A program made the translations under genes and the position numbers. From contig CACNUI010000005.1 in assembly GCA_902623545.1 (NCBI GenBank), forward strand, positions 12,622 to 76,621: a stretch of DNA of 64,000 bases. The letters run 5' to 3'. The notes below the pieces were generated by a model. It did no database searches. It worked only from the letters and a program-made list of their open reading frames with translations, and was not told the DNA's origin. Shown here piece after piece: positions 1 through 64,000 of this stretch (position 1 is the first letter of the stretch; each line of letters starts with the position of its first letter). The DNA comes from an uncultured Alphaproteobacteria bacterium. Its GTDB lineage: Bacteria; Pseudomonadota; Alphaproteobacteria; HIMB59; GCA-002718135.

Positions 1-767
1 TAGAAAATATTTGTGATAATATTGATATAATATTCCATACCGCAGGAATGAATGCAAAAGATTGCGAAAAAGATCCAAAAAAAGCTGATATATTTAATGG
101 TTATAAAACTTTAAAATTGATAAAATCAGCTATAAAAAAAAATGTAAAAAAATTTATTTTCTTATCTTCTGCTCATGTTTATTCTAATCCATTGATCGGA
201 ATAATCAATGAGGATACAAAAGTTACAAATACACATCCTTATGCAACTTCAAATATACTTGCCGAAAATTTTATAATTAAAAGTATTTCAGATTCAAAGA
301 TTAATGGATATATTTTCAGATTATCAAATGTTTTTGGCGCACCTATCAATATTGGATCAGATTGTTGGCATTTAGCAATTCAAGACATCTGTTATCAGGC
401 TATAAAAAATAAAAAAATTATATTAAATTCAAACGGATCACAAAAGAGAGACTTTCTACCTATGGAGAGCTTAAGTAATTTTTTTGAAAAAATAATTAAT
501 AACAAAATTAATTTTGATCAAAATATTATAAATCTTGGTGCAGGTCAAAGTCAAACAATTTTGGAGATGGCATCATTCATACAACTTAGAACCAAGCTAA
601 ATTATGGCTTTATTCCTAAAATTATTACAAATGAAAATGATACTAAAATCAACAAACACAATTTTATTTTTACATCTAATTTTAACCATATTTCTTCTCT
701 TGAATTAGAAACTAATAAATATAAAGAAGTAGATGAATTATTAAATTTTTGTAAAAAAAATTTTTAA
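1..767 (+). CDS. NAD-dependent sugar epimerase/dehydratase (extended SDR), 5-prime end cut by the window edge
   Basis: The frame of ORF 48..767 stays open back to nt 3 (ENICDNIDIIFHTAGMN...), so the listed Met is internal. FIFLSSAHVYS and YATSN motifs are typical of extended SDR sugar enzymes. Confidence 0.6.
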   Translation, partial: ENICDNIDIIFHTAGMNAKDCEKDPKKADIFNGYKTLKLIKSAIKKNVKKFIFLSSAHVYSNPLIGIINEDTKVTNTHPYATSNILAENFIIKSISDSKINGYIFRLSNVFGAPINIGSDCWHLAIQDICYQAIKNKKIILNSNGSQKRDFLPMESLSNFFEKIINNKINFDQNIINLGAGQSQTILEMASFIQLRTKLNYGFIPKIITNENDTKINKHNFIFTSNFNHISSLELETNKYKEVDELLNFCKKNF

Positions 768-786
768 ATATACATTTAAATAATTA

Positions 787-1785
787 ATGCTTAAAAACTC
801 TTCAATTTTAATAACAGGTGGAACTGGTTCATTTGGTAATTTTTTTGTTCCTCTAACTTTAAAAAAATATAATCCAAAAAGAATTATTATTTTTTCTAGA
901 GATGAAATGAAGCAATGGGAAATGGCAAAAAAATTCAAAAATGATAAAAGAGTTAGATTCTTTATAGGAGACGTAAGAGACAAAAATAGATTGAATAGAG
1001 CTCTCAAAAATGTAGATTATGTTGTTCACGCAGCTGCAACTAAAATTGTCCCAACAGCTGAATATAATCCTTTTGAATGCATAAAGACAAATATTAATGG
1101 TGCAGTAAATGTTATAGATTCTTCAATAGATCAAGGTGTCAAAAAAGTAGTTGCACTATCTACAGATAAAGCTTGTAACCCGGTAAACTTGTATGGAGCA
1201 ACAAAACTTGCATCAGATAAATTATTTATAGCTGGTAACTCCTATTCGGGTAAAAACTTAACTAGATTTTCAATAGTAAGATATGGAAATGTAATGGGTT
1301 CAAGAGGCTCTATAATACCATTATTGCTTGATCAAATGGTTAATAATAAATTTACTCTTACTGATAAAAGAATGACAAGATTTATGATATCTCTTGATGA
1401 AGCTGTAAATTTTGTTTGGAACACTTTTACAAATATGGTCGGGGGTGAAATTTATGTCAAAAAAATTCCATCGATGAAATTATTAGATATTGCTAAAACA
1501 ATAAATAAAAATGCTAAAATAGAAATTATAGGAAAAAGGCCAGGGGAAAAACTACATGAACAAATGATTAGTTCTGATGATGCAGAATATACATATGAGT
1601 ATAAAAATTATTATAAAATTTTGCCTGCAATTCATAATTGGAGCAAAGATCCATATCGTATTAAAAATGGCAAAAAGGTTAGAGAAGATTTTCTTTATAG
1701 CTCAGATACCAACAATGAGTGGATGACTACAAGTAATTTAAAAAATTGGATTAAAAATAACAAAGATAAAATTGGAAAAATATGA
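787..1785 (+). CDS. pseB: UDP-N-acetylglucosamine 4,6-dehydratase (inverting), PseB/FlaA1/FlmA type
   Basis: 332 aa. ILITGGTGSFG, RFFIGDVRD, EYNPFECIKTNI, ALSTDKACNPVNLYGATKLASDKLF, VRYGNVMGSRGS, MTRF and GKRPGEKLHE follow the PseB pattern along the full length. Confidence 0.9.
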   Translation: MLKNSSILITGGTGSFGNFFVPLTLKKYNPKRIIIFSRDEMKQWEMAKKFKNDKRVRFFIGDVRDKNRLNRALKNVDYVVHAAATKIVPTAEYNPFECIKTNINGAVNVIDSSIDQGVKKVVALSTDKACNPVNLYGATKLASDKLFIAGNSYSGKNLTRFSIVRYGNVMGSRGSIIPLLLDQMVNNKFTLTDKRMTRFMISLDEAVNFVWNTFTNMVGGEIYVKKIPSMKLLDIAKTINKNAKIEIIGKRPGEKLHEQMISSDDAEYTYEYKNYYKILPAIHNWSKDPYRIKNGKKVREDFLYSSDTNNEWMTTSNLKNWIKNNKDKIGKI

Positions 1786-2933
1786 AAATTCCATATGGAA
1801 AACAGTCTATTTCCAATAAGGATATTTCAGTTGTTAAAAAAACACTACAATCAAATTTTCTAACGCAAGGGCCTAAAGTTAAGTTTTTTGAAAATTCAAT
1901 TGCGAAATTTGTAGGTTCTAAGCATGTGGTAGCTGTTAATAGTGCTACATCTGCTTTGCATATAGCTTGTTTATCAATTGGTTTAAAAAAAGATGATTAT
2001 CTGTGGACTAGCGCTAATAGCTTTGTAGCAAGCTCAAATTGCGCTTTGTATTGTGGTGCTAAAATTGATTTTATAGATATTGATATTAAAACTTATAATA
2101 TTTGCCATAAAAAATTAGAAAAAAAATTAGAATATGCAAAGAAAAAAAGAATTTTGCCAAAAGTTATTGTTGTAGTTCATATCTGTGGGTTTTCTGCTCC
2201 AATGAAAGAAATTTATAAATTAAGTAAGAAGTACAAATTTAAAATTATAGAAGATGCATCTCATGCAATTGGTGGCTTGTACTTTAAAAATAAAATTGGG
2301 AGCTGTAAGTTTAGCGATATCACAGTTTTTAGTTTTCATCCTGTAAAAATCATCACTACCGCAGAGGGAGGAGCTGCAATTACCAACAATAGTAAAATAG
2401 CAAGCAATCTTAGACTTTATGCCGATCATGGTGTTGCAAGAAATAAGAACAAAAGTAAATTTAAAGGTAAAGAGTTGTGGAATTTTGATCAAATAAAATT
2501 GGGATATAATTACCGAATGAATGAAATTCAAGCAGCTCTTGGATTAAGTCAGTTAAAAAAAATTAATTCATTTTTGAGAATAAGAAACACAATTGCAAAT
2601 AGATATAATCGAGAATTGAAGAATTTACCTATTATACTTCCTAATATGGATAGTAATATTTATTCTAGCTTTCATCTTTATGTAATTTTAGTAAAAAATA
2701 CCAGAGAACATAAAAAATTATTTAATTATTTGATTATGAAAAAAATTATAGTCAATTTGCATTATATTCCAATATATAGACATTCTTTTTATAAATCATT
2801 GGGTTTCAAAAAAGGCTATTGCCCTAGTGCTGAGGATTATTATAGTAGAGCTATTTCACTTCCCATATATCCAAACATTAAAAATGCTGAGCAGAAATAC
2901 GTTATCAATTGTATAAAAGATTATTTTAAATAA
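1782..2933 (+). CDS. pseC: DegT/DnrJ/EryC1-family PLP aminotransferase, PseC type (UDP-4-amino-4,6-dideoxy-HexNAc transaminase)
   Basis: 383 aa. FHPVKIITTAEGGA (PLP Lys), YNYRMNEIQAALGLSQLKK and HYIPIY motifs. Its start overlaps the pseB stop by 4 nt. Confidence 0.85.
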   Translation: MKIPYGKQSISNKDISVVKKTLQSNFLTQGPKVKFFENSIAKFVGSKHVVAVNSATSALHIACLSIGLKKDDYLWTSANSFVASSNCALYCGAKIDFIDIDIKTYNICHKKLEKKLEYAKKKRILPKVIVVVHICGFSAPMKEIYKLSKKYKFKIIEDASHAIGGLYFKNKIGSCKFSDITVFSFHPVKIITTAEGGAAITNNSKIASNLRLYADHGVARNKNKSKFKGKELWNFDQIKLGYNYRMNEIQAALGLSQLKKINSFLRIRNTIANRYNRELKNLPIILPNMDSNIYSSFHLYVILVKNTREHKKLFNYLIMKKIIVNLHYIPIYRHSFYKSLGFKKGYCPSAEDYYSRAISLPIYPNIKNAEQKYVINCIKDYFK

Positions 2934-2939
2934 TTTTTA

Positions 2940-4556
2940 ATGAACAAAATTATTATTATACAAGCTAGGATGAATTCTAAAAGATTGCCAGGAAAGGTAA
3001 TGCTACCAATTTGCAAAATACCTCAAGCTTTATTAACTTATAAAAGAGCAATAAATTCAGGTTTGAAAGCAATAATTGCTACTTCAAATCACAAGTCTGA
3101 TCAAATTTTTTCAGATATACTTTCGAAAAATGACATTAATCATTTTAGAGGCAATTTAAATAACCCATTAAAAAGAATTGTTAACTGTCTTGCAAAATAT
3201 AAATCTAACACTATAGTTGTAAGACTAACAGCTGATAATGTATTTCCAGATGGAATTTTAATTGAAGAATTGATAGATGATTTTATACAAAGATCCTTAA
3301 AATATTTGACTACAAATGACAGTGAATCAGGTCTTCCAAAAGGTTTAAGTATTGAGATAACAAGATTAAAATATCTTAGAGAAGCAGATAATAAAGCTAA
3401 AACTAAATTCGAAAAAGAGCATGTTACACCTTTTATAATTAATAAATATGGAAAAAATATTTTCACAAAATATAAATCGTTAAACGCTTCAAACTATAAT
3501 TGTACTATTGATAAATTTGATGAATATATTTTTATAAGTAGATTGCTCAACAGACAAAGAAATATAGTTAATGTTTCTTCTATTTATCTTACAAAAAAAT
3601 TAATAAAAGTAACTAATAAAAATAATAATCTAAAAAATATAAATAAAGTTATTTTAGGTGGTGCTCAATTAGGAATGAAATATGGTATTACAAATAAAAA
3701 AAAGTTACCAAAAAATACTATAACCAAAATTATTAAATATTTAATAAATAATGGACTAAAATTTGTAGATACTGCTTACTCTTATGGTGATAGTGAGGCC
3801 ATAATTGGATCTTTTAATAATAAAAATAATTATAAGTTACAAGTAATAACAAAATTAAAAAAAATTAAAAATTTACAAAATACAAATGAATTATTTTTAA
3901 AAAAAACAATTCAAAACAGTATTTATAATTCTTGTAAAAGTTTAAAAGTTAAAAAATTAAATGTAATTTTAATTCATGATTATGAGGATATACTTATAAA
4001 AAATAAGTATGTTTTAAAATGTTTACTAAACTTAAAGAAAGAAGGTATAATTGAAAATATCGGGGTTTCTGTGCAAAATCCTAAAGAATTAGAACAATGT
4101 TTAAAAAATAAAAGTGTAAGTTATATACAATTACCGTTTAATATAATTGATCATAGATGGAGTAAATATATAAATAAGATAATGGAAATAAAAAAAAATA
4201 GAAATTTAATTATTCATTCTAGAAGCATATTTCTTCAAGGACTTTTATTGACAAAACAAAGGAGGTATTGGAAAAGAGCATTCGTAGATGATAATAAAGA
4301 AATATTTTTAAAACTAAGTAAAATTTGTAAAAAGTTAGGAATAGAATCTATTAATGAATTATGTATCAGATATTCCTTATCTCAAAAATGGATAGACAAA
4401 GTTATTGTAGGAATGTCTAAAATGTCTCATGCTAAAAAAAATTTAAAATTTATAAATAAACTTAATCTGTCGAAAAAGTCTATTGATTATATAAATAAAA
4501 ATAAACCACGAGTTCCTACCGATACTTTAAATCCAGCACTATGGTTAAAAAATTAA
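2940..4556 (+). CDS. Fusion protein: N-terminal SpsF/FlmC-type cytidylyltransferase plus C-terminal aldo/keto reductase
   Basis: 538 aa. N-terminus KIIIIQARMNSKRLPGKV is the CTP_transf_3/COG1861 signature. From about aa 236, GGAQLGMKYG...VDTAYSYGDSEAIIG, ITKLKK and LIHDYE match the AKR D-Y-K-H tetrad positions. Confidence 0.75.
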   Translation: MNKIIIIQARMNSKRLPGKVMLPICKIPQALLTYKRAINSGLKAIIATSNHKSDQIFSDILSKNDINHFRGNLNNPLKRIVNCLAKYKSNTIVVRLTADNVFPDGILIEELIDDFIQRSLKYLTTNDSESGLPKGLSIEITRLKYLREADNKAKTKFEKEHVTPFIINKYGKNIFTKYKSLNASNYNCTIDKFDEYIFISRLLNRQRNIVNVSSIYLTKKLIKVTNKNNNLKNINKVILGGAQLGMKYGITNKKKLPKNTITKIIKYLINNGLKFVDTAYSYGDSEAIIGSFNNKNNYKLQVITKLKKIKNLQNTNELFLKKTIQNSIYNSCKSLKVKKLNVILIHDYEDILIKNKYVLKCLLNLKKEGIIENIGVSVQNPKELEQCLKNKSVSYIQLPFNIIDHRWSKYINKIMEIKKNRNLIIHSRSIFLQGLLLTKQRRYWKRAFVDDNKEIFLKLSKICKKLGIESINELCIRYSLSQKWIDKVIVGMSKMSHAKKNLKFINKLNLSKKSIDYINKNKPRVPTDTLNPALWLKN

Positions 4557-4557
4557 A

Positions 4558-5358
4558 ATGGAAGGCTTACAAAAATTATTTTCACTTAAAAATAAAAATG
4601 TATTGATTACTGGCTCAACAGGATATCTTGGCTCTTTCATATCTAAATTTCTTGCTGATAGTAAAGCAAATGTTTTCTTGCAGGGAAAAGATAAAGTTAA
4701 AGTTGCTCATTTATATAAAAAATTAAAAAATAAAAATTGTTCTGTTACTCCGCTAGTATTTGATCTTCTAGATGAAGAAGAAATGAAAAATGTAATAAAT
4801 ATTAAATTAAAAAATAATATAAATGTAGTAGTAAATAATGCTTACTCAGGCTCATCAGGTACTACTTTAAATTCTAATAGTAATGATTTTCGAAATAGTT
4901 ATGAAATCACTATGGTGGCTACTAATAATTTAGTAAAAATTTTATACCCTCAATTAATAAAATCAAAAAAAAAATTTGGAGATGCATCAATCATTAATAT
5001 TTCTTCAATTTATGGTTTGTTAAGCCCTGATCTAGGAATATACAGTAATTTAAATAAAGCAAACCCACCTTACTATGGAGCAGCAAAAGCTGCACTAATA
5101 CAATATACAAAATATACTGCTTGCGAATTTGCTAAAGATGGTATCAGAGTAAATAGTATTTCACCTGGCGCTTTTCCATCACCTAAATTCCAAAAAATTC
5201 ATCCAAATACTGTAAAAAAGTTAAAAAGTAAAATTCCTTTGAAAAGAATTGGTAAACCAGAAGATATAATAGGTCCGTTAATGTATCTTGCCACTTCATC
5301 TTCTAAATATGTTACAGGCACAAATATTATTGTAGATGGGGGTTATTCAACTTGGTAA
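4558..5358 (+). CDS. Short-chain dehydrogenase/reductase (classical SDR)
   Basis: 266 aa. ITGSTGYLG Rossmann motif, NNAY, and the YGAAKAAL catalytic YxxxK. Confidence 0.8.
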   Translation: MEGLQKLFSLKNKNVLITGSTGYLGSFISKFLADSKANVFLQGKDKVKVAHLYKKLKNKNCSVTPLVFDLLDEEEMKNVINIKLKNNINVVVNNAYSGSSGTTLNSNSNDFRNSYEITMVATNNLVKILYPQLIKSKKKFGDASIINISSIYGLLSPDLGIYSNLNKANPPYYGAAKAALIQYTKYTACEFAKDGIRVNSISPGAFPSPKFQKIHPNTVKKLKSKIPLKRIGKPEDIIGPLMYLATSSSKYVTGTNIIVDGGYSTW

Positions 5359-5378
5359 ATCAAAATTATTAATAATGT

Positions 5379-6281
5379 ATGCAGTTAGTCAGTGTAATTA
5401 TAAATTGTTATAATGGGGAAAAATTTTTAAAAGAAGCAATAGACTCAGTTTATAATCAAACTTATCAAAATTGGGAAATAATATTTTGGGATAATGCATC
5501 TACAGATAATAGCTCCCTTATTGCTAAATCGTATGACAGGCGTCTAAAGTACTTCAAATCAAATATTAATACAAGTATTGGGGAAGCAAGATATTCAGCA
5601 ATTACAAAAGCTAAAGGCAACTATATATGTTTTCTTGATTGTGATGATGTATTTGTTGCAACAAAATTGGAAATACAAATAAATCAAATGCACGAAACTA
5701 ATTTCTTGATGAGTTATGGCTCATCTTTAATAATTAATGAAAATGGAAAAATTTTAAAAAAATTTAAAGTTAAAAATAATAATGGTTACATATTTCATAA
5801 ATTATTAAATTACTATGAGATTCAATTTCAAAGCATTATGATTAATAGATCTATAATTGATAAACAAAAAATTCAATTTACAAAAAGTTTATTATACACA
5901 CCTGATTATGATTTTTGTATGAAAATTTGCGCTAAAAATAAAATACTTGTTATAAAAGATATTTTGATAAAGTATAGAAAAGTCAAGAATTCACTTAGTA
6001 TGAAAAGTTTAAATTTAGTATACGATGAAAATAAATATGCTCTTGATTATTTGTGTAATAAATTTCCAGATTTATATAAAAAATATTTAAATTATTTTAA
6101 ATTAGCTTATTCAAAGCTATATTACTATAAATCTATTCCATATATTTTTAACAATGACTATAAAAACGCAAAAATATATATCAAGAAAACTGAATGGAAA
6201 AAAATTCAATATTTAATTTTATATATTTTACTATTTTTAAATATACCTTCTAAATACATATTAAGGATTATTAATAGATAA
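5379..6281 (+). CDS. Glycosyltransferase family 2
   Basis: 300 aa. VSVIINCYNGEKFLKEAIDSVYNQTYQNWEIIFWDNASTDNS and the FLDCDD DxD motif. Confidence 0.85.
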   Translation: MQLVSVIINCYNGEKFLKEAIDSVYNQTYQNWEIIFWDNASTDNSSLIAKSYDRRLKYFKSNINTSIGEARYSAITKAKGNYICFLDCDDVFVATKLEIQINQMHETNFLMSYGSSLIINENGKILKKFKVKNNNGYIFHKLLNYYEIQFQSIMINRSIIDKQKIQFTKSLLYTPDYDFCMKICAKNKILVIKDILIKYRKVKNSLSMKSLNLVYDENKYALDYLCNKFPDLYKKYLNYFKLAYSKLYYYKSIPYIFNNDYKNAKIYIKKTEWKKIQYLILYILLFLNIPSKYILRIINR

Positions 6282-6282
6282 T

Positions 6283-7569
6283 ATGAATCTATCTAAAAAT
6301 AACAATGATTTAATTATTGGCATAATAGGCCTAGGGTATGTTGGTTTGCCATTAGCCATTGAATTTGGAAAAAAATTTAAAACAATTGGATTTGATATAA
6401 AAAAAGAAAGAATTAAAAACCTATCTTTAAGTATAGATACCACATCAGAAGTAAATGAAGTTAATTTTAAAAAAGCAAAATACTTGAAATTTTCAAACAA
6501 TAGTTATGATCTCATTAATTGTAATATTTATATTATAACTGTACCTACTCCAATTTATAACAATAAAAAACCTGATTTAAGATATATTAAAAAAGCATCA
6601 GTTATAGTTGGTAAATTCTTAAAAAAAAATGATATTGTAATATATGAATCAACCGTATACCCTGGTTTAACTGAGGAGGTGTGTGTTCCAATATTAATCA
6701 ATGAGTCAAATTTAAAATATAATAAAGATTTTTTCTGTGGTTATAGTCCAGAAAGAATTAATCCAGGTGATAAAAAATATAATTTAAAAAATATAATTAA
6801 AGTAGTTGCCGGTTCAAACAAGTCTACCACTATAAAAATTAAGAATTTATATAACTCAATTATTAGTGCAGGTATATTCGTAGCAAAAGACATAAAAACA
6901 GCTGAAGCAGCTAAAGTAATAGAAAACACTCAAAGAGATATTAATATAGCATTAGTCAATGAAATTGCTTTAATATGTAAAAAATTAGGTATTAAAAGCA
7001 AAGATGTATTCGAAGCAGCCTCAACAAAATGGAATTTTTTAAATTTTAAACCTGGAATAGTTGGTGGACACTGTATTGGAGTTGACCCATATTACTTGAC
7101 TCATAAAGCAAATCTTGTTGGATTTAATCCAAAAATGATTCTTTCTGGCAGAGCTTTAAATGATAGCATGCCTAAATATATTTTTAGAGAAATTAAAAAG
7201 ATTATGTTAAAAAAGAATATCATAATAAAAAATTCTAAAGTTTTAATTTTAGGATTAACTTTTAAAGAAAACTGTAATGATGTAAGAAACACAAAAGTTT
7301 TTGAAATTGGCAATCATTTTATTAAATCTGGTGCAAAAATAAATTACTACGACCCTTGGGTTTCGAAAAAAGATTTAAATAATTTAAATAAAAAAAGACT
7401 AATTAATATAATTCCAAATAATTATTATGACTGTATAATTATTGCAGTTTCACATAACGAATTTAAAAAATATTCTTTAAAATCACTTAAAAAAATGTGT
7501 AAAAAAAATAATGTTATTTATGATATTAAAAATTTTTTAAAAGATAATAAAGTTGATGGACAATTATAA
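6283..7569 (+). CDS. Nucleotide-sugar 6-dehydrogenase, TviB/WbpO-like (UDP-GlcNAc/GalNAc to the uronic acid)
   Basis: 428 aa. IGIIGLGYVGLPLA, ESTVYPG, YSPERINPGD and the GGHCIGVDPYYL catalytic Cys motif. Confidence 0.8.
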   Translation: MNLSKNNNDLIIGIIGLGYVGLPLAIEFGKKFKTIGFDIKKERIKNLSLSIDTTSEVNEVNFKKAKYLKFSNNSYDLINCNIYIITVPTPIYNNKKPDLRYIKKASVIVGKFLKKNDIVIYESTVYPGLTEEVCVPILINESNLKYNKDFFCGYSPERINPGDKKYNLKNIIKVVAGSNKSTTIKIKNLYNSIISAGIFVAKDIKTAEAAKVIENTQRDINIALVNEIALICKKLGIKSKDVFEAASTKWNFLNFKPGIVGGHCIGVDPYYLTHKANLVGFNPKMILSGRALNDSMPKYIFREIKKIMLKKNIIIKNSKVLILGLTFKENCNDVRNTKVFEIGNHFIKSGAKINYYDPWVSKKDLNNLNKKRLINIIPNNYYDCIIIAVSHNEFKKYSLKSLKKMCKKNNVIYDIKNFLKDNKVDGQL

Positions 7570-7585
7570 TTAGTATGAATTTATA

Positions 7586-9529
7586 ATGTGTGGCTTTGCA
7601 GGTTTTATTGATAACTCTAATAACAACTTAGATTACAAATCAATTTTAAAAAATTTAGGTGATAGCATCAATCATAGAGGGCCAGATGACAGTGGCATTT
7701 GGTTTGATCCAAACTTTAATCTAGGCTTAACACATAGAAGGCTATCTATAGTTGACCTTACAAATAATGCCAATCAACCAATGGTTAGCAAGTCTAACGA
7801 ATATGTATTAGTATATAATGGTGAAATATATAATCATTATGAAATTCGAAAAAAATTAAATAATGAAGGTAATAATATAAATTGGAAAGGAAGTGGTGAT
7901 ACTGAGACTCTATTCAATGCTCTAATTTGTTGGGGTATTAAAAAAACTCTTGAAGAATGTCATGGAATGTTTTCCTTTGCTTTTTGGAATGCTCAAAAAA
8001 AAATAATATCTATAGCTAGAGATAGATTTGGTGAAAAACCTCTATATTATGGATTCAACCAAAAAAATCAAAAAAAAATATTTTTATTTGCATCAGAATT
8101 AAAAGCATTCGATAGCTTAAATGAATTTGATAATTTGATAAATAAAGAAGCTCTAAGTAAATATTTTAAATATGGTAATGTACCAGCTCCACTCAGTATT
8201 TATTCAAACATATCAAAATTGAAACCCGGTACAATCGCAAATATATCAGTTGAAAATTTAAAAATTGAAATTGAAGAATACTGGTCAATAAATCAATCAA
8301 TAATTTCTAATAAAAATTCAATTAATAATATTTCAATATCAGAGGCAGTAGATACAACTGAAACTTTATTAAAAGAAGTGTTATCAAATCAAATGATAGC
8401 TGATGTCAATTTAGGTGCTTTTTTATCAGGAGGGATAGATTCTTCATTAATCGTTAGTTTGATGCAATCAATTTCGAATGAACCTATTAAAACCTTTTCT
8501 ATAGGATTCAATGAAAGGAAACTAAATGAAGCTGCTTTTTCAAAAAAAATTGCAAAGCATCTAGGCACAAGCCACACAGAACTGTATGTAACTAAAGATA
8601 ATTTATTAAATACAGTTCCTCTAATTAAAAATATATATGATGAACCATTTGCAGACTCATCACAAATTCCTACTTATTTAATTAGTAAGTTGGCAAAAGA
8701 GCATGTAAAAGTAGCGCTTAGTGGGGACGGAGGTGATGAAATATTTGGCGGGTACAATAGATATATTTTTATTCAAAAATATTGGAAAACCATTTCATAT
8801 TTTCCAATTTCAGTGAGAAATATAATTTATGAAATTTATAAATTAATTCCAATATTTTTATTTGAACTTATTCTTAATAAAATTTTGAGAATGGATATTT
8901 ATAACATTGAAAGTAGTTTGAACAAAGTTTTTGAAATTTTAAAATCTAATAACATAAATCAAGCATATTCTAATTTAATTTCTATTTTTTTAAAATCCAG
9001 TGATATTATTCAAGATATAAATAATCCATCGATCGATGATATTGTTTTATCTGATGATTTTAATAACTCCGAATTAATGATGATAGAAGATTCAAAAAAT
9101 TATTTACCAAATGATATATTGACCAAAGTTGACAGGGCTTCTATGTCCGTAAGCTTAGAGACAAGAATTCCTTTTCTAGATCATAAAGTTTTTGAACATG
9201 CATGGTCCTTACCTTATCATTTTAAGATAAGAAAAATAAAGGGTAAATTTGACAACAAACATATACTTAAGAAAATTTTGTCTAAATATTTACCAAAAGA
9301 ATTAATAAAAAAGAAAAAAATGGGATTTGCAATTCCATTATCTTCTTGGTTAAGGAATGAGCTAAGGGATTGGTCTGAAGATTTAATAGATGAAAAAAAA
9401 ATTAAAATTCAAGGATATTTAAACCATAAATTAGTAAAAAATATGTGGAGTGATTTTATTAATGGAAAAAAAATATATGATAACAAAATTTGGTCAATTT
9501 TAATGTTTCAATCATGGTTGGAAAGATAA
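7586..9529 (+). CDS. Asparagine synthase (glutamine-hydrolysing) family amidotransferase, WbpS-like candidate
   Basis: 647 aa. N-terminal MCGFAGF (Ntn Cys2) and the SGGIDSS PP-loop. It sits in a glycan locus next to a uronic-acid-forming dehydrogenase. Confidence 0.8.
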   Translation: MCGFAGFIDNSNNNLDYKSILKNLGDSINHRGPDDSGIWFDPNFNLGLTHRRLSIVDLTNNANQPMVSKSNEYVLVYNGEIYNHYEIRKKLNNEGNNINWKGSGDTETLFNALICWGIKKTLEECHGMFSFAFWNAQKKIISIARDRFGEKPLYYGFNQKNQKKIFLFASELKAFDSLNEFDNLINKEALSKYFKYGNVPAPLSIYSNISKLKPGTIANISVENLKIEIEEYWSINQSIISNKNSINNISISEAVDTTETLLKEVLSNQMIADVNLGAFLSGGIDSSLIVSLMQSISNEPIKTFSIGFNERKLNEAAFSKKIAKHLGTSHTELYVTKDNLLNTVPLIKNIYDEPFADSSQIPTYLISKLAKEHVKVALSGDGGDEIFGGYNRYIFIQKYWKTISYFPISVRNIIYEIYKLIPIFLFELILNKILRMDIYNIESSLNKVFEILKSNNINQAYSNLISIFLKSSDIIQDINNPSIDDIVLSDDFNNSELMMIEDSKNYLPNDILTKVDRASMSVSLETRIPFLDHKVFEHAWSLPYHFKIRKIKGKFDNKHILKKILSKYLPKELIKKKKMGFAIPLSSWLRNELRDWSEDLIDEKKIKIQGYLNHKLVKNMWSDFINGKKIYDNKIWSILMFQSWLER

Positions 9530-9532
9530 TTC

Positions 9533-10669
9533 ATGAACAAAAAAATTTTATTTGTTGTAAATGAATTGAATTTTTTTCTTAGTCACAGATTATCAATAGC
9601 AAAAGAAGCTTCAAAAAAGGGGTATTTAGTCCATTTGGCTATTGAAAACAAAAAACTTACTAAAGTTGAAAATGAACACCTAAAAGATTTTCAAATTCAC
9701 AATTACCATGTATCAAGATCAAATCTTAATGTTATTTTTGAGATATATACATTTATTTCTTTGTTTTTACTAATAAAGAGAATTAATCCTCAACTAGTTC
9801 ATCTTATAACCATGAAACCAATAATTTATGGTGGAATAATTAATAGAATTTTAAATATTAAATCTCAAGTTATATCAGTTACCGGTATGGGTTACATTTT
9901 TATAAATAAAAAAAAACTAAGAATTAAATTACTAAATTTTGTAGTAAAAAATCTTTTAAAATTTGCAATAAATCATAAAAACCAAAAAATAATAGTTCAA
10001 AATAATAGTGATTTACATGAATTCTTAAGAATAAAAAAAATTTCTAATAAAAATTTTATTCTAATTCCAGGCTCAGGAGTTAATTTAAACTTATTTAATT
10101 ATGTTCCTGAAAATGAAAAAAATAATTTAATAATTATGGTTTGTAGATTATTAAAAGATAAAGGTGTCTATGAATTTATAGAAGCAGAAAAAAAAATACG
10201 AAATAAAAATATCAAAGCAAGATTCTGGTTAGTAGGTAATATAGATCCATCAAATCCCTCATCACTAAGCTCAAAAGATATTGAAAAGATAAAAGAGGAT
10301 TCAAAAGTAAAGTTTTTGGGTTTTAGAAAAGATATTTCAAGACTATATAAATATTCAAACATTGCTGTTCTCACATCATATAGAGAAGGTTTCCCAAAAT
10401 CTTTAATTGAAGCATCAGCTTGTGGAAGGCCAATTATTACTACTGATGTACCTGGATGCAGAGATTCAATCATTAATAATGTAACTGGAATTTTAATAAA
10501 TAAAAAAAACTCTCAACAACTTTGTGATGCAATTGAACTACTTCTTAAAAACGATACTTTACGTAAAAAAATGGGATATCAGGCAAGAATTAATGCAGAA
10601 AATAACTATAATATTAATGATGTTATCACAAAACACATGGAAATTTATAATAACTTAATTAATTTATGA
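9533..10669 (+). CDS. Glycosyltransferase family 4 (GT-B, group 1)
   Basis: 378 aa. C-terminal EGFPKSLIEASACGRPIITTDVPGCRDSI, the E-x7-E type motif. Confidence 0.8.
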   Translation: MNKKILFVVNELNFFLSHRLSIAKEASKKGYLVHLAIENKKLTKVENEHLKDFQIHNYHVSRSNLNVIFEIYTFISLFLLIKRINPQLVHLITMKPIIYGGIINRILNIKSQVISVTGMGYIFINKKKLRIKLLNFVVKNLLKFAINHKNQKIIVQNNSDLHEFLRIKKISNKNFILIPGSGVNLNLFNYVPENEKNNLIIMVCRLLKDKGVYEFIEAEKKIRNKNIKARFWLVGNIDPSNPSSLSSKDIEKIKEDSKVKFLGFRKDISRLYKYSNIAVLTSYREGFPKSLIEASACGRPIITTDVPGCRDSIINNVTGILINKKNSQQLCDAIELLLKNDTLRKKMGYQARINAENNYNINDVITKHMEIYNNLINL

Positions 10670-11592
10670 TTATTTCTATAACTGGTTCATCTGGCTTTAT
10701 TGGAAAAGAGTTATCATCATATCTTGCCAAAAAAAAATATAAAATTAATAAAATAATAAGCAAAAAGAATAACAATTATACTGAAAATTTTAAATTAAGT
10801 AATTATTTTGAAGAAAAAAGTTTAGATAAAATACTTGATGTTACAGATGTATTGATACATTGTATGGGTGCTTCAGCAGATAATAAAAAAAATAAAAATC
10901 ACTTTAACAATATTAATTATATGGTAACAAAAAAATTAGCAGAAAAATGTGCAAATAATAATGTTAAAAGATTTATATTTTTAAGTTCAATTAAAGTATT
11001 TGGTGAAACATGTTTAATTAACAAGCCTTATACAACATATTCTGCGCCAAATCCTTATTCTAAATATGGAATATCAAAATTTAATGCAGAAAAAGCATTA
11101 GTAGAAATTTCAAAAACATCAAATTTAGAAGTTATTATTATTAGATGTCCTTTAGTTTACAGTGATAAATTAAGTGGAAACTTACTAGCATTGAGTAAAA
11201 TAATTAAGTTGAGCATACCACTACCACTTGGTGGTATAAAAAATAAAAGATCTTTTTTAGGTATTGATAATTTAACAAATTTTATAGAATTATGTGTAGA
11301 TTACAAAAAAACTTTAATAAAACAAAATGAAACATTATCACTTTCTGATAATGAAATAATTTCTACAACTGAATTAATCCAAAAACTGTCATATTCATTA
11401 AACAAGAAAATAAAAATGTTCTCATTGCCTATAATTATTTTTAAAATATTATTTTATTTATTTAATAAAAATGATTCATATAATAGTTTATTTAAAAATT
11501 TATATGTTAATTGCTCAAAAGCTCAAAGTTTATTTGGGTGGAGTCCTAAAATAACAATGGAACAACAGTTAGCTAAAAATAAGTTAGATTAA
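10666..11592 (+). CDS. NAD-dependent epimerase/dehydratase-family protein (candidate 4-keto-6-deoxy-HexNAc reductase, WbpV-like)
   Basis: 308 aa. ITGSSGFIGKEL and the YSKYGISKFNAE YxxxK motif. It lies immediately upstream of the PGT and CapD-like genes. Confidence 0.55.
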   Translation: MIISITGSSGFIGKELSSYLAKKKYKINKIISKKNNNYTENFKLSNYFEEKSLDKILDVTDVLIHCMGASADNKKNKNHFNNINYMVTKKLAEKCANNNVKRFIFLSSIKVFGETCLINKPYTTYSAPNPYSKYGISKFNAEKALVEISKTSNLEVIIIRCPLVYSDKLSGNLLALSKIIKLSIPLPLGGIKNKRSFLGIDNLTNFIELCVDYKKTLIKQNETLSLSDNEIISTTELIQKLSYSLNKKIKMFSLPIIIFKILFYLFNKNDSYNSLFKNLYVNCSKAQSLFGWSPKITMEQQLAKNKLD

Positions 11593-12158
11593 TGCTTAGA
11601 ATATACGATGTAATATTTTCTCTTTTAGGTTTAATTATTACTTTACCTATTTTTTTATTATTTTTTTTATTTTCTTTTTATCAAGAAGGCTCTTTTATTT
11701 TTAAGCAGAAAAGAGTTGGTTACAAAAATAAAACTTTCTATTTATTAAAAATTAGAACTATGAAAACGACAACTAAAAATATTCCAACTCATGAACTAAA
11801 TAAAAAAACATTTTATTTTCATGGTTCTTTTCTTAGAAAGACAAAGTTAGATGAATTACCACAGCTAATTAATGTACTTAAGGGTGAGATGAGTTTAGTT
11901 GGACCAAGACCATGTTTATTAACTCAAACTGAGTTAATAAATGAAAGAAATAAATTTAAGATTTACTTATACAAACCTGGTATAACAGGATTATCTCAAT
12001 TAAGAAAAATTGATATGTCTAATCCGAAAATACTGGCTAAAAGTGATTTTGAGATGATTAATAATTACAATTTTTCTAGTTATTTTAAATATATAATTTT
12101 GACTGTATTTGGATCTGGTTATGGTGATAGAATTAATAAACAAATGAAAAAAAAATGA
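11592..12158 (+). CDS. Small monotopic phosphoglycosyl transferase (bacterial sugar transferase, PglC/WbaP C-terminal type)
   Basis: 188 aa. One N-terminal hydrophobic segment, then KQKRVG...LDELPQLINVLKGEMSLVGPRP. Confidence 0.85.
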   Translation: MLRIYDVIFSLLGLIITLPIFLLFFLFSFYQEGSFIFKQKRVGYKNKTFYLLKIRTMKTTTKNIPTHELNKKTFYFHGSFLRKTKLDELPQLINVLKGEMSLVGPRPCLLTQTELINERNKFKIYLYKPGITGLSQLRKIDMSNPKILAKSDFEMINNYNFSSYFKYIILTVFGSGYGDRINKQMKKK

Positions 12159-14185
12159 ACACTATTATCAGAAAATTAATTAAGCTGCCTATTTCAGTTA
12201 AGTATTTAATAATATTTACTAATGATATCTTTATTATATTATTTTCATTTTGGGCCTCATTTTCATTGAGATTAAGTTATTTTTATAATCCGTTTAATGG
12301 CTCAGCTATTTATAGAGAGTATCTACCATACTTTTTTTCTGATTTTTTTATTTATCAAAAGTTATTTGATATTGTATTGATCTATTTACTAGCTCCATTA
12401 ATATTTATACCAATATCTATTTATTTTGGATTAGGATCAGTAGTTATAAGGTTCATTAGTTACAAAGGTGTATCATCTATTGTAAAAACAGTATTTTTAT
12501 ATTCATTAATACTGGGTTTTATAGTTCATACTTTAAATATTGATGGAATACCAAGATCAATTGTCATTATAAATTTTTTTATTTCCTGTTTGGTAATAAT
12601 TTTTTCAAGATATGCCATGAGGTTTATCTTAAGAAAATCAGATTTTAATCTTATTTTTTTTAACAGATCAAATACAAATAGGAAAGCTGCAATAGTAGGG
12701 GCAAATCAAAATGGAAAAAATCTAGTTGAAAGTATATCATATTTAGAAAATTATAATATTTATTGTTTTTTTGATAATGACAAAAAAATTATTGGAAGAA
12801 AAATATTTGATCTTCCTGTTCTAGATTTGGCTAATTTGGAATATTTAATTCAAAAAGAAAAGATTACAGATATATTTTTATCAATATCAAGAAGCGATCA
12901 AAAATTTAGAAAAAAAGTTATTAGCTCCTTAAGCAATGTAAGTGTTAGAGTTAGGTCAATTCCAGATTTCTTTGATTTATCTGATAATAAAATTCGATTT
13001 GAGGATCTTCAAGAACTTGATATCAATGATTTGCTAGCAAGAGAAACAGTGCAATTAAATTTTGAACAAATAAATAAAAAATTATTAAATAAAGTAATCT
13101 TAATAACAGGAGCAGGTGGTAGCATAGGAAGCGAACTTTGTAGACAGATAGTTTTATATCAGCCAAAAAAAATAATTTTATTCGAGCAATCTGAATATTA
13201 TTTGTATGAAATACAAAATAACCTTCAAAAATTAATTAATAAATTGCAATCAAATGAAGATATAATTAAAAAAAATTTAATCGAAATAGTTCCAGTTTTA
13301 GGCTCTATACAAGATTATAAGTTGTTAGAAACAATATTTAATTTGTATAATCCAGAAATTGTTTATCATGCTGCTGCATACAAACATGTCCCAATAGTTG
13401 AAAAAAATGTATCTGAAGGATTAAAAAATAATATATTTGGTAGTTTGAATGTTGCTTTAGCTGCTATTAAATTCAATGTTCAAGATTTTGTATTGATTAG
13501 TACAGACAAAGCCGTGAGACCTACAAATATGATGGGGGCATCAAAGAGATTCGCAGAATTAATTCTTCAGTCATTATCTTATGAAAAAAAAATAACATTT
13601 AGTAATAATTTAATAAGTTTAAATAATATAAATAATACAAACTTTTGTATTGTTAGATTTGGAAATGTTTTGGGCTCCTCTGGATCTGTTGTTCCATTAT
13701 TTAAAAATCAAATTAAAAATGGAGGTCCTTTAACTGTAACCCATCCTGAAGTAACTAGGTATTTTATGTCTATTGATGAAGCAGCGAAATTAGTTATTCA
13801 ATCTACATGTATAAATAAAAATAAAGAAATTGCAGAAATTTTTGTATTAGACATGGGTGAGCCAGTAAAAATATATGATTTAGCAATAAAAATGATTAAA
13901 TACTCAGGCTTAACTATAAAAGATCAAAATAATCCCGATGGAGATATTGAAATAAAAATTATTGGCTTGAGAAGCGCAGAAAAACTTTATGAAGAACTGT
14001 TAATAGGAAATAGCCCTATAAATACTAGTCATAATAAAATCTTTAAAGCAAGAGAAAATTTTATAGAATGGAATATATTAAAGGTTAAATTATCTGAACT
14101 TGCAAATAATATTAATTTAAACAATACTAATGAAATTTATAAGATTTTAAAAAACCTTGTAAATGGTTATAATCCAAAGGTTTGA
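12155..14185 (+). CDS. Membrane-anchored polysaccharide biosynthesis protein CapD/PglF/WbpM type (UDP-HexNAc 4,6-dehydratase)
   Basis: 676 aa. About four N-terminal TM segments, then ITGAGGSIGSEL, HAAAYKHVP, STDKAVRPTNMMGASKR and VRFGNVLGSSGSV. Confidence 0.85.
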   Translation: MNTIIRKLIKLPISVKYLIIFTNDIFIILFSFWASFSLRLSYFYNPFNGSAIYREYLPYFFSDFFIYQKLFDIVLIYLLAPLIFIPISIYFGLGSVVIRFISYKGVSSIVKTVFLYSLILGFIVHTLNIDGIPRSIVIINFFISCLVIIFSRYAMRFILRKSDFNLIFFNRSNTNRKAAIVGANQNGKNLVESISYLENYNIYCFFDNDKKIIGRKIFDLPVLDLANLEYLIQKEKITDIFLSISRSDQKFRKKVISSLSNVSVRVRSIPDFFDLSDNKIRFEDLQELDINDLLARETVQLNFEQINKKLLNKVILITGAGGSIGSELCRQIVLYQPKKIILFEQSEYYLYEIQNNLQKLINKLQSNEDIIKKNLIEIVPVLGSIQDYKLLETIFNLYNPEIVYHAAAYKHVPIVEKNVSEGLKNNIFGSLNVALAAIKFNVQDFVLISTDKAVRPTNMMGASKRFAELILQSLSYEKKITFSNNLISLNNINNTNFCIVRFGNVLGSSGSVVPLFKNQIKNGGPLTVTHPEVTRYFMSIDEAAKLVIQSTCINKNKEIAEIFVLDMGEPVKIYDLAIKMIKYSGLTIKDQNNPDGDIEIKIIGLRSAEKLYEELLIGNSPINTSHNKIFKARENFIEWNILKVKLSELANNINLNNTNEIYKILKNLVNGYNPKV

Positions 14186-14264
14186 TATATATAAAATATA
14201 TTTATTTACTTAATTATATAATGAATTTACAAACCAATTTATAACCAATATATATTCAAATAAA

Positions 14265-15269
14265 ATGACCACACAAATTCAAAAACCTGAAACAAGTCAA
14301 TTTGATATATTAGACATAATACATATCGTATTCTTAAAAAAATGGATTATGATATCAATTGTAATTTTATCTACTTTGCTTGGAGCATTAATATATGCTA
14401 TTTATCCTCAAAGTTATAAAGGTGAATTGATTATTAAGCTTCTCAATGAGGAAGATAATCATAAATATATTGTAATAACATCATTATTTAAAATACTAAA
14501 ATCTACAAATGATGTGGAATTTCATGGTGAAGATCAAACAAATGAAAATACATTAAGTAATTCTTACTTAGCAAATTATTTTATAAATAAATTTAATGCA
14601 AAAATCGAGCTTAGAGAAAATATTTTAAAATATTCGAATGATATAATTAATAGAGGTGATTATTCTTCTATGGATGAAGAAGAATATACGTACTCAATAT
14701 CGCAAAATTATAATATTAGAAAATCTGATAATGATAACTATTTTGTACTTGATTTTGTTACTCAAGATATAGATGAGTCAGAATTAATAATAATTAATAC
14801 CTTTAAAAATATAGAAGAAAATATCAGATCAAATTATATTAAAGAAATCGAAGCTTATAAAGATATGCTATTGTTTAAATTTAAAGGTGAAAATACTTTA
14901 CAAAAATTACAAAATAGATCTTCAATTTTATATAAATTATTAGAGTTTAATCGAGACTTTGATATAAATAATGATGAGGATATTCAAAATAATATTGATA
15001 TTATTTTAAAAATTATTGGTGATTTTGATAAATTATCAATTCAATCAGTAGAAAAAGTATATAAAAAACTTTTACAAGATCCGATAATCAATACATCTGG
15101 TAATTTTAAAGCTGTTAATTATGATATAAACTTAACAACTTATACAACAACAAAAAAATATGACTTATTTTTAATTATTTCAATAGCTTTTGGATTGCTT
15201 GCTTCTATTTTATATATTTTTATCATTATAATTTCAAAATTTTATAAAACAAAAAAATTTACAGATTAA
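14265..15269 (+). CDS. Wzz-like polysaccharide chain-length determinant (PCP) candidate
   Basis: 334 aa. A short N-terminus with FDILDIIHIVFLKKW, TM1, a long charged (coiled-coil-like) middle and a C-terminal TM. This is the classic PCP-1 topology. Confidence 0.55.
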   Translation: MTTQIQKPETSQFDILDIIHIVFLKKWIMISIVILSTLLGALIYAIYPQSYKGELIIKLLNEEDNHKYIVITSLFKILKSTNDVEFHGEDQTNENTLSNSYLANYFINKFNAKIELRENILKYSNDIINRGDYSSMDEEEYTYSISQNYNIRKSDNDNYFVLDFVTQDIDESELIIINTFKNIEENIRSNYIKEIEAYKDMLLFKFKGENTLQKLQNRSSILYKLLEFNRDFDINNDEDIQNNIDIILKIIGDFDKLSIQSVEKVYKKLLQDPIINTSGNFKAVNYDINLTTYTTTKKYDLFLIISIAFGLLASILYIFIIIISKFYKTKKFTD

Positions 15270-15272
15270 TTA

Positions 15273-16508
15273 ATGCTTAATATTATATTAAGTTTTCTTT
15301 TTATTCTTTTCCCACTTTCACTTGTTGGAGGTGTATTTTTCTCTAATTCAATTATTTCAATCTTGGCGTTATATGGTTTATATCAATCTCTAAAAAAAAA
15401 AAATTGGTTCATCTATAAAGACCTAATAATTAAATTTTTTATTTTTTTCTATATTTATATTTTATTGAGATCTCTATATAGCATAGATCCATTTTTTTCC
15501 CTTGAATCTTCATTAACTTACATTCGCTATCTTTTTTTTGCGTTAGCAGTATTTTTTTTAATAAAAGAAAACAAAAAAATTTTAAAATATTTTACAATTT
15601 CTTTATCAATAGTTCTTTTGTTAGTATGTTTAGATTCTTTTTATCAATATTTTTTTGGAGTAAATATTCTTGGATTACCACAACAAGATCCTGTAAGGGT
15701 TAGTAGTTTTTTTGGTAAAGAATTAGTATTAGGAAGTTTTGTATCAAGATTAATGCCTTTATCTATTATATTTTTAGTAATATTTTTAGATACAAAAAAA
15801 ATTTTAAATAAGTTCTTAATAGTTTTATTTATAATTATACTTGCTACAACAGTATTTATTTCTGGTGAAAGGACTGCTCTATTTTACTTTATTTTATCAA
15901 CAGTTATAAGTATTATATTGGTCACAAAAGTTAGAATATTTTATTTATCCTCAATAATAATTCTTATATCTTTTGCAATAATTGCTTTTACTATTAATCC
16001 AAACTTTAAATCAAGAATGATTAATGAAACAATTAACCAAATGAACATAAGTTCAAATCTTCAAAATGTAAAAGTTTTTTCTGAGCATCATGAACGATTA
16101 TATTCGTCTGCTATAAAGATGTTTCAGCATAATCCATTTTTTGGACACGGACCTAAAACATTTAGAATTTTATGCAAAGAACCAGAGTTTAATCCAGGAG
16201 CTTGTTCTACACATCCACACAATACCTACCTTCAATCACTAGCTGAAATTGGAATTTTCGGAACTTTTTTTATTATTTTATTTTTATTATATATTTCAAT
16301 AAATTTAATAAAAAAATTAATAAATACTTATTTTTTCCGTAAAGTACAAATTGATGACTCACTAAAAATAACTTTACTAATATGTATGTTAATTTCAATA
16401 TGGCCTTTAAGTCCATCAGCCAATTTTTTTGCAAGTTGGATAAATGGTTTTTATTATTTACCTTTAGGTTTTTACTTTTATGAAAAATTTCAAAACGATA
16501 GCAAATAA
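15273..16508 (+). CDS. O-antigen ligase/polymerase family membrane protein (Wzy_C domain)
   Basis: 411 aa and polytopic. SGERTALFYF, a large loop with HPHNTYLQSLAEIGIFG, then more TM segments. Confidence 0.7.
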   Translation: MLNIILSFLFILFPLSLVGGVFFSNSIISILALYGLYQSLKKKNWFIYKDLIIKFFIFFYIYILLRSLYSIDPFFSLESSLTYIRYLFFALAVFFLIKENKKILKYFTISLSIVLLLVCLDSFYQYFFGVNILGLPQQDPVRVSSFFGKELVLGSFVSRLMPLSIIFLVIFLDTKKILNKFLIVLFIIILATTVFISGERTALFYFILSTVISIILVTKVRIFYLSSIIILISFAIIAFTINPNFKSRMINETINQMNISSNLQNVKVFSEHHERLYSSAIKMFQHNPFFGHGPKTFRILCKEPEFNPGACSTHPHNTYLQSLAEIGIFGTFFIILFLLYISINLIKKLINTYFFRKVQIDDSLKITLLICMLISIWPLSPSANFFASWINGFYYLPLGFYFYEKFQNDSK

Positions 16509-17216
16509 ATGAATCAACTGTCTATTGTGATACCAATCTATAATGAAAAAGAAAATATAAAATATTTATTTAATGAATTTAAACAATATAAAATTTATGA
16601 AATTGTAGACGAAGTTATTTATATTGATGATTGTAGTACAGACGGCAGTCTTGTTGAATTAAATTTGATTAAAAAAAAGTATTCAAAAGTAATTGTTTTG
16701 CGTCACTTAAGAAATTTTGGACAAAGTAAATGTCTTCATACTGGCATTAATCATACTAAATCCTCAACAATAATAACAATAGATGGTGATGGCCAAAATA
16801 ATCCTAGAGATATTTCTAAACTTATAAAATTATATTTCTCTAATAATGAAATTTCATTAGTTGGAGGTATACGACATAAAAGAAAAGATAATTTAGTAAA
16901 AATTTTTTCATCTAAAATAGCAAACAATTTTAGAAAACTCATTCTTGATGATGATTGTAATGATACAGGATGTTCTTTAAAAATTTTTGATAGAAAAGAA
17001 TTTTTAAAAATACCTTATTTTAATGGTATGCATAGATTTCTACCCGCTCTTTTTAAAGGATTAGGGAAAAAAACAAAATTTATAAATGTTGATCATAGGG
17101 CAAGGATTTATGGAACTTCAAAATATGGAACACTTAAAAGATTATTTTATGGTATTATAGATATTATAAGGGTACTAATCATAATTAAGAAATTCAATAA
17201 TATTCAAAATAAATGA
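16509..17216 (+). CDS. GT2 polyprenyl-phosphate glycosyltransferase (ArnC/GtrB/DPM1-like)
   Basis: 235 aa. LSIVIPIYNEKENI, IDDCSTDGS, TIDGDGQNNP and DTGCSLKIF. Confidence 0.75.
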   Translation: MNQLSIVIPIYNEKENIKYLFNEFKQYKIYEIVDEVIYIDDCSTDGSLVELNLIKKKYSKVIVLRHLRNFGQSKCLHTGINHTKSSTIITIDGDGQNNPRDISKLIKLYFSNNEISLVGGIRHKRKDNLVKIFSSKIANNFRKLILDDDCNDTGCSLKIFDRKEFLKIPYFNGMHRFLPALFKGLGKKTKFINVDHRARIYGTSKYGTLKRLFYGIIDIIRVLIIIKKFNNIQNK

Positions 17217-17388
17217 AACATAATTTAAAAATTGTAAAATTGAATACAAATTCATTCAACCGTTATTATATCCACTCAATACTTAAAAATTATTGCATAA
17301 AATCCATAAACTTAACTAAAATATCTATACGAATTGTATTAATATGTTTATGTATTTTTGAAATAAAATATATAGAACTCAATTTTAA

Positions 17389-18360
17389 ATGAACAAGGAT
17401 ATACTAATTACCGGTGGCGCCGGATTTATTGGAAGATATTTGTCAGATCTTTACCTTTCAAAAGGTTATAATGTTGTAATAATTGATAATTTATCTACTG
17501 GAAATATAAAAAATATTAATTTTCTAAAAAAAAAATATTTAAACACAAAAAATAAAATAAAATTTGTACGTTCAAGTGTAGAAAAATATAAATTATTAAA
17601 AAATGAAATCAAAAAAACTTCATTAGTAATTCATTTGGCCGCAGCAGTAGGTGTAAAGACAATTTTGGATAAACCAATACAAAGTATGAAATCTAATTTA
17701 AAAGCTACAGAAGCAGTTTTAGAAAGTTGTAAATTATTTAAAAAGCCTATCTTTTTTGCATCAACTTCAGAAGTATATGGAAAATCTAATAAAAAATCTT
17801 TTGTTGAAGATGGTGATGTCGTTTATGGTTCATCAAAAAAAATTAGATGGTCATACGCTACTACTAAATTACTAGATGAATTCATGGTATTAAGTTACTT
17901 TAATGAATACAAATTACCAGTTGTTGTAGGCAGATTATTTAATACAGTAGGTAAATTCCAAAGTAGTAGTTATGGTATGGTAATTCCTAGATTTGTAAAT
18001 CAAGCAATAAACAATCAAGACATTACAGTGCATGGTACAGGTAAACAGTCAAGAACATTTACAGATGTTGAAGAAGTTTGTGAGTGTATCTTTTTATTAA
18101 TGAGTAAAAAAAAATCTTATGGTCAAGTTATAAATATTGGTGGACAAAAAGCTATCTCAATAATTAACTTAGCAAAAAAAATAGTAAATTTGACTAAGTC
18201 AAAATCAAAAATTAAAAAAATACCATATAAAAAAGCTTATTCCTCTATATATGAAGACATGAATTTCAGGCATCCATCAACAACAAAACTTTTTAAATTA
18301 ATTAATAAAACTCCTAGATTAAATATTGACCAAATTTTAAAAAAAATAATTTTTAATTAA
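17389..18360 (+). CDS. NAD-dependent epimerase/dehydratase (UDP-glucuronate decarboxylase / ArnA-C-terminal-like candidate)
   Basis: 323 aa. ITGGAGFIGRYL, IIDNLSTG, ASTSEVYG and YATTKLLDE. It follows the only long (172 nt) spacer in the island. Confidence 0.55.
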   Translation: MNKDILITGGAGFIGRYLSDLYLSKGYNVVIIDNLSTGNIKNINFLKKKYLNTKNKIKFVRSSVEKYKLLKNEIKKTSLVIHLAAAVGVKTILDKPIQSMKSNLKATEAVLESCKLFKKPIFFASTSEVYGKSNKKSFVEDGDVVYGSSKKIRWSYATTKLLDEFMVLSYFNEYKLPVVVGRLFNTVGKFQSSSYGMVIPRFVNQAINNQDITVHGTGKQSRTFTDVEEVCECIFLLMSKKKSYGQVINIGGQKAISIINLAKKIVNLTKSKSKIKKIPYKKAYSSIYEDMNFRHPSTTKLFKLINKTPRLNIDQILKKIIFN

Positions 18361-18361
18361 A

Positions 18362-19351
18362 GTGTATTTTTTTAATAATATTACACTTTCATTATTCTTC
18401 ATTTTTATTATTCACATATTTATATTTAGTTTAAATCTTAAAAGATTTTTTATCAAATCTAATAATTTAGGAAGATGGTCAGATCATAAAGCATATTTAA
18501 TTGGAGGTATTATATTTTTATCTTTCTTAATTTATTTCACAACTCTTTCATATTTAAATTTTGCTGTTTTTTTTTTAGATTTTTATGAATTATTTATATT
18601 ATTTATTTTTTTTCTAATTGGGTTTTACGATGATAAATTTAATTTAGATGGTAAGTACAAGATTCTAATATATTTATTCATAATAATTTTTCTAAATTTC
18701 TATTACACAGATAATCGTTATTTATTTACTAATTTATTAACAATATTTATTTTATTAGTAATATTTATTTCAATAAATATTATTGATAATATGGATGGAA
18801 TTTTTTCATCCTTCTTTTTTATAGTAATATGCTCTTTTGTATCATTGGTTTATAACAACTCTAATTTAATTATAATCTCAGGGCTGCTTTCAATAATTTT
18901 AATTAATTTATATTTTATGTATATTAATATATTTAAAGATAAAAATTATCTAGGTGATTCAGGATCATATTTGTTATCAGGATTCATTATTATACTTTAT
19001 TTAAAATTTAAATATTTAATAGAATTAAATTCTTACAGTATTAACTATTTGATTTTGTTATTTGTTACTTTTGCTTATCCAATATATGACTTTGTATACG
19101 TATGTTTTTACAGAATCTTAAATAAAAAATCACCATTTTCTGGAGGAATTGATCATACTTCACATTTCTTTTCCAAATATTTTAATTCTGATTCTAAAAG
19201 TTTAATTTTTATTTGTGGTATAAATTTAATTTATATTGTTTCAAATTATTTTCTTATTTTAAATAAATATAACTATTATTATAATATTTGTTTACTTTTG
19301 ATATTTTATGCATTTTTATCTATTTTAATATTTAAATTTAAATCAAAATGA
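18362..19351 (+). CDS. Polyprenyl-phosphate HexNAc-1-phosphate transferase family (MraY/WecA, glycosyl transferase family 4)
   Basis: 329 aa, GTG start, polytopic. FYDDKFNL (DD motif), NIIDNMDGI (NxxNxxDGxD motif) and GDSGSY. Confidence 0.7.
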   Translation: MYFFNNITLSLFFIFIIHIFIFSLNLKRFFIKSNNLGRWSDHKAYLIGGIIFLSFLIYFTTLSYLNFAVFFLDFYELFILFIFFLIGFYDDKFNLDGKYKILIYLFIIIFLNFYYTDNRYLFTNLLTIFILLVIFISINIIDNMDGIFSSFFFIVICSFVSLVYNNSNLIIISGLLSIILINLYFMYINIFKDKNYLGDSGSYLLSGFIIILYLKFKYLIELNSYSINYLILLFVTFAYPIYDFVYVCFYRILNKKSPFSGGIDHTSHFFSKYFNSDSKSLIFICGINLIYIVSNYFLILNKYNYYYNICLLLIFYAFLSILIFKFKSK

Positions 19352-19390
19352 TTCCATTAGAAAAACTATATTTGTATAAAGGAAAAAAAC

Positions 19391-19687
19391 TTGTTTAATT
19401 TAATTTCAGATCTTTCTAATACTGAAATTTTTTTTCTTATAATAGGTTTTGTAGGGCAAGGTTTGTTTGCATCAAGGTTCATTATTCAGTGGATATATTC
19501 TGAAAGAGTTGGAAAAAGTTCTATCCCAGTTGTTTTTTGGTATTTAAGTATTTTTGGTGGCTTAGGTCTTTTAACATATGCAATTTTTCGCCAAGATCCT
19601 GTAATTATTGTTGGCCAAACATTTGGAATTTTTATATATGTTAGAAATCTTTATTTAATTTATAAAAAAAAAAATGAAAAAGATTAA
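19391..19687 (+). CDS. Small membrane protein with a lipid-A-biosynthesis N-terminal (LAB_N) domain
   Basis: 98 aa, TTG start. GQGLFASRFIIQWIYSERVGKSSIPVVFWYLSIFGG...YAIFRQDPVIIVGQ matches the LAB_N pattern. Confidence 0.7.
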   Translation: MFNLISDLSNTEIFFLIIGFVGQGLFASRFIIQWIYSERVGKSSIPVVFWYLSIFGGLGLLTYAIFRQDPVIIVGQTFGIFIYVRNLYLIYKKKNEKD

Positions 19688-21161
19688 AAATTATATTAAT
19701 GGCAATATAATCACCACTTCAAAAGATTTTCTTCCAATCTTTGATCCCTCTAAAGGTGAAAAAATAGGTGAGGTTGTCAATTCAAATAGTCATGATTTTG
19801 ATGATGTAATTAAAAGTTCAGAAAATGCTTTTAATGAATGGTCAAGGTATACTCCACTAAAACGCTCTAGAGTTTTATCGAAATATAAAGAAATTATAGA
19901 AAAAAATATTACTGAACTTGCCAAAACAATATCTGAAGAGCATGGTAAAACATTAGATGATGCAAAAGGATCAGTTATAAGAGGGCTAGAAGTCGTAGAA
20001 TTTGCATGTGGAATTCCACATTTATTAAAAGGTGAATTTTCGCAAAATGTAGGGACGGATATAGATTCATGGTCAATTAGACAGCCATTAGGTATTACCG
20101 CAGGTATTACACCATTTAATTTTCCTGCTATGGTACCAATGTGGATGTACCCTTTATCTATTGCATGTGGCAACTCATTTATTTTAAAACCTTCAGAAAA
20201 AGATCCTTCATGTAGTTTAAAGCTAGCTGAATTTTTTTCTGATGCAGGACTTCCAGATGGTGTTTTTAATGTAATAAATGGTGATAAACATGTTGTAAAT
20301 AAGATATTAGAAAATGAAAAAATATCATCTATAAGTTTTGTTGGCTCGACTCCCGTAGCAAAGTATATTTATGAAACGTCATCTAAATTTGGCAAACGTG
20401 TCCAAGCCCTTGGAGGTGCTAAAAATCATCTTATAGTTATGCCAGATGCAAATTTAGATCAAGCTGTAGATGGAATAATGGGTGCAGCTTTTGGTTCAGC
20501 AGGAGAACGTTGCATGGCTGTTTCTGTTGCTGTTGCAGTTGGCGATATTGGAGATAAATTAGTAGATCAAATAAATGACAAGGCACAATCACTTAAAGTT
20601 GCTCCATGGACAGATGATCAAGCTCAAATGGGCCCTGTTATATCTAAAGAACATAAAGATAAAATAGAATCCTATATAGACTCTGGCGTAAATGAAGGTG
20701 CAAAATTAATTTTAGATGGAAGAAATTTAAAAATACAAGGTTATGAAAATGGTTATTTTGTTGGACCAACAATATTTGATAGTGTTACAAAAGAAATGCA
20801 AATTTATAAAAATGAAATTTTTGGACCAGTTTTATCAGTAGTCAGAGCATCAAATTATGAAGAAGCTTTAGATTTAGTTAATGAACATCAATTTGGGAAT
20901 GGCACAAGTATATACACTTCAGACGGTGAGATTTCTAGAAACTTTACTACAAATTCTAAAATAGGTATGGTTGGTGTTAATGTACCTATCCCTGTCCCAA
21001 TGGCATTTCATAGTTTTGGAGGATGGAAACAATCACTATTTGGTGATCATGCAATGCATGGGATTGAGGGAATTAGATTTTACACAAAATTGAAAACAAT
21101 CACATCTAGATGGCCAAATAGTATAGTAAAAGGTCCAGAATTTAAAATGCCCACTAATTAA
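19674..21161 (+). CDS. mmsA: Methylmalonate-semialdehyde / malonate-semialdehyde dehydrogenase (CoA-acylating)
   Basis: 495 aa. MSDH-specific LGGAKNH (in place of ELGGK), GERCMA catalytic Cys and FGGWKQSLFGD...FYT near the C-terminus. Confidence 0.85.
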   Translation: MKKIKNYINGNIITTSKDFLPIFDPSKGEKIGEVVNSNSHDFDDVIKSSENAFNEWSRYTPLKRSRVLSKYKEIIEKNITELAKTISEEHGKTLDDAKGSVIRGLEVVEFACGIPHLLKGEFSQNVGTDIDSWSIRQPLGITAGITPFNFPAMVPMWMYPLSIACGNSFILKPSEKDPSCSLKLAEFFSDAGLPDGVFNVINGDKHVVNKILENEKISSISFVGSTPVAKYIYETSSKFGKRVQALGGAKNHLIVMPDANLDQAVDGIMGAAFGSAGERCMAVSVAVAVGDIGDKLVDQINDKAQSLKVAPWTDDQAQMGPVISKEHKDKIESYIDSGVNEGAKLILDGRNLKIQGYENGYFVGPTIFDSVTKEMQIYKNEIFGPVLSVVRASNYEEALDLVNEHQFGNGTSIYTSDGEISRNFTTNSKIGMVGVNVPIPVPMAFHSFGGWKQSLFGDHAMHGIEGIRFYTKLKTITSRWPNSIVKGPEFKMPTN

Positions 21162-22120
21162 TGACCATCTTAATTACTGGATGTGCTGGTTTTATAGGTT
21201 TTCATTTATCTAGTGAGCTCGTTAGTAAATACAAAATTGTTGGAATTGATAATTTAAACAACTATTATGATCCAGAACTCAAAAAAAATCGGTTAAAAAT
21301 ATTAAAAAATAAGAGAAACTTTTCTTTTTATAAAATTGACTTATTAAATTATAAAAAAATTAATCAAATAATTAAAAAAAATAAAATCAAACACATAATT
21401 CATTTAGCAGCCCAAGCAGGTGTGCGACATTCGATTAATAATCCAGGTGCTTATTTTAAAAGTAATATTGAAGGATTTTTCAATATACTAGAATTGAGTA
21501 AAGTGAATAAAATAAAACATTTAGTTTTTGCATCAACCAGTTCGGTATACGGTGATAATAAAAATTTCCCTCTTAAAGAAAATTCAAATACTGATACTCC
21601 GTTATCATTCTATGCAGCATCAAAGAAAAGTAATGAAGTTATGGCTTATTCTTATTCAAATATTTATAAAATTCCTTGTACAGCTGTAAGATTTTTTACA
21701 GTATATGGTCCATTTGGTAGACCAGATATGTCCTTATTTAAATTTACAAATAAAATAATAAAAAATCAATATATAAACCTTTACAATAGAGGTAATCACG
21801 AAAGAGATTTTACATACATAGATGATATAGTTGATGGAATAGCTGGTGTTGTAAATAAAATTCCAAAAAATAAAATTCCCTTTAAAGTATATAATATTGG
21901 TAATGGCAAACCAAGGAAACTAATAGATTATTTAAATATAATTGAAAAATTTTTAAATAAAAAATCAAAAGTTAAAAAATTGCCATTACAAGCTGGTGAT
22001 ATTGTGAAAACTCATGCGGATGTAAGCTTATTAAAAAAAGATATCGGTTATAAACCAAAAACTAGTATAGAGCAGGGGATTAAAAAATTTTTAGATTGGT
22101 ACGTTGAGTATTTTAAATAG
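21161..22120 (+). CDS. NAD-dependent epimerase, UDP-glucuronate 4-epimerase-like
   Basis: 319 aa. ITGCAGFIGFHL, IDNLNNYYDPELKKNRL, ASTSSVYG, YAASKKSNE and VRFFTVYGPFGRPDM. Confidence 0.7.
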   Translation: MTILITGCAGFIGFHLSSELVSKYKIVGIDNLNNYYDPELKKNRLKILKNKRNFSFYKIDLLNYKKINQIIKKNKIKHIIHLAAQAGVRHSINNPGAYFKSNIEGFFNILELSKVNKIKHLVFASTSSVYGDNKNFPLKENSNTDTPLSFYAASKKSNEVMAYSYSNIYKIPCTAVRFFTVYGPFGRPDMSLFKFTNKIIKNQYINLYNRGNHERDFTYIDDIVDGIAGVVNKIPKNKIPFKVYNIGNGKPRKLIDYLNIIEKFLNKKSKVKKLPLQAGDIVKTHADVSLLKKDIGYKPKTSIEQGIKKFLDWYVEYFK

Positions 22121-22123
22121 AAA

Positions 22124-23371
22124 TTAAACTATTTTTAGAGCCTCTATAACCCTATCAGTATCATTAATATTATTATAATGTGTCATACTTAATCTAACAA
22201 CACCGTCATTTGTATCAATTCCCAGATGCTCAAGGCATCTCCACGCATAAAAATTATCATTTCTTGTAGCAATTTTGTTTTGTACCAATATTTCTGACAA
22301 TTTTTTTGAAGTAATTTTATTTGAAATAAATGCGATAGTTGGAGCTCTATTCTTATTTTGAATCTTATCTTTGCCTATAAGTTTAAAATCTTCCCTTTTC
22401 GAAATATAATCTAGGATTGGATTAGCAATTATTTCCTCATGCTTAGAAATTAAATTATTTATTTTTTTTATTTTATTTATAGTAATATTCTCTTTATCTT
22501 GAAAATGGTGATTATATAAGTTGTCAAAATATTCATTAATTCCAATTAATGATACTAGTTCCTCATGGTTTGGGCCTCCAGGATTAATAGTATATGGATA
22601 TTTTCCTTGGAGAAACTCATGATTTTGATTTGGTAATTCTTTTAAAATTTCTTCTTTACCGTAAAGTAATGCTAAATGTGGCCCATAAGTTTTGTATAAA
22701 CTGAAAGTATAAAAATCAACATCTAAATCTTTAACATCTGGAAATCCATGTGGTGCATATGAAACTCCATCACCAATAACAATTATATTATTTTTATGAG
22801 CTATCTCAGAAATTTTTTTTAAATTATTTACTGAACCAACTATATTAGAGCAGTGAGTAACAGCTATAATTTTTGTTTTGCTTGAAATTAAATTTTCTAA
22901 ATCTGAAATTTTTAATTCATGGTCATCTAAATTAAATTGCCATTCAATTATTTTTGCACCAATTTCACTTAATCTTCTCCATGGACTAATATTAGCTTCA
23001 TGATCTTGATTTGTTACTATAATTTCATCACCAGGACTTAAATTTTTTTTCAATGCATTTGAAAGCACATAAAGGTTTATTGATGTAGAACCTCCAATTA
23101 TAATCTCATTTTCTTTAGCATTAATAATATCAGCAAAAATTCTTGTAGCTTTATCCATATTATTTCCAGCAACTTTAGACATAGTGTACTCAGCGTACGG
23201 TTGTACTTTTGTAGAAATCATAAATTCAGATAATTTATTAATTACATTAATTGGAACATAGCTTCCCCCAGCATTTTCAAAAAAAGACCAATCTTTTGAA
23301 AGAGGATCTTTAAATGCTGGAAATTGTGATCTTACATATTCTACGTCGAGTTTAATATTTGCTAATGTCAA
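22124..23371 (-). CDS. Class V PLP-dependent enzyme (cysteine desulfurase-like / C-S lyase-like fold)
   Basis: 415 aa. FENAGGSYVP N-terminal motif, HCSNIVG, and FSLYKTYGPH (PLP Lys). Confidence 0.65.
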   Translation of the reverse strand: MTLANIKLDVEYVRSQFPAFKDPLSKDWSFFENAGGSYVPINVINKLSEFMISTKVQPYAEYTMSKVAGNNMDKATRIFADIINAKENEIIIGGSTSINLYVLSNALKKNLSPGDEIIVTNQDHEANISPWRRLSEIGAKIIEWQFNLDDHELKISDLENLISSKTKIIAVTHCSNIVGSVNNLKKISEIAHKNNIIVIGDGVSYAPHGFPDVKDLDVDFYTFSLYKTYGPHLALLYGKEEILKELPNQNHEFLQGKYPYTINPGGPNHEELVSLIGINEYFDNLYNHHFQDKENITINKIKKINNLISKHEEIIANPILDYISKREDFKLIGKDKIQNKNRAPTIAFISNKITSKKLSEILVQNKIATRNDNFYAWRCLEHLGIDTNDGVVRLSMTHYNNINDTDRVIEALKIV

Positions 23372-23439
23372 TTTTACCTCTTATTGTATATTGTTTTATT
23401 CTAATATAAAAAAAAATTAAATAAATAATTTATAAATAT

Positions 23440-24870
23440 ATGATTGATAAACGTAAATTTTATATAAATGGTAGATGGGTAAATCCAATAAAAAAAAATG
23501 ACCTAGAAGTAATTAATCCATCTAATGAAAATGCTTATGCGGTTATTTCATTGGGGACCAAAGATGATGTAGATTTAGCTGTAAGACATGCTAAAAATGC
23601 TTTTTTAAGTTGGAGTAGAATTGACAAAAAAACTAAAGTTTTTTTACTAGAAAAATTATTACAAATTTATAATCGAAGATGGGATGAAATCGCCCAAACT
23701 ATGTCTGATGAAATGGGGGCCCCTCTTGATTGGTCATCATCAGCTCAAACCGCATCAGGAGCAGATCACATAAATGATTTTATAAAACGTTTAAAAGAAT
23801 TTGATTTTGAAAAAAAATTTGAAAATAACTCTAATAATTTTATAGTTTATGAGCCTATAGGAGTGTGTGGTTTAATTACTCCTTGGAATTGGCCCATTAA
23901 TCAAATTACTTTAAAAGTAATTCCAGCCTTAGCTTCTGGTTGTACAATGATTTTAAAACCCTCAGAAATTGCACCATTATCCGGAATGCTTTTTGCCGAA
24001 ATAATTGATGAAGCAGGTTTCCCTTCAGGCGTATTTAATTTAATTAATGGAGATGGAGACGGAGTAGGTTGTGATTTATCTTCTCATAATGATATCGATA
24101 TGATTTCCTTCACTGGATCAACAAGAGCTGGTAAACTAATTTCTAAAAATGCTGCAGATACAATTAAAAGAGTTTGTTTAGAATTGGGTGGTAAAGGTGG
24201 TAATATTATCTTTGCTGACGCACATCCTGATGCTGTTAGAGAAGGCGTTAGAAATATAATGAGTAATTCTGGACAATCTTGTGATGCTCCAACTCGGATG
24301 TTAGTTGAAAAATCAATTTATAAAAAAGCAATAAAAGAAGCTTCAGAAGAAGCTAATAAAATTAAAGTTGATTTAGCCTCAAAAAAAGGAGATCATATCG
24401 GTCCTGTAATTTCTAAGAAGCAATATAATAAAATTATAGATCTGATTAAGAGTGGTATAGAAGAAGGAGCAAGTCTTGTTGCTGGAGGTCCAGAAAAACC
24501 ATCAGGATTAAAAAATGGATATTTTATTAAACCAACAATATTTACAGACGTTTCAAACAATATGCGAATAGCAAAAGAAGAAATTTTTGGCCCTGTTCTA
24601 TCAATAATTCCATTTGAAAATGAAGATGATGCAATTTCTATTGTTAATGATACAACATATGGTTTAGGAAATTATGTTCAAACTCAAGATAAAGATAGAG
24701 CAAAAAGGGTGGCAAGAAAATTTAGATCAGGAGGGGTATACATTAATGGTAACAGTGCTGAACCAGGCACGCCATTTGGAGGTTATCGACAATCAGGTAA
24801 TGGTAGAGAAGGTGGTAATTGGGGTTTAGAAGAATATCTTGAAGTTAAAACAATATGTGGATGGGATTAA
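23440..24870 (+). CDS. NAD(P)-dependent aldehyde dehydrogenase
   Basis: 476 aa. ITPWNWP, LELGGKGG and GQSCDAPTR catalytic Cys context, EEIFGPV. Confidence 0.85.
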   Translation: MIDKRKFYINGRWVNPIKKNDLEVINPSNENAYAVISLGTKDDVDLAVRHAKNAFLSWSRIDKKTKVFLLEKLLQIYNRRWDEIAQTMSDEMGAPLDWSSSAQTASGADHINDFIKRLKEFDFEKKFENNSNNFIVYEPIGVCGLITPWNWPINQITLKVIPALASGCTMILKPSEIAPLSGMLFAEIIDEAGFPSGVFNLINGDGDGVGCDLSSHNDIDMISFTGSTRAGKLISKNAADTIKRVCLELGGKGGNIIFADAHPDAVREGVRNIMSNSGQSCDAPTRMLVEKSIYKKAIKEASEEANKIKVDLASKKGDHIGPVISKKQYNKIIDLIKSGIEEGASLVAGGPEKPSGLKNGYFIKPTIFTDVSNNMRIAKEEIFGPVLSIIPFENEDDAISIVNDTTYGLGNYVQTQDKDRAKRVARKFRSGGVYINGNSAEPGTPFGGYRQSGNGREGGNWGLEEYLEVKTICGWD

Positions 24871-24871
24871 A

Positions 24872-26032
24872 TTAAATTTTAAGTTTATTGAAATAATTTA
24901 ATCTAGCTATAATTTCATCTCTTTCAATATAATACCCTTGTAGATGTCTATTTCCTGAATTTGGGTCAAATTCTGTTCTGCCATGTAATACCCTTCTGTT
25001 GTTAAAGCAAAATATATCTCCAGCTTCTAATCTAAAATCAATTTTAAATTTATTATTTTGTAAAAGTGATGCAAAATATTGATAAGCATCATAAAATCTC
25101 TTCATTTTTTTTGGGTCAACATCAATAGTTCCCATTGCTGCCATGCTAAATCTAACATCATTAAAATCATTTTCTCTTGTAAGTGTAATAATTGGTGAAT
25201 GCAGAACTCTAATTGATTTTTGAGTATAATCTGTGTCTTTGAATTTCACGTATGTTCTTGTTAGTAATTTATAAACATCCTTTTCATTTTTTTTTAAGTA
25301 ATTAGCTACAGCAAATCCATCGACAACAGAAGAATTACCACCCGATGCATTATTGACTAGACAATGCAAAAATTGATATCCTGGAGCATACTCAAAATAT
25401 GGTAAATCTGTATGATTCCTAAGCGCTTGAGCTGTATAAGCTGTATTATTTGGTTTTGGTATATTTATTACCTCGAAAGGAGTTCCAAAAAAAGTTTCTC
25501 TATGGTGACTAATTCTATTTAGTACCCTAAAACCAGATTTTTTTTTAGTAGGTGAATTTTTTACAATTGCAAAACCATATGAGTGAAGAAGTTCTAGCCA
25601 TTTTTTTAAATGTTTATCATTTTTAATAATTTTATCATGATTTAAAATAATCTTGCTAAAGTTTTTTTTTAGATTACCATTCCAAAATTTATATGGTGAT
25701 TTATATTTCTGTTTATTTATTTCGGTATAGCAGTGATCCCTTAACCACTTTAATCTAAAATTACTTTTATGATTGCCCTCACTCCAATCAATATTTAAAT
25801 TATTTTTCTTTATATTAATTTTTTTTGGAAATATATTTTTACTTACATTCAAAATATTAAATACTCTCATATTAGCTGTAGGATGTATTGCAGTTGGACA
25901 ATTATCTCTTAACCATAAAAAATGAAATTTACTTTTAAAATTATCATTCCAACTAATACTTAAATAATCTTTTTTCTTTTCAATTTTTTTTACAGTATAT
26001 TTATTGCTCATGCTAAAATATTTATATCTCAA
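24872..26032 (-). CDS. Fe(II)/2-oxoglutarate dioxygenase of the gamma-butyrobetaine hydroxylase / trimethyllysine hydroxylase / TmpA type
   Basis: 386 aa. Two N-terminal W-LRD-C repeats (FLWLRDNC, LKWLRDHC). HTDLPYFEYAPGYQFLHCL...GGNSSVVDGF and FNNRRVLHGR align with my recollection of BBOX1. Confidence 0.8.
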   Translation of the reverse strand: MRYKYFSMSNKYTVKKIEKKKDYLSISWNDNFKSKFHFLWLRDNCPTAIHPTANMRVFNILNVSKNIFPKKINIKKNNLNIDWSEGNHKSNFRLKWLRDHCYTEINKQKYKSPYKFWNGNLKKNFSKIILNHDKIIKNDKHLKKWLELLHSYGFAIVKNSPTKKKSGFRVLNRISHHRETFFGTPFEVINIPKPNNTAYTAQALRNHTDLPYFEYAPGYQFLHCLVNNASGGNSSVVDGFAVANYLKKNEKDVYKLLTRTYVKFKDTDYTQKSIRVLHSPIITLTRENDFNDVRFSMAAMGTIDVDPKKMKRFYDAYQYFASLLQNNKFKIDFRLEAGDIFCFNNRRVLHGRTEFDPNSGNRHLQGYYIERDEIIARLNYFNKLKI

Positions 26033-26061
26033 TATAAGAACTTAGTATATTGAATTAAGAA

Positions 26062-26922
26062 ATGAAATCAAAAAATAATAATCTTCTTGGTATCTCATTT
26101 ATGATATTCTCTATGTTCTGTCTTAGTGTAAATGATATGACTTATAAATACTTAAGTTTTCATTTCCCAGTTTGGGAGTCAATTTTTTTTCGAGCTTTAA
26201 GTGGGAGCATTATTGCTCTGTTTCTAGCAATGTATTTTGGATTTGATAAATTAAAAACAAAAAAACCTATTGGTCACGCAATAAGAGCTTTTTCAGCCTC
26301 AGGCTGTGTTGTGTTTTATATATATGGAATAAATAATTTAATGCTATCTGAAAACATTGCAATAGCCCATTCTGCTCCAATAATTGCAGCTTTTCTTGCA
26401 GTTCCGATATTAGGTGAAAGAATTGGTATATTGCGAACTTCAGCTATATTAATTGGTTTTATTGGTGTGCTAATTATTGTTAAGCCAGGCACTGATTTAT
26501 TTAAATTAGAATCATTATATCCATTAATATCAGCTTGTTTTATGGCATCGGTATATTTATCTACAAGGTCTGTAATGAGCACAGATTCAAGTGTTGCAAT
26601 TATATTTTACTATTCATTTGCATTACTAATTACTTCTTTAATTTTTTTTCCTAGTGAATTTATTATGCCAAATTTGATTCAATTAATATTTGCAATGAGT
26701 TTGGGTGTAATGGGATCAATTGGACACTTTTTTATGTCTCAGGCTGCAAAAAATGCAGATGTTGCAGTTACTTCTCCATTTGAATATTCTTCTTTCATTT
26801 TTGTAGGATTAATGGGATTTTTAATTTTTGCTGAGATACCAACTTACAGTATTTATTTTGGAGGTTTTATAATTATATCAAGTGGAATATTTATTGCTTA
26901 TAGAGAAAGGAAAAATAATTAA
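26062..26922 (+). CDS. EamA/DMT-superfamily transporter
   Basis: 286 aa, about 10 TM segments arranged as two EamA-like halves. Confidence 0.75.
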   Translation: MKSKNNNLLGISFMIFSMFCLSVNDMTYKYLSFHFPVWESIFFRALSGSIIALFLAMYFGFDKLKTKKPIGHAIRAFSASGCVVFYIYGINNLMLSENIAIAHSAPIIAAFLAVPILGERIGILRTSAILIGFIGVLIIVKPGTDLFKLESLYPLISACFMASVYLSTRSVMSTDSSVAIIFYYSFALLITSLIFFPSEFIMPNLIQLIFAMSLGVMGSIGHFFMSQAAKNADVAVTSPFEYSSFIFVGLMGFLIFAEIPTYSIYFGGFIIISSGIFIAYRERKNN

Positions 26923-26926
26923 ATCT

Positions 26927-27745
26927 CTACTTAAATATTGCTTTCATTGTTAATATATTTTCATGATTTAAAACTAATCCGACTATCTCGTTTTTATTAT
27001 TTTTACCCAATTGTACTTTAAATGTTTTATTTGAAATTAATGGAAATGTTGCTCTATATTCAAAAGAATTGAATTTAATGTTATTCTTTTTAGCAATATT
27101 TAATAAATAAGTAGCTTGTAATGGTGCATGCACTAATAACCCAGAATGTCCTTCTTCTGTTTTTGTATAGTCAATATCATAATGTATTTTATGACCATTA
27201 AAAGTAAGTGCCGAATATCTAAATAGCAGTGTGCTTGATCCAAATATATTAAACTCATCTATGACTTTAATACTCTCAAAGTTTTTATTAATTATTAAAT
27301 TTTTGTTAATTCTTTCTCTATACACAGCTGTTTGTTTTTCTTTGACAATTATTTTATTTTCTAATTTGTAATCATGATTAATTGTTACAAAACATAAATT
27401 GCCAGACTTTCCCTTTTTAAATTCAATATTTTCTATTTTTGATACTTTTTTAATTTCAAACCCAATTTTGAATTGATCATAAATTTCAAATTTACCACCA
27501 GCCCACATTCTTATTTTATATGGAAGATCTGGTAAAAATATTCCTAATTTAGAATTACCATCTTTACTAAGATTATTTGAATTTACAACATCGGGACAAA
27601 GACATAAGAAAAGACCCTCAGGGATTCCACCATTTGCTAAGATGTTTGGTTCAAGAGTTTTTTTCAAGTGATCAACTAGCCTTGGTGTAATTATATCACT
27701 TCTTGAAATTTCTTTACCTATCCATTCTTTAAAGTTATCCATCAT
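26927..27745 (-). CDS. Hot-dog-fold dehydratase (HTD2 / MaoC-N-terminal-like; mesaconyl- or itaconyl-CoA hydratase-like)
   Basis: 272 aa. RMWAGG motif and LFRYSALTFNGHKIHYD in the C-terminal half. Confidence 0.5.
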   Translation of the reverse strand: MMDNFKEWIGKEISRSDIITPRLVDHLKKTLEPNILANGGIPEGLFLCLCPDVVNSNNLSKDGNSKLGIFLPDLPYKIRMWAGGKFEIYDQFKIGFEIKKVSKIENIEFKKGKSGNLCFVTINHDYKLENKIIVKEKQTAVYRERINKNLIINKNFESIKVIDEFNIFGSSTLLFRYSALTFNGHKIHYDIDYTKTEEGHSGLLVHAPLQATYLLNIAKKNNIKFNSFEYRATFPLISNKTFKVQLGKNNKNEIVGLVLNHENILTMKAIFK

Positions 27746-27802
27746 TAAAACACTCGAGTTTACTTATAAATTAATTATTAGTATAATTTAAATAAAGAAA
27801 AA

Positions 27803-29440
27803 ATGAAAAAAACATTTGATTATATAATCGCTGGTGGAGGCTCTGCTGGATGTACTCTAGCTTCAAGATTGTGTGAAAATAAAGATATAAAAGTCTTACT
27901 AATAGAAGCTGGTGGATCTGGTAAAAGCTTATTTACTCAAATGCCTGGAGGAAATGGATATATATTTGGAAATCCTAAATTTGATTGGGGTTTCGAGTCA
28001 ATACCACAACCTTCTTTAAATAATAGAAAAATTTTATATCCTAGAGGTAAGGGATTAGGAGGATCCTCTCTTTTAAACGGAATGATTTACATGAGAGGTG
28101 CCCCAGGTGATTTTAACAGATGGAGACAAAAGGGTTTAGAAGGTTGGTCGTATAATGATGTATTACCATATTTCAAAAGATCTGCTTCAGCTTTTCATAG
28201 AGATAAAAATGAATATCACTCACATTCAGGCCCCTTAAAACTTACGCCAGCTGGTAATTATAATGCTATTGATAAAGCATTTATTGATGCATGTGTTGAA
28301 GCAGGTGCAAAAGTTAACACTGATTTTTATAATGGTAATCTAAACGGAGTTGGTAGATATGACGTTAAAGTATGGAATGGAAAAAGACAATCTTCTGCTG
28401 AAGCTTATTTGAAATTTAAACCTAATAATTTAACAATTTATAAAAATACATCTGTTATAAAAATTTTAATTGAAAACAATAAAGCTAAAGGACTGTTTTT
28501 ATCAAATGGTAAAGTCTATGCTTCATCAGAGGTAATATTATCTTTAGGCGCATTTGGTAGTCCCAAATGCTTGATGCTATCAGGAATTGGCCCAGAAGAA
28601 CATTTAAAAGAAAAAAACATAGATTTATTAATGAATTTACCAGGAGTAGGTGAAAATCTTCATGATCATCCTGTTATGCCAATGAATTGGGGTTTTCAAA
28701 ATGACAGTTTAAGTTTCTCAAAATATCAAAGGATCGATAGAGCTATTATTGTGGGATTAAAATATATTTTATTTAAACAAGGATTAGCCGCTGCACCTTT
28801 TTGGTCATCAAATTTATTTCATGCAATAAGAGAAAAAGATATGCCTGAAATACAAGTATTCATGACACCTATGTGTTTTAAAGAAGAAAAAGATAACTGG
28901 TCTTTGAATTTAGATAATTTATTAAATTTTGGTTCATTATTTTTTTCTAGAGGTAAAAAAGCTTTTCCAGGATTACATTTTCAAATTAATTTATTAAGAC
29001 CAAAGAGCACAGGAAGTGTAAAACTCAAAAGCTCAAATCCTAATGATGAACTTAATATAAATCCAAATTGGTTTGTTGATCCATCTGATATGGATGACAT
29101 GATAGAAGGAATGAAGCATACAAGAGAAGTATTATCAAAACCCAGTTTAGCTAAAATTGTTTCGGAAGAAATACTTCCCGGAAAAAAAATCAAAAGTGAT
29201 CAAGATTTAAAAGAGTCAGTTCGAAATCATGTACAAACCGGTCATCATCCTGCATCTACTTGTGCAATGGGTTCAAGTAATAACAAAATGGCTGTCCTTG
29301 ATAGTCAGCTTAAAGTTAGGGGAATAGATAATCTGAGAGTAGTAGATGCTTCTTCTTTCCCGGATATGATAAGTGGAAATATAAATGCATCTGTAATTAT
29401 GTTAGCAGAAAAAGCATCAGATATGATATTAAAAAATTAA
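27803..29440 (+). CDS. GMC-family FAD oxidoreductase (choline dehydrogenase-like)
   Basis: 545 aa. FDYIIAGGGSAGCTLASRL, PRGKGLGGSSLLNGM, a C-terminal active-site His region (HHPASTC) and VVDASSFP. Confidence 0.8.
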   Translation: MKKTFDYIIAGGGSAGCTLASRLCENKDIKVLLIEAGGSGKSLFTQMPGGNGYIFGNPKFDWGFESIPQPSLNNRKILYPRGKGLGGSSLLNGMIYMRGAPGDFNRWRQKGLEGWSYNDVLPYFKRSASAFHRDKNEYHSHSGPLKLTPAGNYNAIDKAFIDACVEAGAKVNTDFYNGNLNGVGRYDVKVWNGKRQSSAEAYLKFKPNNLTIYKNTSVIKILIENNKAKGLFLSNGKVYASSEVILSLGAFGSPKCLMLSGIGPEEHLKEKNIDLLMNLPGVGENLHDHPVMPMNWGFQNDSLSFSKYQRIDRAIIVGLKYILFKQGLAAAPFWSSNLFHAIREKDMPEIQVFMTPMCFKEEKDNWSLNLDNLLNFGSLFFSRGKKAFPGLHFQINLLRPKSTGSVKLKSSNPNDELNINPNWFVDPSDMDDMIEGMKHTREVLSKPSLAKIVSEEILPGKKIKSDQDLKESVRNHVQTGHHPASTCAMGSSNNKMAVLDSQLKVRGIDNLRVVDASSFPDMISGNINASVIMLAEKASDMILKN

Positions 29441-29489
29441 TTAATCACAAAAAAGTTGACCAATGAAAATATTTAAGTTTAAATAAATT

Positions 29490-30962
29490 ATGTCTGAAAT
29501 TCAAACCTACAAATTTTATGCAGGAAATAGATGGCATGAACCTTCTTCTGAAAAATATTTTGAAAGTGAGGATCCATCTATAGGCAAAGTATGGGCAAAG
29601 GTCCCTGACTGTAATGAGAAAGATATTAATCTTGCAGTATCATCTGCTAAACATGCTTATTATGATGGTCCTTATGGTAAAATGCATCCAACAGAAAGAG
29701 GGAGAATATTAACTAGAATTGGAGATATTATTGCTAAAAATGCAGAACGCATTGGGCAAATAGAAACTAAAGACAACGGCAAACTTCCAAAAAATATCAC
29801 TCCTTCTTTAACCAGCTGGCAGACTGAGAGTTTTTACTATTATGCAGGCATGTGTGACAAGTATGAAGGTAGATTGATACCTTCAGAGATTCCAAATATG
29901 CATAATTATTTAAAATGGGAACCATTTGGAGTTGTTGCACTAATTCTTCCTTGGAACTCACCAATTGGAACATTAATCTGGAAATTAGCTCCGGCAATAG
30001 CAGCAGGCAATACAGTTGTAATTAAACCTTCAGAAAGAGCATCATGTTCTACATTAGAGTTAATGAAAATTTTAGAAGAAGCTGATCTTCCAGAAGGTTT
30101 AATTAATGTTGTTACTGGTTTTGGTCCTACCACTGGTGCACCTCTTATTGAACACCAAGATGTAAGAATGATAAGTTTTACAGGTGGAACAAAAGGGGGT
30201 AGTGCAGCTAGTTTAAGTGCATCCAAAAATGTTAAACCTATTATTATGGAGCTAGGAGGAAAATCACCACAAATTATATTTAAAGATGCTGATTTAACTT
30301 TATCAGTTAATGGAGTTGTTTCAGGAATTTTTCCCGTTTCAGGTCATAGCTGTATTTCAGGATCAAGAATTTTAGTACATAAAGATATAAAAGATCAATT
30401 TACTAATAATTTATTAGAGGTTGTTAAAAAGGCTAAAGTTGGTCATCCAAATGATACAGCAACGCAAATAGGACCTATAGCAAATAAAGAGCAATATGAC
30501 TTTATTTTATCTAAGATAGAAGCAGCTGAAAAAAGAGGTTTAAAATTATTAATTGATGGTAGAAAAGAACAAAAACCTGAAGGGTATTATATTGGACCAA
30601 CTATTTTTGATAATGTTCCAAATGAAGATGATTTAGCTCAAAATGAAGTATTTGGACCTGTAGCTTCAATACAGACCTGGGAGGATGAAGATCAAGTAAT
30701 TAAAATTGCAAACGATACTATTTATGGGCTTGCAGCAGGTATTTGGACTAAGGATACTAATAAAGCTATACGTTTAGCTGATAGGATAGAGGCTGGAACT
30801 GTTTATATAAATAATTATTTTAATGCTTCTACTCAATCTCCGGTTGGAGGTTTTAAGCAATCAGGATACGGTCGTGAAAATGGATGGGAGGGAATGCAAA
30901 GTTACATGCAGACTAAATCTACTTGGCTAGCTACCAATCCATTTCAACCAAACCCATTTTAA
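29490..30962 (+). CDS. Aldehyde dehydrogenase (betaine-aldehyde dehydrogenase-like by position after the GMC enzyme)
   Basis: 490 aa. LPWNSP, MELGGKSP, GHSCISGSR and NEVFGPV. Same strand as the GMC gene, 49 nt downstream. Confidence 0.8.
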   Translation: MSEIQTYKFYAGNRWHEPSSEKYFESEDPSIGKVWAKVPDCNEKDINLAVSSAKHAYYDGPYGKMHPTERGRILTRIGDIIAKNAERIGQIETKDNGKLPKNITPSLTSWQTESFYYYAGMCDKYEGRLIPSEIPNMHNYLKWEPFGVVALILPWNSPIGTLIWKLAPAIAAGNTVVIKPSERASCSTLELMKILEEADLPEGLINVVTGFGPTTGAPLIEHQDVRMISFTGGTKGGSAASLSASKNVKPIIMELGGKSPQIIFKDADLTLSVNGVVSGIFPVSGHSCISGSRILVHKDIKDQFTNNLLEVVKKAKVGHPNDTATQIGPIANKEQYDFILSKIEAAEKRGLKLLIDGRKEQKPEGYYIGPTIFDNVPNEDDLAQNEVFGPVASIQTWEDEDQVIKIANDTIYGLAAGIWTKDTNKAIRLADRIEAGTVYINNYFNASTQSPVGGFKQSGYGRENGWEGMQSYMQTKSTWLATNPFQPNPF

Positions 30963-30969
30963 GAAGTAA

Positions 30970-31761
30970 TTATTCTTTCCAGTTTGGTTCTCTTTTTTCT
31001 AAAAAAGCTTCAATACCTTCCTTGGAATCATCATGTAACATGTTCTCAGTCATTACCTTTGAAGTAAAAGTATATGCATCTTCTAAATTCATATCTTTTT
31101 GTTTGTAAAAAGCTTCTTTACCAATTTTAATAGTATTAGAAGATTTAGACGATATTTTTTTAGCAATTTGAAATACATTTTCTTTTAAACTATCTTCTTC
31201 AAAGACATCATTTATTAAACCAATCCTTAATGCTTTATTTGCATCTATAAGATCCCCAGTAAGAAGCATTTCCATTGCTTGCTTTCTACCTACAGTTCTT
31301 GATAATGGAACCATTGGTGTAGAACAAAATAATCCAATATTTACACCAGGAGTTGCATATTTTGATCTGCTACTTGAGTAAGCTAAATCACAGCTAGAAA
31401 TTAACTGACAGCCTGCTGCAGTGGCGATACCATCAACCATAGCTATAACTGGTTTATTATTTTTATTAATCTTCAGCATAAGTTCAGAGCACATTTGAAA
31501 TATTTTTTTAAAATAGCTTTCACCTTTGTCATTTCGCAATCTTTGTAAATTTAAATCTTTTAAATTATGTCCTGCACAAAAAATATTACCTTTTGATGAC
31601 AAAATAATTACTTTTACATCATTATCTTTATCAGCAATGTCTAGTGCAGATGTTAATTCATTGATCATGTCTTCGCTTAAAGTATTTTGGTTTTTCTGGT
31701 CATTAAGAATAATATTAAAAATATTATTATTTTTTTCGGTTAATATTAGATTGAAATTCAT
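30970..31761 (-). CDS. Enoyl-CoA hydratase/isomerase (crotonase) family, ECHDC3-like
   Basis: 263 aa. FCAGHNLKDL and VDGIATAAGCQL oxyanion-hole segments. Confidence 0.8.
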   Translation of the reverse strand: MNFNLILTEKNNNIFNIILNDQKNQNTLSEDMINELTSALDIADKDNDVKVIILSSKGNIFCAGHNLKDLNLQRLRNDKGESYFKKIFQMCSELMLKINKNNKPVIAMVDGIATAAGCQLISSCDLAYSSSRSKYATPGVNIGLFCSTPMVPLSRTVGRKQAMEMLLTGDLIDANKALRIGLINDVFEEDSLKENVFQIAKKISSKSSNTIKIGKEAFYKQKDMNLEDAYTFTSKVMTENMLHDDSKEGIEAFLEKREPNWKE

Positions 31762-32208
31762 TTAATTAATTTGAATTTCAACATCTTTGGATAGCGAATT
31801 AGCGATAAAACAATATTTATGTGATCTTTCTTTCATCTTTTTCATTTCTTCATCAGAAATAGTAAAATTATCTTCAAATATTATATCTGGATTTAGTTCT
31901 ATTTTATTTACGTACATTCTTCCTTCTGCATTTTTTCCTAAATACGAAATTGCTTTATCTTTATAATTAACAACGGGCCATTTCATTTTTGCGGCTAAAG
32001 CTAAAAATGTCATCATAAAACAACTACTTACAGCAGCAGCTAGTTTTTGTTCTGGATTAATATTAGTTTCACTTCCTCCATAGTCTGGAGATGATCCTGC
32101 ATCAATAGATACATTTTCATTAAGTATTACTATGTGATCAGTTAAGTATTTACCAAATTCAAGTTTTTTATCTCCTAATTCCCACTTTAATTCGATCGAA
32201 TGACTCAT
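31762..32208 (-). CDS. osmC: OsmC/Ohr-family peroxiredoxin-like protein
   Basis: I trimmed the listed ORF 31762..32256 to the ATG at 32208 (MSHSIELKW...). The longer form would overlap the upstream gene. AAAVSSCFMMTF and KYCFIANSL provide the two conserved Cys contexts. Confidence 0.75.
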   Translation of the reverse strand: MSHSIELKWELGDKKLEFGKYLTDHIVILNENVSIDAGSSPDYGGSETNINPEQKLAAAVSSCFMMTFLALAAKMKWPVVNYKDKAISYLGKNAEGRMYVNKIELNPDIIFEDNFTISDEEMKKMKERSHKYCFIANSLSKDVEIQIN

Positions 32209-32209
32209 T

Positions 32210-33331
32210 TTAAGAATAATTAAAAGGAAGAGAACACACTTTACCTTTTCTCTCAATATTGTCTGGCGTTAATACTATGACATCCTGCCCATCATTCCAA
32301 TAATCTCTATCAACCATTGATAGCCCAATATTAGTTTTTAAAAATGGTGAATAAATACCAGAGGTGATATTACCAATTTGAAATCTATTTTTTGAGTATA
32401 CAGGAAAAGGTATTGAGCATGAAGGAGTAGGCGACCCATCAAAAGTAATTCCTTTTATTTTTTTTTCTATTCCATTTTTTAATATTTTTTTTAGTGCATT
32501 CTTTCCAATGAATTCATGAGATAAATTGCTACAATAATTATTAAATCCACATTCAAGTGGATTATTTTCTAAAGTAAATTCATTACCATAGGATAGTAAA
32601 CCACCTTCTATTCTATCAATTAAATTTGGACATCCAGGTGAAATATTAAAATCTTTTCCTGCTTCCCAAATAGTTTCCCAAAGTTTTTTTCCTAAACTAA
32701 AACCTTTAAGATAAATCTCAAAACCATCTTGTTTGCTATACCCTGATCTTGCAATTATCTGCTTTGTTCCTTCAAATTCAAAAAAAGAAAAATGAAAGAA
32801 TTTTAATTTTTTTATTTTTTCGCCAAATATTGAAGACATTAATTCTTCAGATTTCGGACCTTGAATTGCTAGGGGATAAACATCTGGTTCAATAATATCA
32901 ACTTTAAAATTTCTCCCTACTGCCAATCCTTTTGCCCAAAGAAGAACATCTGAATCTGCAACTGATAGCCAATATTTATTTTCACTTAATCTTAAAAGAA
33001 CAGGATCATTTATCATTCCTGCATTTTCATCAATCATTGGATAATAGTAACACTTACCAATAGGCATATTTTTTATCGACCTTGGAGACATGAGTTGTAT
33101 TAATTTTGTAGCATCTTCTCCTATTATTTGAACCTGTCGTTGACATGAAACATCCCAAATTTGAGTATTTTTAGATAAGTGCCAATAATCTTCTTCTACT
33201 GTTGCTTTATATGATTTTGGAAGAAGCATATGATTAACTACAGTAAAACCACTTACACCAGCCTCAATTACTTTCTCGGTATAGGGAGTCCTTCTAATAC
33301 GTCTAGACATGTTTAATCCTGAATTACTCAT
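32210..33331 (-). CDS. dmdA: GcvT-family tetrahydrofolate-dependent demethylase, DMSP demethylase (DmdA)-like
   Basis: About 373 aa from the ATG at 33331. ATGs at 33361 and 33310 are alternatives. SRRIRRTPYT...VVNHMLLP...EDYWHL...IWDVSCQRQV...ARSGYSKQDGFEIY...IEGGLLSYGNE resembles my recollection of Pelagibacter DmdA. Confidence 0.6.
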   Translation of the reverse strand: MSNSGLNMSRRIRRTPYTEKVIEAGVSGFTVVNHMLLPKSYKATVEEDYWHLSKNTQIWDVSCQRQVQIIGEDATKLIQLMSPRSIKNMPIGKCYYYPMIDENAGMINDPVLLRLSENKYWLSVADSDVLLWAKGLAVGRNFKVDIIEPDVYPLAIQGPKSEELMSSIFGEKIKKLKFFHFSFFEFEGTKQIIARSGYSKQDGFEIYLKGFSLGKKLWETIWEAGKDFNISPGCPNLIDRIEGGLLSYGNEFTLENNPLECGFNNYCSNLSHEFIGKNALKKILKNGIEKKIKGITFDGSPTPSCSIPFPVYSKNRFQIGNITSGIYSPFLKTNIGLSMVDRDYWNDGQDVIVLTPDNIERKGKVCSLPFNYS

Positions 33332-33332
33332 T

Positions 33333-33668
33333 TTATTTAGACCACCATATTGAGTATCCATTCGGAGAAATAATCAAAGGTATGTGGTATTTTTTGAGAG
33401 GATCTTTCATTTTAAATTTAACACTTATTGAATTAATTATTTCACTAGTATTTCTAAAATATTTACCAGAATTAATTATCATTTCATAATCACTTTCACA
33501 ATCCTCTTTCGTTAATTCAAGTTCTTTAAGCATTCTTCCAGAACCATCTGTTTTATCTTCTAGAAATATAACCTTGTTATTACTATTTACTTTATAAATA
33601 ACAATTTCTACATCACTTGCATGCGTACCATCGATTGCGTTTAATAAATGTGTAGAAAAAATTGCCAT
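33333..33668 (-). CDS. Transthyretin-fold protein (5-hydroxyisourate hydrolase family) with a non-canonical C-terminus
   Basis: 111 aa. N-terminal STHLLN, GSGRM and YHIPLIISPNGYS match the HIUase His/Arg/His positions, but the protein ends IWWSK instead of YRGS. Confidence 0.65.
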   Translation of the reverse strand: MAIFSTHLLNAIDGTHASDVEIVIYKVNSNNKVIFLEDKTDGSGRMLKELELTKEDCESDYEMIINSGKYFRNTSEIINSISVKFKMKDPLKKYHIPLIISPNGYSIWWSK

Positions 33669-33671
33669 AAT

Positions 33672-35414
33672 TTACTCTATTGATGCTTTATCTCTTTTAT
33701 CACTAACTGCAGCAACTATTGGACTAATAACACCTTTAGCCTTAACATTAACACATGCAGTTTTACCACTTTCTAATGCTCTTTTTAAAGCAGGACCTAA
33801 ATCTTCTCTTTTAGTCACTAATTCTCCATATCCCCCAAAACCTTCAAAAATTGAATGAAATGGAATATCTCTAAAATCAGTTGCAAAGTGTTTCCCACTT
33901 TCAAATAACCTTTCTTGTTGTTGAGAAATACAGTCAAGACCTCCGTTGTTATCTATAACTACAACAATGGGTCTTTTTTCTTGGAATGCAGCCTCAATTG
34001 ATAATCCTCCAGATAAAAATGCACCATCTCCACTTATTAAAACTACATTAGATTTAGGATTAAGATTTTTTGCTGATACTGCAAAAGGAACTCCAACACC
34101 TAACATACTAAATGTTCCAGGATGTAATATTCCCCCAAGTTTTTTTCCTTTTGATCCAGCAATATTAATTGCAATCTCAGACCAGAAATGTGTGTTACCG
34201 CCATCAATAACTAACCAGTCATTTTCAGTTAATACTTCTTGAACATCTAAAGCTAACTGAAGAGGATGAATTTTTCCACCACTTTTTTTGGTCTCTTCAG
34301 TTTCTTTATATAAGTCATCTAATGTTTTATTGATCCAATTTTTTTTCTCTGTTTTATTCTTTTCAAACCATTCATTGTTTAATTTCCATTTACTGTTTTT
34401 CTTTAACTCTGTGAGTTTATCCAAAAAAACTCCAGGATCACAAAGTAAGTTAATATCTGCAGCTCTATTTAATTCTATTTCTTCATGTGATCCATTAATA
34501 CAAACAAGTTTAGTACTTTTTGGAAAAAGTGGAGGATTACCAAAATTCATTTGATTATCAAGACGTGCACCAATCATAAGAACCAAATCTGATTCACTGA
34601 GAGCCATTTTTGATGGAGGATATTGATGTATATCTGCCAGACCCATGTATGTATCTGCTTCTTCGCCTAAAAGCTTTTGATGGTATGGTATATTAAATAT
34701 TGGAATATTTAATTCAAAACCAGCTTGCTCTAATTTTTTTTCTGCATTAGACCACCAAACACCATGCCCTCCAATAAAAACAGGTTTTTGTGCACTAATT
34801 GCCAGATCAAATATTTCATTTAAATTCTCAGGATCTGGCCAAGCTTTTGCTAAAGGTTTTTTTTGATGAGTAAACGGTCTTTCTTCTAAACCTGCATCAT
34901 CTGCAAATGATGAAAACATTATATCTACTGGTACACTTAAATGTACTGCACCAGGATAACCATTTGTTGCAATTCTATATGCTTTATCTACGAACTCTCT
35001 TATTCTGTTGCCATCTGTTATACTTGCACTGTATTTTGTTAACGGTGCTGCAATAGATACATCATCTATTTCCTTAAAACCGCCTGCTCCTTGTCTTTTT
35101 AAGCTACTTGATCCAGTTATAAAAATAACAGGTGATCTTTCACCCCATGCTTCCATCATTGAGGGTACTGCATTTGCAAAACCCTCTGGCCCGACTATAC
35201 AAACGGATGGTTTTCTTGATATTCTAGTATGACCATCAGCTAAATGACCAGCAATTTGTTCATGAGGACAATTAATTACATTAATTTGACACTCCATAAA
35301 TCCTTCAAGTGCTGGATTACAAAAACCTCCAGAAAGTGTAAAGACATTATCAATACCTTTATCCTTGAGAGCTCTTGCAACTAATGCCCCACCTCTAATC
35401 TTTTTATCTCCCAT
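33672..35414 (-). CDS. Thiamine-diphosphate-dependent enzyme (acetolactate synthase / oxalyl-CoA decarboxylase / 2-hydroxyacyl-CoA lyase superfamily)
   Basis: 580 aa. PHEQIAGHLADGHTR (catalytic Glu), ITGSSS...FKEIDD and the GDGAF...NNGG ThDP-binding motif. Confidence 0.8.
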   Translation of the reverse strand: MGDKKIRGGALVARALKDKGIDNVFTLSGGFCNPALEGFMECQINVINCPHEQIAGHLADGHTRISRKPSVCIVGPEGFANAVPSMMEAWGERSPVIFITGSSSLKRQGAGGFKEIDDVSIAAPLTKYSASITDGNRIREFVDKAYRIATNGYPGAVHLSVPVDIMFSSFADDAGLEERPFTHQKKPLAKAWPDPENLNEIFDLAISAQKPVFIGGHGVWWSNAEKKLEQAGFELNIPIFNIPYHQKLLGEEADTYMGLADIHQYPPSKMALSESDLVLMIGARLDNQMNFGNPPLFPKSTKLVCINGSHEEIELNRAADINLLCDPGVFLDKLTELKKNSKWKLNNEWFEKNKTEKKNWINKTLDDLYKETEETKKSGGKIHPLQLALDVQEVLTENDWLVIDGGNTHFWSEIAINIAGSKGKKLGGILHPGTFSMLGVGVPFAVSAKNLNPKSNVVLISGDGAFLSGGLSIEAAFQEKRPIVVVIDNNGGLDCISQQQERLFESGKHFATDFRDIPFHSIFEGFGGYGELVTKREDLGPALKRALESGKTACVNVKAKGVISPIVAAVSDKRDKASIE

Positions 35415-35415
35415 C

Positions 35416-36579
35416 TTAATACTTTATATCCTTAAAAATTTTCTCTGCTATAATTTTTTTATCAACTTCATTTATATCGGTTAATCCTACTAAGCCAAGA
35501 TTTGTACTTAACTCCTCTTTAATTAAGTTGATAATTCTTCGAAGACCTCTTGCACCATCCGCACCAATGGCGTACATTAAAGGTCTGCCAAACATAACAA
35601 AATCAGCTCCTAAAGCTAATGCACGTAAAATATCACTACCACTTCTAATACCACTATCAAAAAGTATTGGAAAATCATCTCCTAAAGCTTTTCGAATTAA
35701 TGGTAAGGCATTAATAGAAGCAGTAGCACTGTCTAATTGCCTTCCTCCATGATTAGATACTTGAATTGCATCAGCACCAGCCTCTTTAATTTTTAAGGCA
35801 TCTTCAGAATTCATTACTCCTTTAATTATTAATTTTCCCTTCCATACATTTCGAATTCTTTTTAGAGTATTCCAATCAGTTGATCCTCTACTTTCTTTTC
35901 GTCTAAAAACTTGATCACCGCTTTTAGAAGTAACGTAATTCATTGGTTGCGGAGCTCCTTTTAATAAAGTCGTTAAACTCCATTGAGGATGTAGTGCAAA
36001 ATCTAAAAATTGTTTTGGACCTATTTTAAATGGATAGCCAAAACCATTTCTGTCATCTCTTGCTCTCCTTGAAAGAATAGGTACATCAACAGTAAGAATT
36101 AAAACTTTGTATCCAATATTTTCTGCTCTTTTTAATAATTCCATAATAAATTCTTCACTTTGAAAAATATATATTTGCATCCACGAATGACCTTCTGAAA
36201 AAGTAAACATATCTTCAAGTGTTGTACTAGATGCCATTGAAACACATGTTGGAACATTATTATAAACACTCTCTTTTGCTATCATTTTATCTGCTTCAGG
36301 CCATGAAAGATTTGTCATTCCCATTGGAGCAAACCCAAATGGATAATCAAATTGAAAATCAAATATTTTTTTACTTAAATTTCTATTCTCAACATTTCTG
36401 AAAACCTTAGGCTCAAGTCTAATTTGATCTAATGCTGTACTATTAATTTCAGCAAGTTTATCATCTCCTGATGCCCCATCAATAAAATCAAAGACTAGTT
36501 TTGGTAATCTTTTTTTAGATAACCTTATAGCATCATCTATAGTATGGATCTTAGTACTAGGTTTAATGACATCATTCAT
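35416..36579 (-). CDS. FMN-dependent alpha-hydroxy acid oxidase/dehydrogenase (LldD / glycolate oxidase / lactate monooxygenase family)
   Basis: 387 aa. LTVDVPILSRRARD, SNHGGRQLD and FDSGIRSGSD motifs. Confidence 0.85.
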   Translation of the reverse strand: MNDVIKPSTKIHTIDDAIRLSKKRLPKLVFDFIDGASGDDKLAEINSTALDQIRLEPKVFRNVENRNLSKKIFDFQFDYPFGFAPMGMTNLSWPEADKMIAKESVYNNVPTCVSMASSTTLEDMFTFSEGHSWMQIYIFQSEEFIMELLKRAENIGYKVLILTVDVPILSRRARDDRNGFGYPFKIGPKQFLDFALHPQWSLTTLLKGAPQPMNYVTSKSGDQVFRRKESRGSTDWNTLKRIRNVWKGKLIIKGVMNSEDALKIKEAGADAIQVSNHGGRQLDSATASINALPLIRKALGDDFPILFDSGIRSGSDILRALALGADFVMFGRPLMYAIGADGARGLRRIINLIKEELSTNLGLVGLTDINEVDKKIIAEKIFKDIKY

Positions 36580-36627
36580 TTTAGTATTTGTATTCTAATA
36601 TAATTTATAATTCTATTACAAAATATA

Positions 36628-37857
36628 CTAGTTTTTTGACGTACCCTTCCAAGGTATTGGGCTAGATGGAATATCTGTTTTTATACCTCTTTGTATTTCA
36701 CCTTTCTCATCATACATTGGTAAAGTACAGATTTCACCTTTTTGCAGGCTACCATCATCACATCTAACATCTATTATTGTGCCTGGTCCAAATTCTGCAT
36801 GATACATATGAACTATAGCAACACCACAAACTTGAAATGGCGACCATGTGCTTGAAGTTACAATACCCACTTTTTTATTATTAATAGAGATTTCAGAGTC
36901 AACTAATGCAAAACTATTTTCCACTCTCATTCCCCAAGTTAAACAATCCTTACTAGCGTTGAGTAAATATTCTCTACCAATGAAATCACCTTTATTAAAA
37001 TCTATAAATTTTCCTAACCCAACTGCAAATGGAGATCTATCTTTTGTAAAATCTCTACCTGCAGATAAAAGACCTGCCTCTATTCTTCTACATCTAAATC
37101 CAGGTGAAGCTGTAAGGATCATTCCCATATCTTCACCCTTACTGAGTATTAAGTCCCCAATTTTTTTTGAGTCATTTTGTGGTCTTAAATAAATTTCCCA
37201 ACCTAGTTCATTGGTAAACCCTGTTCTGCTTATAATTACTTTTTCTGAAGCAATTGAAGTTTCAATCCAATCAAAATAATTAAAACTATCTTTTATTGGT
37301 TGATCAACGAGTGTTTCTAAGAGCTTAAGAGATTTTGGACCTTGAACTTGGCTTACCCATACATTTGGATCTTTTATTTCGACATTTAAGTTTTTTGAAT
37401 GAGCTTTGTACCAACTATATAAATGCCCATCACCTTGAGCAAACCAAAATTTGTTTTTTTCTAATCTTAATAATAATCCATCTGAAATCATTCCTCCATC
37501 ATGATAGCAAGCAAATTGATAAGAACATCTTCCAATTTTAACTTTTGAAATATCTCTAGGAAAAATTTGTTGAAGTAAATTTTCAGCATCTAAACCAGAT
37601 ATTTCGTATGGATGCTCACCTGTATGACGTAAAATTATTTCTTGTCTAGCCTTCCAATACATTTCATCTGCTGTAGCATGAGATAGTTTTTCGAGTGTAA
37701 ATCGACCATCAGCATAATTAGTATATTCAGGACTAAATGGTAATTCTTGATAAGTTAGTGGATGTATTTTCATTGGTCTTGCTAAATCAAGCGATCTACC
37801 AATCTCCTTAACAACAGGCTTAACAACAAATCTGTAATTTTTAACTGAGTCTTCCAT
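36628..37857 (-). CDS. GcvT-family aminomethyltransferase-fold protein (stand-alone demethylase, substrate unknown)
   Basis: 409 aa. GRCSYQFACYHDGGMISDGLLLRL, SRTGFTNELGWEIY and RIEAGLLSAGRDF follow the GcvT fold pattern. The N-terminus differs from the DmdA-like paralogue. Confidence 0.7.
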   Translation of the reverse strand: MEDSVKNYRFVVKPVVKEIGRSLDLARPMKIHPLTYQELPFSPEYTNYADGRFTLEKLSHATADEMYWKARQEIILRHTGEHPYEISGLDAENLLQQIFPRDISKVKIGRCSYQFACYHDGGMISDGLLLRLEKNKFWFAQGDGHLYSWYKAHSKNLNVEIKDPNVWVSQVQGPKSLKLLETLVDQPIKDSFNYFDWIETSIASEKVIISRTGFTNELGWEIYLRPQNDSKKIGDLILSKGEDMGMILTASPGFRCRRIEAGLLSAGRDFTKDRSPFAVGLGKFIDFNKGDFIGREYLLNASKDCLTWGMRVENSFALVDSEISINNKKVGIVTSSTWSPFQVCGVAIVHMYHAEFGPGTIIDVRCDDGSLQKGEICTLPMYDEKGEIQRGIKTDIPSSPIPWKGTSKN

Positions 37858-37902
37858 AAATAAATAGTATTTTATGTAACATAAATAAAAGAAAAAAAAC
37901 TT

Positions 37903-38826
37903 TTAAAATAATTTGCTTAAAGCTTCAATATGTCGTGGTTTAACTTCACAACATCCACCAATTAAAGTAGCTCCTTCTTTTATAGAATTAGATACAAAGT
38001 TTTTATATTCTTTTAATCCATATTCTTGATCTCTTGTTCCAAGTAATTCTACTGGATCTTCATACTCAGCTTGTCCTTCAAAACCCTCCGTATTGAATGT
38101 TTTTTGATCACTAGTTGGTAATCTTTTAAATAAGTTCATTTTATATCCAAACGGGAGTTTTTGTTTTTTGAGAATTGGAATACTCAACTCAACAATTTCG
38201 GGAGATACACAAGCAGAGATTATACCACAACAATTATACTGATTAATAATTTTAAAAAGATCTTCAAGTGCTTCTCCTGAAGGTAATTTACCATCAAAAC
38301 GTAAATGAGCGCCAACTAGTATTTGTTTATTAAACTCTTTAGATGCTTCTAAAGCGATTTGTATTTCCTTAATAGAACTTAAAACATCTAAATAAAATAT
38401 ATCAACGTAGTCATTTAATATTTTTGCAACCTCAAAGAAATATTTAAACATAGTTTCTTCTGTCTCAAATTGCATAGGAGAATAAGTATTACTCTGATTG
38501 GGCAAAGAACCCGCAACTATAGTTTTCTTATTACTTTCTAATTTTGCCTTCTGCGCAATCTCACCTGCAGATCTAATTCCAAATTCTAATGAGTCTAATA
38601 AATTATATCTTTTTAATAACCGTCTTCTAACACTAAAATTTGCTGTAACAATTAGTTCAGATCCTGCATTAATAAAATCTTTGTGCATTTTTAGTACCAT
38701 ATGATGTAAATTTTTATCTATAAGCGCTTTTGCAGACCATAAATCACCATAAGTATCTAAACCCATTTCCATTAAAGTTTGGCCAGAACCACCATCAAAT
38801 AGGTATTTGTTATTATTTAAAAACAT
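37903..38826 (-). CDS. Homocysteine S-methyltransferase domain protein (betaine- or S-methylmethionine-homocysteine methyltransferase candidate)
   Basis: I trimmed the listed ORF to the ATG at 38826 (MFLNNNKYLFDGGSGQTL) because a GC-rich hairpin occupies the longer 5-prime extension. GGCCEVKPRHIEAL is the zinc-binding CC motif. Confidence 0.75.
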   Translation of the reverse strand: MFLNNNKYLFDGGSGQTLMEMGLDTYGDLWSAKALIDKNLHHMVLKMHKDFINAGSELIVTANFSVRRRLLKRYNLLDSLEFGIRSAGEIAQKAKLESNKKTIVAGSLPNQSNTYSPMQFETEETMFKYFFEVAKILNDYVDIFYLDVLSSIKEIQIALEASKEFNKQILVGAHLRFDGKLPSGEALEDLFKIINQYNCCGIISACVSPEIVELSIPILKKQKLPFGYKMNLFKRLPTSDQKTFNTEGFEGQAEYEDPVELLGTRDQEYGLKEYKNFVSNSIKEGATLIGGCCEVKPRHIEALSKLF

Positions 38827-38850
38827 TATTGAAAATTTAAGAGAAAATAT

Positions 38851-38872
38851 GTGGCGCAATGTTATGCGCCAC
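38851..38872 (-). terminator. Intercistronic GC-rich stem-loop after the SBP gene (8-bp stem GTGGCGCA / TGCGCCAC, 6-nt loop)
   Basis: Read directly from the sequence. On the minus-strand transcript it is preceded by U8 and followed by AUAUUUUCUCUU. Confidence 0.5.
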
Positions 38873-38888
38873 AAAAAAAATTAGAGGT

Positions 38889-40517
38889 TTATGCAAACCA
38901 CCAACGTTCAGAAATTTTGTTACCATCACTTTCCCAGTTTCCAGCAACATCATCTTTGTGAGCAAGTTTTTTAGAACCAGCTCCAACATATTGGTTAAAT
39001 GCATAAACAATAGCACCACCATCATAGTTACAAAGTGCTTGAGCTTCCCAGTACATTGATTTTCTTTTTTCAAAATCAAGTTCTGATCTTGCAGATCTAA
39101 CTAATTCGTTGAAACGCTTAGTTGAATCTGTTTGCACAATATTACCCCAAGCAGCTTCATTCCACTCAGTGTCATCGGTAAACGCAGCAGACCACATCAT
39201 ATCTTCTGTAGGTCTTCCACCCCAAGAACTCATACTGAATCCTTTGGTGTTCCATACGTTACTCCAGTATCCATCTTCAGGTTCTTTCTTAACTCGAAGA
39301 TCAATACCGCATTCTTGAGCAGAAGCAGCAATTAAGTTAGTTGCATCTGTACAACCTGCATAAGGTACTTCAGAAGTACTAATCTCAATTGGACCACTCA
39401 CACCTGATTTCTTCCAGTGATATGCAGCTTTATCAGCATCAAACTCTCTTTGCTCTAAAGCGCTATTATGGAATGGGTGAGCTGTTGCAATGGGATGATC
39501 ATTACCTAATGAACCATATCCAAGCATGATCTTATCAACAATTTCTTGTCTTTTAATTGCAAACTTCATTGCCATACGAACATCAAAGTTATCAAATGGT
39601 GGAACATTTAATCTCATTGGAGCTGTATAGTGAGCATAACCAGATGCTGCAGTAATTTCTACATTAGGATCTCTAGTTAATAAATTTGCAGTTCTTAGAT
39701 CAACACCGTTCATCCAATCAATTTCACCGTTTAATAATGCTGCTTGTCTTGTAGCAGGATCATTGATTCCGATTACTTCAACTGAATCGAAGTGCGCAAC
39801 GCTATCACCTTTGAAATAATTTGGATTTCTTTTTCCAAACTTTGCACCAACACCAGGATTGAATTCATCCATAATATATGGACCAGTTCCAATTGTAGAT
39901 TGTGCATCTACAACTCCGTCTTTAGTTGGTTTAATCATTATGTGATAGTCAGTTGTAATCGCTGGCCAGTCCGCATTAGCACCTTTAAGTTTAAATATAA
40001 CTCTATTAGCACCATCAGCTGAGATCGTATCAATTTGCGATAATAAACCTCCTGCTGCTGAAGCAGTGTCTGGATTCATATGATACTGATAGTTAAGTAC
40101 AACATCTTCAGCAGTCATTGATTTGCCATTGTGGAATTCAACACCTTTTCGAAGATTATATACCCAAGTTTGAGCATCATCTGACTCAATTGACTCAGCA
40201 AGTTCAGGTACAATACTGTGATCAGAATCAACAACTGTTAAACAGTTTTGAAATGACCATGCTGTAGCTTGCATGAACGAGCTTTGATAAGTTGCAGGAT
40301 CAAGTGTATCTGTAGTATCAGCTGCACCATTACCCCATCTAAAATGTCCGCCTTTTTTTGGAGTAGCAGCAACAGCTTTATCAGCTAGTGATAGAGCTAT
40401 TGGTAGAGTTACACCAGTTGCAAGAACAGACATCATGAACTGTCTTCTATCAATTAGCCCTTTAGTGAGCTTTGAAGACTGCTCTTTAATATATTTGTCT
40501 ATTTTCTTATCTTTCAT
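38889..40517 (-). CDS. ABC transporter substrate-binding protein, family 5 (peptide/nickel/opine type), Tat-like signal
   Basis: 542 aa. N-terminal DRRQFMMSVLATGVTLPIALSLADKAVA, followed by a typical SBP_bac_5 body. Preceded by an AGGGAGGA SD. Confidence 0.8.
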   Translation of the reverse strand: MKDKKIDKYIKEQSSKLTKGLIDRRQFMMSVLATGVTLPIALSLADKAVAATPKKGGHFRWGNGAADTTDTLDPATYQSSFMQATAWSFQNCLTVVDSDHSIVPELAESIESDDAQTWVYNLRKGVEFHNGKSMTAEDVVLNYQYHMNPDTASAAGGLLSQIDTISADGANRVIFKLKGANADWPAITTDYHIMIKPTKDGVVDAQSTIGTGPYIMDEFNPGVGAKFGKRNPNYFKGDSVAHFDSVEVIGINDPATRQAALLNGEIDWMNGVDLRTANLLTRDPNVEITAASGYAHYTAPMRLNVPPFDNFDVRMAMKFAIKRQEIVDKIMLGYGSLGNDHPIATAHPFHNSALEQREFDADKAAYHWKKSGVSGPIEISTSEVPYAGCTDATNLIAASAQECGIDLRVKKEPEDGYWSNVWNTKGFSMSSWGGRPTEDMMWSAAFTDDTEWNEAAWGNIVQTDSTKRFNELVRSARSELDFEKRKSMYWEAQALCNYDGGAIVYAFNQYVGAGSKKLAHKDDVAGNWESDGNKISERWWFA

Positions 40518-40533
40518 TTGTCCTCCCTTTTAT

Positions 40534-40559
40534 TGAACAAAAACCTGTGTTTTTGTTCA
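40534..40559. promoter_or_regulatory. Perfect inverted repeat TGAACAAAAAC-ctgt-GTTTTTGTTCA in the SBP 5-prime region
   Basis: 11-bp arms and a 4-nt spacer, read directly. It ends 17 nt upstream of the SBP ATG, next to its SD, in the divergent intergenic region. Confidence 0.6.
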
Positions 40560-40708
40560 TAATTTCAAGAAATTTAACAAAAAACAAACTTAAGTTATTT
40601 AACATACAAACATATAAATTATTTAAATTCAACGGATAATTTGTGAAATTTTGGTTGCATAATAGCCTAATTAAGTAATAACAAAATTGAAATATAAAGG
40701 AGGATAAA

Positions 40709-41707
40709 ATTAGCCAAATTCACCCAATATTTAGAACAATTTTTTTAAGAATTGGACTTGGATTAATTACTGTATTTGCTTTTTCAGTAATTATTTTTAG
40801 CTGTTTTTCTTTTTTGCCAGGAGATTTTGCAACTGAGATTCTTGGACAATCTGCTACAAAATCTTCTGTTGAGGCTCTCAGATCTGAATTAGGTTTAGAT
40901 AAACATCCTATTCCAAGATATTTTGAATGGCTATCTAATGTATTTCAAGGAGATTTTGGAAGTTCTTTCTCAGGCAGATCTAAAGTGCAAGGTGACCAAG
41001 GAGATAGATCAAGACTTGTCGTTGAACTAATTATTCCCAGGCTTAAAAATACACTTTTTTTAACTGGAGTCAGTGCTCTAGTGGCAATACCTCTAGCATT
41101 ACTTCTTGGTATTTCAGCTGCATTATACAGAAATAGCGTTTATGATAGATCGGCAACTGGTTTTAGTTTAGTTACTGTTTCTTCTCCAGAGTTTTTTACT
41201 GGTTATATTTTTATACTTTTATTAGCTACTTTATTTCCAGTTTTTCCTACAATAGCAAATGTTAATGAAGACACATCATTAATTGAAAGGTTTTATTTAA
41301 CTGCTTTACCAGTATTTACTCTAACACTTGTAACAATGGGCCATATGATGAGAATGACTCGGTCAGCAATAATAAATATTTTATCAAGTGAATATATTGA
41401 AATGGCAAAATTATCTGGTGCTACCAGATATGAAGTAATTGTAAAACATGCTTTACCTAATGCTTGGGCTCCAATTGCTCAAGTCATAACTATTAATCTT
41501 GCCTACATGTTAATTGGCTCAGTTGTTGTTGAGTTTGTATTTAATTATCAAGGAATAGGAAGGCTAATGGTTGGATCCGTTTACAATAGAGATATTCCAG
41601 TTGTTCAGGCTTGCGCTTTAATATTTGCATCAACTTATGTTATTTTAAATTTACTAGCTGATTTGATTGGAATAATTTCAAACCCTAGACTTTTGTATCC
41701 AAAATGA
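40709..41707 (+). CDS. ABC transporter permease (DppB/OppB-like), probable ATT start
   Basis: The listed ORF starts at TTG 40814 and lacks TM1. The frame is open from the TGA at 40688 and encodes ISQIHPIFRTIFLRIGLGLITVFAFSVIIFSCFSFLPGDF. AAGGAGG at 40697-40703 lies 5 nt before ATT 40709. Confidence 0.7.
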   Translation: MSQIHPIFRTIFLRIGLGLITVFAFSVIIFSCFSFLPGDFATEILGQSATKSSVEALRSELGLDKHPIPRYFEWLSNVFQGDFGSSFSGRSKVQGDQGDRSRLVVELIIPRLKNTLFLTGVSALVAIPLALLLGISAALYRNSVYDRSATGFSLVTVSSPEFFTGYIFILLLATLFPVFPTIANVNEDTSLIERFYLTALPVFTLTLVTMGHMMRMTRSAIINILSSEYIEMAKLSGATRYEVIVKHALPNAWAPIAQVITINLAYMLIGSVVVEFVFNYQGIGRLMVGSVYNRDIPVVQACALIFASTYVILNLLADLIGIISNPRLLYPK

Positions 41708-42627
41708 GTGATAATACACAATCATATTCAGCAAAAGGTGAGGTTAGTAGTATAACTAAAAGAAGAACTAGATTTGAGAGAATAAAAATAGCATTTTCTA
41801 AAGCTCCCTTATCTGCTTGGTTTGGAATGATTGTACTTTCTATCTATCTTTTTGCTGCATTCTTTGCTCCATTTATTGCGCCACATGGCGAAGCAGAAGT
41901 TTTCCCAGTTGCGTATGCGCCATGGGGTGGAGAACACTTATTAGGAACAGATCAAATTGGAAGGGATATTCTTTCTAGATTAATCTTTGCTTCAAGAAAT
42001 ACACTAGGAATTTGCTTCTTAGCCTGTACGATTGCTTTAATTATTGGAACAATATTTGGAATAATTGCAGCAATAGATAGAAGTTATATTGATCAAATCT
42101 TAAGCAGATCAATTGATACTTTAATGGCAATTCCTGTAATGATTTTTACTTTTATTCTTTTATCAGTTTTTGGACCAAGTAATTTGAATTTAATTTTAAT
42201 TTTAGGGGTATTAGAATCTACAAGATTTTTTAGAATTTCAAGATCTGTAGCTGTTGGTCAAGTTGTATTAGAATACGTTGAGGTAGCTAAATTAAGAGGA
42301 GAAAAACTTTCATATATTATTTTTAGAGAAATTCTTCCTAATATAGCATCTCCTTTGATAGTTGAATTCGGTGTAAGATTTATCTTTATTATTTTCACTG
42401 TTTCAAGTTTAAGTTTTTTAGGCTTAGGCATACAGCCACCAGCAGCTGATTGGGCTGCTATGGTGAGAGAAAATGCAATATTAATTCAATATGCCCAATA
42501 TGATATTACCGCAGGATTAACTCCACTAATACCTGCTGCAATAATTGCATTATTAGCTCTTGCAATTAACTTCGTGATTGATTGGTATTTGTACATTACA
42601 AGCGGTTTAAAAGATGACATCAAATAA
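41704..42627 (+). CDS. ABC transporter permease (DppC/OppC-like)
   Basis: 307 aa. HLLGTDQIGRDILSRL and an EAA-like loop. Overlaps the upstream gene by 4 nt. Confidence 0.85.
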   Translation: MSDNTQSYSAKGEVSSITKRRTRFERIKIAFSKAPLSAWFGMIVLSIYLFAAFFAPFIAPHGEAEVFPVAYAPWGGEHLLGTDQIGRDILSRLIFASRNTLGICFLACTIALIIGTIFGIIAAIDRSYIDQILSRSIDTLMAIPVMIFTFILLSVFGPSNLNLILILGVLESTRFFRISRSVAVGQVVLEYVEVAKLRGEKLSYIIFREILPNIASPLIVEFGVRFIFIIFTVSSLSFLGLGIQPPAADWAAMVRENAILIQYAQYDITAGLTPLIPAAIIALLALAINFVIDWYLYITSGLKDDIK

Positions 42628-44227
42628 TAAAAAAGAACTTCTTTTAGAAATGAAAAATATTCATATTGATGGATTTTCAGATGAGAGATGGCATAAAATA
42701 TTAAAAGGGGTTGATCTAAATTTATACAGAGGTGAAATTTTAGGTTTAATTGGAGAAAGCGGTGCTGGAAAATCGACCATGGGAAAAGCAGCAATGGGTT
42801 ATACTCAACCAGGTTGCAAAATTATTAAAGGTGAAATAATTTTTAATGGTACTGATCTTGCTAAGCTCACAGAATTTGAAAAAAGAAAAATCTGGGGTAC
42901 TAAAATTTCATATGTTGCTCAATCAGCAGCAGCATCTTTTAATCCTGCACACAGATTAATGGATCAAACAATTAGTGCAGCTAATAGAGCAAAAATTAAT
43001 CCTACTGACGTATTAAGAAAAGATGCAGTCCAACTTTATGAATCACTACAACTACCAGATGCCGAAAATATTGGAGAGAGATATCCTCATCAAGTCTCTG
43101 GTGGTCAATTACAAAGAATTATGACTGCTATGGCTATGTCACCAAGACCAGAACTTATAATTTTTGATGAACCAACAACTGCACTTGATGTTACTACTCA
43201 AGTTGAAGTTCTGTCTGCTATGAGATCAATAGTAGATAAATTTAATACTGCTGCAATTTATATTACTCATGATTTAGCTGTAGTTGCTCAAATGGCTGAT
43301 AGAATTAAGGTTCTTAGATATGGAGAAGAGGTAGAAGAGTCTAAGACAAAAGACATGCTTTCAAATCCTAAAGAAGAATATACTAAATCACTATGGTCAG
43401 TAAGATCACTAATAAAGCCTGAAGAAACAAATGATGATTATATGTTGTCCATTAAAAATATTGATGCAGCTTATGGTTCATCAAAAGTTCTTCATGATGT
43501 TTCTGTAAATATTCCTAGAGGTAAAACTGTAGCAATAGTTGGAGAAAGTGGATCAGGAAAATCAACAACTGCAAGAGTAATAACTGGCCTACTACCTCAA
43601 ACCAAAGGAGAAATTATTTTTGATGGAAAAAAATTATCTCCTAAACTTGAGCAAAGATCAAAAGAAGAATTAAGAAGAATTCAAATAATTTTTCAAATGC
43701 CTGATACCGCAATGAATCCTAAACAAACTGTTGATGAAATCATTGGGAGACCAATTGAATTCTACCATGGAGTAAAAGGAAAAGAACGTGAGACTAAAGT
43801 AATTGATTTGTTAAAAATGATTGAACTAGATGAAACGTTTTTAGATAGATTGCCATCTGAATTATCAGGAGGCCAAAAACAAAGAATTTGTATAGCTAGA
43901 GCTTTAGCTGCTAATCCAGATCTAATTATTTGTGATGAGGTTACTTCAGCATTGGATCAAATTGTTCAAGAGGGAATTTTAAAACTGTTACAAAAACTTC
44001 AAAAAGATCTTGGCGTAACTTATATTTTTATTACTCACGATATTGCCACTGTTAAAGCCATTTCGGATGAAATAGTTGTTATGTATCAAGGTAAAGTAGT
44101 TGAGCAAGGCTTAAAAAGTAAAATTTTAAACCCTCCACACCCTGATTATACTGAGTTGTTATTATCTTCAGTTCCAGAAATGGATCCCGATTGGCTAACA
44201 AATCTTTTAAATAAAAGATCAAACTAA
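42614..44227 (+). CDS. Fused double ATP-binding protein of the Dpp/Opp type (DppD-DppF-like)
   Basis: 537 aa. Two Walker A motifs (GESGAGKST, GESGSGKST), two signature motifs (VSGGQLQR, LSGGQKQR) and two Walker B motifs. Confidence 0.9.
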   Translation: MTSNNKKELLLEMKNIHIDGFSDERWHKILKGVDLNLYRGEILGLIGESGAGKSTMGKAAMGYTQPGCKIIKGEIIFNGTDLAKLTEFEKRKIWGTKISYVAQSAAASFNPAHRLMDQTISAANRAKINPTDVLRKDAVQLYESLQLPDAENIGERYPHQVSGGQLQRIMTAMAMSPRPELIIFDEPTTALDVTTQVEVLSAMRSIVDKFNTAAIYITHDLAVVAQMADRIKVLRYGEEVEESKTKDMLSNPKEEYTKSLWSVRSLIKPEETNDDYMLSIKNIDAAYGSSKVLHDVSVNIPRGKTVAIVGESGSGKSTTARVITGLLPQTKGEIIFDGKKLSPKLEQRSKEELRRIQIIFQMPDTAMNPKQTVDEIIGRPIEFYHGVKGKERETKVIDLLKMIELDETFLDRLPSELSGGQKQRICIARALAANPDLIICDEVTSALDQIVQEGILKLLQKLQKDLGVTYIFITHDIATVKAISDEIVVMYQGKVVEQGLKSKILNPPHPDYTELLLSSVPEMDPDWLTNLLNKRSN

Positions 44228-44281
44228 TTAATCTAATTAAAAATACTTGAAAATATTTTAAATTTATTATTTATATTTTTT

Positions 44282-45112
44282 GTGAAAAAAATTTCTAAAT
44301 TAGATGAGTATTTATTTGATCTTAATGGATACTTAATTATTAAAAATGCTTTAAGTAAAAAAGAACTTATTAATTTAAATAAAATTTTGGATGATTTAAA
44401 AAACTTAAGTAATAAACAGTGGGCCGGTCATGTCCATGGTCATAATTACGGAGGTAAGGAGGGCTTAAATCTTCAACAAATTTATGAAGCAGGAAAGCCT
44501 TTTGAAAATTTAATTGACCATCCTTCATGGATTAATCACATGTTACATTTTGTAGGAGGTAAAGGCTCTTTTGACCACACTCATGGTCCATTATTTATTG
44601 ATGAGAACTTTGCAAATATTAGAGGCCCAGGTGAGGCTATCGGCATACATTCTGGCAACCATGAAGGCCTGCAAAGAAATCATTATAGATTTCAAAATGG
44701 AAAATTTCATTGTGCACAAGTAAATATTTTATTAGCTTTGAATGATATTGGTCCAGGTGATGGTGGAACTGTTGTAATACCTGCATCACATAAATCTAAC
44801 ATAGAGCATCCAGAATTTAGAGAAAAAAAGATGTTAAAAGGTGGTAAAATATCATCAGCAGATGGAATGACTGCATCTGTTGAGGTTCATTTAAAAGCAG
44901 GTGATGGACTTTTATTTGTAGACTCATTATGTCATGGTTCAGCAAAAAGAGTTAATAAAGGAGAGAGAAGAATTGTTGTATACAGGTATGGACCTTCTTG
45001 GGGATTTTTTCGTCACCCATATAGACCATCGGCTCAATTACTTAGAAGATTATCTAAGTTCCAAAAAAGTATTGTGATGCCTCACGAAAAAGTTTTAACT
45101 CCTTATAATTAA
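44282..45112 (+). CDS. Phytanoyl-CoA dioxygenase (PhyH) family Fe(II)/2-oxoglutarate oxygenase
   Basis: 276 aa, GTG start. LNGYLIIKNALS N-terminus, G-rich core with VIPASHK, and RRIVVYRYGP near the C-terminus. Family-level call only. Confidence 0.55.
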   Translation: MKKISKLDEYLFDLNGYLIIKNALSKKELINLNKILDDLKNLSNKQWAGHVHGHNYGGKEGLNLQQIYEAGKPFENLIDHPSWINHMLHFVGGKGSFDHTHGPLFIDENFANIRGPGEAIGIHSGNHEGLQRNHYRFQNGKFHCAQVNILLALNDIGPGDGGTVVIPASHKSNIEHPEFREKKMLKGGKISSADGMTASVEVHLKAGDGLLFVDSLCHGSAKRVNKGERRIVVYRYGPSWGFFRHPYRPSAQLLRRLSKFQKSIVMPHEKVLTPYN

Positions 45113-45117
45113 AATTC

Positions 45118-45390
45118 TTGTTGATTGTGAATATTATTAAATCAATTTTAAATATTTTTCTAAGTAAAGAAAGCAAATTTAATAATCTTGAGGCAAGAAA
45201 TATAATGATAGATGAAAGCAACTTTAATAAAATGAATTTAACATTAGGAAATACTTTTAAAGTTAACGGAAATATCAAAATTAAAAATTTTAAAGAAAAA
45301 ATTACAGAAGATAATCTAACGGTAGTAGTTATTAACAATAAAGGTAAAACAATTGGCTATATTACCAAAAATGAATTAATTAATAATTAA
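45118..45390 (+). CDS. Small hypothetical protein with a single CBS-like motif (start uncertain; ATG at 45205 is an alternative)
   Basis: It fills the gap between the PhyH and SDR genes. C-terminal LTVVVINNKGKTIGYITKNELI looks like a CBS beta-strand motif. Confidence 0.3.
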   Translation: MLIVNIIKSILNIFLSKESKFNNLEARNIMIDESNFNKMNLTLGNTFKVNGNIKIKNFKEKITEDNLTVVVINNKGKTIGYITKNELINN

Positions 45391-45395
45391 ATTTT

Positions 45396-46172
45396 ATGAA
45401 AATAAATTTGAAAAATAAAACTTATGTAATCTCAGCTGCTGCAGATGGTATAGGCTTTGCAATTGCTAAGAAGATTATCAGCGCAGGTGGAAAAGTATAT
45501 ATTTCTGATATTAACAAAAAAAAAATTAATGAAATAAATAAAAAATATAAGAACAAAATTTATGCAACTGCTATGGATTGTACAAATCCAGCTGAAATTA
45601 AAAATTATTTTCATAAACTAAAATCTCTAAAAAAAATTGATGGTCTAATAAATAACATAGGAATAGCAGGTCCAACCAAAAGTCTTGAAAATATAAAAAT
45701 AGAAGAATGGGAAGAGACTATAAAGACAAACTTACATAGTCATTTTTATTATACAAAGTATTCTATTCCATTTTTAAAAAAAGCAAAAAAATCATCAATA
45801 ATTAATCTTTCTTCTACTGCAGGACTTTATGGTTTTGCACAACGTTCACCTTATACTGCTAGTAAATGGGCAGTAATAGGTCTGACCAAAACTTTAGCAA
45901 TGGAACTTGGTAAATATAAAATTAGAGTTAACGCAATTTGTCCTGGATCAGTAGAGGGAGATCGAATGAAGCGAGTAGTTGATGCAAAAGCCTTATTAAC
46001 AAAAACTAATCCCAAAAAAGTAAAACAAGAGTTTGAATCAATGGTATCTCTACAAACATTCGTTAATAAAGAAGATATTGCTTCAATGGCTCTATTTTTA
46101 TTAAGTGATGAAAGTCAAAACATTTCTGGTCAGGCTATGACAGTAGATGGAAATACTGAAAGAATGAATTAG
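45396..46172 (+). CDS. Short-chain dehydrogenase/reductase
   Basis: 258 aa. AAADGIGFAIAKK, NNIGIAG, and YTASKWAV (YxxxK). Confidence 0.8.
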   Translation: MKINLKNKTYVISAAADGIGFAIAKKIISAGGKVYISDINKKKINEINKKYKNKIYATAMDCTNPAEIKNYFHKLKSLKKIDGLINNIGIAGPTKSLENIKIEEWEETIKTNLHSHFYYTKYSIPFLKKAKKSSIINLSSTAGLYGFAQRSPYTASKWAVIGLTKTLAMELGKYKIRVNAICPGSVEGDRMKRVVDAKALLTKTNPKKVKQEFESMVSLQTFVNKEDIASMALFLLSDESQNISGQAMTVDGNTERMN

Positions 46173-47764
46173 TGTCTCAATACACTGATTATATAATAAT
46201 TGGTGCAGGTTCAGCAGGTTGTGTACTAGCAAATAGACTGTCATCTCATTCAAAAAATAATGTAACTTTATTTGAAGCTGGCCCCTCTAATAATACATGG
46301 AAAGTTGATATGCCAAGTGCATTACTTTATGTGATGCATGATCCAAAATACAATTGGAAATATTATACTGAGCCTGAACCTTATTTAAATAACAGATCTT
46401 TATATTGCCCTAGAGGTAAAATGTTAGGTGGTTGCTCCTCTCATAATGGAATGGTTTTTGCAAGGGGGCACAAGGAGGATTTTGATAGATGGGAGTCTTA
46501 TGGTTTAGATCAATGGAGTTATAGTAAAGTTTTACCATATTATAAAAAACTAGAAACATGGTCTGGAAAAAATAATCTAAGAGGCAAAGATGGTCCATTA
46601 AAAGTAAATAAATCTCAAATAGATAAAAAGTTTCCATTATTTAATGCAGTTTTAAAAGCTGCAAAAGAAGCTGGCTATAATATCTTTGATGATTCAAATA
46701 GTCTTAATAATGAAGGATTTGGTACATTTGATGTAACAATTGATAAAGGTGTTCGTCAAAGTATACCAAAAGCTTATTTAGATCCTATAAAGAACAGAAA
46801 AAATCTTCAAATAATAAAAAAAACATATGTAAAAAAAATAATTTTTAAAGACAAAGTTGCAATAGGAATAGAATATGTAAAAAATAATAAGACACACAAT
46901 TTTTATGCAAATAAAGAAGTAATACTTAGTGCAGGCTCGATTAATTCACCAAAAATACTTCAACTCTCGGGAATAGGTAATGCTACACATCTTAAAGATT
47001 TTGGAATTCCAGTAATTAATGATTTAAAAGGAGTTGGTGAAAATCTTCAAGATCATTTAGAAATTTATATTCAATATAAATCAAAGAAAAAAGAGACATT
47101 ATATGATTTATCAACTAATTTTATTTCCCAAGGCATTGAAGGAAGTAAATGGTTTACTTTTAAGAAAGGTAAATTAGCTCACTCACATTTAGAATTAGGA
47201 GGATTTGTAAAAACAAATAAAAATTATTCACATCCAAATTTACAATTTCATTTTTTTCCATCGTTAGTAATCAATCATGGATTAACAAATCCTGAATTTG
47301 ATGCTTTTCAATTTCACGCATGTCCTAACAGACCAAAGAGTAGGGGTTTTGTTAAAATAAAATCAAATAATTTTAATATTTCACCTCAAATCCAATTTAA
47401 TTACTTACAAAATCAAGAAGATTTAATTCAAATGAGAGAAAGTGTGAAAATTGCAAAAAATATTTGCTCTCAGAAATCACTCTTAGATTATGTAGATTAC
47501 GAAGTAAGACCAGGAATTGAAATTAAATCTAATGAAGAATTAGACGAAGTGATTAGAAATACTTCTGAATCGGCATATCACCCTTCGTGTACTAATAAAA
47601 TGGGCAATGATGATTATTCAGTTGTTAATCAAAAAACAAAAGTACATGGTATTGAGAACTTAAGAGTTATAGATGCATCAATTATGCCTGATATTGTTAG
47701 CGCTAACTTAAATGCTAGCGTAGTGATGATCGCAGAAAGGGCAGCTGATTTTTTACTAAATTAA
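46172..47764 (+). CDS. GMC-family FAD oxidoreductase (choline/alcohol dehydrogenase-like)
   Basis: 530 aa. The GTG start overlaps the SDR stop (TAGTG). YIIIGAGSAGCVLANRL, PRGKMLGGCSSHNGM, YHPSCT and VIDASIMP. Confidence 0.8.
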   Translation: MSQYTDYIIIGAGSAGCVLANRLSSHSKNNVTLFEAGPSNNTWKVDMPSALLYVMHDPKYNWKYYTEPEPYLNNRSLYCPRGKMLGGCSSHNGMVFARGHKEDFDRWESYGLDQWSYSKVLPYYKKLETWSGKNNLRGKDGPLKVNKSQIDKKFPLFNAVLKAAKEAGYNIFDDSNSLNNEGFGTFDVTIDKGVRQSIPKAYLDPIKNRKNLQIIKKTYVKKIIFKDKVAIGIEYVKNNKTHNFYANKEVILSAGSINSPKILQLSGIGNATHLKDFGIPVINDLKGVGENLQDHLEIYIQYKSKKKETLYDLSTNFISQGIEGSKWFTFKKGKLAHSHLELGGFVKTNKNYSHPNLQFHFFPSLVINHGLTNPEFDAFQFHACPNRPKSRGFVKIKSNNFNISPQIQFNYLQNQEDLIQMRESVKIAKNICSQKSLLDYVDYEVRPGIEIKSNEELDEVIRNTSESAYHPSCTNKMGNDDYSVVNQKTKVHGIENLRVIDASIMPDIVSANLNASVVMIAERAADFLLN

Positions 47765-47771
47765 AACAAAA

Positions 47772-47795
47772 ACTTAGGCCGTTTCTAGCCTAAGT
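47772..47795 (-). terminator. Rho-independent terminator for the minus-strand small ORF (ACTTAGGC-8 nt-GCCTAAGT followed by UUUUUGUUUU on the minus strand)
   Basis: 8-bp perfect stem read directly. The U-tract exists only in the minus orientation and overlaps the end of the GMC gene. Confidence 0.6.
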
Positions 47796-47873
47796 ATATT
47801 GCTGATATTTATTCTTAAAGGAAGGAAACGCATTCATTTAAGGAGGAAATAAACCTTAAAAAATGCCTAAGAA

Positions 47874-48053
47874 TTAGATAGATTTTCTTCTGAGTGTCCA
47901 ACCATATCTTTCACTGTAATAAGCTTCAATTCCTTCAGCTAAGTTAAGATCGTAGTTGGAGTCTATAGATCCCTCAAGGACCTTATTCTCAATCGAACTC
48001 TGTTCTAAACCTTCTTTTTGGTTTTTAATGTTTTCTGTTAATTTACTGTTCAT
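47874..48053 (-). CDS. Unannotated 59-aa ORF (MNSKLTENIKNQKEGLEQSSIENKVLEGSIDSNYDLNLAEGIEAYYSERYGWTLRRKSI)
   Basis: ATG to TAA, translated by hand. It is one residue under the ORF-track cutoff. It is divergent from the regulator gene and has its own downstream terminator. No family recognised. Confidence 0.35.
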   Translation of the reverse strand: MNSKLTENIKNQKEGLEQSSIENKVLEGSIDSNYDLNLAEGIEAYYSERYGWTLRRKSI

Positions 48054-48054
48054 A

Positions 48055-48164
48055 ATTTACAATATTTACATTTATATAAAAGTTATTAAAAAAACTAGTA
48101 AATAAGTCATTTTTAATGTAAAGATAATTACTTGATAAAATTTAAAATTGTAAATTTTGTAAAT
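48055..48164. promoter_or_regulatory. Divergent control region with four phased TTGTAAAT boxes
   Basis: ATTTACAA 48055-62 and ATTTACAT 48064-71 are in reverse orientation. TTGTAAAT 48148-55 and 48157-64 are forward. Each pair is 9 bp apart and abuts a start codon. Confidence 0.45.
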
Positions 48165-49602
48165 GAATATAGAAGATGATATAAATTTAGGTCCAAGATT
48201 AAAAAAACAAAGGATTAGCAAGGGTTTTTCCCAAGCTAAATTATCGAAGTCCATTGGAATATCACCTAGCTATTTAAATTTGATAGAAAGCGGGAAACGT
48301 AAAATACCTCTTTCGTTGTTAATAAAAGCTTCCGAGGAACTAGATTTATCAATAAAGGACTTTTCTACAGAATCTAATAAACGACTACTTTCAGATGTTA
48401 TGGATGTTTTGAGTAATGAAATTTTTGATGATCTTAAAATTACTAACCATGACACTAGTAATTTTATTGGATCCAATCCGAACATTGCAAAAGCACTATT
48501 AACGATAAATGATTCATTTAAAAGTTTTAAAGAGGATATGCAGAATCGTCTTGAAACGATGGATATTAATTCTGGCAAAATAGAAAAACCAACGAGACTT
48601 CCAGTTGAAATAGTTTCAGATATTTTGCAAGAGAATAAAAATTATTTTCATGATCTAGAAATAAGTTCAGAAAAATTAAGAAAAGAAATAGGGCTTAAAA
48701 TAGGTCCAAATATTGGATCGGGTTCAAAACTAACACAATATCTTCAATCAAAGCATGGTATCAAAGTTTCAATAGTAACAATTGATAAAGATGAAAAAAT
48801 AGTCAAACGCTATGATGAAAAAAATAAAACATATTATTTGTCTGAAATGCTAACATACACTTCAAGAAACTTTCATTTAGCTTCTCAAGTTGCTTATTTA
48901 GAAGCTACCGAAGTAATAGACAAGGTAATCAAAGAAAATAATGTTGAGTCGGAGGAGGTCGTTCCTTTGCTTAAACTTTCATTATTAAATTACTATGCAG
49001 CCGCATTTATGATGCCTTATGATGATTTTTTAAAAAGTGCAAAACTTCATAGATATGATATAGAAATTTTAATGCACCATTATGCTTGTAGCTTTGAGCA
49101 AGTTACACATAGACTAACAAATCTACAGAGACCAGGTAATGCAGGTGTTCCATTTCATTTTTTAAAAACAGATATTGCAGGAAATGTTTCTAAAAGATTT
49201 TCTCTTTCAGGAATTCATATTCCCAGACATGGAGGATCATGTCCAAGATGGAATGTTTACACTGCATTTTTAAATCCAGGAAAAATTCACCCACAAATTT
49301 CAAAAATGCCTGATGGAAAAGTCTATTTTTGTATTGCAAGAGCATTTGAAAAAGGGATTGAAAAACATGGCATGCCAAAAAGTTTTGTTTCTATTGGCCT
49401 AGGATGTGACATGAAATATGCAAAAGATTTGGTTTATTCTGAAGGAATTGACCTCGCAAATAAGAAGTTACAAATGCCAATTGGTGTTTCTTGTAGAATA
49501 TGTCCAAGGGTCGAATGTCAACAAAGAGCATTTCCACCAATCGATAAAGAGTTGAAGCTTGATATCAAGTATAGAGGGACATCTCCATACGTAACGATTT
49601 AG
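48163..49602 (+). CDS. XRE-HTH transcription regulator with ImmA-like and DUF2083 domains (short-chain acyl-CoA regulator family: RamB / PrpR / ScfR type)
   Basis: 479 aa. N-terminal LGPRLKKQRISKGFSQAKLSKSIGISPSYLNLIESGKR, central HHYACSFEQVTHRLTNLQRPG, and a C-terminal Cys set including CRICPRVECQQRAFPP. Confidence 0.8.
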   Translation: MNIEDDINLGPRLKKQRISKGFSQAKLSKSIGISPSYLNLIESGKRKIPLSLLIKASEELDLSIKDFSTESNKRLLSDVMDVLSNEIFDDLKITNHDTSNFIGSNPNIAKALLTINDSFKSFKEDMQNRLETMDINSGKIEKPTRLPVEIVSDILQENKNYFHDLEISSEKLRKEIGLKIGPNIGSGSKLTQYLQSKHGIKVSIVTIDKDEKIVKRYDEKNKTYYLSEMLTYTSRNFHLASQVAYLEATEVIDKVIKENNVESEEVVPLLKLSLLNYYAAAFMMPYDDFLKSAKLHRYDIEILMHHYACSFEQVTHRLTNLQRPGNAGVPFHFLKTDIAGNVSKRFSLSGIHIPRHGGSCPRWNVYTAFLNPGKIHPQISKMPDGKVYFCIARAFEKGIEKHGMPKSFVSIGLGCDMKYAKDLVYSEGIDLANKKLQMPIGVSCRICPRVECQQRAFPPIDKELKLDIKYRGTSPYVTI

Positions 49603-50606
49603 ATCTTAACTAACATCTTCCCTATATTTTTTCCATTAAGTAAATCAATAAACGCTTTAGGAGCATTTTCTAAACCCTCGTAAACTGTCTCTTTAAATTT
49701 TATTTTGTTATTTTTTAACCAATCTTTCATATCGGTTTCAAATGGCTCATTATCATTTTCATGATCAAATATTAAAAATCCTTTTATGGTTAATCTTTTC
49801 ACAAGAACATGAGCCATATTTTTTAAACCACTTGGGGGTGTTGTTACATTCATCTGAGATATTCTGCCACAAATGACTATTCTTCCAAAGTTTTTCATTC
49901 TGAATATTGCAGATTCTAAAAAATCACCACCAACGTTATCAAAATATAGATCAAAACCTTCAGGACATATTTCTTTAAAATGCAGAACAAGATTTGCAAC
50001 TTTATTATAATTAAATGCGTGATCTACGTTTAGTTCATTTTTTAACCAATTAACTTTTTCATCAGAGCCAGTACTTGCATAAACAGTGCAACCTAAATTT
50101 TTAGCAATTTGACATACTGTCGATCCAACACTGCCACCAGCTGATGAAACAAGCACGGATTGTCCAGCTTTTAATTTCCCATAATTAAATAGACCTATAT
50201 AAGCTGTTTGTCCTGTCATGCCTAATGGACCTAAGTAAGATTGAATAGGCAAATCTGTAGAAGGAATTTTTTTTAATTGATCACTATTACAAACAAAATT
50301 ATCTCTCATTCCAAAATTGCTAAAAACAGTATCACCTATTTTAAAATTATCATCATCTGACTCTTGAACTGAACCAATTGCATAACCCTCCATTTCTTCA
50401 CCTAATTTAAATGGTGGTTTATAATTTTTTCTCTCTGTCATTCTTGCTCTCATATAAGGATCAACAGAAATCCAAGAATTTAAAACGTGAATATTATTTT
50501 TGTTATTTAATTTAATTTCTTTTGTTTTTATTTCAAAATCATCTTCTGATGGTAGTCCTTGGGGAATATAATTTTTTAATGCAACATATTTACAAGTTTT
50601 TGTCAT
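49599..50606 (-). CDS. NADP-dependent medium-chain oxidoreductase (alkenal/enone reductase, YncB/CurA/PTGR-like)
   Basis: 335 aa. VSSAGGSVGSTVCQIAK nucleotide motif. Last gene of the BKACE-lcdH operon. Confidence 0.7.
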   Translation of the reverse strand: MTKTCKYVALKNYIPQGLPSEDDFEIKTKEIKLNNKNNIHVLNSWISVDPYMRARMTERKNYKPPFKLGEEMEGYAIGSVQESDDDNFKIGDTVFSNFGMRDNFVCNSDQLKKIPSTDLPIQSYLGPLGMTGQTAYIGLFNYGKLKAGQSVLVSSAGGSVGSTVCQIAKNLGCTVYASTGSDEKVNWLKNELNVDHAFNYNKVANLVLHFKEICPEGFDLYFDNVGGDFLESAIFRMKNFGRIVICGRISQMNVTTPPSGLKNMAHVLVKRLTIKGFLIFDHENDNEPFETDMKDWLKNNKIKFKETVYEGLENAPKAFIDLLNGKNIGKMLVKI

Positions 50607-50608
50607 AT

Positions 50609-51538
50609 CTATAATTTATATTTTTTCTTTAATTCAATCAAATCAATTAAAAAGTTATCTCTTATATTACTTAGTTTATTAATAGATAATTTTTTAGATT
50701 GTATAGCAGTTCCATTAATTATTTTTTGTTTTAATTTTTTATTTAATTTAGGAGATTTTAATTTTGTCCAAGGAAGCTTTAAGGCTGGTCCAAACTGATC
50801 TAACATATGTTTCATTCCTAATTCACCTCCAGCTAAATGAAATGTCAGAAATGTACCCATTAAGGCCCAACGCATACCAGGTCCGTAAGTGATCGCATCA
50901 TCTAAATCTTTAGTTGTTCCGTAACCATCATTAATTATGTGCAATCCCTCTCTCCATAATGCTTCTTGCAACCTATCAGATAGAAATCCTGGTAGTTCTT
51001 TTTCCACCAACAGAGTTTTCATTTTAATCTTTTTATAAAATGTATTTGCTCTCTTAAAATGAATTTTACTCGTCTTGTTGCCTTTAACTATTTCAACTAA
51101 AGGCAAAATATAAACAGGATTAAAGGGGTGAGCAATCATAAACCTTTGCGGATTAATACATTCTGCTTGCAATTTTGAAGGTAATAATCCAGAAGAGCTT
51201 GAAGCTATAATTGATTGTTTTGGTGCAAATTTACTAATATCTTTTATAACTTTTTTTTTTAATTCTAATCTTTCAGGAATATTTTCTTGAATTAGATCAG
51301 AATTCTTAACTGCCTCAGCTAAATTATTAGTAAAATTAAGATTTTTTAAGTTAATTTTTCTTTTGTATAATTTTTGAATAATTTTTTTAGTTCTAGCTAT
51401 TTCTTTTTTAAGATATTCTATTTGTTTTTTATTTTTATCAAAAGCTGTAACCTTTTTATTACATGCTAAAAAACGCAATATCCAACCAGTACCTATAACA
51501 CCAGTTCCTATTACAGAAATATTTTTGATTTTTTTCAA
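50609..51538 (-). CDS. lcdH: L-carnitine dehydrogenase (3-hydroxyacyl-CoA dehydrogenase fold)
   Basis: 309 aa. VIGTGVIGTGW, AHPFNPVYILPLVE and PGFLSDRLQEALWREGLHIINDG...GPGMRWALMGTFLTFHLAGGELGMKHMLDQFGPALKLPWT match my recollection of LcdH/CdhC. Confidence 0.75.
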   Translation of the reverse strand: MKKIKNISVIGTGVIGTGWILRFLACNKKVTAFDKNKKQIEYLKKEIARTKKIIQKLYKRKINLKNLNFTNNLAEAVKNSDLIQENIPERLELKKKVIKDISKFAPKQSIIASSSSGLLPSKLQAECINPQRFMIAHPFNPVYILPLVEIVKGNKTSKIHFKRANTFYKKIKMKTLLVEKELPGFLSDRLQEALWREGLHIINDGYGTTKDLDDAITYGPGMRWALMGTFLTFHLAGGELGMKHMLDQFGPALKLPWTKLKSPKLNKKLKQKIINGTAIQSKKLSINKLSNIRDNFLIDLIELKKKYKL

Positions 51539-51539
51539 A

Positions 51540-52430
51540 CTAAAAATGTTTTTTTAATTTTAATTTTTCTCTAACCTGTTCAGGATTAAGTATAGATGAT
51601 CCTAAATCTTCAACAATGCATCTAGCTTTTTCAACAAGTTGAGCATTAGAGGCAAAAACACCTTTTTTAAGATAAAGATTGTCTTCTAGCCCTACTCTTA
51701 CGTTTCCACCTAAAATCACTGCCTGTGCTGCCATTGGCATTTGAGTTCTTCCAATACCAAATCCAGCCCAGAAGCCTTCTTTGGGAACCATGTCAGCCAT
51801 TGCTTTCATTGCTGTTGTTGTAGCTGGAGATCCCCATGGGATTCCAAGACATATTTGATAAAGGGGAGGTCCATCAATTAAACCTTCTTTATAAAGTTGA
51901 TTGGCAAACCATAAGTGACCCATTTCAAAAGCTTCCATTTCTGGCTTAACTCCCAGCTCTTGCATTTTTTTTGCAGCAGATCGAAGTTGCATTGGAGTAT
52001 GAACAAATGTCATATTAGAGTCACCAAAGTTAAGTGTGCCACAATCTAAAGTACACATTTCAGGAAGTAATTCTTCCACATGCTCCAACCTACTCAAAGC
52101 ATCAATCATATCTGTATTTGATCCAACTGGGTTAAGAGGATCTTTACCTGTTCCAATTTCAAAATCTCCACCCATTCCTGTTGTGAAATTTAGAACTACA
52201 TCCGTATCTGAAGATCTTATTCGATCTGCAACTTCTTTATAATATTCCAATTTTCTTGATGGTTTTCCATCTGGCTCTCTTACATGAATGTGCGCTATTG
52301 CAGCTCCCGCTTTTGCTGCTTCAATAGAAGCATCTGCTATTTGTTTTGGTGTTATAGGTAATTCTGGGTGTTTGTTCGCTGTATCTCCAGAGCCAGTAAC
52401 TGCACAAGAAATTATCACTTCATTATTCAT
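51540..52430 (-). CDS. Beta-keto acid cleavage enzyme (BKACE/DUF849), dehydrocarnitine cleavage candidate
   Basis: 296 aa. [10 protein letters not shown]...[35 protein letters not shown] is the BKACE N-terminal signature. Confidence 0.75.
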
Positions 52431-52472
52431 TTTTTTAATCTACTAGTATATTTATAATTATAAAAGAAAATT

Positions 52473-52940
52473 ATGAAAATATACTTAAATTCAGGAAAAG
52501 TTAAAAAAGAATGGACTGATTATAATGGTCATATGAATCTAGCTTTTTATATTCATTTATTTGATGCAGGTTGGGAAGTGTTACTTAAAAAATTTAATAT
52601 GGGAGAAGATTCAGCAAAAATAGAAAAGAAAACTACCTTTGCAGTTGAGTCTCATACAACTTATGACAAAGAAGTTAAAGAAGGAGATGAAGTAGATATT
52701 AACTTATTATTTTTAGATAGAGATAAAAAAAGATTAATCTATAAGTTGGAGATGACTCATAAAGAAGAAGGTTATAGAGCTGCAACAACAGAAGTATGCT
52801 CATTATATGTAGATCTAAATATTAGGAAAGTAGCAGAAATAGAACAAGAAAAGCAAAGCATTATAGATAATTTTATTGAAAATAATAAAAGTAGTTTTAA
52901 TCCGGGTGATTTATACTTAATTCATAAATTAAAAAAATAA
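52473..52940 (+). CDS. 4HBT/YbgC-type hot-dog thioesterase (betainyl-CoA thioesterase candidate)
   Basis: 155 aa. WTDYNGHMNLAFYIHLFD active-site context. Divergent from the BKACE operon across 42 nt. Confidence 0.6.
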   Translation: MKIYLNSGKVKKEWTDYNGHMNLAFYIHLFDAGWEVLLKKFNMGEDSAKIEKKTTFAVESHTTYDKEVKEGDEVDINLLFLDRDKKRLIYKLEMTHKEEGYRAATTEVCSLYVDLNIRKVAEIEQEKQSIIDNFIENNKSSFNPGDLYLIHKLKK

Positions 52941-53504
52941 TTATAAATTTCTATAGGGAGTTCTATTAAAAATTCTTTGAACCATTGGAACAAATTCTTT
53001 TAATGGTATTGTATCGTAGTTTGGATCAAAAGATGCTTGATCCCATCTTTCACAAAAATTGATTGTATCTTGAAAGTGTTCATGACCTTTAAATTTATCT
53101 CTAAGATTTCTATCTTTACCATAATGGTGATTATAGTAATAAGCTTGAAATAAACCGTGTTGCTCGACAATCCATCTTGTTTTTTCAGAGACAAACGGTT
53201 TTAAAACTGCTGCTGCAAGTTCAGAATGATTAAGAGGTGCTATCTCATCTCCAATATCATGCAATAAAGATGCAACTACCATTTCTTCAGAAGCTTCCTC
53301 TCGTAAAGCTCTAGATGCAGTTTGAAGTGAATGTTCTAATCTTGAAACTTGATAACCACCAAGAGATTTATCTAGGCCTTCTAAAACTCTTACTATTCTA
53401 TCCGCAGTACCTTCTATGAATTTATCCTCAAAATTTGCTAGAAGTTCATAGTCTTCTTTATCGCCATGTTTCATTTCAGTGAATTTTACTTCATCTTTAG
53501 TCAT
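52941..53504 (-). CDS. HD-domain metalloprotein (possible MIOX/PhnZ/TmpB-like diiron oxygenase class)
   Basis: 187 aa. H58, H82-D83, H93, H116 and D155 give a six-ligand H...HD...H...H...D pattern. ERWDQASFDPNYD lies near the C-terminus. Confidence 0.55.
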   Translation of the reverse strand: MTKDEVKFTEMKHGDKEDYELLANFEDKFIEGTADRIVRVLEGLDKSLGGYQVSRLEHSLQTASRALREEASEEMVVASLLHDIGDEIAPLNHSELAAAVLKPFVSEKTRWIVEQHGLFQAYYYNHHYGKDRNLRDKFKGHEHFQDTINFCERWDQASFDPNYDTIPLKEFVPMVQRIFNRTPYRNL

Positions 53505-53532
53505 GTTCTAATTATACATATTTTCAATTAAT

Positions 53533-54460
53533 ATGAAACTAATTCCTGAATGGCATGATCACCAATATTGTCTTATTGCTTGGCCATGCAATAAAGACCT
53601 TTATGGTAAAGTAATTAATAAAGCCAGAGATGAAGTAGCCAATGTTATTAACGAAATTGCAAAAACTGAACATGTAATTGTCTTATCAAACAAAGAAAAC
53701 ATAAATGAAATCCAAAATAAAACAGATCATAAAAATATAGATATTGTAGAATGTAAATTAGATGATTCTTGGATGCGAGATATAGCACCAATTTTTTATA
53801 ATGAAGATCAAAAATTAAAATCAATCAGTTTTGAATTTAATGGTTATGGAAAGTATCCAGATTATTTTAATGATAATAAAATATCAAAATTTATTTCAAA
53901 CTATTTAAATATTCCAACAAAAACCTCCGACCTTGTTATTGAGGGAGGAGCAATCACCTATGATGATAAAAAAAATTTATTCAGCACAAAAAGTGTAATA
54001 TTTAATAAAAATAGAAAACAAAAACATAGTAGTGAATATATTATTAAAGAATTTAAAATCTTATTTGATTTAAATCACATTTTTTTGTTTGAAAATGGTC
54101 TAAAGGATGACGATACTGATGGGCATGTTGATAATTTATTATGCCCTATTGGAAAAAATAAATATTTAATAGCTACAACTCACAAATTAGATCCTAATTA
54201 TGAAATATTAGAAAAAAACAAAGCTGACCTTATTAACTTTTTTAAAGATACTAATCAGATATATGAGCTCATATATAAATTTTTATTTCAGTAAAAATAA
54301 AATTATTCTACCTAAATTCAATGTTTACGAAGACAAAGAGGTTAAAATTATTTTTGAAGAATTATTCCCAAATAGAGAAATTATTATGTTGCAAACTGAA
54401 AATATAAATTATGGTGGAGGAAATATTCATTGCATAACGATGAATGTTCCAAAAATATGA
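53533..54460 (+). pseudogene. aguA: Agmatine deiminase split by a frameshift (or a sequencing error) into ORFs 53533..54294 and 54263..54460
   Basis: N-terminal part has EWHDHQYCLIAWP, DSWMRD and DGHVDN. The C-terminal part, in the +1 frame, has SYINFYF...GGGNIHCITMNVP. The only window open in both frames is 54212-54294. Confidence 0.75.
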
Positions 54461-55314
54461 AAGTAAAAGTAGCAACATCACAATTTAGAGCCCTTAAGGG
54501 AGATTTTGATGCTAATTTAAATAAAGCAATTAATTTAGTTGAAAAAGCTTCTGAAGAAAATGTTGATATTTTACTTCTGCAAGAATTATTTCAAGGTTAT
54601 TATTTTTGTTCAACAAAAAATGATAAATTTTTTAATTTTGCAATTGATTATCCATCTAATCCAATGTTTGAAAAATTTTCTAACATCTGTAGAGAAAAAA
54701 AAATTTCATTACCAATTAGTTTTTTCCAAAAGAAAGAAAATAAGTATTTCAATTCTTTAGTTATGATTGATTCTTTTGGTAAAATAAGTGACGTATATAA
54801 TAAATCGCATATACCTGAAGGACCTGGATATAATGAGAAGTATTATTTTGAAAAAGGCAATACAGGTTTTATGGTTTTTGATACACCAAAAGCAAAAGTT
54901 GGCTGTGCAATTTGTTGGGATCAGTGGTTTCCTGAATGTGCAAGAATATTAACATTGAAGGGTGCAGATTTAATTTTATATCCATCAGCAATTGGTTCTG
55001 AACCACACATGCCTGAATTAGACTCAAAGGATCATTGGATTAATACAATGGTTGGACATGCTGCTGCAAATCAAATTCCCATAATAGCTTCAAATAGAAT
55101 AGGGAAGGAGTCCGAAGCTAATATTGAATTAAATTTTTATGGTAATTCATTTATTTTGGATCATCTTGGAAATGTAATAAATCAGATGAATGATAAAGAT
55201 GAGGGCATAATAACTGCGACTTTAGATTTGTTAATTTCAAGAGAATATAGAAAATTATGGGGTAACTTTAGAGATAGAAGGCCTGATCTATATAAAAAAA
55301 TTCTCGATTTTTAA
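54457..55314 (+). CDS. aguB: N-carbamoylputrescine amidohydrolase (CN-hydrolase family)
   Basis: I trimmed to the ATG at 54457, which forms an ATGA overlap with the aguA stop. LLQELF (Glu), YNKSHIP (Lys) and CAICWDQWFPE (Cys) form the nitrilase triad. Confidence 0.85.
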   Translation: MKVKVATSQFRALKGDFDANLNKAINLVEKASEENVDILLLQELFQGYYFCSTKNDKFFNFAIDYPSNPMFEKFSNICREKKISLPISFFQKKENKYFNSLVMIDSFGKISDVYNKSHIPEGPGYNEKYYFEKGNTGFMVFDTPKAKVGCAICWDQWFPECARILTLKGADLILYPSAIGSEPHMPELDSKDHWINTMVGHAAANQIPIIASNRIGKESEANIELNFYGNSFILDHLGNVINQMNDKDEGIITATLDLLISREYRKLWGNFRDRRPDLYKKILDF

Positions 55315-55354
55315 TTTATTTTATTTAATGTATTTTTTATTTAGGAGGGGAATA

Positions 55355-56407
55355 ATGCTTAAGTATTTTATATCTCTATTAGTTTTAATTTCTTTTTCAG
55401 CTCAGGCTAAAGAGGAATTATTTATTTACAATTGGTCTGATTATATTGCTGAAGATACAATTGAAAATTTCGAAAATGAATTTGGCATTGATGTAACTTA
55501 TGATGTTTTTGATTCAAACGAAGTTCTTGAAGCTAAACTTTTAGCTGGTGGTTCAGGTTATGATATTGTGGTGCCTTCAGGCTCTTTTTTAGAAAATCAA
55601 ATCAAGGCTGGAGTTTTTCAAAAACTTGATAAGGCTCAACTTTCAAACATTGGTAATTTAGATCCCGATGTACTAGCAAAAATTGATGCACATGATCCAG
55701 GAGGTCAATACTCGATAAATTATATGTATGGTACTACAGGTATTGGCTATAATACTGATAAAGTTGATGAAAATGATATTACAAGTTGGAGCATTTTGTT
55801 TGATCCAGCTATTGCATCAAAATATGCAGATTGTGGAATCGCAATGTTGGATGCTCCTACAGAGGTTATGGAAATCGCTTTAAAATACGTTGGAAAAGAT
55901 CCTTATACAGAGGATGAGAAAGATTATGAGGTTGCTCTTGAAATGTTACAGCAAATAAGACCTTACATAAGATATTTTGATTCTTCTCAATATATCGATG
56001 ATTTAGCAAATGGAGAGATCTGTTTAACTATGGGTTGGTCAGGTGACGTTTTTCTAGCTGCAGATGAAGCTGCAGATGGAGTAGAAGCTTGGTACTCAAT
56101 TCCATCTGAAGGAACTGTAATATGGTTTGATATGATGGCTATTCCAGCTGATGCAAAAAATGTTGAGAATGCACACAAATTTATAAATTATATTTTAAGA
56201 CCTCAAGTTGCTGCTGATATTACAAATTACGTTTGGTATTCAAATCCAAATAAAGCAGCCAATGAACTAGTTGATCCTGAAATTTTTGAAGATCCTGCTA
56301 TTTATCCAGATGAAGCAACTTTAAGTATGCTTTTTGCTGATACTGCAGACTCTCCGAAAAAATCTAAATTATCAACTAAATATTTTAATAAATTTAAAGC
56401 AAATTAA
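55355..56407 (+). CDS. Spermidine/putrescine ABC transporter periplasmic binding protein (PotD/PotF family)
   Basis: I trimmed to the ATG at 55355, which lies 4 nt after AGGAGGGG. Signal peptide MLKYFISLLVLISFSAQA, then LFIYNWSDYIAEDTIENFE. Confidence 0.85.
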   Translation: MLKYFISLLVLISFSAQAKEELFIYNWSDYIAEDTIENFENEFGIDVTYDVFDSNEVLEAKLLAGGSGYDIVVPSGSFLENQIKAGVFQKLDKAQLSNIGNLDPDVLAKIDAHDPGGQYSINYMYGTTGIGYNTDKVDENDITSWSILFDPAIASKYADCGIAMLDAPTEVMEIALKYVGKDPYTEDEKDYEVALEMLQQIRPYIRYFDSSQYIDDLANGEICLTMGWSGDVFLAADEAADGVEAWYSIPSEGTVIWFDMMAIPADAKNVENAHKFINYILRPQVAADITNYVWYSNPNKAANELVDPEIFEDPAIYPDEATLSMLFADTADSPKKSKLSTKYFNKFKAN

Positions 56408-56422
56408 AAAATATACTTCATT

Positions 56423-56452
56423 TCAGCACTAATATATTAATATTAGTGCTGA
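56423..56452 (+). terminator. Intercistronic hairpin between the SBP and ATPase genes (13-bp perfect stem, 4-nt loop)
   Basis: TCAGCACTAATAT-atta-ATATTAGTGCTGA, read directly. It is followed by TTTAAG and then the potA/G-like ATG at 56459. Confidence 0.5.
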
Positions 56453-56458
56453 TTTAAG

Positions 56459-57526
56459 ATGGATAATAATTTTCTTGTAATTGAAAATATTTCTAAATCC
56501 TTTGGAGATAACAAAGTTTTAGAAAATATTAATTTAAATATTTCAAAATCTGAATTTTTTGGTCTCTTAGGATCTTCGGGTTCAGGCAAAACTACATTAC
56601 TAAGAATACTAGGTGGATTTGAGAAGCCAGATACAGGACGTGTAATACTCGACGGAATGGACATAACAAACCTTGAACCTTTTGATAGACCATTAAACTA
56701 TATGTTTCAATCGTATGCACTATTTCCTCACTTAAACGTATTTAATAATTTAGCTTTTGGAATAAAAGAAAATTTTACCCAAAAAGAAATTGATATAAAT
56801 GTAAGAAATATTGCTGAACTTCTATCTATTGAGCATTTATTAAATAGAAGAATTAAGCAATTATCAGGTGGAGAGCAGCAAAGAGTTGCCCTTGGAAGGT
56901 GCTTGATAAAAAAACCTAAGTTATTATTATTAGATGAGCCTCTTGCAGCACTAGATAAAAAACTAAGATCAAAAACACAATTAGAGTTAACAACACTCCA
57001 AAAGAAACTAAAAATTACATTTGTTTTCGTCACCCATGATCAGGAAGAAGCAATGTCCTTATCTGATAGAATGGCAATAATGAAGAATGGTCTTATTTTG
57101 GAATGTTCTAGCCCTGAAGAGATTTATGAAAATCCTAAAAGTCTTTATACTGCCAATTTTATAGGAATTGCAAATATAATTGAGATTTATAAGAAAGATG
57201 AAAATTTTTATTCTGATGATTTAGGTGTAAATTTTAAATTAAACAAAGAATTAAACAATACAAAAACTAATATTTTACTAAGACCAGAGAAAATAAAAAT
57301 ACAATCAATAAATAATTTGAAAACAAGTTCATTTAATTCCTTTAGTGGAGAAATTTTAGAAAAATCATATTTGGGAAGCTTTACCCGTTATGAAATTAAA
57401 ATTAATGATATGATAATTTCAGTTTTAGATCAGAATTTTAACTCCAACTCAAATTATAATTTCCCAAAAGGGGAAAAAGTCATTTGTAGTTGGGAAAGTG
57501 AATCAATTAAGATTTTAGAGGATTAA
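56459..57526 (+). CDS. Polyamine ABC transporter ATP-binding protein (PotA/PotG family)
   Basis: 355 aa. GSSGSGKTT, LSGGEQQRVAL and LLLDEPL, plus a TOBE-like C-terminal domain. Confidence 0.85.
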   Translation: MDNNFLVIENISKSFGDNKVLENINLNISKSEFFGLLGSSGSGKTTLLRILGGFEKPDTGRVILDGMDITNLEPFDRPLNYMFQSYALFPHLNVFNNLAFGIKENFTQKEIDINVRNIAELLSIEHLLNRRIKQLSGGEQQRVALGRCLIKKPKLLLLDEPLAALDKKLRSKTQLELTTLQKKLKITFVFVTHDQEEAMSLSDRMAIMKNGLILECSSPEEIYENPKSLYTANFIGIANIIEIYKKDENFYSDDLGVNFKLNKELNNTKTNILLRPEKIKIQSINNLKTSSFNSFSGEILEKSYLGSFTRYEIKINDMIISVLDQNFNSNSNYNFPKGEKVICSWESESIKILED

Positions 57527-58414
57527 TTGAAAAATAAATTATTTGAAAAATATTTTGTTTTTAGTCCTTATTTTTGGCTTGTTCTATTTTTTTTTATTCC
57601 ATTAGCTATAATTTTTAAAATATCAATTTCGGTATCAGAATGGGGAATGCCTCCTTATCAAGATATTTTTCTTTTTGATAATGGATTTAAGATTAATACT
57701 ACCTTAGAAAACTATGTTTATATTTTTAGTGATTATTACTACATTGGATCTTTTGTAAACTCTTTGATTTTAGCTTTAATATCTACTTTTTTTTGCCTAC
57801 TTATTGGGTTCCCGTTAGCTTTTTATATTGCGACTTCAAATATTAGATTAAGAAATATTTTATTAGTTTTAGTAGTTATTCCATTTTGGTCATCATTTTT
57901 ATTAAGAGTATATGCATGGAAAATAATTTTACAGAATAATGGAATTTTAAATGTAATACTTCTAAACCTAGGCATAACATCAGAACCACTTCAATTATTA
58001 TACAATCAATATGCTGTCATTATGGGAATTGTATACACTTATTTACCTTTGATGATTTTACCACTCTATGGATACTTAAATAAGTTTGATTTAAATTTAA
58101 TTGAAGCATCAAAAGATTTAGGACTAAATCGTACTAAAACCTTTTTTAAAGTTATACTTCCTTTATCTGTTCCAGGAATTGTTGCTGGATCTTTATTAGT
58201 TTTTATACCTGTTGTTGGAGAATTTATTATACCTGAAATGTTAGGTGGTAGTGATAGATTGTATTATGGAAAAATATTATGGGAGGAATTCTTTGTTAAT
58301 AGAAATTGGCCAGGTGCTAGTGCTTTAGCTTTTAGTGGAATTATTATTTTGGTTTTACCAATTGTTATTTTTCAAATACTTTATTCTCGTTGGAGTCAAA
58401 AAAATGAAATCTAG
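57527..58414 (+). CDS. Polyamine ABC transporter permease (PotB/PotH family), TTG start
   Basis: 295 aa. EASKDLGLNRTKTFFKVILPLSVPGI is the EAA loop. There is no in-frame ATG near the N-terminal TM segment. Confidence 0.8.
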   Translation: MKNKLFEKYFVFSPYFWLVLFFFIPLAIIFKISISVSEWGMPPYQDIFLFDNGFKINTTLENYVYIFSDYYYIGSFVNSLILALISTFFCLLIGFPLAFYIATSNIRLRNILLVLVVIPFWSSFLLRVYAWKIILQNNGILNVILLNLGITSEPLQLLYNQYAVIMGIVYTYLPLMILPLYGYLNKFDLNLIEASKDLGLNRTKTFFKVILPLSVPGIVAGSLLVFIPVVGEFIIPEMLGGSDRLYYGKILWEEFFVNRNWPGASALAFSGIIILVLPIVIFQILYSRWSQKNEI

Positions 58415-59198
58415 TTTAATCAAAAGTACAGTTATTTTTTTAGGTTTATTTTTTTTATATTTCCCAATTTTAGTTTTAATTTTTTACTCATTTAACGAAA
58501 ATAAGAGAGTAATGGTTTGGAAAGGATTTTCTTTAAGATGGTACAATGAATTATTTAATAATGAACAAATAATTGAGGCATTTATTATTAGTATTAAAAT
58601 TGCAGCTTTATCTGCAACTTTTGCCACAATTTTAGGAGTTATGATTGGATATTCACTTGTAAGAATAAGAAAAATTCCTTTTAAATCATTCTATATTTTT
58701 CTTTCTTCAACACCTTTGGTTTTACCAGAATTAATTTTAGGTCTTTCAATGTTACTTTTTTTTATAAGCTTAAATAATGTAATTGGATTTCCATCATCTA
58801 GAGGACAATTAACTATTTTCATATCACACGTTACTTTTTGTATTGCATTTGTCGCAATTATTATTCAAGCAAGATTAACTGACTTTAACAAAAATATTGA
58901 GGAAGCTGCAATGGATCTAGGCTATAATTATACCAAGGTACTATATAAAATAACTTTACCGATAATTTTACCTTCTATCATTGCTGGTTGGTTATTAGCT
59001 TTTACTATCTCTTTAGATGATCTAGTGGTTGCAAGTTTTACAACAGGACCCGGAGCAAATACACTTCCAATTGTTGTTTTTTCTAAAGTAAGATTAGGAT
59101 TGAGTCCTGAAGTAAATGCGTTATCAGCAATTTTAATGTTTGCTTTGATTATAATTGGTTTATTTTATTTTTATTTTAATAGAAAATTTAAACATTAA
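58404..59198 (+). CDS. Polyamine ABC transporter permease (PotC/PotI family)
   Basis: I trimmed to the ATG at 58404 (MKSSLIKS...), an 11-nt overlap with the upstream gene. EAAMDLGYNYTKVLYKITLPIILPSI is the EAA loop. Confidence 0.8.
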   Translation: MKSSLIKSTVIFLGLFFLYFPILVLIFYSFNENKRVMVWKGFSLRWYNELFNNEQIIEAFIISIKIAALSATFATILGVMIGYSLVRIRKIPFKSFYIFLSSTPLVLPELILGLSMLLFFISLNNVIGFPSSRGQLTIFISHVTFCIAFVAIIIQARLTDFNKNIEEAAMDLGYNYTKVLYKITLPIILPSIIAGWLLAFTISLDDLVVASFTTGPGANTLPIVVFSKVRLGLSPEVNALSAILMFALIIIGLFYFYFNRKFKH

Positions 59199-60555
59199 GT
59201 AATAAATATTCACGTTCCCAAGAACTTATTACTGATAGATATGCTTGGTATTCTACTCTTCTTATAGCAGCGATTGATCTAATAAATTTTTCGTTAAATA
59301 TAGATTTTATATCTTCGTCATTTTCAAAAAGCATTAATGATTCATCCATGTTTTTTGGTAAATTAGAACTTTTATCTTTAAATGCACTATCTTTAGTCTC
59401 TGGACTTGGTTTTATATTATTTTTCATTCCTAAATATCCAGAAGCTAAATTAGCTGCAAAAACTAGATATGGATTAGTATCTGATCCAGGAATTCTATTT
59501 TCAATTCGCATATTTTTTTCCTCAATCGATGGAATTCTAAAACCACAACTTCTATTTCCTATTCCCCACTTTACATTTTTTGGAGTGCCCCAGGTTGCAA
59601 ATAATCTCCTAAAGGAGTTTATATTTGGGGCGTATATTGGCATTAATAATGGAGTATATTTTTCTAAACCACCAAGATAATTTTTCATTTTTTTTGAAAT
59701 TTTTGATGATTTATTAAAAAAAATATTTTTATTTTTTTCATTATAGACTGATTGATGAATATGCATTGCGCTACCAGGCTGATTCTCCATAGGTTTTGCC
59801 ATAAATGTGGCATGAAGTTTGTGTTTCAAGGCCGATTGTCTAAGAGTTCGCTTAAATAAAAATACTTGATCTGCTAGATCTAAAGGATCACCATGCTGGA
59901 AATTTATTTCCATTTGAGCTGAACCAGATTCATGATTAATTGTATCAATTTCAATATTTTGATCTTCACAATAATTATATACATCTTCAAAAAGATGATC
60001 GAATTCGTTTACAGCATCAATACCCAAGGCTTGTTTCCCTGTTTCTTGTCTACCTGATTGTCCAACTGGTACTTCTAGAGGATAATCTGAGTCAGCATTA
60101 GGTTTAACTAAGTAGAATTCTAATTCTGGAGAGACAATTGGAGTTAATTTTTCTTTTTTATAAAGTTTCAGAATATTTTTTAGAGCATTTCTGCTTGAAT
60201 TAATAACCTCATCACCATTAAGATTTATTGCATCACATATAATTTGCGCAGTAGGATCTTCGTACCATGGTACTATTCTCATTGTATCAAAATCTGGTTT
60301 TAAAATAACATCAATATCAGTCGGGTTATAAACACTTCTTGGTAAAGCACCTGCTGAGTCCTCAGTTGCATAATCTCCTGATATTGTTTGAATAAAAGTT
60401 GACTGAGGTAATCTGTGACTTTCATCTTCAAGTCCTTTTAAAAATTTATTAGTTGGTAAAATTTTTCCCCTTGCTATACCTCCTAGATCTGGAACTAAAC
60501 ATTCAACTTCTGTAATAGAGTTTTCATGAAACCAATTTTGAAATTTTTCAATCAT
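59188..60555 (-). CDS. Glutamine-synthetase-family gamma-glutamyl ligase (gamma-glutamylputrescine synthetase PuuA-like; a GmaS-type alternative is not excluded)
   Basis: 455 aa. GS catalytic-domain motifs (ELEFYL, NHESGSAQMEINF, TFMAKP, GSAMHIHQS, NSFRRL). It sits next to the pot genes and a PuuB-like oxidase. Confidence 0.65.
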   Translation of the reverse strand: MIEKFQNWFHENSITEVECLVPDLGGIARGKILPTNKFLKGLEDESHRLPQSTFIQTISGDYATEDSAGALPRSVYNPTDIDVILKPDFDTMRIVPWYEDPTAQIICDAINLNGDEVINSSRNALKNILKLYKKEKLTPIVSPELEFYLVKPNADSDYPLEVPVGQSGRQETGKQALGIDAVNEFDHLFEDVYNYCEDQNIEIDTINHESGSAQMEINFQHGDPLDLADQVFLFKRTLRQSALKHKLHATFMAKPMENQPGSAMHIHQSVYNEKNKNIFFNKSSKISKKMKNYLGGLEKYTPLLMPIYAPNINSFRRLFATWGTPKNVKWGIGNRSCGFRIPSIEEKNMRIENRIPGSDTNPYLVFAANLASGYLGMKNNIKPSPETKDSAFKDKSSNLPKNMDESLMLFENDEDIKSIFNEKFIRSIAAIRRVEYQAYLSVISSWEREYLLLNV

Positions 60556-60605
60556 ATTGAGACTGTTTGTTTACTAATTATTATTAAACCATTAAAGATA
60601 AGTTA

Positions 60606-61928
60606 ATGTTTACTACAAAAAAAAGAACCTTTAATCAACATGATAATGAAAAAGAGAGTTTTTATAAATATTCAGCACCTAATTTTCCTAATCAAATTAA
60701 ATTAAATGAGAATATTTCAACTGATGTATGTATTATTGGAGGTGGTTTAACAGGTATTTCTTCAGCATTAAATTTATCCAATCAAGGTTTATCAATAACG
60801 ATTTTGGAAGCAAATAAAGTTGGATCTGGTGCTTCTGGTAGGAATGGCGGTCAACTAGGAATTGGAATGAGAAAAGATCAATTCTACTTAGAAAAAAAAT
60901 TTGGTATTGAAAAAGCAAAATTTTTTTGGAAAGTTGGATTAGATGCTGTTTCAAATGTAATTAATTTAATTGCAAAATACAAAATTGACTGTGCGCTTAG
61001 ACAAGGCGTTCTTCATGTAGGCAACACAAAAAAAGATTATAAATATTTTCAAGATGAAATTGAGCATATGCAGAAGAATTATAATTATAATAATTATGAA
61101 TACTTTGACAACAACTCAATAAGAGATGAAGTTAATAGTGACAGATATTTTTCTGGAATGCTTTTAAAGGACTCTTATCATTTGAACCCATTAAAACTGA
61201 CATATGGTTTAGCAGAACAGTGTTTAGCAAATGGTATAAATATATATGAAAATTCTCCGGCTGATAAAATTGTTGATAATCAAAAAGAAGTTATAATTCA
61301 CTCTGGAAAAAATATTATTAAAGCAAAGAAAGTAATTATTGGTTGCAATGGTTATCTCGACAATCTTTTAGGATCAAAAAGAAATTATTTTATGCCTATA
61401 AATAATTATATTATTGCAACAGAACCTCTCGGAAAAGATCTAGCAAGTAAATTAATCAAAAGAAATTGTGGTGTAATAGATTCTAGATTTATGATTGATT
61501 ATTATAGATTTTCAGAAGACTACAGACTTCTTTTTGGAGGACCTGAAACAATTACATCTCATTTTGCAAAAGATGCAAAGAGTTTTGTCTCTAAACGAAT
61601 GTATAAAGTTTTTCCTGAATTAAAAAAATTTAAAATTGAGTTTTCCTGGGGAGGTACCTTGGCAATATCGATTAATAGATTGCCTATTTTTGGAACTATA
61701 ATGAATCAAAAGTTATATTATGCTCATGCTTACTCTGGGCATGGATTAGCTATGAGTATTATGGGTGGAAAAATGGTAGCTGAAAAAATTTTAAATAAAT
61801 CAAATAATTTTGATATTTTTGAGCAAATTAATCATTTTAAAATTCCAGGTGGCAACTTGTTTAGAAGACCATTATATTCTTCAGCCATTATTTATTATAG
61901 GTTAATGGATTATTTAAATAGATTGTAA
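60606..61928 (+). CDS. FAD-dependent oxidoreductase (DAO family; gamma-glutamylputrescine oxidase PuuB-like)
   Basis: 440 aa. DVCIIGGGLTGISSAL and GASGRNGG motifs. Divergent from the GS-like gene. Confidence 0.6.
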   Translation: MFTTKKRTFNQHDNEKESFYKYSAPNFPNQIKLNENISTDVCIIGGGLTGISSALNLSNQGLSITILEANKVGSGASGRNGGQLGIGMRKDQFYLEKKFGIEKAKFFWKVGLDAVSNVINLIAKYKIDCALRQGVLHVGNTKKDYKYFQDEIEHMQKNYNYNNYEYFDNNSIRDEVNSDRYFSGMLLKDSYHLNPLKLTYGLAEQCLANGINIYENSPADKIVDNQKEVIIHSGKNIIKAKKVIIGCNGYLDNLLGSKRNYFMPINNYIIATEPLGKDLASKLIKRNCGVIDSRFMIDYYRFSEDYRLLFGGPETITSHFAKDAKSFVSKRMYKVFPELKKFKIEFSWGGTLAISINRLPIFGTIMNQKLYYAHAYSGHGLAMSIMGGKMVAEKILNKSNNFDIFEQINHFKIPGGNLFRRPLYSSAIIYYRLMDYLNRL

Positions 61929-62846
61929 TTACTTAATTGCTCTTCTTAATCTGTCATTTATAGTTTTGCCAAGCCCTTTATTAGGTATTTCTACTACAGC
62001 AATTTTTTTGCATCTACTTTGATCTAATTTATGAAGATAATGATAAAAATTTTTTGCTGCTTCATTTAAATTTTTTTTATTACTCAAATTTAAATTAATT
62101 ATTTTAGACTTTAATTTATTATTGCCAAAATTTAATAAACCTTCATTTTTAAGTATTCTCTTAGCATTCATTCTTATTGGCTTTAAGGTGGAGTAATGTT
62201 TTTTTAAATTACCAGGAGAAATAGATGATTTCTTTTTAATTTTTACTTTTGCAAATTTATTTAGCTCTTCAACAGTTATGCTGCCATATCTTAATACTTC
62301 AATTTCATTATTGGCATCAATTCTAACAACTGTGGACTCTAGTCCATGAGAAGACTGTTTATCTTTTAAAACAAATATTTTTTTTACTAGAATAGGATCG
62401 ATATCCATAATATTGGTTACGGAAGTTCTTTCTGACAGATTAGCACTAGGAGCTGCAATAGGTAGGTCAAATAAAGTAATTAATTTTTTAGCCAATTTAT
62501 TACCGGGAATTCTGCAGCCAACTAAAGTTGAGTTGTTAGAGACTAATTTTGATATTTTAGAATTTTTCTTTTTTTTTAATATTATTGTCAAAGGACCAGG
62601 CCAGAATTTTGAACCTAATTTTTTTTCAAATTTATTTAAAATAAAATATTTTTCTATTTGTTTAATACTTTTAAAGTGACAGATAATTGGATTACTTCGT
62701 GGTCTTTTTTTTACTTTAAAAATAGATTTTACAGCCTCATCATTTGTTGCATCTGCTCCAAGACCAAATACTGTTTCTGTGGGAAATATTACAAGTTCTC
62801 CACTGCTTAATAAATTTTTTGCAATATCTAACTTATTTTTTTTCAT
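61929..62846 (-). CDS. tsaC: L-threonylcarbamoyladenylate synthase (Sua5/YwlC/TsaC type, YrdC plus Sua5 domains)
   Basis: 305 aa. VIFPTETVFGLGADA, KKRPRSNPIICH and SANLSERTS motifs. Confidence 0.8.
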   Translation of the reverse strand: MKKNKLDIAKNLLSSGELVIFPTETVFGLGADATNDEAVKSIFKVKKRPRSNPIICHFKSIKQIEKYFILNKFEKKLGSKFWPGPLTIILKKKKNSKISKLVSNNSTLVGCRIPGNKLAKKLITLFDLPIAAPSANLSERTSVTNIMDIDPILVKKIFVLKDKQSSHGLESTVVRIDANNEIEVLRYGSITVEELNKFAKVKIKKKSSISPGNLKKHYSTLKPIRMNAKRILKNEGLLNFGNNKLKSKIINLNLSNKKNLNEAAKNFYHYLHKLDQSRCKKIAVVEIPNKGLGKTINDRLRRAIK

Positions 62847-62903
62847 ATTTTTTTATAAAATGTTTCCATCTATCTTTAAAATAGTTATTATCAATACTTG
62901 TAT

Positions 62904-63536
62904 ATGGGAAAAGTTATAGCATTTTCGAATCAAAAAGGTGGTTCAGGTAAATCGACTCTTTCAGCAAATTTATCAGTTTTGTGGAGTAATAGTGGTTACA
63001 AAGTAGCTGTTATAGATGCTGATGCACAAAAAAGTCTATCATATTGGCTTGAAGCAAGAAAATCTTATTATGGTGAAGATGATATTGGAATAACTCAATT
63101 AAATTTTGATATAAGGAATTTAATAGATGAAATTAAAGCCATAAAAAGAAAGTACGACTTTATAATAATTGATAGCCCTCCATCTATAACTTTTGAAACA
63201 ATGCAGGTTGTAAAAGCTTCTGATAGGGTATTTGTTCCAGTACAACCAAGTCCAGTAGACTTAATGGCTACACTTCCTTTTTTAAAAATTGCAAAACAAG
63301 AAAGAAAAAATCCAATAATTATTCTTAATAGAGTGATGCCAAGAGCAAAATTAACTGACGCAATGATTTTGCGTTTAAGATATGCTGGTGCTAAAATTGC
63401 TCGCTCCAGATTGTCTAGCAAAGTATTATTTGCAGAAACATTTTCAGTTGGAAGGGGTGTAGTTGATATAAGTGTTACATCAGATGCCTCAAAAGAAATA
63501 ATTAATGTTGGAAACGAAATTTTAAGAAATTTCTAA
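62904..63536 (+). CDS. Small orphan ParA/MinD-like P-loop ATPase
   Basis: About 210 aa from the ATG at 62904. Deviant Walker A NQKGGSGKST and Walker B FIIIDSPP. No ParB-like gene is adjacent. Confidence 0.75.
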   Translation: MGKVIAFSNQKGGSGKSTLSANLSVLWSNSGYKVAVIDADAQKSLSYWLEARKSYYGEDDIGITQLNFDIRNLIDEIKAIKRKYDFIIIDSPPSITFETMQVVKASDRVFVPVQPSPVDLMATLPFLKIAKQERKNPIIILNRVMPRAKLTDAMILRLRYAGAKIARSRLSSKVLFAETFSVGRGVVDISVTSDASKEIINVGNEILRNF

Positions 63537-63540
63537 CTTA

Positions 63541-64000
63541 ATGTCTGATATTACAACTGTTATACTTGCTGCAGGCAATAGTACGAGATTTAAAGCAAGT
63601 AAATCAAAGCTTGTTTATCCATTATGTGGGTTACCAATTGTTTCACATATTTTTAATATTGCAAAAAAAATATCTGGTAAAAATATATTAGTTGTATCTA
63701 ATGAAAAAAATAAAGAAGAATTAAAGGTAATACTAAATACCTCAAAGTTAGTTGTTCAAAAAAAACAAAAAGGGACTGCTGATGCAATTGAGCAAGTTAA
63801 AAAATATGTTAAATCAAAAAATATTTTAATTTTATTTGGTGATACACCTTTAGTTGAAGCTAAAGATATAAGAAAACTGGTAAGTAAATTTAAAAAAAGT
63901 AAAGCGAAAGCTTCATTAATTGCATTTAATACTTCAGAGCCACATGGTTATGGTAGGTTATTATTAAATAACAACTACGTTGAAGAAATAATTGAGCAAA
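63541..64000 (+). CDS. glmU: Bifunctional GlmU-like N-terminal nucleotidyltransferase domain, 3-prime end cut by the window edge
   Basis: ATG at 63541. MSDITTVILAAGNSTRFKASKSKLVYPLCGLPIV...QKKQKGTADA...LFGDTPLV, translated by hand. Absent from the ORF track because there is no stop in the window. Confidence 0.65.
   Translation, partial: MSDITTVILAAGNSTRFKASKSKLVYPLCGLPIVSHIFNIAKKISGKNILVVSNEKNKEELKVILNTSKLVVQKKQKGTADAIEQVKKYVKSKNILILFGDTPLVEAKDIRKLVSKFKKSKAKASLIAFNTSEPHGYGRLLLNNNYVEEIIEQ

Follow-up and report, generated by a model that had tools for sequence, protein, structure and literature searches.

A minus-strand gene run in the window, the whole 64,000-nucleotide stretch of SAR11 DNA analyzed here, contains six abutting genes whose conserved heart is a four-gene module that extends from SAR11 to Gammaproteobacteria. 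This core, encoding an FMN-dependent dehydrogenase (FMNdh), a ThDP-dependent enzyme, a transthyretin-fold (TTR) protein, and a DmdA-family demethylase, links the clade C form of the DMSP-demethylase gene with three enzymes outside the known DMSP pathway and points to an undescribed organosulfur route. No prior description of the module was found in the literature, in keeping with the first-pass annotation, which could map the enzyme set to no described pathway. The features of the region are as follows.

29490..30962, plus strand: aldehyde dehydrogenase (ALDH), convergent, a candidate for an aldehyde-to-acid step (Pfam Aldedh, E 6e-158)
30970..31761, minus strand: crotonase-fold protein of the ECHDC3/PRK08139 type (ECH_1 domain; PRK08139 368, cutoff 313)
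31762..32208, minus strand: OsmC-family protein (VCA0330-like; Pfam OsmC) with both Cys kept, a clade-specific add-on paired with the crotonase
32210..33331, minus strand: DmdA-family THF-dependent demethylase, assigned to dmdA clade C near subclade C/2 (NCBIfam DmdA equivalog)
33333..33668, minus strand: Transthyretin/HIUase-fold protein of a "WWS" subtype (Pfam Transthyretin, E 5e-19)
33672..35414, minus strand: ThDP-dependent enzyme of an apparently narrow, uncharacterized subfamily (TPP_enzyme_N/M/C domains), the module's most conserved member
35416..36579, minus strand: predicted FMN-dependent (S)-2-hydroxyacid dehydrogenase of the membrane type (MdlB/LldD-like), first core gene (Pfam FMN_dh, E 2e-118)
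36628..37857, minus strand: second GcvT-family protein (GcvT2; GCV_T and GCV_T_C domains), a 48-nt gap upstream of the six genes
37903..38826, minus strand: homocysteine S-methyltransferase (HMT) family protein (Pfam S-methyl_trans, E 2e-38)
38850..38873, minus strand: terminator-like G+C-rich hairpin between the SBP and HMT genes (9-bp stem with 6 GC pairs, then a T-run)
38889..40517, minus strand: SBP_bac_5 solute-binding protein (SBP) of a divergently encoded ABC transporter (Pfam match)
40814..45112, plus strand: divergent ABC permeases and ATPase, then a PhyH-family Fe/2OG dioxygenase (Pfam matches)

Gene order and conservation

The six abutting minus-strand genes of the first-pass annotation (36579-30970) were recovered with the same reading frames, coordinates, and junctions, and a domain search bore out all six family assignments (FMN_dh, a three-domain ThDP enzyme, Transthyretin/HIUase, GCV_T plus GCV_T_C, OsmC, and ECH_1). 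Neighboring genes are separated by 0-3 nt throughout, with the junctions TAA-G-ATG between the FMN and ThDP enzyme genes (35416/35414), TAA-ATT-ATG between the ThDP enzyme and TTR genes (33672/33668), TAA-A-ATG both between the TTR gene and DmdA (33333/33331) and between DmdA and OsmC (32210/32208), and TAAATG between OsmC and the crotonase (31762/31761). An alternative ATG for DmdA at 33361 would give a 29-nt overlap with the TTR gene; the start at 33331 is favored because the alignment to PDB 3TFH begins at residue 1 of the protein read from that position. Such abutment is the default spacing in this Pelagibacterales genome and alone proves little: across the 39 same-strand junctions of the window, gaps have a median of 3 nt, and 56% do not exceed 3 nt; by these statistics, five successive gaps of ≤3 nt have a probability of ∼0.06 at any one place. 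The minus-strand run also continues upstream through the GcvT2, HMT, and SBP_bac_5 genes, and the upstream limit of the unit does not fall where it was initially drawn. No Rfam family matched the hairpin at 38850..38873.

The adjacency extends beyond this genome, as expected of a functional unit: the order FMNdh-ThDP-TTR-DmdA is kept in all 80 SAR11 species loci retrieved, wherever the contig allows, and recurs outside SAR11 in Pelagibius, Arenicellales, a Rhizobiales MAG, and other MAGs. Outside SAR11 the module genes are also tightly packed, overlapping by 4 nt or lying 3-15 nt apart, GC-rich genomes included; the GC content of the non-streamlined genomes is 0.49-0.65. The flanks of ThDP-TTR-DmdA differ greatly among Alpha- and Gammaproteobacteria while the order persists, and the TTR gene directly follows the ThDP gene in every locus examined. 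A search from the DmdA side found ThDP-TTR adjacent in three of the four sampled relatives. The trio FMNdh-ThDP-TTR stands without any demethylase in two lineages (L113, L115), and one DmdA relative stands without the trio (L118); the link between DmdA and the trio is frequent, not obligatory.

The coupled unit of six genes proposed at first pass is not supported in that form: OsmC and crotonase lie downstream of DmdA only in the window's SAR11 clade, with a thiolase taking their place in other SAR11. Elsewhere, the two genes stay together where the FMN enzyme is missing (in L118, a 44%-identical OsmC ortholog adjoins the crotonase ortholog, not far from a DmdA homolog) and are accompanied by an acyl-CoA dehydrogenase and a thiolase. 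The six genes appear to belong to a larger, probably catabolic block made up of two conserved pieces, the deeply conserved FMNdh-ThDP-TTR core, usually with DmdA, and the pair of OsmC and a Glu-less crotonase.

Several neighbors recur around these pieces. GcvT2, which scores below all equivalog cutoffs and shares 25-31% identity with the DmdA proteins of the module, precedes the core in both SAR11 clades as a SAR11-wide companion; the window's clade and two Ia-like loci also carry the HMT gene. An importer of the carboxylate or peptide type (TRAP or SBP5-ABC) usually adjoins the core, often along with a LysR regulator, and the minimal operon is LysR-DctPQM-FMNdh-ThDP-TTR. TRAP transporters, which import carboxylates, occur in or beside the operon in L108, L113, L115, and two SAR11 loci; an SBP_bac_5 ortholog with 46% identity adjoins the tetrad in the Rhizobiales MAG (L119), and SBP5-type ABC systems also flank it in L112 and L117, the latter with the full SBP5-PhyH-ABC combination. 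Dioxygenases of the PhyH or TauD family are repeatedly encoded near the module (window positions 44282-45112 and 24872-26011; L117, L119, L109). The ALDH gene follows the crotonase in every window-clade locus reaching that far and is conserved only in that clade. In Arenicellales, a D-2-hydroxyacid dehydrogenase lies directly upstream of the module. CoA-dependent enzymes (crotonase, thiolase, CoA_transf_3) adjoin the module in three lineages, and neither the conserved core nor the minimal operon contains a CoA ligase or transferase.

Enzymes of the block

The demethylase scores 532 bits against the NCBIfam DmdA equivalog model NF009133 (cutoff 410), which its counterpart passes in every module lineage, and it is 48% identical to the characterized clade-D DmdA 3TFH (range 43-49%). 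Published C/2 qPCR primers delimit a 192-bp amplicon in the window with 2+3 mismatches and match related SAR11 loci (L070-L081) with 0+0 mismatches, and the other subclade primer pairs each have at least 11 total mismatches in the window. By sequence, the module demethylase is the ocean-abundant dmdA clade C; the equivalog match in all lineages and the C/2 primer sites lead to the expectation of a sulfonium methyl donor.

The FMN enzyme falls below all NCBIfam equivalog cutoffs (LldD, 230 vs 550), its best named families being LldD-like, and its catalytic residues Y137, D165, R172, K253, H277, and R280 are invariant in eight module orthologs. It is predicted to be a membrane-type dehydrogenase and not an H2O2-forming oxidase, which weakens the earlier idea that OsmC (closest PDB relative 2d7v) provides peroxide defense beside such an oxidase.

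For the ThDP enzyme, every NCBIfam family is under its cutoff, and the closest PDB relatives are HACS/HACL/Oxc at ∼30% identity. Between bacterial classes, module orthologs share 66-84% identity; among 1.84 billion representative proteins, the only full-length relatives lie at 69, 48, and 35% identity, followed by a generic background of ∼30%, a pattern that marks the enzyme as a narrow new subfamily. Distant paralogs have as neighbors oxidases and aminotransferases whose products are 2-oxo acids or aldehydes, and the 48% paralog, P0123, adjoins a 4HBT thioesterase. Glyoxylate carboligase (Gcl) gives a weak, partial match (96 bits, N-terminal 360 residues), and Gcl characteristically lacks the cofactor-activating Glu that is read here in "PHEQ".

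The TTR protein scores 69 bits against TIGR02962 (cutoff 87) and retains His7, Arg45, and His95 of HIU hydrolase, with the C-terminal Y-R-G-S replaced by Y-S-x-W-W-S in SAR11, Pelagibius, Arenicellales, and MAGs. It may be an obligatory partner of the ThDP enzyme, probably a hydrolase or a binding protein whose aromatic tail would recognize an onium head group. The crotonase, closest in the PDB to human ECHDC3 (2vx2), appears to carry Gln and Gly in place of the two catalytic Glu residues, as does the L118 ortholog, by comparison with a reference segment. These substitutions and the lack of DmdD among its PDB matches weaken the DmdD-like hydratase step first suggested.

Candidate pathway and alternatives

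The module probably serves one pathway in which a 2-hydroxy/2-oxo carboxylate is tied to methyl-onium demethylation. The complete mechanism, chain shortening of a sulfonium or thioether 2-hydroxy acid combined with THF-dependent demethylation, is plausible, with confidence slightly short of an even balance, and the sulfonium or methylthio 2-hydroxy acid of the first-pass annotation appears to stay the best fit. The substrate would be an imported 2-hydroxy carboxylate with a dimethylsulfonio or methylthio group; the best candidates, DMSHB (4-dimethylsulfonio-2-hydroxybutyrate) and its demethylated form MTHB, are suggested by chemical logic and, as specific substrates, are doubtful. The FMN enzyme would oxidize the 2-hydroxy acid to the 2-oxo acid and pass electrons to the respiratory chain, and the ThDP enzyme would decarboxylate the product to a C3 aldehyde and then acid, namely DMSP or MMPA. 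Clade-C DmdA would transfer one S-methyl to tetrahydrofolate before or after chain shortening, and the product would enter an acyl-CoA branch, via OsmC-crotonase here and thiolase in other SAR11. Such a pathway could yield reduced sulfur and C1 units, both needed by SAR11.

The Arenicellales D-2-hydroxyacid dehydrogenase fits a 2-oxo acid as shared intermediate, and the lack of a CoA ligase or transferase in the core and minimal operon favors a free 2-oxo acid as ThDP substrate. Also counted for the proposal were the conserved gene order, seen from the DmdA side as well, the sulfonium methyl donor expected for DmdA, the TRAP transporters in or beside the operon, the 2-hydroxyacid catalytic residues and mandelate-dehydrogenase membrane segment of the FMN enzyme, the ThDP paralogs beside makers of 2-oxo acids or aldehydes, and the conservation of ALDH by the block in the window's clade. 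Counted against it were the limitation of that ALDH conservation to one clade, the closeness of the ThDP enzyme to the CoA-ester users HACL/Oxc, the trio without demethylase (L113, L115) and DmdA without trio (L118), and a crotonase without Glu for DmdD-type hydration. Stereochemistry was counted against it as well: Summers et al. (1998) reportedly identified algal DMSHB as the D-isomer, whereas FMN_dh enzymes are as a rule L-(S)-specific. The enzymes converting DMSHB to DMSP in most bacteria, non-producers included, are unidentified and thought widespread, and DMSHB may be a prominent compound in seawater (PMC11306096). SAR11, for its part, depends on reduced organosulfur (PMC5069961).

An unlikely alternative, extending an earlier hypothesis that the ThDP enzyme is an Oxc/HACL relative, is alpha-oxidation on CoA esters: a PhyH or GBBH-like Fe/2OG dioxygenase would 2-hydroxylate an onium-substituted acyl-CoA, the HACL-like ThDP enzyme would cleave the resulting 2-hydroxyacyl-CoA to formyl-CoA plus an aldehyde shorter by one carbon, ALDH would oxidize that aldehyde, and crotonase and thiolase would handle CoA esters. 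The relationship itself stands, with HACS/HACL/Oxc the closest solved relatives and actinobacterial HACL the third best NCBIfam match, and the recurrent PhyH/TauD-family dioxygenases, the CoA-dependent neighbors in three lineages, and the thioesterase beside P0123 agree with it. However, the identity is ∼30%, the HACL/Oxc equivalog cutoffs are widely missed (243 vs 600; 201 vs 557), no CoA-activating enzyme belongs to the core or minimal operon, dioxygenases are absent from module loci L108, L112, L113, L115, and L116, and the universally conserved FMN 2-hydroxyacid dehydrogenase is left without a role.

Another reading, also improbable, takes clade-C DmdA as an ordinary isozyme for DMSP demethylation and has the trio act on some unrelated, common carboxylate (L-lactate, for instance, going to pyruvate and on to an acetyl unit or acetoin), with co-location reflecting shared regulation or chance. 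The DMSP demethylase equivalog match, the separate occurrences of trio and DmdA, and the LldD-like families of the FMN enzyme are in its favor, but without a functional link the persistence of ThDP-TTR-DmdA between differing flanks is difficult to account for, the FMN enzyme falls well short of the LldD cutoff, and a lactate route needs neither a dedicated, 66-84% conserved novel ThDP enzyme nor a modified HIUase.

Genome streamlining alone, with unrelated genes head to tail and no functional unit, is very improbable: it accommodates the 3-nt median gap, the 56% of gaps at ≤3 nt, and the exchange of OsmC and crotonase for thiolase in other SAR11, yet conservation in the non-streamlined genomes largely excludes it for the four-gene core, and the conserved pair in L118 makes it less likely for OsmC-crotonase. 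Scarcely credible is a purine/ureide or glycolate/glyoxylate route (TTR as HIU hydrolase, ThDP as glyoxylate carboligase, FMN as glycolate/ureidoglycolate oxidase), the latter also raised at first pass and now rejected, for although each of the three families is represented in ureide or glyoxylate metabolism and the HIUase His/Arg/His is kept, the TTR protein is below the TIGR02962 cutoff, the Gcl match is weak and partial with the "PHEQ" Glu present, and no module locus contains uricase, OHCU decarboxylase, allantoinase, or xanthine dehydrogenase genes.

Relation to known systems

The TTR protein shares the His/Arg/His of HIU hydrolase, whereas the HIUase-defining YRGS tail is lost in every module member. 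The ThDP enzyme is nearer to the CoA-ester-using HACL/Oxc than to classical 2-oxoacid decarboxylases. The FMN enzyme aligns end to end over its full length with (S)-mandelate dehydrogenase (6bfg), a match that takes in the membrane-binding segment "LHPxWSL", and the proposed chain shortening would resemble the mandelate pathway, in which MdlB is followed by MdlC and an aldehyde dehydrogenase.

The six genes and their transcriptional setting

The six minus-strand open reading frames called in the first-pass annotation, and the six protein families given to them, were borne out by ORF reading, Pfam, and NCBIfam, and the junctions between them read as originally written: TAA-G-ATG, a 3-nt gap, TAA-A-ATG twice, and TAAATG. 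The minus-strand run extends upstream of the six genes through a second GcvT-family gene, a homocysteine S-methyltransferase gene, and the gene for a SBP_bac_5 binding protein (SBP5), giving the following arrangement.

36579-35416, minus strand, FMN-dependent 2-hydroxyacid dehydrogenase (FMN_dh; Pfam/NCBIfam)
35414-33672, minus strand, three-domain ThDP enzyme (Pfam/NCBIfam)
33668-33333, minus strand, transthyretin-fold protein (Transthyretin/HIUase; Pfam/NCBIfam)
33331-32210, minus strand, DmdA-family demethylase (GCV_T; Pfam/NCBIfam)
32208-31762, minus strand, OsmC (Pfam/NCBIfam)
31761-30970, minus strand, crotonase (ECH_1; Pfam/NCBIfam)
36628-37857, minus strand, second GcvT-family gene, 48-nt gap to the FMN dehydrogenase gene
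37903-38826, minus strand, homocysteine S-methyltransferase, same minus-strand run
38889-40517, minus strand, SBP_bac_5 binding protein, same minus-strand run
40814-45112, divergent to SBP5, cognate ABC permeases and ATPase, and a PhyH-family dioxygenase

The window has a GC content of ~0.30 and is identical in sequence to a 110-kb contig of the single-cell assembly GCA_902532825.1, and close relatives of its proteins are labeled Pelagibacterales or Pelagibacteraceae. Tight spacing was dropped as a sign of coupling because gaps of 0-3 nt are the norm in this genome; same-strand gaps in the window have a median of 3 nt, and 56% of them (n=39) are 3 nt or shorter. Strand and spacing of the six genes fit an operon, gene order is kept for four of the six, and there is no convincing internal terminator, the one match to the terminator consensus within the six genes being weak (35145-35130, in the ThDP gene) and the total count equal to the shuffle expectation. 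Promoter consensus matches were fewer than in shuffled sequence and are uninformative. Rfam models gave no gathering-score match anywhere in the window and, over 36400-41000, none even at E<=1, and riboswitch control of the SAM-V type, like that of osmC and bhmT in HTCC1062, was rejected for want of an Rfam match in the window. Between the SBP and homocysteine S-methyltransferase genes (38873-38850, minus strand) is a strong hairpin resembling a terminator, with a 9-bp stem, 6 GC pairs, and a T-run. It could be an attenuator setting a high SBP-to-enzyme expression ratio, and no Rfam family matches it (38850-38873).

Conservation and genomic context of the module

A search with the ThDP enzyme against 1.84 billion representative proteins yielded full-length relatives only at 69, 48, and 35% identity, followed by the generic ThDP background of ~30% identity, and the enzyme therefore belongs to a narrow family. 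At least 531 genomes with a ThDP relative were found when one genome per GTDB species was scanned, and the best 80 of these, which were analyzed, are all Pelagibacterales with 81-98% identity. The gene order FMN dehydrogenase-ThDP enzyme-transthyretin-fold protein-DmdA was present in every one of these 80 SAR11 loci where the contig reaches, and the second GcvT-family gene lies upstream of this core in both SAR11 clades. The clade of the window (43 loci) has the order SBP5, homocysteine S-methyltransferase, second GcvT-family gene, the four core genes, OsmC, and crotonase, followed by a convergent aldehyde dehydrogenase (ALDH) gene and the gene for a GMC oxidoreductase. The other, Ia-like clade (37 loci), which includes the cultured strains HIMB1709 and Uisw_090, carries a thiolase in place of OsmC and crotonase, at times followed by a class IV aminotransferase. 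A peptidase S51 gene (dipeptidase E/cyanophycinase family) stands between the second GcvT-family gene and the FMN dehydrogenase gene in the Ia-like clade (loci L045-L081; for example, 8156-8845 in L059), and together with the peptide-type SBP5 transporter it raises the possibility of a conjugate as the imported compound.

The tetrad is also found in order outside SAR11. In Pelagibius sp. Alg239-R121 (locus L108), it is adjoined by a convergent TRAP transporter and a LysR gene, and in Arenicellales bacterium nBUS_48 and a related MAG it follows a D-2-hydroxyacid dehydrogenase and precedes SDR, GST, and TauD genes. A 2.6-Mb MAG (L112) has an SBP5-type ABC transporter directly before the tetrad and MR_MLE and DAO genes after it; a 372-kb contig (L117) has the tetrad with LysR, an SBP5 ABC system, and PhyH; and a Rhizobiales MAG (L119) has it with LysR, a 46%-identical ortholog of the window's SBP5, a GBBH-like dioxygenase, and EamA. 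In these GC-rich non-SAR11 genomes (GC 0.49-0.65), the tetrad genes overlap by 4 nt or are separated by 3-47 nt, and tight spacing there means more than it does in SAR11.

Two non-SAR11 loci carry the first three genes without a demethylase, L115 as a single operon of LysR, DctPQM, FMN dehydrogenase, ThDP enzyme, and transthyretin-fold protein, and L113 with an unrelated 379-aa ORF in the demethylase slot after the transthyretin-fold gene, which was considered as a GcvT protein and ruled out. When four relatives of the Pelagibius demethylase were sampled, the ThDP and transthyretin-fold genes lay directly upstream in three, one of these having no adjacent FMN dehydrogenase, and the fourth lacked the trio. 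Distant ThDP relatives (33-49% identity) had no transthyretin-fold or FMN dehydrogenase partner in the loci examined. Because of these trio-only loci, the demethylase-side sampling, and the partnerless distant relatives, the deepest unit is the ThDP enzyme plus the transthyretin-fold protein, almost always with the FMN dehydrogenase, and a DmdA-family gene is a frequent fourth.

The claim of one coupled unit of six genes thus stands for a deeply conserved core of three to four genes, with OsmC and crotonase being a separately conserved two-gene add-on of one SAR11 clade. Likewise, the proposed six-gene order holds for the four core genes across SAR11 and beyond, and OsmC and crotonase follow DmdA in that one clade only. 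The four genes are a unit kept across bacterial classes, in which a sulfonium-type THF demethylase is paired with a 2-hydroxyacid dehydrogenase and a ThDP enzyme, and its neighbors include importers for carboxylates or small polar solutes. A CoA-activating enzyme, or a CoA transferase or ligase partner, is absent from the conserved core and from the minimal operon of L115; a CoA_transf_3 gene was found only in Arenicellales, five genes upstream.

Several further genes recur around the module. TRAP transporter genes of two SAR11 loci (L054 and L055) fall into the same 40%-identity clusters as the module-side TRAP genes of Pelagibius, so that distantly related lineages have the same importer type tied to the module. 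For the TRAP binding protein no PDB relative was obtained at 1e-20, and those of SBP5 are only distant Ni and peptide binders, so neither gives a ligand hint. An MTTB-family methyltransferase gene lies beside the DmdA-clade gene in three non-SAR11 lineages (L108 16523-19062, L118 9310-11783, and L112 1-721), paired in L108 and L118 with an ApbA/ketopantoate-reductase-like gene. A GBBH-like TauD dioxygenase (24872-26011), an EamA transporter, and a 272-aa protein without a Pfam family (26927-27745) occur with the block throughout the window's clade, and the GBBH-like dioxygenase and EamA genes are also near the tetrad in the Rhizobiales MAG. A PhyH-family Fe/2OG dioxygenase is attached to an SBP5-type ABC system both in the window (44282-45112) and in the unrelated GC-rich contig L117 (14028-14891), and this pairing suggests that a hydroxylation step is part of the same system.

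The 22-53 kb region of the window, with the GBBH-like dioxygenase, reads as an island for methylated onium compounds; it includes the following carnitine-type catabolic set.

48163-49602, ScfR/XRE-M78 regulator
49599-50606, Zn-ADH-like reductase
50609-51538, 3-hydroxyacyl-CoA dehydrogenase
51540-52430, beta-keto acid cleavage enzyme BKACE
52473-52940, 4HBT thioesterase

A polyamine catabolism cluster occupies 53533-61928, with agmatine deiminase (PAD_porph), N-carbamoylputrescine amidase (CN_hydrolase), a Pot-type ABC transporter, a glutamine-synthetase-like gamma-glutamyl-polyamine synthetase, and a DAO oxidoreductase; the Arenicellales module locus (L109) likewise has a PAD_porph gene at its edge. 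Positions 1-20000, with a GC content of 0.21-0.25 compared with ~0.30 elsewhere in the window, resemble a hypervariable SAR11 island for cell-surface glycosylation that flanks the catabolic region; genes for NAD-dependent sugar epimerases/dehydratases are found at 17389-18360 and 21161-22120.

Enzymes of the module

The demethylase has the GcvT fold and scores 532 bits against the NCBIfam equivalog NF009133 (cutoff 410), and module orthologs from two SAR11 loci (L059 and L077), Pelagibius, and Arenicellales (L109) score 528-580 bits, compared with 637 for the canonical HTCC1062 enzyme, 3TFH. The Pelagibius module copy carries the NCBI name DMSP demethylase. Module DmdA proteins are 52-71% identical to each other across classes and 43-49% identical to clade-D 3TFH (48% in the window). 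The gene was tried against the subclade qPCR primers of Varaljay et al. 2010, taken from Table S4 of PMC6309047. The C/2 pair has 0+0 mismatches in seven SAR11 loci (L070, L071, L073, L074, L075, L077, and L081) and 2+3 mismatches in the window, with proper spacing and a 192-bp amplicon, and each of the remaining six pairs has at least 11 total mismatches in the window. Since the C/2 sites match and the other pairs do not, the module gene is dmdA clade C. A designation as true canonical DmdA from the NCBIfam score is accordingly qualified by the 45-50% identity to 3TFH in the 80 loci, and the primers place the gene in clade C. An alternative upstream ATG at 33361 (the public call, 383 aa) would overlap the transthyretin-fold gene by 29 nt, and alignment to 3TFH favors the shorter 373-aa form starting at 33331. 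The characterized DmdA enzymes cited belong only to clade D (3TFH) and clade A (PMC5395565, PMC13360808), and no biochemical characterization of a clade-C DmdA was found in the papers searched. The annotated genes at ~17.4-62.8 kb of the window and those of the SAR11 loci include neither an AMP-binding ligase nor an acyl-CoA dehydrogenase, the only acyl-CoA dehydrogenase among the loci examined being in the non-SAR11 locus L118.

The ThDP enzyme was suggested in the first-pass annotation to be an oxalyl-CoA decarboxylase or 2-hydroxyacyl-CoA lyase (Oxc/HACL) relative acting on CoA esters. HACS/HACL/Oxc and benzaldehyde lyase are indeed its nearest solved relatives, at ~30% identity (8vzc ~30%), and the suggestion survives as a rival; all family cutoffs were missed at that identity (NF058623, 243 vs 600; NF006721, 201 vs 557; TIGR03254, 186 vs 739 bits). 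Identity to glyoxylate carboligase (Gcl) was rejected, as only a partial 96-bit match to 2pan/8i01 was obtained and the sequence has a Glu in 'PHEQIAGH'; Gcl is not known to carry the cofactor-activating Glu. On these sequence comparisons, the enzyme fails membership in Oxc/HACL, ALS, and Gcl. It is under unusual constraint, its orthologs being 66-84% identical among SAR11, Pelagibius, Arenicellales, and MAGs. Relatives at 33-42% identity have no module, and their sarcosine-oxidase-like, aminotransferase, and GMC neighbors are weakly informative on function. Three metagenome loci (L092, L100, and L089) carry paralogs at 33-39% identity next to heterotetrameric sarcosine-oxidase-like subunits (SoxA, SoxB, and SoxG-like) and a class III aminotransferase, and this sarcosine-oxidase-like neighborhood is a second uncharacterized context of this branch of the ThDP superfamily.

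The FMN enzyme has the FMN_dh fold, with the catalytic Tyr, Asp, Arg, Lys, His, and Arg all present and invariant in 8 orthologs. Its alignment to the closest full-length PDB relative, full-length (S)-mandelate dehydrogenase 6bfg (MdlB), is unbroken and runs through 'ypfkigpkqfldfalhpqwslttllkgapqpmny', a segment kept in 8/8 orthologs; we take the ~40-residue insertion of the MdlB type to be the membrane anchor. The enzyme is below the cutoffs for LldD (230 vs 550 bits), L-lactate oxidase (162 vs 645), and PRK11197 (274 vs 376). Enzymes of the MdlB/LldD type pass electrons to the respiratory chain and react poorly with O2.

The transthyretin-fold protein (Pfam PF00576, E 5e-19; ~111 aa) has invariant His7, Arg45, and His95 in the alignment, which correspond to the His/Arg/His of 5-hydroxyisourate hydrolase (HIUase). 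In HIUase, the C-terminal Y-R-G-S lines the active site; here the tail reads ...GYSIWWSK, with Y-R-G-S replaced by Y-S-x-W-W-S in SAR11, Pelagibius, Arenicellales, and three MAGs, and the W-W-S motif is present in 7/8 module orthologs across classes. The protein scores 69.1 bits against the TIGR02962 equivalog cutoff of 87.45. Judged by motif and score, the WWS transthyretin-fold protein is a distinct subfamily, and a channel with two tryptophans would be suited to holding a sulfonium or quaternary ammonium group by cation-pi contacts.

OsmC and crotonase are a conserved pair in their own right. In L118, a 7.8-Mb genome with 65% GC, an acyl-CoA dehydrogenase-crotonase-OsmC-thiolase cluster (1-3192) holds OsmC and crotonase side by side, 44 and 48% identical to the window's pair, with a DmdA-clade gene a few genes off and no FMN enzyme nearby; OsmC therefore goes with crotonase and acyl-CoA chemistry, not with a flavin oxidase. 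The proposal that OsmC defends against peroxide made by the FMN enzyme finds no support, being undercut by the alignment of the latter as a membrane dehydrogenase of a type that is poor with O2 and by the occurrence of OsmC elsewhere without it. The cysteines of OsmC in 'SSCFMM' and 'KYCFIA' align with those of 2d7v, and all subfamily cutoffs were missed. HTCC1062 osmC is the gene most induced under sulfur limitation, with SAM-riboswitch control in common with bhmT (PMC5069961), which independently ties OsmC-family proteins to organosulfur/methyl metabolism in SAR11. The crotonase is of the ECHDC3/PRK08139 type, and in an alignment with the active-site segment of rat enoyl-CoA hydratase (ECH), it and its L118 ortholog appear to have Gln and Gly at the two catalytic Glu positions, which is a lead. 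DmdD keeps both glutamates (PMC5395565), and no DmdD chain is among the 25 PDB matches of the crotonase at E<=1e-25. The DmdD-like hydratase step of the first-pass proposal is thus unlikely.

Candidate route, significance, and known systems

Of the three pathways offered at first reading, the best is the one in which a sulfonium or methylthio 2-hydroxy acid is processed. In general form, as an FMN/ThDP 2-hydroxy-acid route tied to demethylation, it is the model toward which we lean. The FMN and ThDP enzymes would act in series in a mandelate-like manner, from 2-hydroxy acid to 2-oxo acid and then to a one-carbon-shorter aldehyde, and an aldehyde dehydrogenase, such as the one conserved beside the block in the window's clade, would end the chain shortening. 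The substrates that would best fit all partners are 4-dimethylsulfonio-2-hydroxybutyrate (DMSHB) and MTHB, its demethylated form, an assignment that must be called tentative. By one route, DMSHB would be converted through its 2-oxo acid to DMSP, which clade-C DmdA would demethylate to MMPA; by another, DMSHB would be demethylated to MTHB, oxidized to MTOB, which is one transamination from methionine, and decarboxylated toward MMPA. The trio without a demethylase in L113 and L115 would then be a DMSHB-to-DMSP system. The dependence of SAR11 on reduced organosulfur (PMC5069961) fits the DMSHB/MTHB model, as does the D-2-hydroxyacid dehydrogenase beside the module in Arenicellales. The resemblance of the ThDP enzyme to CoA-ester lyases counts against it, as does the want of a role for the transthyretin-fold protein. 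The same is true of stereochemistry, as the FMN family normally prefers the L-isomer and algal DMSHB is reportedly the D-isomer. It is conceivable, though somewhat doubtful, that dmdA clade C, including C/2, is not a stand-alone DMSP demethylase but the first or last step of an undescribed pathway for DMSHB or a related sulfonium 2-hydroxy acid, whose other members would be the membrane FMN dehydrogenase, the new ThDP enzyme, and the HIUase-fold protein in a changed role.

The main rival, an alpha-oxidation-like route on CoA esters, draws on the similarity of the ThDP enzyme to HACL, on PhyH/TauD-family dioxygenases that recur near the module (window, L117, L119, and L109), and on CoA-dependent enzymes that adjoin it, but it leaves the universal FMN dehydrogenase without a role and is considered improbable. 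The glycolate/glyoxylate reading of the first-pass annotation and a purine reading were rejected, as the Gcl and HIUase membership tests failed.

There is a realistic chance that the module is a new organosulfur pathway. In any case, the abundant clade-C dmdA lies within a widely conserved and undescribed module, and no literature linking dmdA with transthyretin, acetolactate-synthase-like, or lactate-dehydrogenase-like neighbors was found in a search outside which much subscription literature lies. Counts of dmdA are the standard proxy for marine DMSP going to methanethiol versus climate-active DMS, and C/2 is one of the two most abundant subclades in ocean counts (PMC13360808). The comparisons place clade-C dmdA, both within SAR11 and well outside it, in a fixed module alongside three enzymes for which the textbook pathway has no use. 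This leaves two alternatives, an unrecognized upstream or side branch of the demethylation pathway or action of clade C on another sulfonium compound, and each changes the reading of dmdA counts. An unidentified, widespread DMSHB-to-DMSP activity has been described (PMC11306096), for which the module is a concrete candidate that makes the question directly testable. If the DMSHB model is true, the long-sought and widespread 'DMSHB decarboxylase' activity of non-DMSP-producing bacteria would be supplied, the transthyretin/HIUase fold would gain a new function, catalytic or binding, and some of the dmdA signal in the ocean would report a different substrate flux. Cultivable carriers are Pelagibius sp. 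Alg239-R121 and the 'Ca. Pelagibacter' strains HIMB1709 and Uisw_090. Two uncharacterized protein subfamilies are defined, the WWS transthyretin-fold proteins and the ThDP enzyme with 66-84% conservation across classes.

Among known systems, the DMSP demethylation pathway (DmdA-DmdB-DmdC-DmdD/AcuH) of Ruegeria pomeroyi and 'Ca. Pelagibacter ubique' HTCC1062 has in common with the block a THF-dependent DmdA that passes the equivalog cutoff, marine alphaproteobacterial hosts including SAR11, and, in the window, a crotonase-fold protein after the demethylase. The demethylase here is of clade C, whereas the characterized one is of clade D; the window has no DmdB or DmdC; and the ECHDC3-like crotonase appears to lack the catalytic Glu residues of DmdD (again as a lead). 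The block thus shares DmdA with the DMSP pathway but has none of DmdB, DmdC, and DmdD, and it brings in the FMN dehydrogenase, ThDP enzyme, and transthyretin-fold protein, three unrelated enzymes which have no counterpart there.

The mandelate pathway of Pseudomonas putida (MdlB, (S)-mandelate dehydrogenase; MdlC, benzoylformate decarboxylase; and MdlD, aldehyde dehydrogenase) shares the logic and order of a membrane-type FMN dehydrogenase followed by a ThDP enzyme of the ALS-like superfamily, and, in the window's clade, a nearby ALDH. The module ThDP enzyme is not MdlC, its best relatives being HACL, Oxc, and BAL at ~30% identity; an aromatic substrate is improbable; the module has a demethylase and a transthyretin-fold protein in addition; and a racemase is absent from the module loci, save for the MR_MLE family gene after the tetrad in L112. 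Peroxisomal alpha-oxidation (PhyH, HACL1, and aldehyde dehydrogenase) and bacterial HACL/HACS/Oxc provide the nearest solved relatives of the ThDP enzyme, and PhyH-family and ALDH genes lie near the module. However, the ThDP enzyme is only ~30% identical and misses all family cutoffs, the core has no CoA-activating step, and the module always has an FMN dehydrogenase, which alpha-oxidation does not need.

HIUase of urate catabolism (also PucM or TLP) and the module protein share the transthyretin fold, a length of ~111 aa, and His/Arg/His, but the latter has W-W-S for the family-defining Y-R-G-S, scores under the equivalog cutoff, and has no purine-catabolic context, standing always in an operon after the ThDP enzyme. 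DsyD, the DMSHB decarboxylase domain of DsyGD from Gynuella sunshinyii, consists of one ureidoglycolate-lyase-like domain (PF04115; PMC11306096) and is related to none of the module proteins. If the DMSHB model is right, both would take DMSHB toward DMSP, with DsyD being biosynthetic and rare, whereas the module is catabolic in context and very widespread.

What the first reader, a model, noticed from the sequence alone, without database searches (positions are those of the whole stretch)
33333..33668. Transthyretin/HIU-hydrolase-fold protein with IWWSK instead of the YRGS C-terminus, in a non-purine operon
The protein keeps the positions I associate with the HIUase active site: N-terminal S-T-H, G-R, and Y-H-I-P near the end. 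The family-defining C-terminal tetrapeptide Y-R-G-S is replaced by I-W-W-S-K. No uricase, OHCU decarboxylase or allantoinase gene is visible anywhere in the 64 kb. The gene is wedged between a ThDP enzyme and a DmdA-like demethylase with 1-3 nt spacers. This suggests a neofunctionalised member of the fold.
Basis: partly seen in the sequence, partly recalled or inferred. Interest (0 to 1): 0.55.

Follow-up and report, generated by a model that had tools for sequence, protein, structure and literature searches.

The report
Repurposed transthyretin-like partner of thiamine enzyme
This small gene is labelled a uric-acid-pathway enzyme but belongs to a separate, undescribed branch of that family that always follows one particular thiamine-dependent enzyme gene, usually beside a second copy of the marine DMSP demethylase gene, so it probably marks an unstudied step in ocean organosulfur metabolism.

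Summary
ORF 33333-33668 (-) encodes a 111-aa transthyretin/HIUase-fold protein ending WWSK instead of YRGS. It is not an ordinary 5-hydroxyisourate hydrolase. It scores below the NCBIfam HIUase cut-off. The same genome has a canonical YRGS HIUase inside a purine-catabolism cluster on another contig. Two cultured Pelagibacter strains and one complete alphaproteobacterial genome carry only the W-type protein and no OHCU decarboxylase.

W-type proteins have invariant Trp in place of Tyr, mostly Trp in place of Arg, and Ser in place of Gly. They split from YRGS proteins on one branch (SH-aLRT 99-100).

In every locus with enough sequence (131/131), the gene sits within 4 nt after one highly conserved HACL/oxalyl-CoA-decarboxylase-like ThDP enzyme gene. 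Usually an FMN 2-hydroxyacid dehydrogenase gene lies upstream and a DmdA paralogue downstream. Where DmdA is missing, TauD/PhyH dioxygenase, TauE sulfite-exporter and Tct transporter genes take its place.

The His-Arg-His core is kept, so I read it as a catalytic partner of the ThDP enzyme acting on an organosulfur 2-hydroxy/2-oxo acid. The substrate is unknown. This scan has found the same thing before on other DNA, with concordant follow-ups. I found no paper describing it.

The parts
33333..33668 (-). W-type transthyretin-like protein (111 aa, P0001), ending WWSK. It keeps His7, Arg45, His95 and Pro97 of the HIUase site.
   Evidence: AF2 model pLDDT is 92.8, with TM 0.84 to E. coli YedX.
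33672..35414 (-). ThDP enzyme (580 aa), the invariable upstream partner. It is HACL/oxalyl-CoA-decarboxylase/ALS-like and reaches no curated NCBIfam cut-off.
   Evidence: best PDB match is OXC/HACS at 195 bits. It is 81-86% identical in Pelagibacteraceae and 64-76% in metagenome lineages of 30-63% GC. It is adjacent in 131/131 loci.
35416..36579 (-). FMN-dependent 2-hydroxyacid dehydrogenase/oxidase (387 aa), 1 nt upstream of the ThDP gene.
   Evidence: PF01070 scores 396 bits. The nearest PDB entries are L-lactate oxidase and (S)-mandelate dehydrogenase. It is present in 69/69 and 38/42 loci.
32210..33331 (-). DmdA-family THF-dependent demethylase. It is the cassette paralogue, not the orthologue of the characterised Pelagibacter DmdA.
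   Evidence: NF009133 scores 531.7 bits against a cut-off of 410. It scores 400 bits to PDB 3TFH. In Pelagibacter HIMB1695 the cassette copy scores 396.8 bits to 3TFH and the other copy 688.8 bits. G000 has a second copy at C1:141192.
36628..37857 (-). Second GcvT-fold protein (409 aa), upstream context. It is conserved in the own genus and in most Pelagibacteraceae loci.
37903..38826 (-). Homocysteine S-methyltransferase-family protein, context in the own genus.
38889..40517 (-). Family-5 solute-binding protein of an ABC importer, context.
30970..32208 (-). OsmC-like protein (31762-32208) and enoyl-CoA hydratase (30970-31761). These downstream genes were seen only in the own genus.

Best explanation
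SHOWN. P0001 belongs to a distinct 'W-type' branch of the HIUase/transthyretin family and is not the cell's 5-hydroxyisourate hydrolase. It is cytoplasmic, because the catalytic-site His is residue 7 and leaves no room for a signal peptide. Its gene is translationally coupled (gaps of -4 to +4 nt) to the 3' end of one specific, very conserved HACL/oxalyl-CoA-decarboxylase-like ThDP enzyme gene. The ThDP-TLP pair is the constant unit. FMN 2-hydroxyacid dehydrogenase and a DmdA paralogue are its usual companions. In other lineages the companions are TauD/PhyH dioxygenases, a TauE sulfite exporter, Tct/TRAP carboxylate transporters and a family-III CoA-transferase.

INFERRED. The protein is still an enzyme. 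It keeps the His-Arg-His-Pro core that in HIUase activates water and holds the alpha-hydroxy-carbonyl part of the substrate. The residues that read the ureide ring (Asp50, Tyr116, Arg117, Gly118 and the terminal Ser119, zebrafish numbering) have changed to variable, Trp, Trp, Ser and variable. This gives a more hydrophobic, cation-friendly pocket.

The most likely role is to speed a hydrolytic or ring-opening/tautomerising step on a labile intermediate made or used by the ThDP enzyme. HIUase does the same kind of job for the unstable product of urate oxidase. The module would run: 2-hydroxy acid, then FMN dehydrogenase gives the 2-oxo acid, then ThDP-dependent C-C (or C-S) cleavage. It would serve catabolism of an organosulfur or onium osmolyte-type acid. 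The exact substrate is not established. DMSHB/MTHB-type and sulfolactate-type acids are candidates only.
For: Not an HIUase:
- TIGR02962 scores 69.1 bits against a cut-off of 87.45.
- A canonical YRGS paralogue, P0122, scores 114.5 bits. It sits next to xdhABC, PuuE, allantoicase, ureidoglycolate lyase and OHCU decarboxylase on contig C6.
- G583, G584 and G248 have the W-type as their only PF00576 protein and no PF09349 hit.

Distinct clade:
- 161 W-type and 35 YRGS rows split on one branch, with SH-aLRT 100, or 99 without the tail columns.
- About 80 full-length representatives at 50% clustering are W-type.

Partnership with the ThDP enzyme:
- ThDP lies directly upstream in 76/76 and 55/55 loci.
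- Within the genus, 63 genomes have both genes and 35 have neither. All 3 ThDP-only cases are genes cut by a contig end.
- ORF junctions are -4 to +4 nt.
- The pair persists where DmdA is absent.

Probably catalytic:
- H7, G14, G44, H95 and P97 are 100% conserved, R45 98% and S110 95%.
- Nine of the ten HIUase site residues are replaced in the non-enzymatic transthyretin (review PMC13751858).
- dN/dS is 0.11-0.27.

Organosulfur/onium context:
- DmdA paralogue, GcvT-like and BHMT-like genes lie in the window.
- MTTB, Peptidase_S51 and LysR genes recur upstream elsewhere.
- TauD, TauE, PhyH and a CoA-transferase occur in loci without DmdA.
Against: - No activity, ligand or complex has been measured. 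The substrate is a guess.
- Conserved channel residues could serve binding rather than catalysis.
- TLP identity across lineages (31-45%) is far lower than that of the ThDP enzyme (64-76%), so the two are not equally constrained.
- No natural ThDP-TLP fusion was found (a weak test).
- The C-terminal residues of the AF2 model are of low confidence (about 60), and the tetramer could not be modelled. The geometry of the Trp pair is therefore not known.
- The canonical comparison set is mostly alphaproteobacterial.
Confidence: 0.55

Rival explanations
1. It is a non-catalytic small subunit of the ThDP enzyme (regulatory, stabilising or lid-forming). This would be analogous to the small subunit encoded just after the acetolactate synthase large-subunit gene.
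For: The gene order is strict and the genes are translationally coupled to an ALS-superfamily catalytic gene. The two genes co-occur almost perfectly. The ThDP enzyme is extremely conserved, which fits a multi-protein assembly.
Against: The invariant residues are the HIUase channel/active-site residues H7, R45, H95 and P97, plus W108. That is not obviously an interaction surface. No fused form was found. The fold is unrelated to the ACT-domain small subunits.
Confidence: 0.2
2. It is a transthyretin-like binding protein. The four Trp side chains that two subunits would bring to each half-channel form an aromatic cage holding the sulfonium/ammonium head group of the pathway's substrate or product. 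The protein would buffer or channel that compound.
For: W108 is 100% and W109 82% conserved, replacing Tyr and Arg. The neighbours handle methylated onium compounds: the DmdA paralogue, GcvT-like, BHMT-like and MTTB genes. The family has precedent for an enzyme-to-carrier switch.
Against: The same WWS tail occurs in loci without any demethylase, beside TauD/TauE sulfonate-type genes. Vertebrate transthyretin lost the catalytic residues, which are kept here. A cytoplasmic carrier for a small polar osmolyte has no obvious purpose.
Confidence: 0.12
3. It is still a 5-hydroxyisourate hydrolase, a second isozyme with a variant tail.
For: It has the same fold and keeps His, Arg, His and Pro. Public sources name it so.
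Against: It scores below the equivalog cut-off. Five of the ten active-site residues are changed, including Tyr116, whose substitution alone removes about 99% of activity in zebrafish HIUase. It is never found in a purine locus, and it is present in genomes without OHCU decarboxylase. The canonical enzyme is present where the pathway exists.
Confidence: 0.05
4. It serves the DmdA paralogue, for instance by acting on a pterin/folate species that resembles a purine.
For: It lies directly upstream of the DmdA-family gene, 1 nt apart here, and that gene is adjacent in 127 of 138 loci. Pterins resemble the purine-derived HIU; this is my own inference.
Against: The ThDP-TLP pair persists in 11 of 62 metagenome loci, and in G248, with no adjacent THF-dependent gene. 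G248's only DmdA-like gene is 1 Mb away.
Confidence: 0.05

Closest known systems
5-hydroxyisourate hydrolase (HiuH/YedX, PucM, HpxT; TIGR02962; PDB 2IGL, 2G2N, 2H0E, 8UW4)
   Same: It has the same fold (TM 0.81-0.84) and a similar length. It shares the conserved His, Gly-Arg and Tyr-His-x-Pro blocks and the SPxxYS strand.
   Different: The YRGS tail is replaced by W-W-S-x and the chain often extends beyond it. Asp50 is not kept, the residue equivalent to the conserved Pro is His16, and an aromatic at position 103 becomes Asn/His. It scores below the equivalog cut-off. It has no purine-pathway context.
Vertebrate transthyretin
   Same: Both are offshoots of HIUase that lost the YRGS tail.
   Different: Transthyretin replaced nine of the ten site residues and became a carrier. 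The W-type protein keeps His, Arg, His and Pro, is bacterial and cytoplasmic, and arose independently.
Mandelate-type module: FMN (S)-mandelate dehydrogenase MdlB plus ThDP benzoylformate decarboxylase MdlC (established knowledge)
   Same: An FMN 2-hydroxyacid dehydrogenase gene abuts a ThDP enzyme gene. The FMN enzyme's second-best PDB relative is (S)-mandelate dehydrogenase.
   Different: The ThDP enzyme here is nearest to oxalyl-CoA decarboxylase/2-hydroxyacyl-CoA lyase. The module has an obligatory transthyretin-like third member and, usually, a demethylase.
DMSP demethylation pathway (DmdA, then DmdB/C/D); Pelagibacter ubique DmdA, PDB 3TFH
   Same: The adjacent gene passes the DmdA NCBIfam cut-off. 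An enoyl-CoA hydratase gene follows in this genus.
   Different: The cassette copy is a paralogue. In one Pelagibacter genome it scores 397 bits to 3TFH, against 689 bits for the other copy. Its substrate is untested. Reviews of DMSP cycling do not mention the trio.
Acetolactate synthase large and small subunit gene pair (established knowledge)
   Same: A small gene follows directly after an ALS-superfamily catalytic gene.
   Different: The small protein has a transthyretin fold with a conserved catalytic-type site, not an ACT domain.

Membership tests
Pfam PF00576 HIUase/transthyretin superfamily | Profile match above the gathering score, and the transthyretin beta-sandwich fold | tested here: met
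   Scores 69.4 bits against a cut-off of 25.3. The AF2 model has pLDDT 92.8, and Foldseek gives TM 0.84 to 2IGL/2G2N.
5-hydroxyisourate hydrolase (TIGR02962 equivalog) | Score above the curated equivalog cut-off | tested here: not met
   Scores 69.1 bits against a cut-off of 87.45. The genome's other paralogue scores 114.5.
5-hydroxyisourate hydrolase | C-terminal signature tetrapeptide Y-R-G-S | tested here: not met
   The tail is W-W-S-K. Across 161 W-type proteins the positions are W 100%, W 82%, S 95% and variable. In 35 canonical proteins Y, R, G and S are each 100%.
5-hydroxyisourate hydrolase | Ten conserved channel residues (His12, Asp50, Arg52, His103, Pro105, Leu107, Tyr116, Arg117, Gly118, Ser119; PMC13751858) | tested here: not met
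   Five are kept: H7, R45, H95, P97, and I99 standing for Leu. Five are changed.
5-hydroxyisourate hydrolase | Occurrence with the urate pathway (OHCU decarboxylase, allantoin-forming genes) | tested here: not met
   G583, G584 and G248 have the W-type protein but no PF09349 hit. In G000 and G079 OHCU decarboxylase lies beside the YRGS paralogue. No W-type locus shows purine genes.
5-hydroxyisourate hydrolase | Hydrolysis of 5-hydroxyisourate to OHCU; homotetramer | not testable with these tools
   This needs an enzyme assay and a multimer structure.
Vertebrate-type transthyretin (hormone carrier) | Loss of the catalytic His/Arg/His and an open thyroxine channel | tested here: not met
   His7, Arg45 and His95 are retained. 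A bulky Trp stands at the Tyr116 position.
W-type TLP clade (defined here) | Start M-A-x-x-S/T-S/T-H, G-T-H-A loop, tail SPxxYSxW(W)S, and a gene directly after the ThDP gene | tested here: met

The most novel reading that the evidence does not exclude
The ThDP enzyme and the W-type transthyretin-like protein together form a new two-protein lyase/hydrolase system. It would cleave an abundant but so far overlooked marine organosulfur 2-hydroxy/2-oxo acid. One candidate is DMSHB/MTHB, the DMSP-biosynthesis intermediates, demethylated by the DmdA paralogue. Sulfolactate-type acids are candidates in the TauE-linked loci. The Trp pair would form a cation-pi or hydrophobic pocket, and the retained His-Arg-His core would do the chemistry. 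If so, part of what metagenomic surveys count as dmdA would belong to a different pathway.
Probability: 0.15. Interest if true: 0.85.

Novelty: new variant of a known kind. Interest (0 to 1): 0.62.

Why it matters
SAR11-type bacteria are among the most abundant organisms in the ocean, and dmdA counts are used to estimate how much DMSP sulfur is kept from becoming DMS. The cassette shows three things.

- Many of these genomes carry two genes that pass the DmdA model. Only one of them is the orthologue of the enzyme that was characterised.
- The other copy is locked to three genes of unknown role: an FMN dehydrogenase, a ThDP enzyme and this protein.
- A protein named 'hydroxyisourate hydrolase' in databases is misannotated across a whole clade.

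Identifying the substrate would add a pathway to marine sulfur/osmolyte cycling. It would also give a second, independent example, after transthyretin, of the HIUase scaffold being repurposed.

Tried and rejected
I took context from the search for related loci, the genome search and tblastn instead.
- A search for fused forms among longer proteins found only one 225-aa PF00576+PF01467 protein on a 1.7-kb contig. No ThDP-TLP fusion turned up. This is a weak test.
- Random samples of 400 class-level and 400 phylum-level genomes gave only one further W-type genome (G248) and none, respectively. The clade is patchy and is mostly seen in aquatic metagenomes and single-cell genomes.
- Literature searches combining dmdA or DMSP with transthyretin, hydroxyisourate or acetolactate synthase, and for the SAR11_0243-0247 locus tags, found nothing relevant.
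- The ESM Atlas only repeated the name 'hydroxyisourate hydrolase'.
- I considered folding a read-through ThDP-TLP chain, since the two genes share a frame and are separated by TAA plus one codon. I rejected this because a 2-residue linker and the absence of PAE output would make it uninformative.
- The idea that the 146-aa ORF after the TLP in low-GC loci is the OsmC-like protein of this window was rejected (BLASTP E = 0.23).
- The ungapped dN/dS values against Pelagibacter orthologues are misaligned and were discarded.

Full report
**Observation.** ORF 33333..33668 on the minus strand encodes a 111-aa protein, P0001. It has S-T-H at residues 5-7, G-R at 44-45 and Y-H-I-P at 94-97, and its C-terminus is ...SPNGYSIWWSK. 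It matches Pfam PF00576 at 69.4 bits (cut-off 25.3). It reaches only 69.1 bits on the NCBIfam equivalog for hydroxyisourate hydrolase, TIGR02962, whose cut-off is 87.45.

An AlphaFold2 model has mean pLDDT 92.8; only the last few residues are uncertain. It superposes on E. coli YedX/HiuH and other HIUases at TM 0.81-0.84.

The gene lies 3 nt after the stop of a ThDP enzyme gene and 1 nt before the probable start of a DmdA-family gene, the ATG at 33331. The longer ORF that starts at 33361 overlaps the TLP and precedes the part that aligns to the DmdA model. The window is about 28% G+C. Public titles of its close relatives read 'uncultured Alphaproteobacteria bacterium' single-cell genomes, and one reads 'Pelagibacteraceae bacterium'.

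**It is not the cell's HIUase.** The genome holds two PF00576 genes. The second, P0122 on contig C6, ends ...YSTYRGS and scores 114.5 bits on TIGR02962. It sits among xdhA, xdhB, xdhC, allantoinase PuuE, allantoicase, ureidoglycolate lyase and an OHCU decarboxylase. The purine pathway therefore exists in this genome and has its own canonical enzyme.

Conversely, three genomes have the W-type protein as their only PF00576 member and no OHCU decarboxylase. They are the cultured Pelagibacter strains HIMB1695 and HIMB1709 (G583, G584) and a 99%-complete single-contig alphaproteobacterium (G248).

**A real clade.** All near-length homologues down to 50% identity end in WWS plus one residue. A profile search of 1.84 billion cluster representatives found about 80 further full-length members. 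They share the start M-A-x-x-S/T-S/T-H, a G-T-H-A loop and the tail SP(N/H)xYSxW(W)S, sometimes followed by up to ten more residues.

In a tree of 161 W-type and 35 YRGS proteins, the two kinds fall on either side of one branch. SH-aLRT is 100, and 99 when the tail columns are removed. The YRGS sample is mostly alphaproteobacterial, and the alignment has only about 115 columns.

Site by site, both kinds share H7, G14, G44, R45, Y61, E62, Y70, R84, Y94, H95, P97, P102, Y105 and S106. The W-type differs as follows:
- position 16: His 89% (Pro in canonical proteins)
- position 41: Asp 89% (Asn)
- position 43: variable (Asp 94%)
- position 103: Asn or His (an aromatic)
- position 108: Trp 100% (Tyr)
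- position 109: Trp 82% (Arg)
- position 110: Ser 95% (Gly)
- position 111: variable, non-terminal (the terminal Ser)

A 2026 review lists ten channel residues for HIUase: His12, Asp50, Arg52, His103, Pro105, Leu107, Tyr116, Arg117, Gly118 and Ser119. It reports that Y116T alone removes about 99% of activity (PMC13751858). Five of the ten are kept here and five are changed. Within the genus dN/dS is 0.11-0.27.

**Context.** In the 80 loci fetched from species-representative genomes (own genus and Pelagibacteraceae), the ThDP gene is directly upstream in 76/76 loci with room. The DmdA-family gene is directly downstream in 76/76, and the FMN dehydrogenase gene lies before the ThDP gene in 69/69.

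In 81 loci of more distant W-type proteins (80 metagenome contigs of 30-63% G+C, marine and other, plus G248), the counts are 55/55, 51/62 and 38/42. Gene junctions between ThDP and TLP are -4 to +4 nt wherever I read them.

In the genus, 63 species have both ThDP and TLP and 35 have neither. The 3 'ThDP only' cases are genes cut by a contig end. Of the 2 'TLP only' cases, one is at a contig end.

The ThDP enzyme is strikingly conserved. It is 81-86% identical in Pelagibacteraceae and 64-76% in the distant lineages, against 31-45% for the TLP. It reaches no curated NCBIfam cut-off. Its nearest solved relatives are oxalyl-CoA decarboxylases and 2-hydroxyacyl-CoA lyases/synthases (195 bits), followed by benzaldehyde lyase and acetolactate synthases. 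The FMN enzyme is nearest to L-lactate oxidase and (S)-mandelate dehydrogenase.

**The neighbouring 'DmdA' is a paralogue.** The window's copy passes the DmdA model (531.7 bits against 410) and scores 400 bits to PDB 3TFH, the characterised P. ubique enzyme. G000, G079, G583 and G584 each have two copies above the cut-off. In HIMB1695 the non-cassette copy scores 688.8 bits to 3TFH and the cassette copy 396.8 bits. The enzyme whose activity is known is therefore the orthologue of the other copy. A 2026 review of DMSP cycling describes dmdA clades but mentions no such paralogue or trio.

**Where DmdA is absent.** Low-GC loci (L164, L166, L171, L172, L176, L180, L181, L198), L222 and G248 keep the ThDP-TLP pair. 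In the three I annotated (L181, L222, G248), its neighbours are TauD-family and PhyH-family dioxygenases, a TauE/SafE sulfite exporter, TctABC or TRAP carboxylate transporters, a family-III CoA-transferase (formyl-CoA-transferase-like) and an alpha/beta hydrolase. The WWS tail is the same in both kinds of locus.

Upstream of DmdA-linked cassettes in other lineages, a divergent LysR regulator (7 of 46 ORFs sampled), an MTTB-family methyltransferase (6) and a Peptidase_S51 (6) recur. The Peptidase_S51 gene is also seen in Pelagibacter HIMB1695. Downstream genes are not conserved.

**Interpretation.** The constant unit is ThDP enzyme plus TLP. The His-Arg-His-Pro core is retained; transthyretin discarded it when it became a carrier. 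That argues the channel still does chemistry, or at least binds a carbonyl/carboxylate-bearing ligand. The residues that recognise the ureide ring have been exchanged for two Trp and a Ser.

HIUase turns a cyclic alpha-hydroxy amide into an alpha-hydroxy acid and exists to speed the decay of an unstable intermediate. By analogy, I propose that the W-type protein processes a labile alpha-hydroxy-carbonyl intermediate linked to the ThDP reaction. The module would run from a 2-hydroxy acid to a 2-oxo acid to ThDP-dependent cleavage. The neighbours point to organosulfur or onium acids, either sulfonium/thioether acids with the DmdA paralogue or sulfonates with TauD/TauE. The substrate is not identified. 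DMSHB/MTHB and sulfolactate are candidates from chemistry alone. The rival readings are given with their odds in the Rival explanations section.

**Distribution.** The clade is patchy. In even samples of 400 genomes, one other alphaproteobacterium (class level) and none (phylum level) carried it. By contrast, 210 places in species-representative genomes and 400 metagenome contigs matched. It occurs in 65 of 103 species of this genus but in none of the 7 other genera of the family, nor in the sister family.

**Earlier work of this scan.** The same protein type was flagged on several other genomes, and follow-ups reached matching conclusions: a partner of a thiamine enzyme, beside a DmdA-type gene, with its job unknown. 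One follow-up called the DmdA copy a paralogue, and I tested and confirmed that here. Another called it a genuine DMSP demethylase, which my comparison with 3TFH qualifies. I found no paper that describes the clade or the cassette.

Noticed in passing
G000 contig C6, locus L003:7062-16767: This roughly 1.4-Mb streamlined genome has a complete purine-to-glyoxylate cluster. It comprises ureidoglycolate lyase, allantoicase, PuuE allantoinase, canonical HIUase (YRGS), xdhA, xdhB, xdhC and a deaminase-like gene, with OHCU decarboxylase at C6:50843-51313.
   Followed up: partly
G000:C1:141192-142259 (L231); window 32210-33331: Two genes pass the DmdA NCBIfam cut-off in this genome, as also in G079, G583 and G584. 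The cassette copy is not the orthologue of the characterised Pelagibacter DmdA (3TFH). Metagenomic dmdA counts may therefore merge two paralogues.
   Followed up: yes
L181:2915-3355, L171:2978-3397, L172:2955-3374, L198:3529-3945 and similar: In low-GC loci without DmdA, a conserved 138-146-aa ORF follows the TLP directly. It has no Pfam or NCBIfam hit and is not related to the OsmC-like protein of the window.
   Followed up: partly
L188:1464-3053, L195:4480-6030, L199:4254-5804, L203:232-1782; L107:6409-7092: MTTB-family methyltransferase and Peptidase_S51 genes, plus a divergent LysR regulator, recur just upstream of the cassette in several unrelated lineages. Peptidase_S51 is also present in Pelagibacter HIMB1695.
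   Followed up: partly
window 33331-33361: The ORF tool's DmdA start (ATG 33361) overlaps the TLP by 29 nt. The ATG at 33331, 1 nt after the TLP stop, fits the DmdA model's alignment better.
   Followed up: yes
window 24872-26032: A gamma-butyrobetaine-hydroxylase/TmpA-like dioxygenase scores below both equivalog cut-offs (323 against 415 bits, and 288 against 400 bits). It lies beside an aldehyde dehydrogenase, a class-V aminotransferase and an EamA transporter. Its substrate is unclear.
   Followed up: no
window 33669-33674: The ThDP and TLP genes are in the same reading frame, separated only by TAA and one codon.
   Followed up: no
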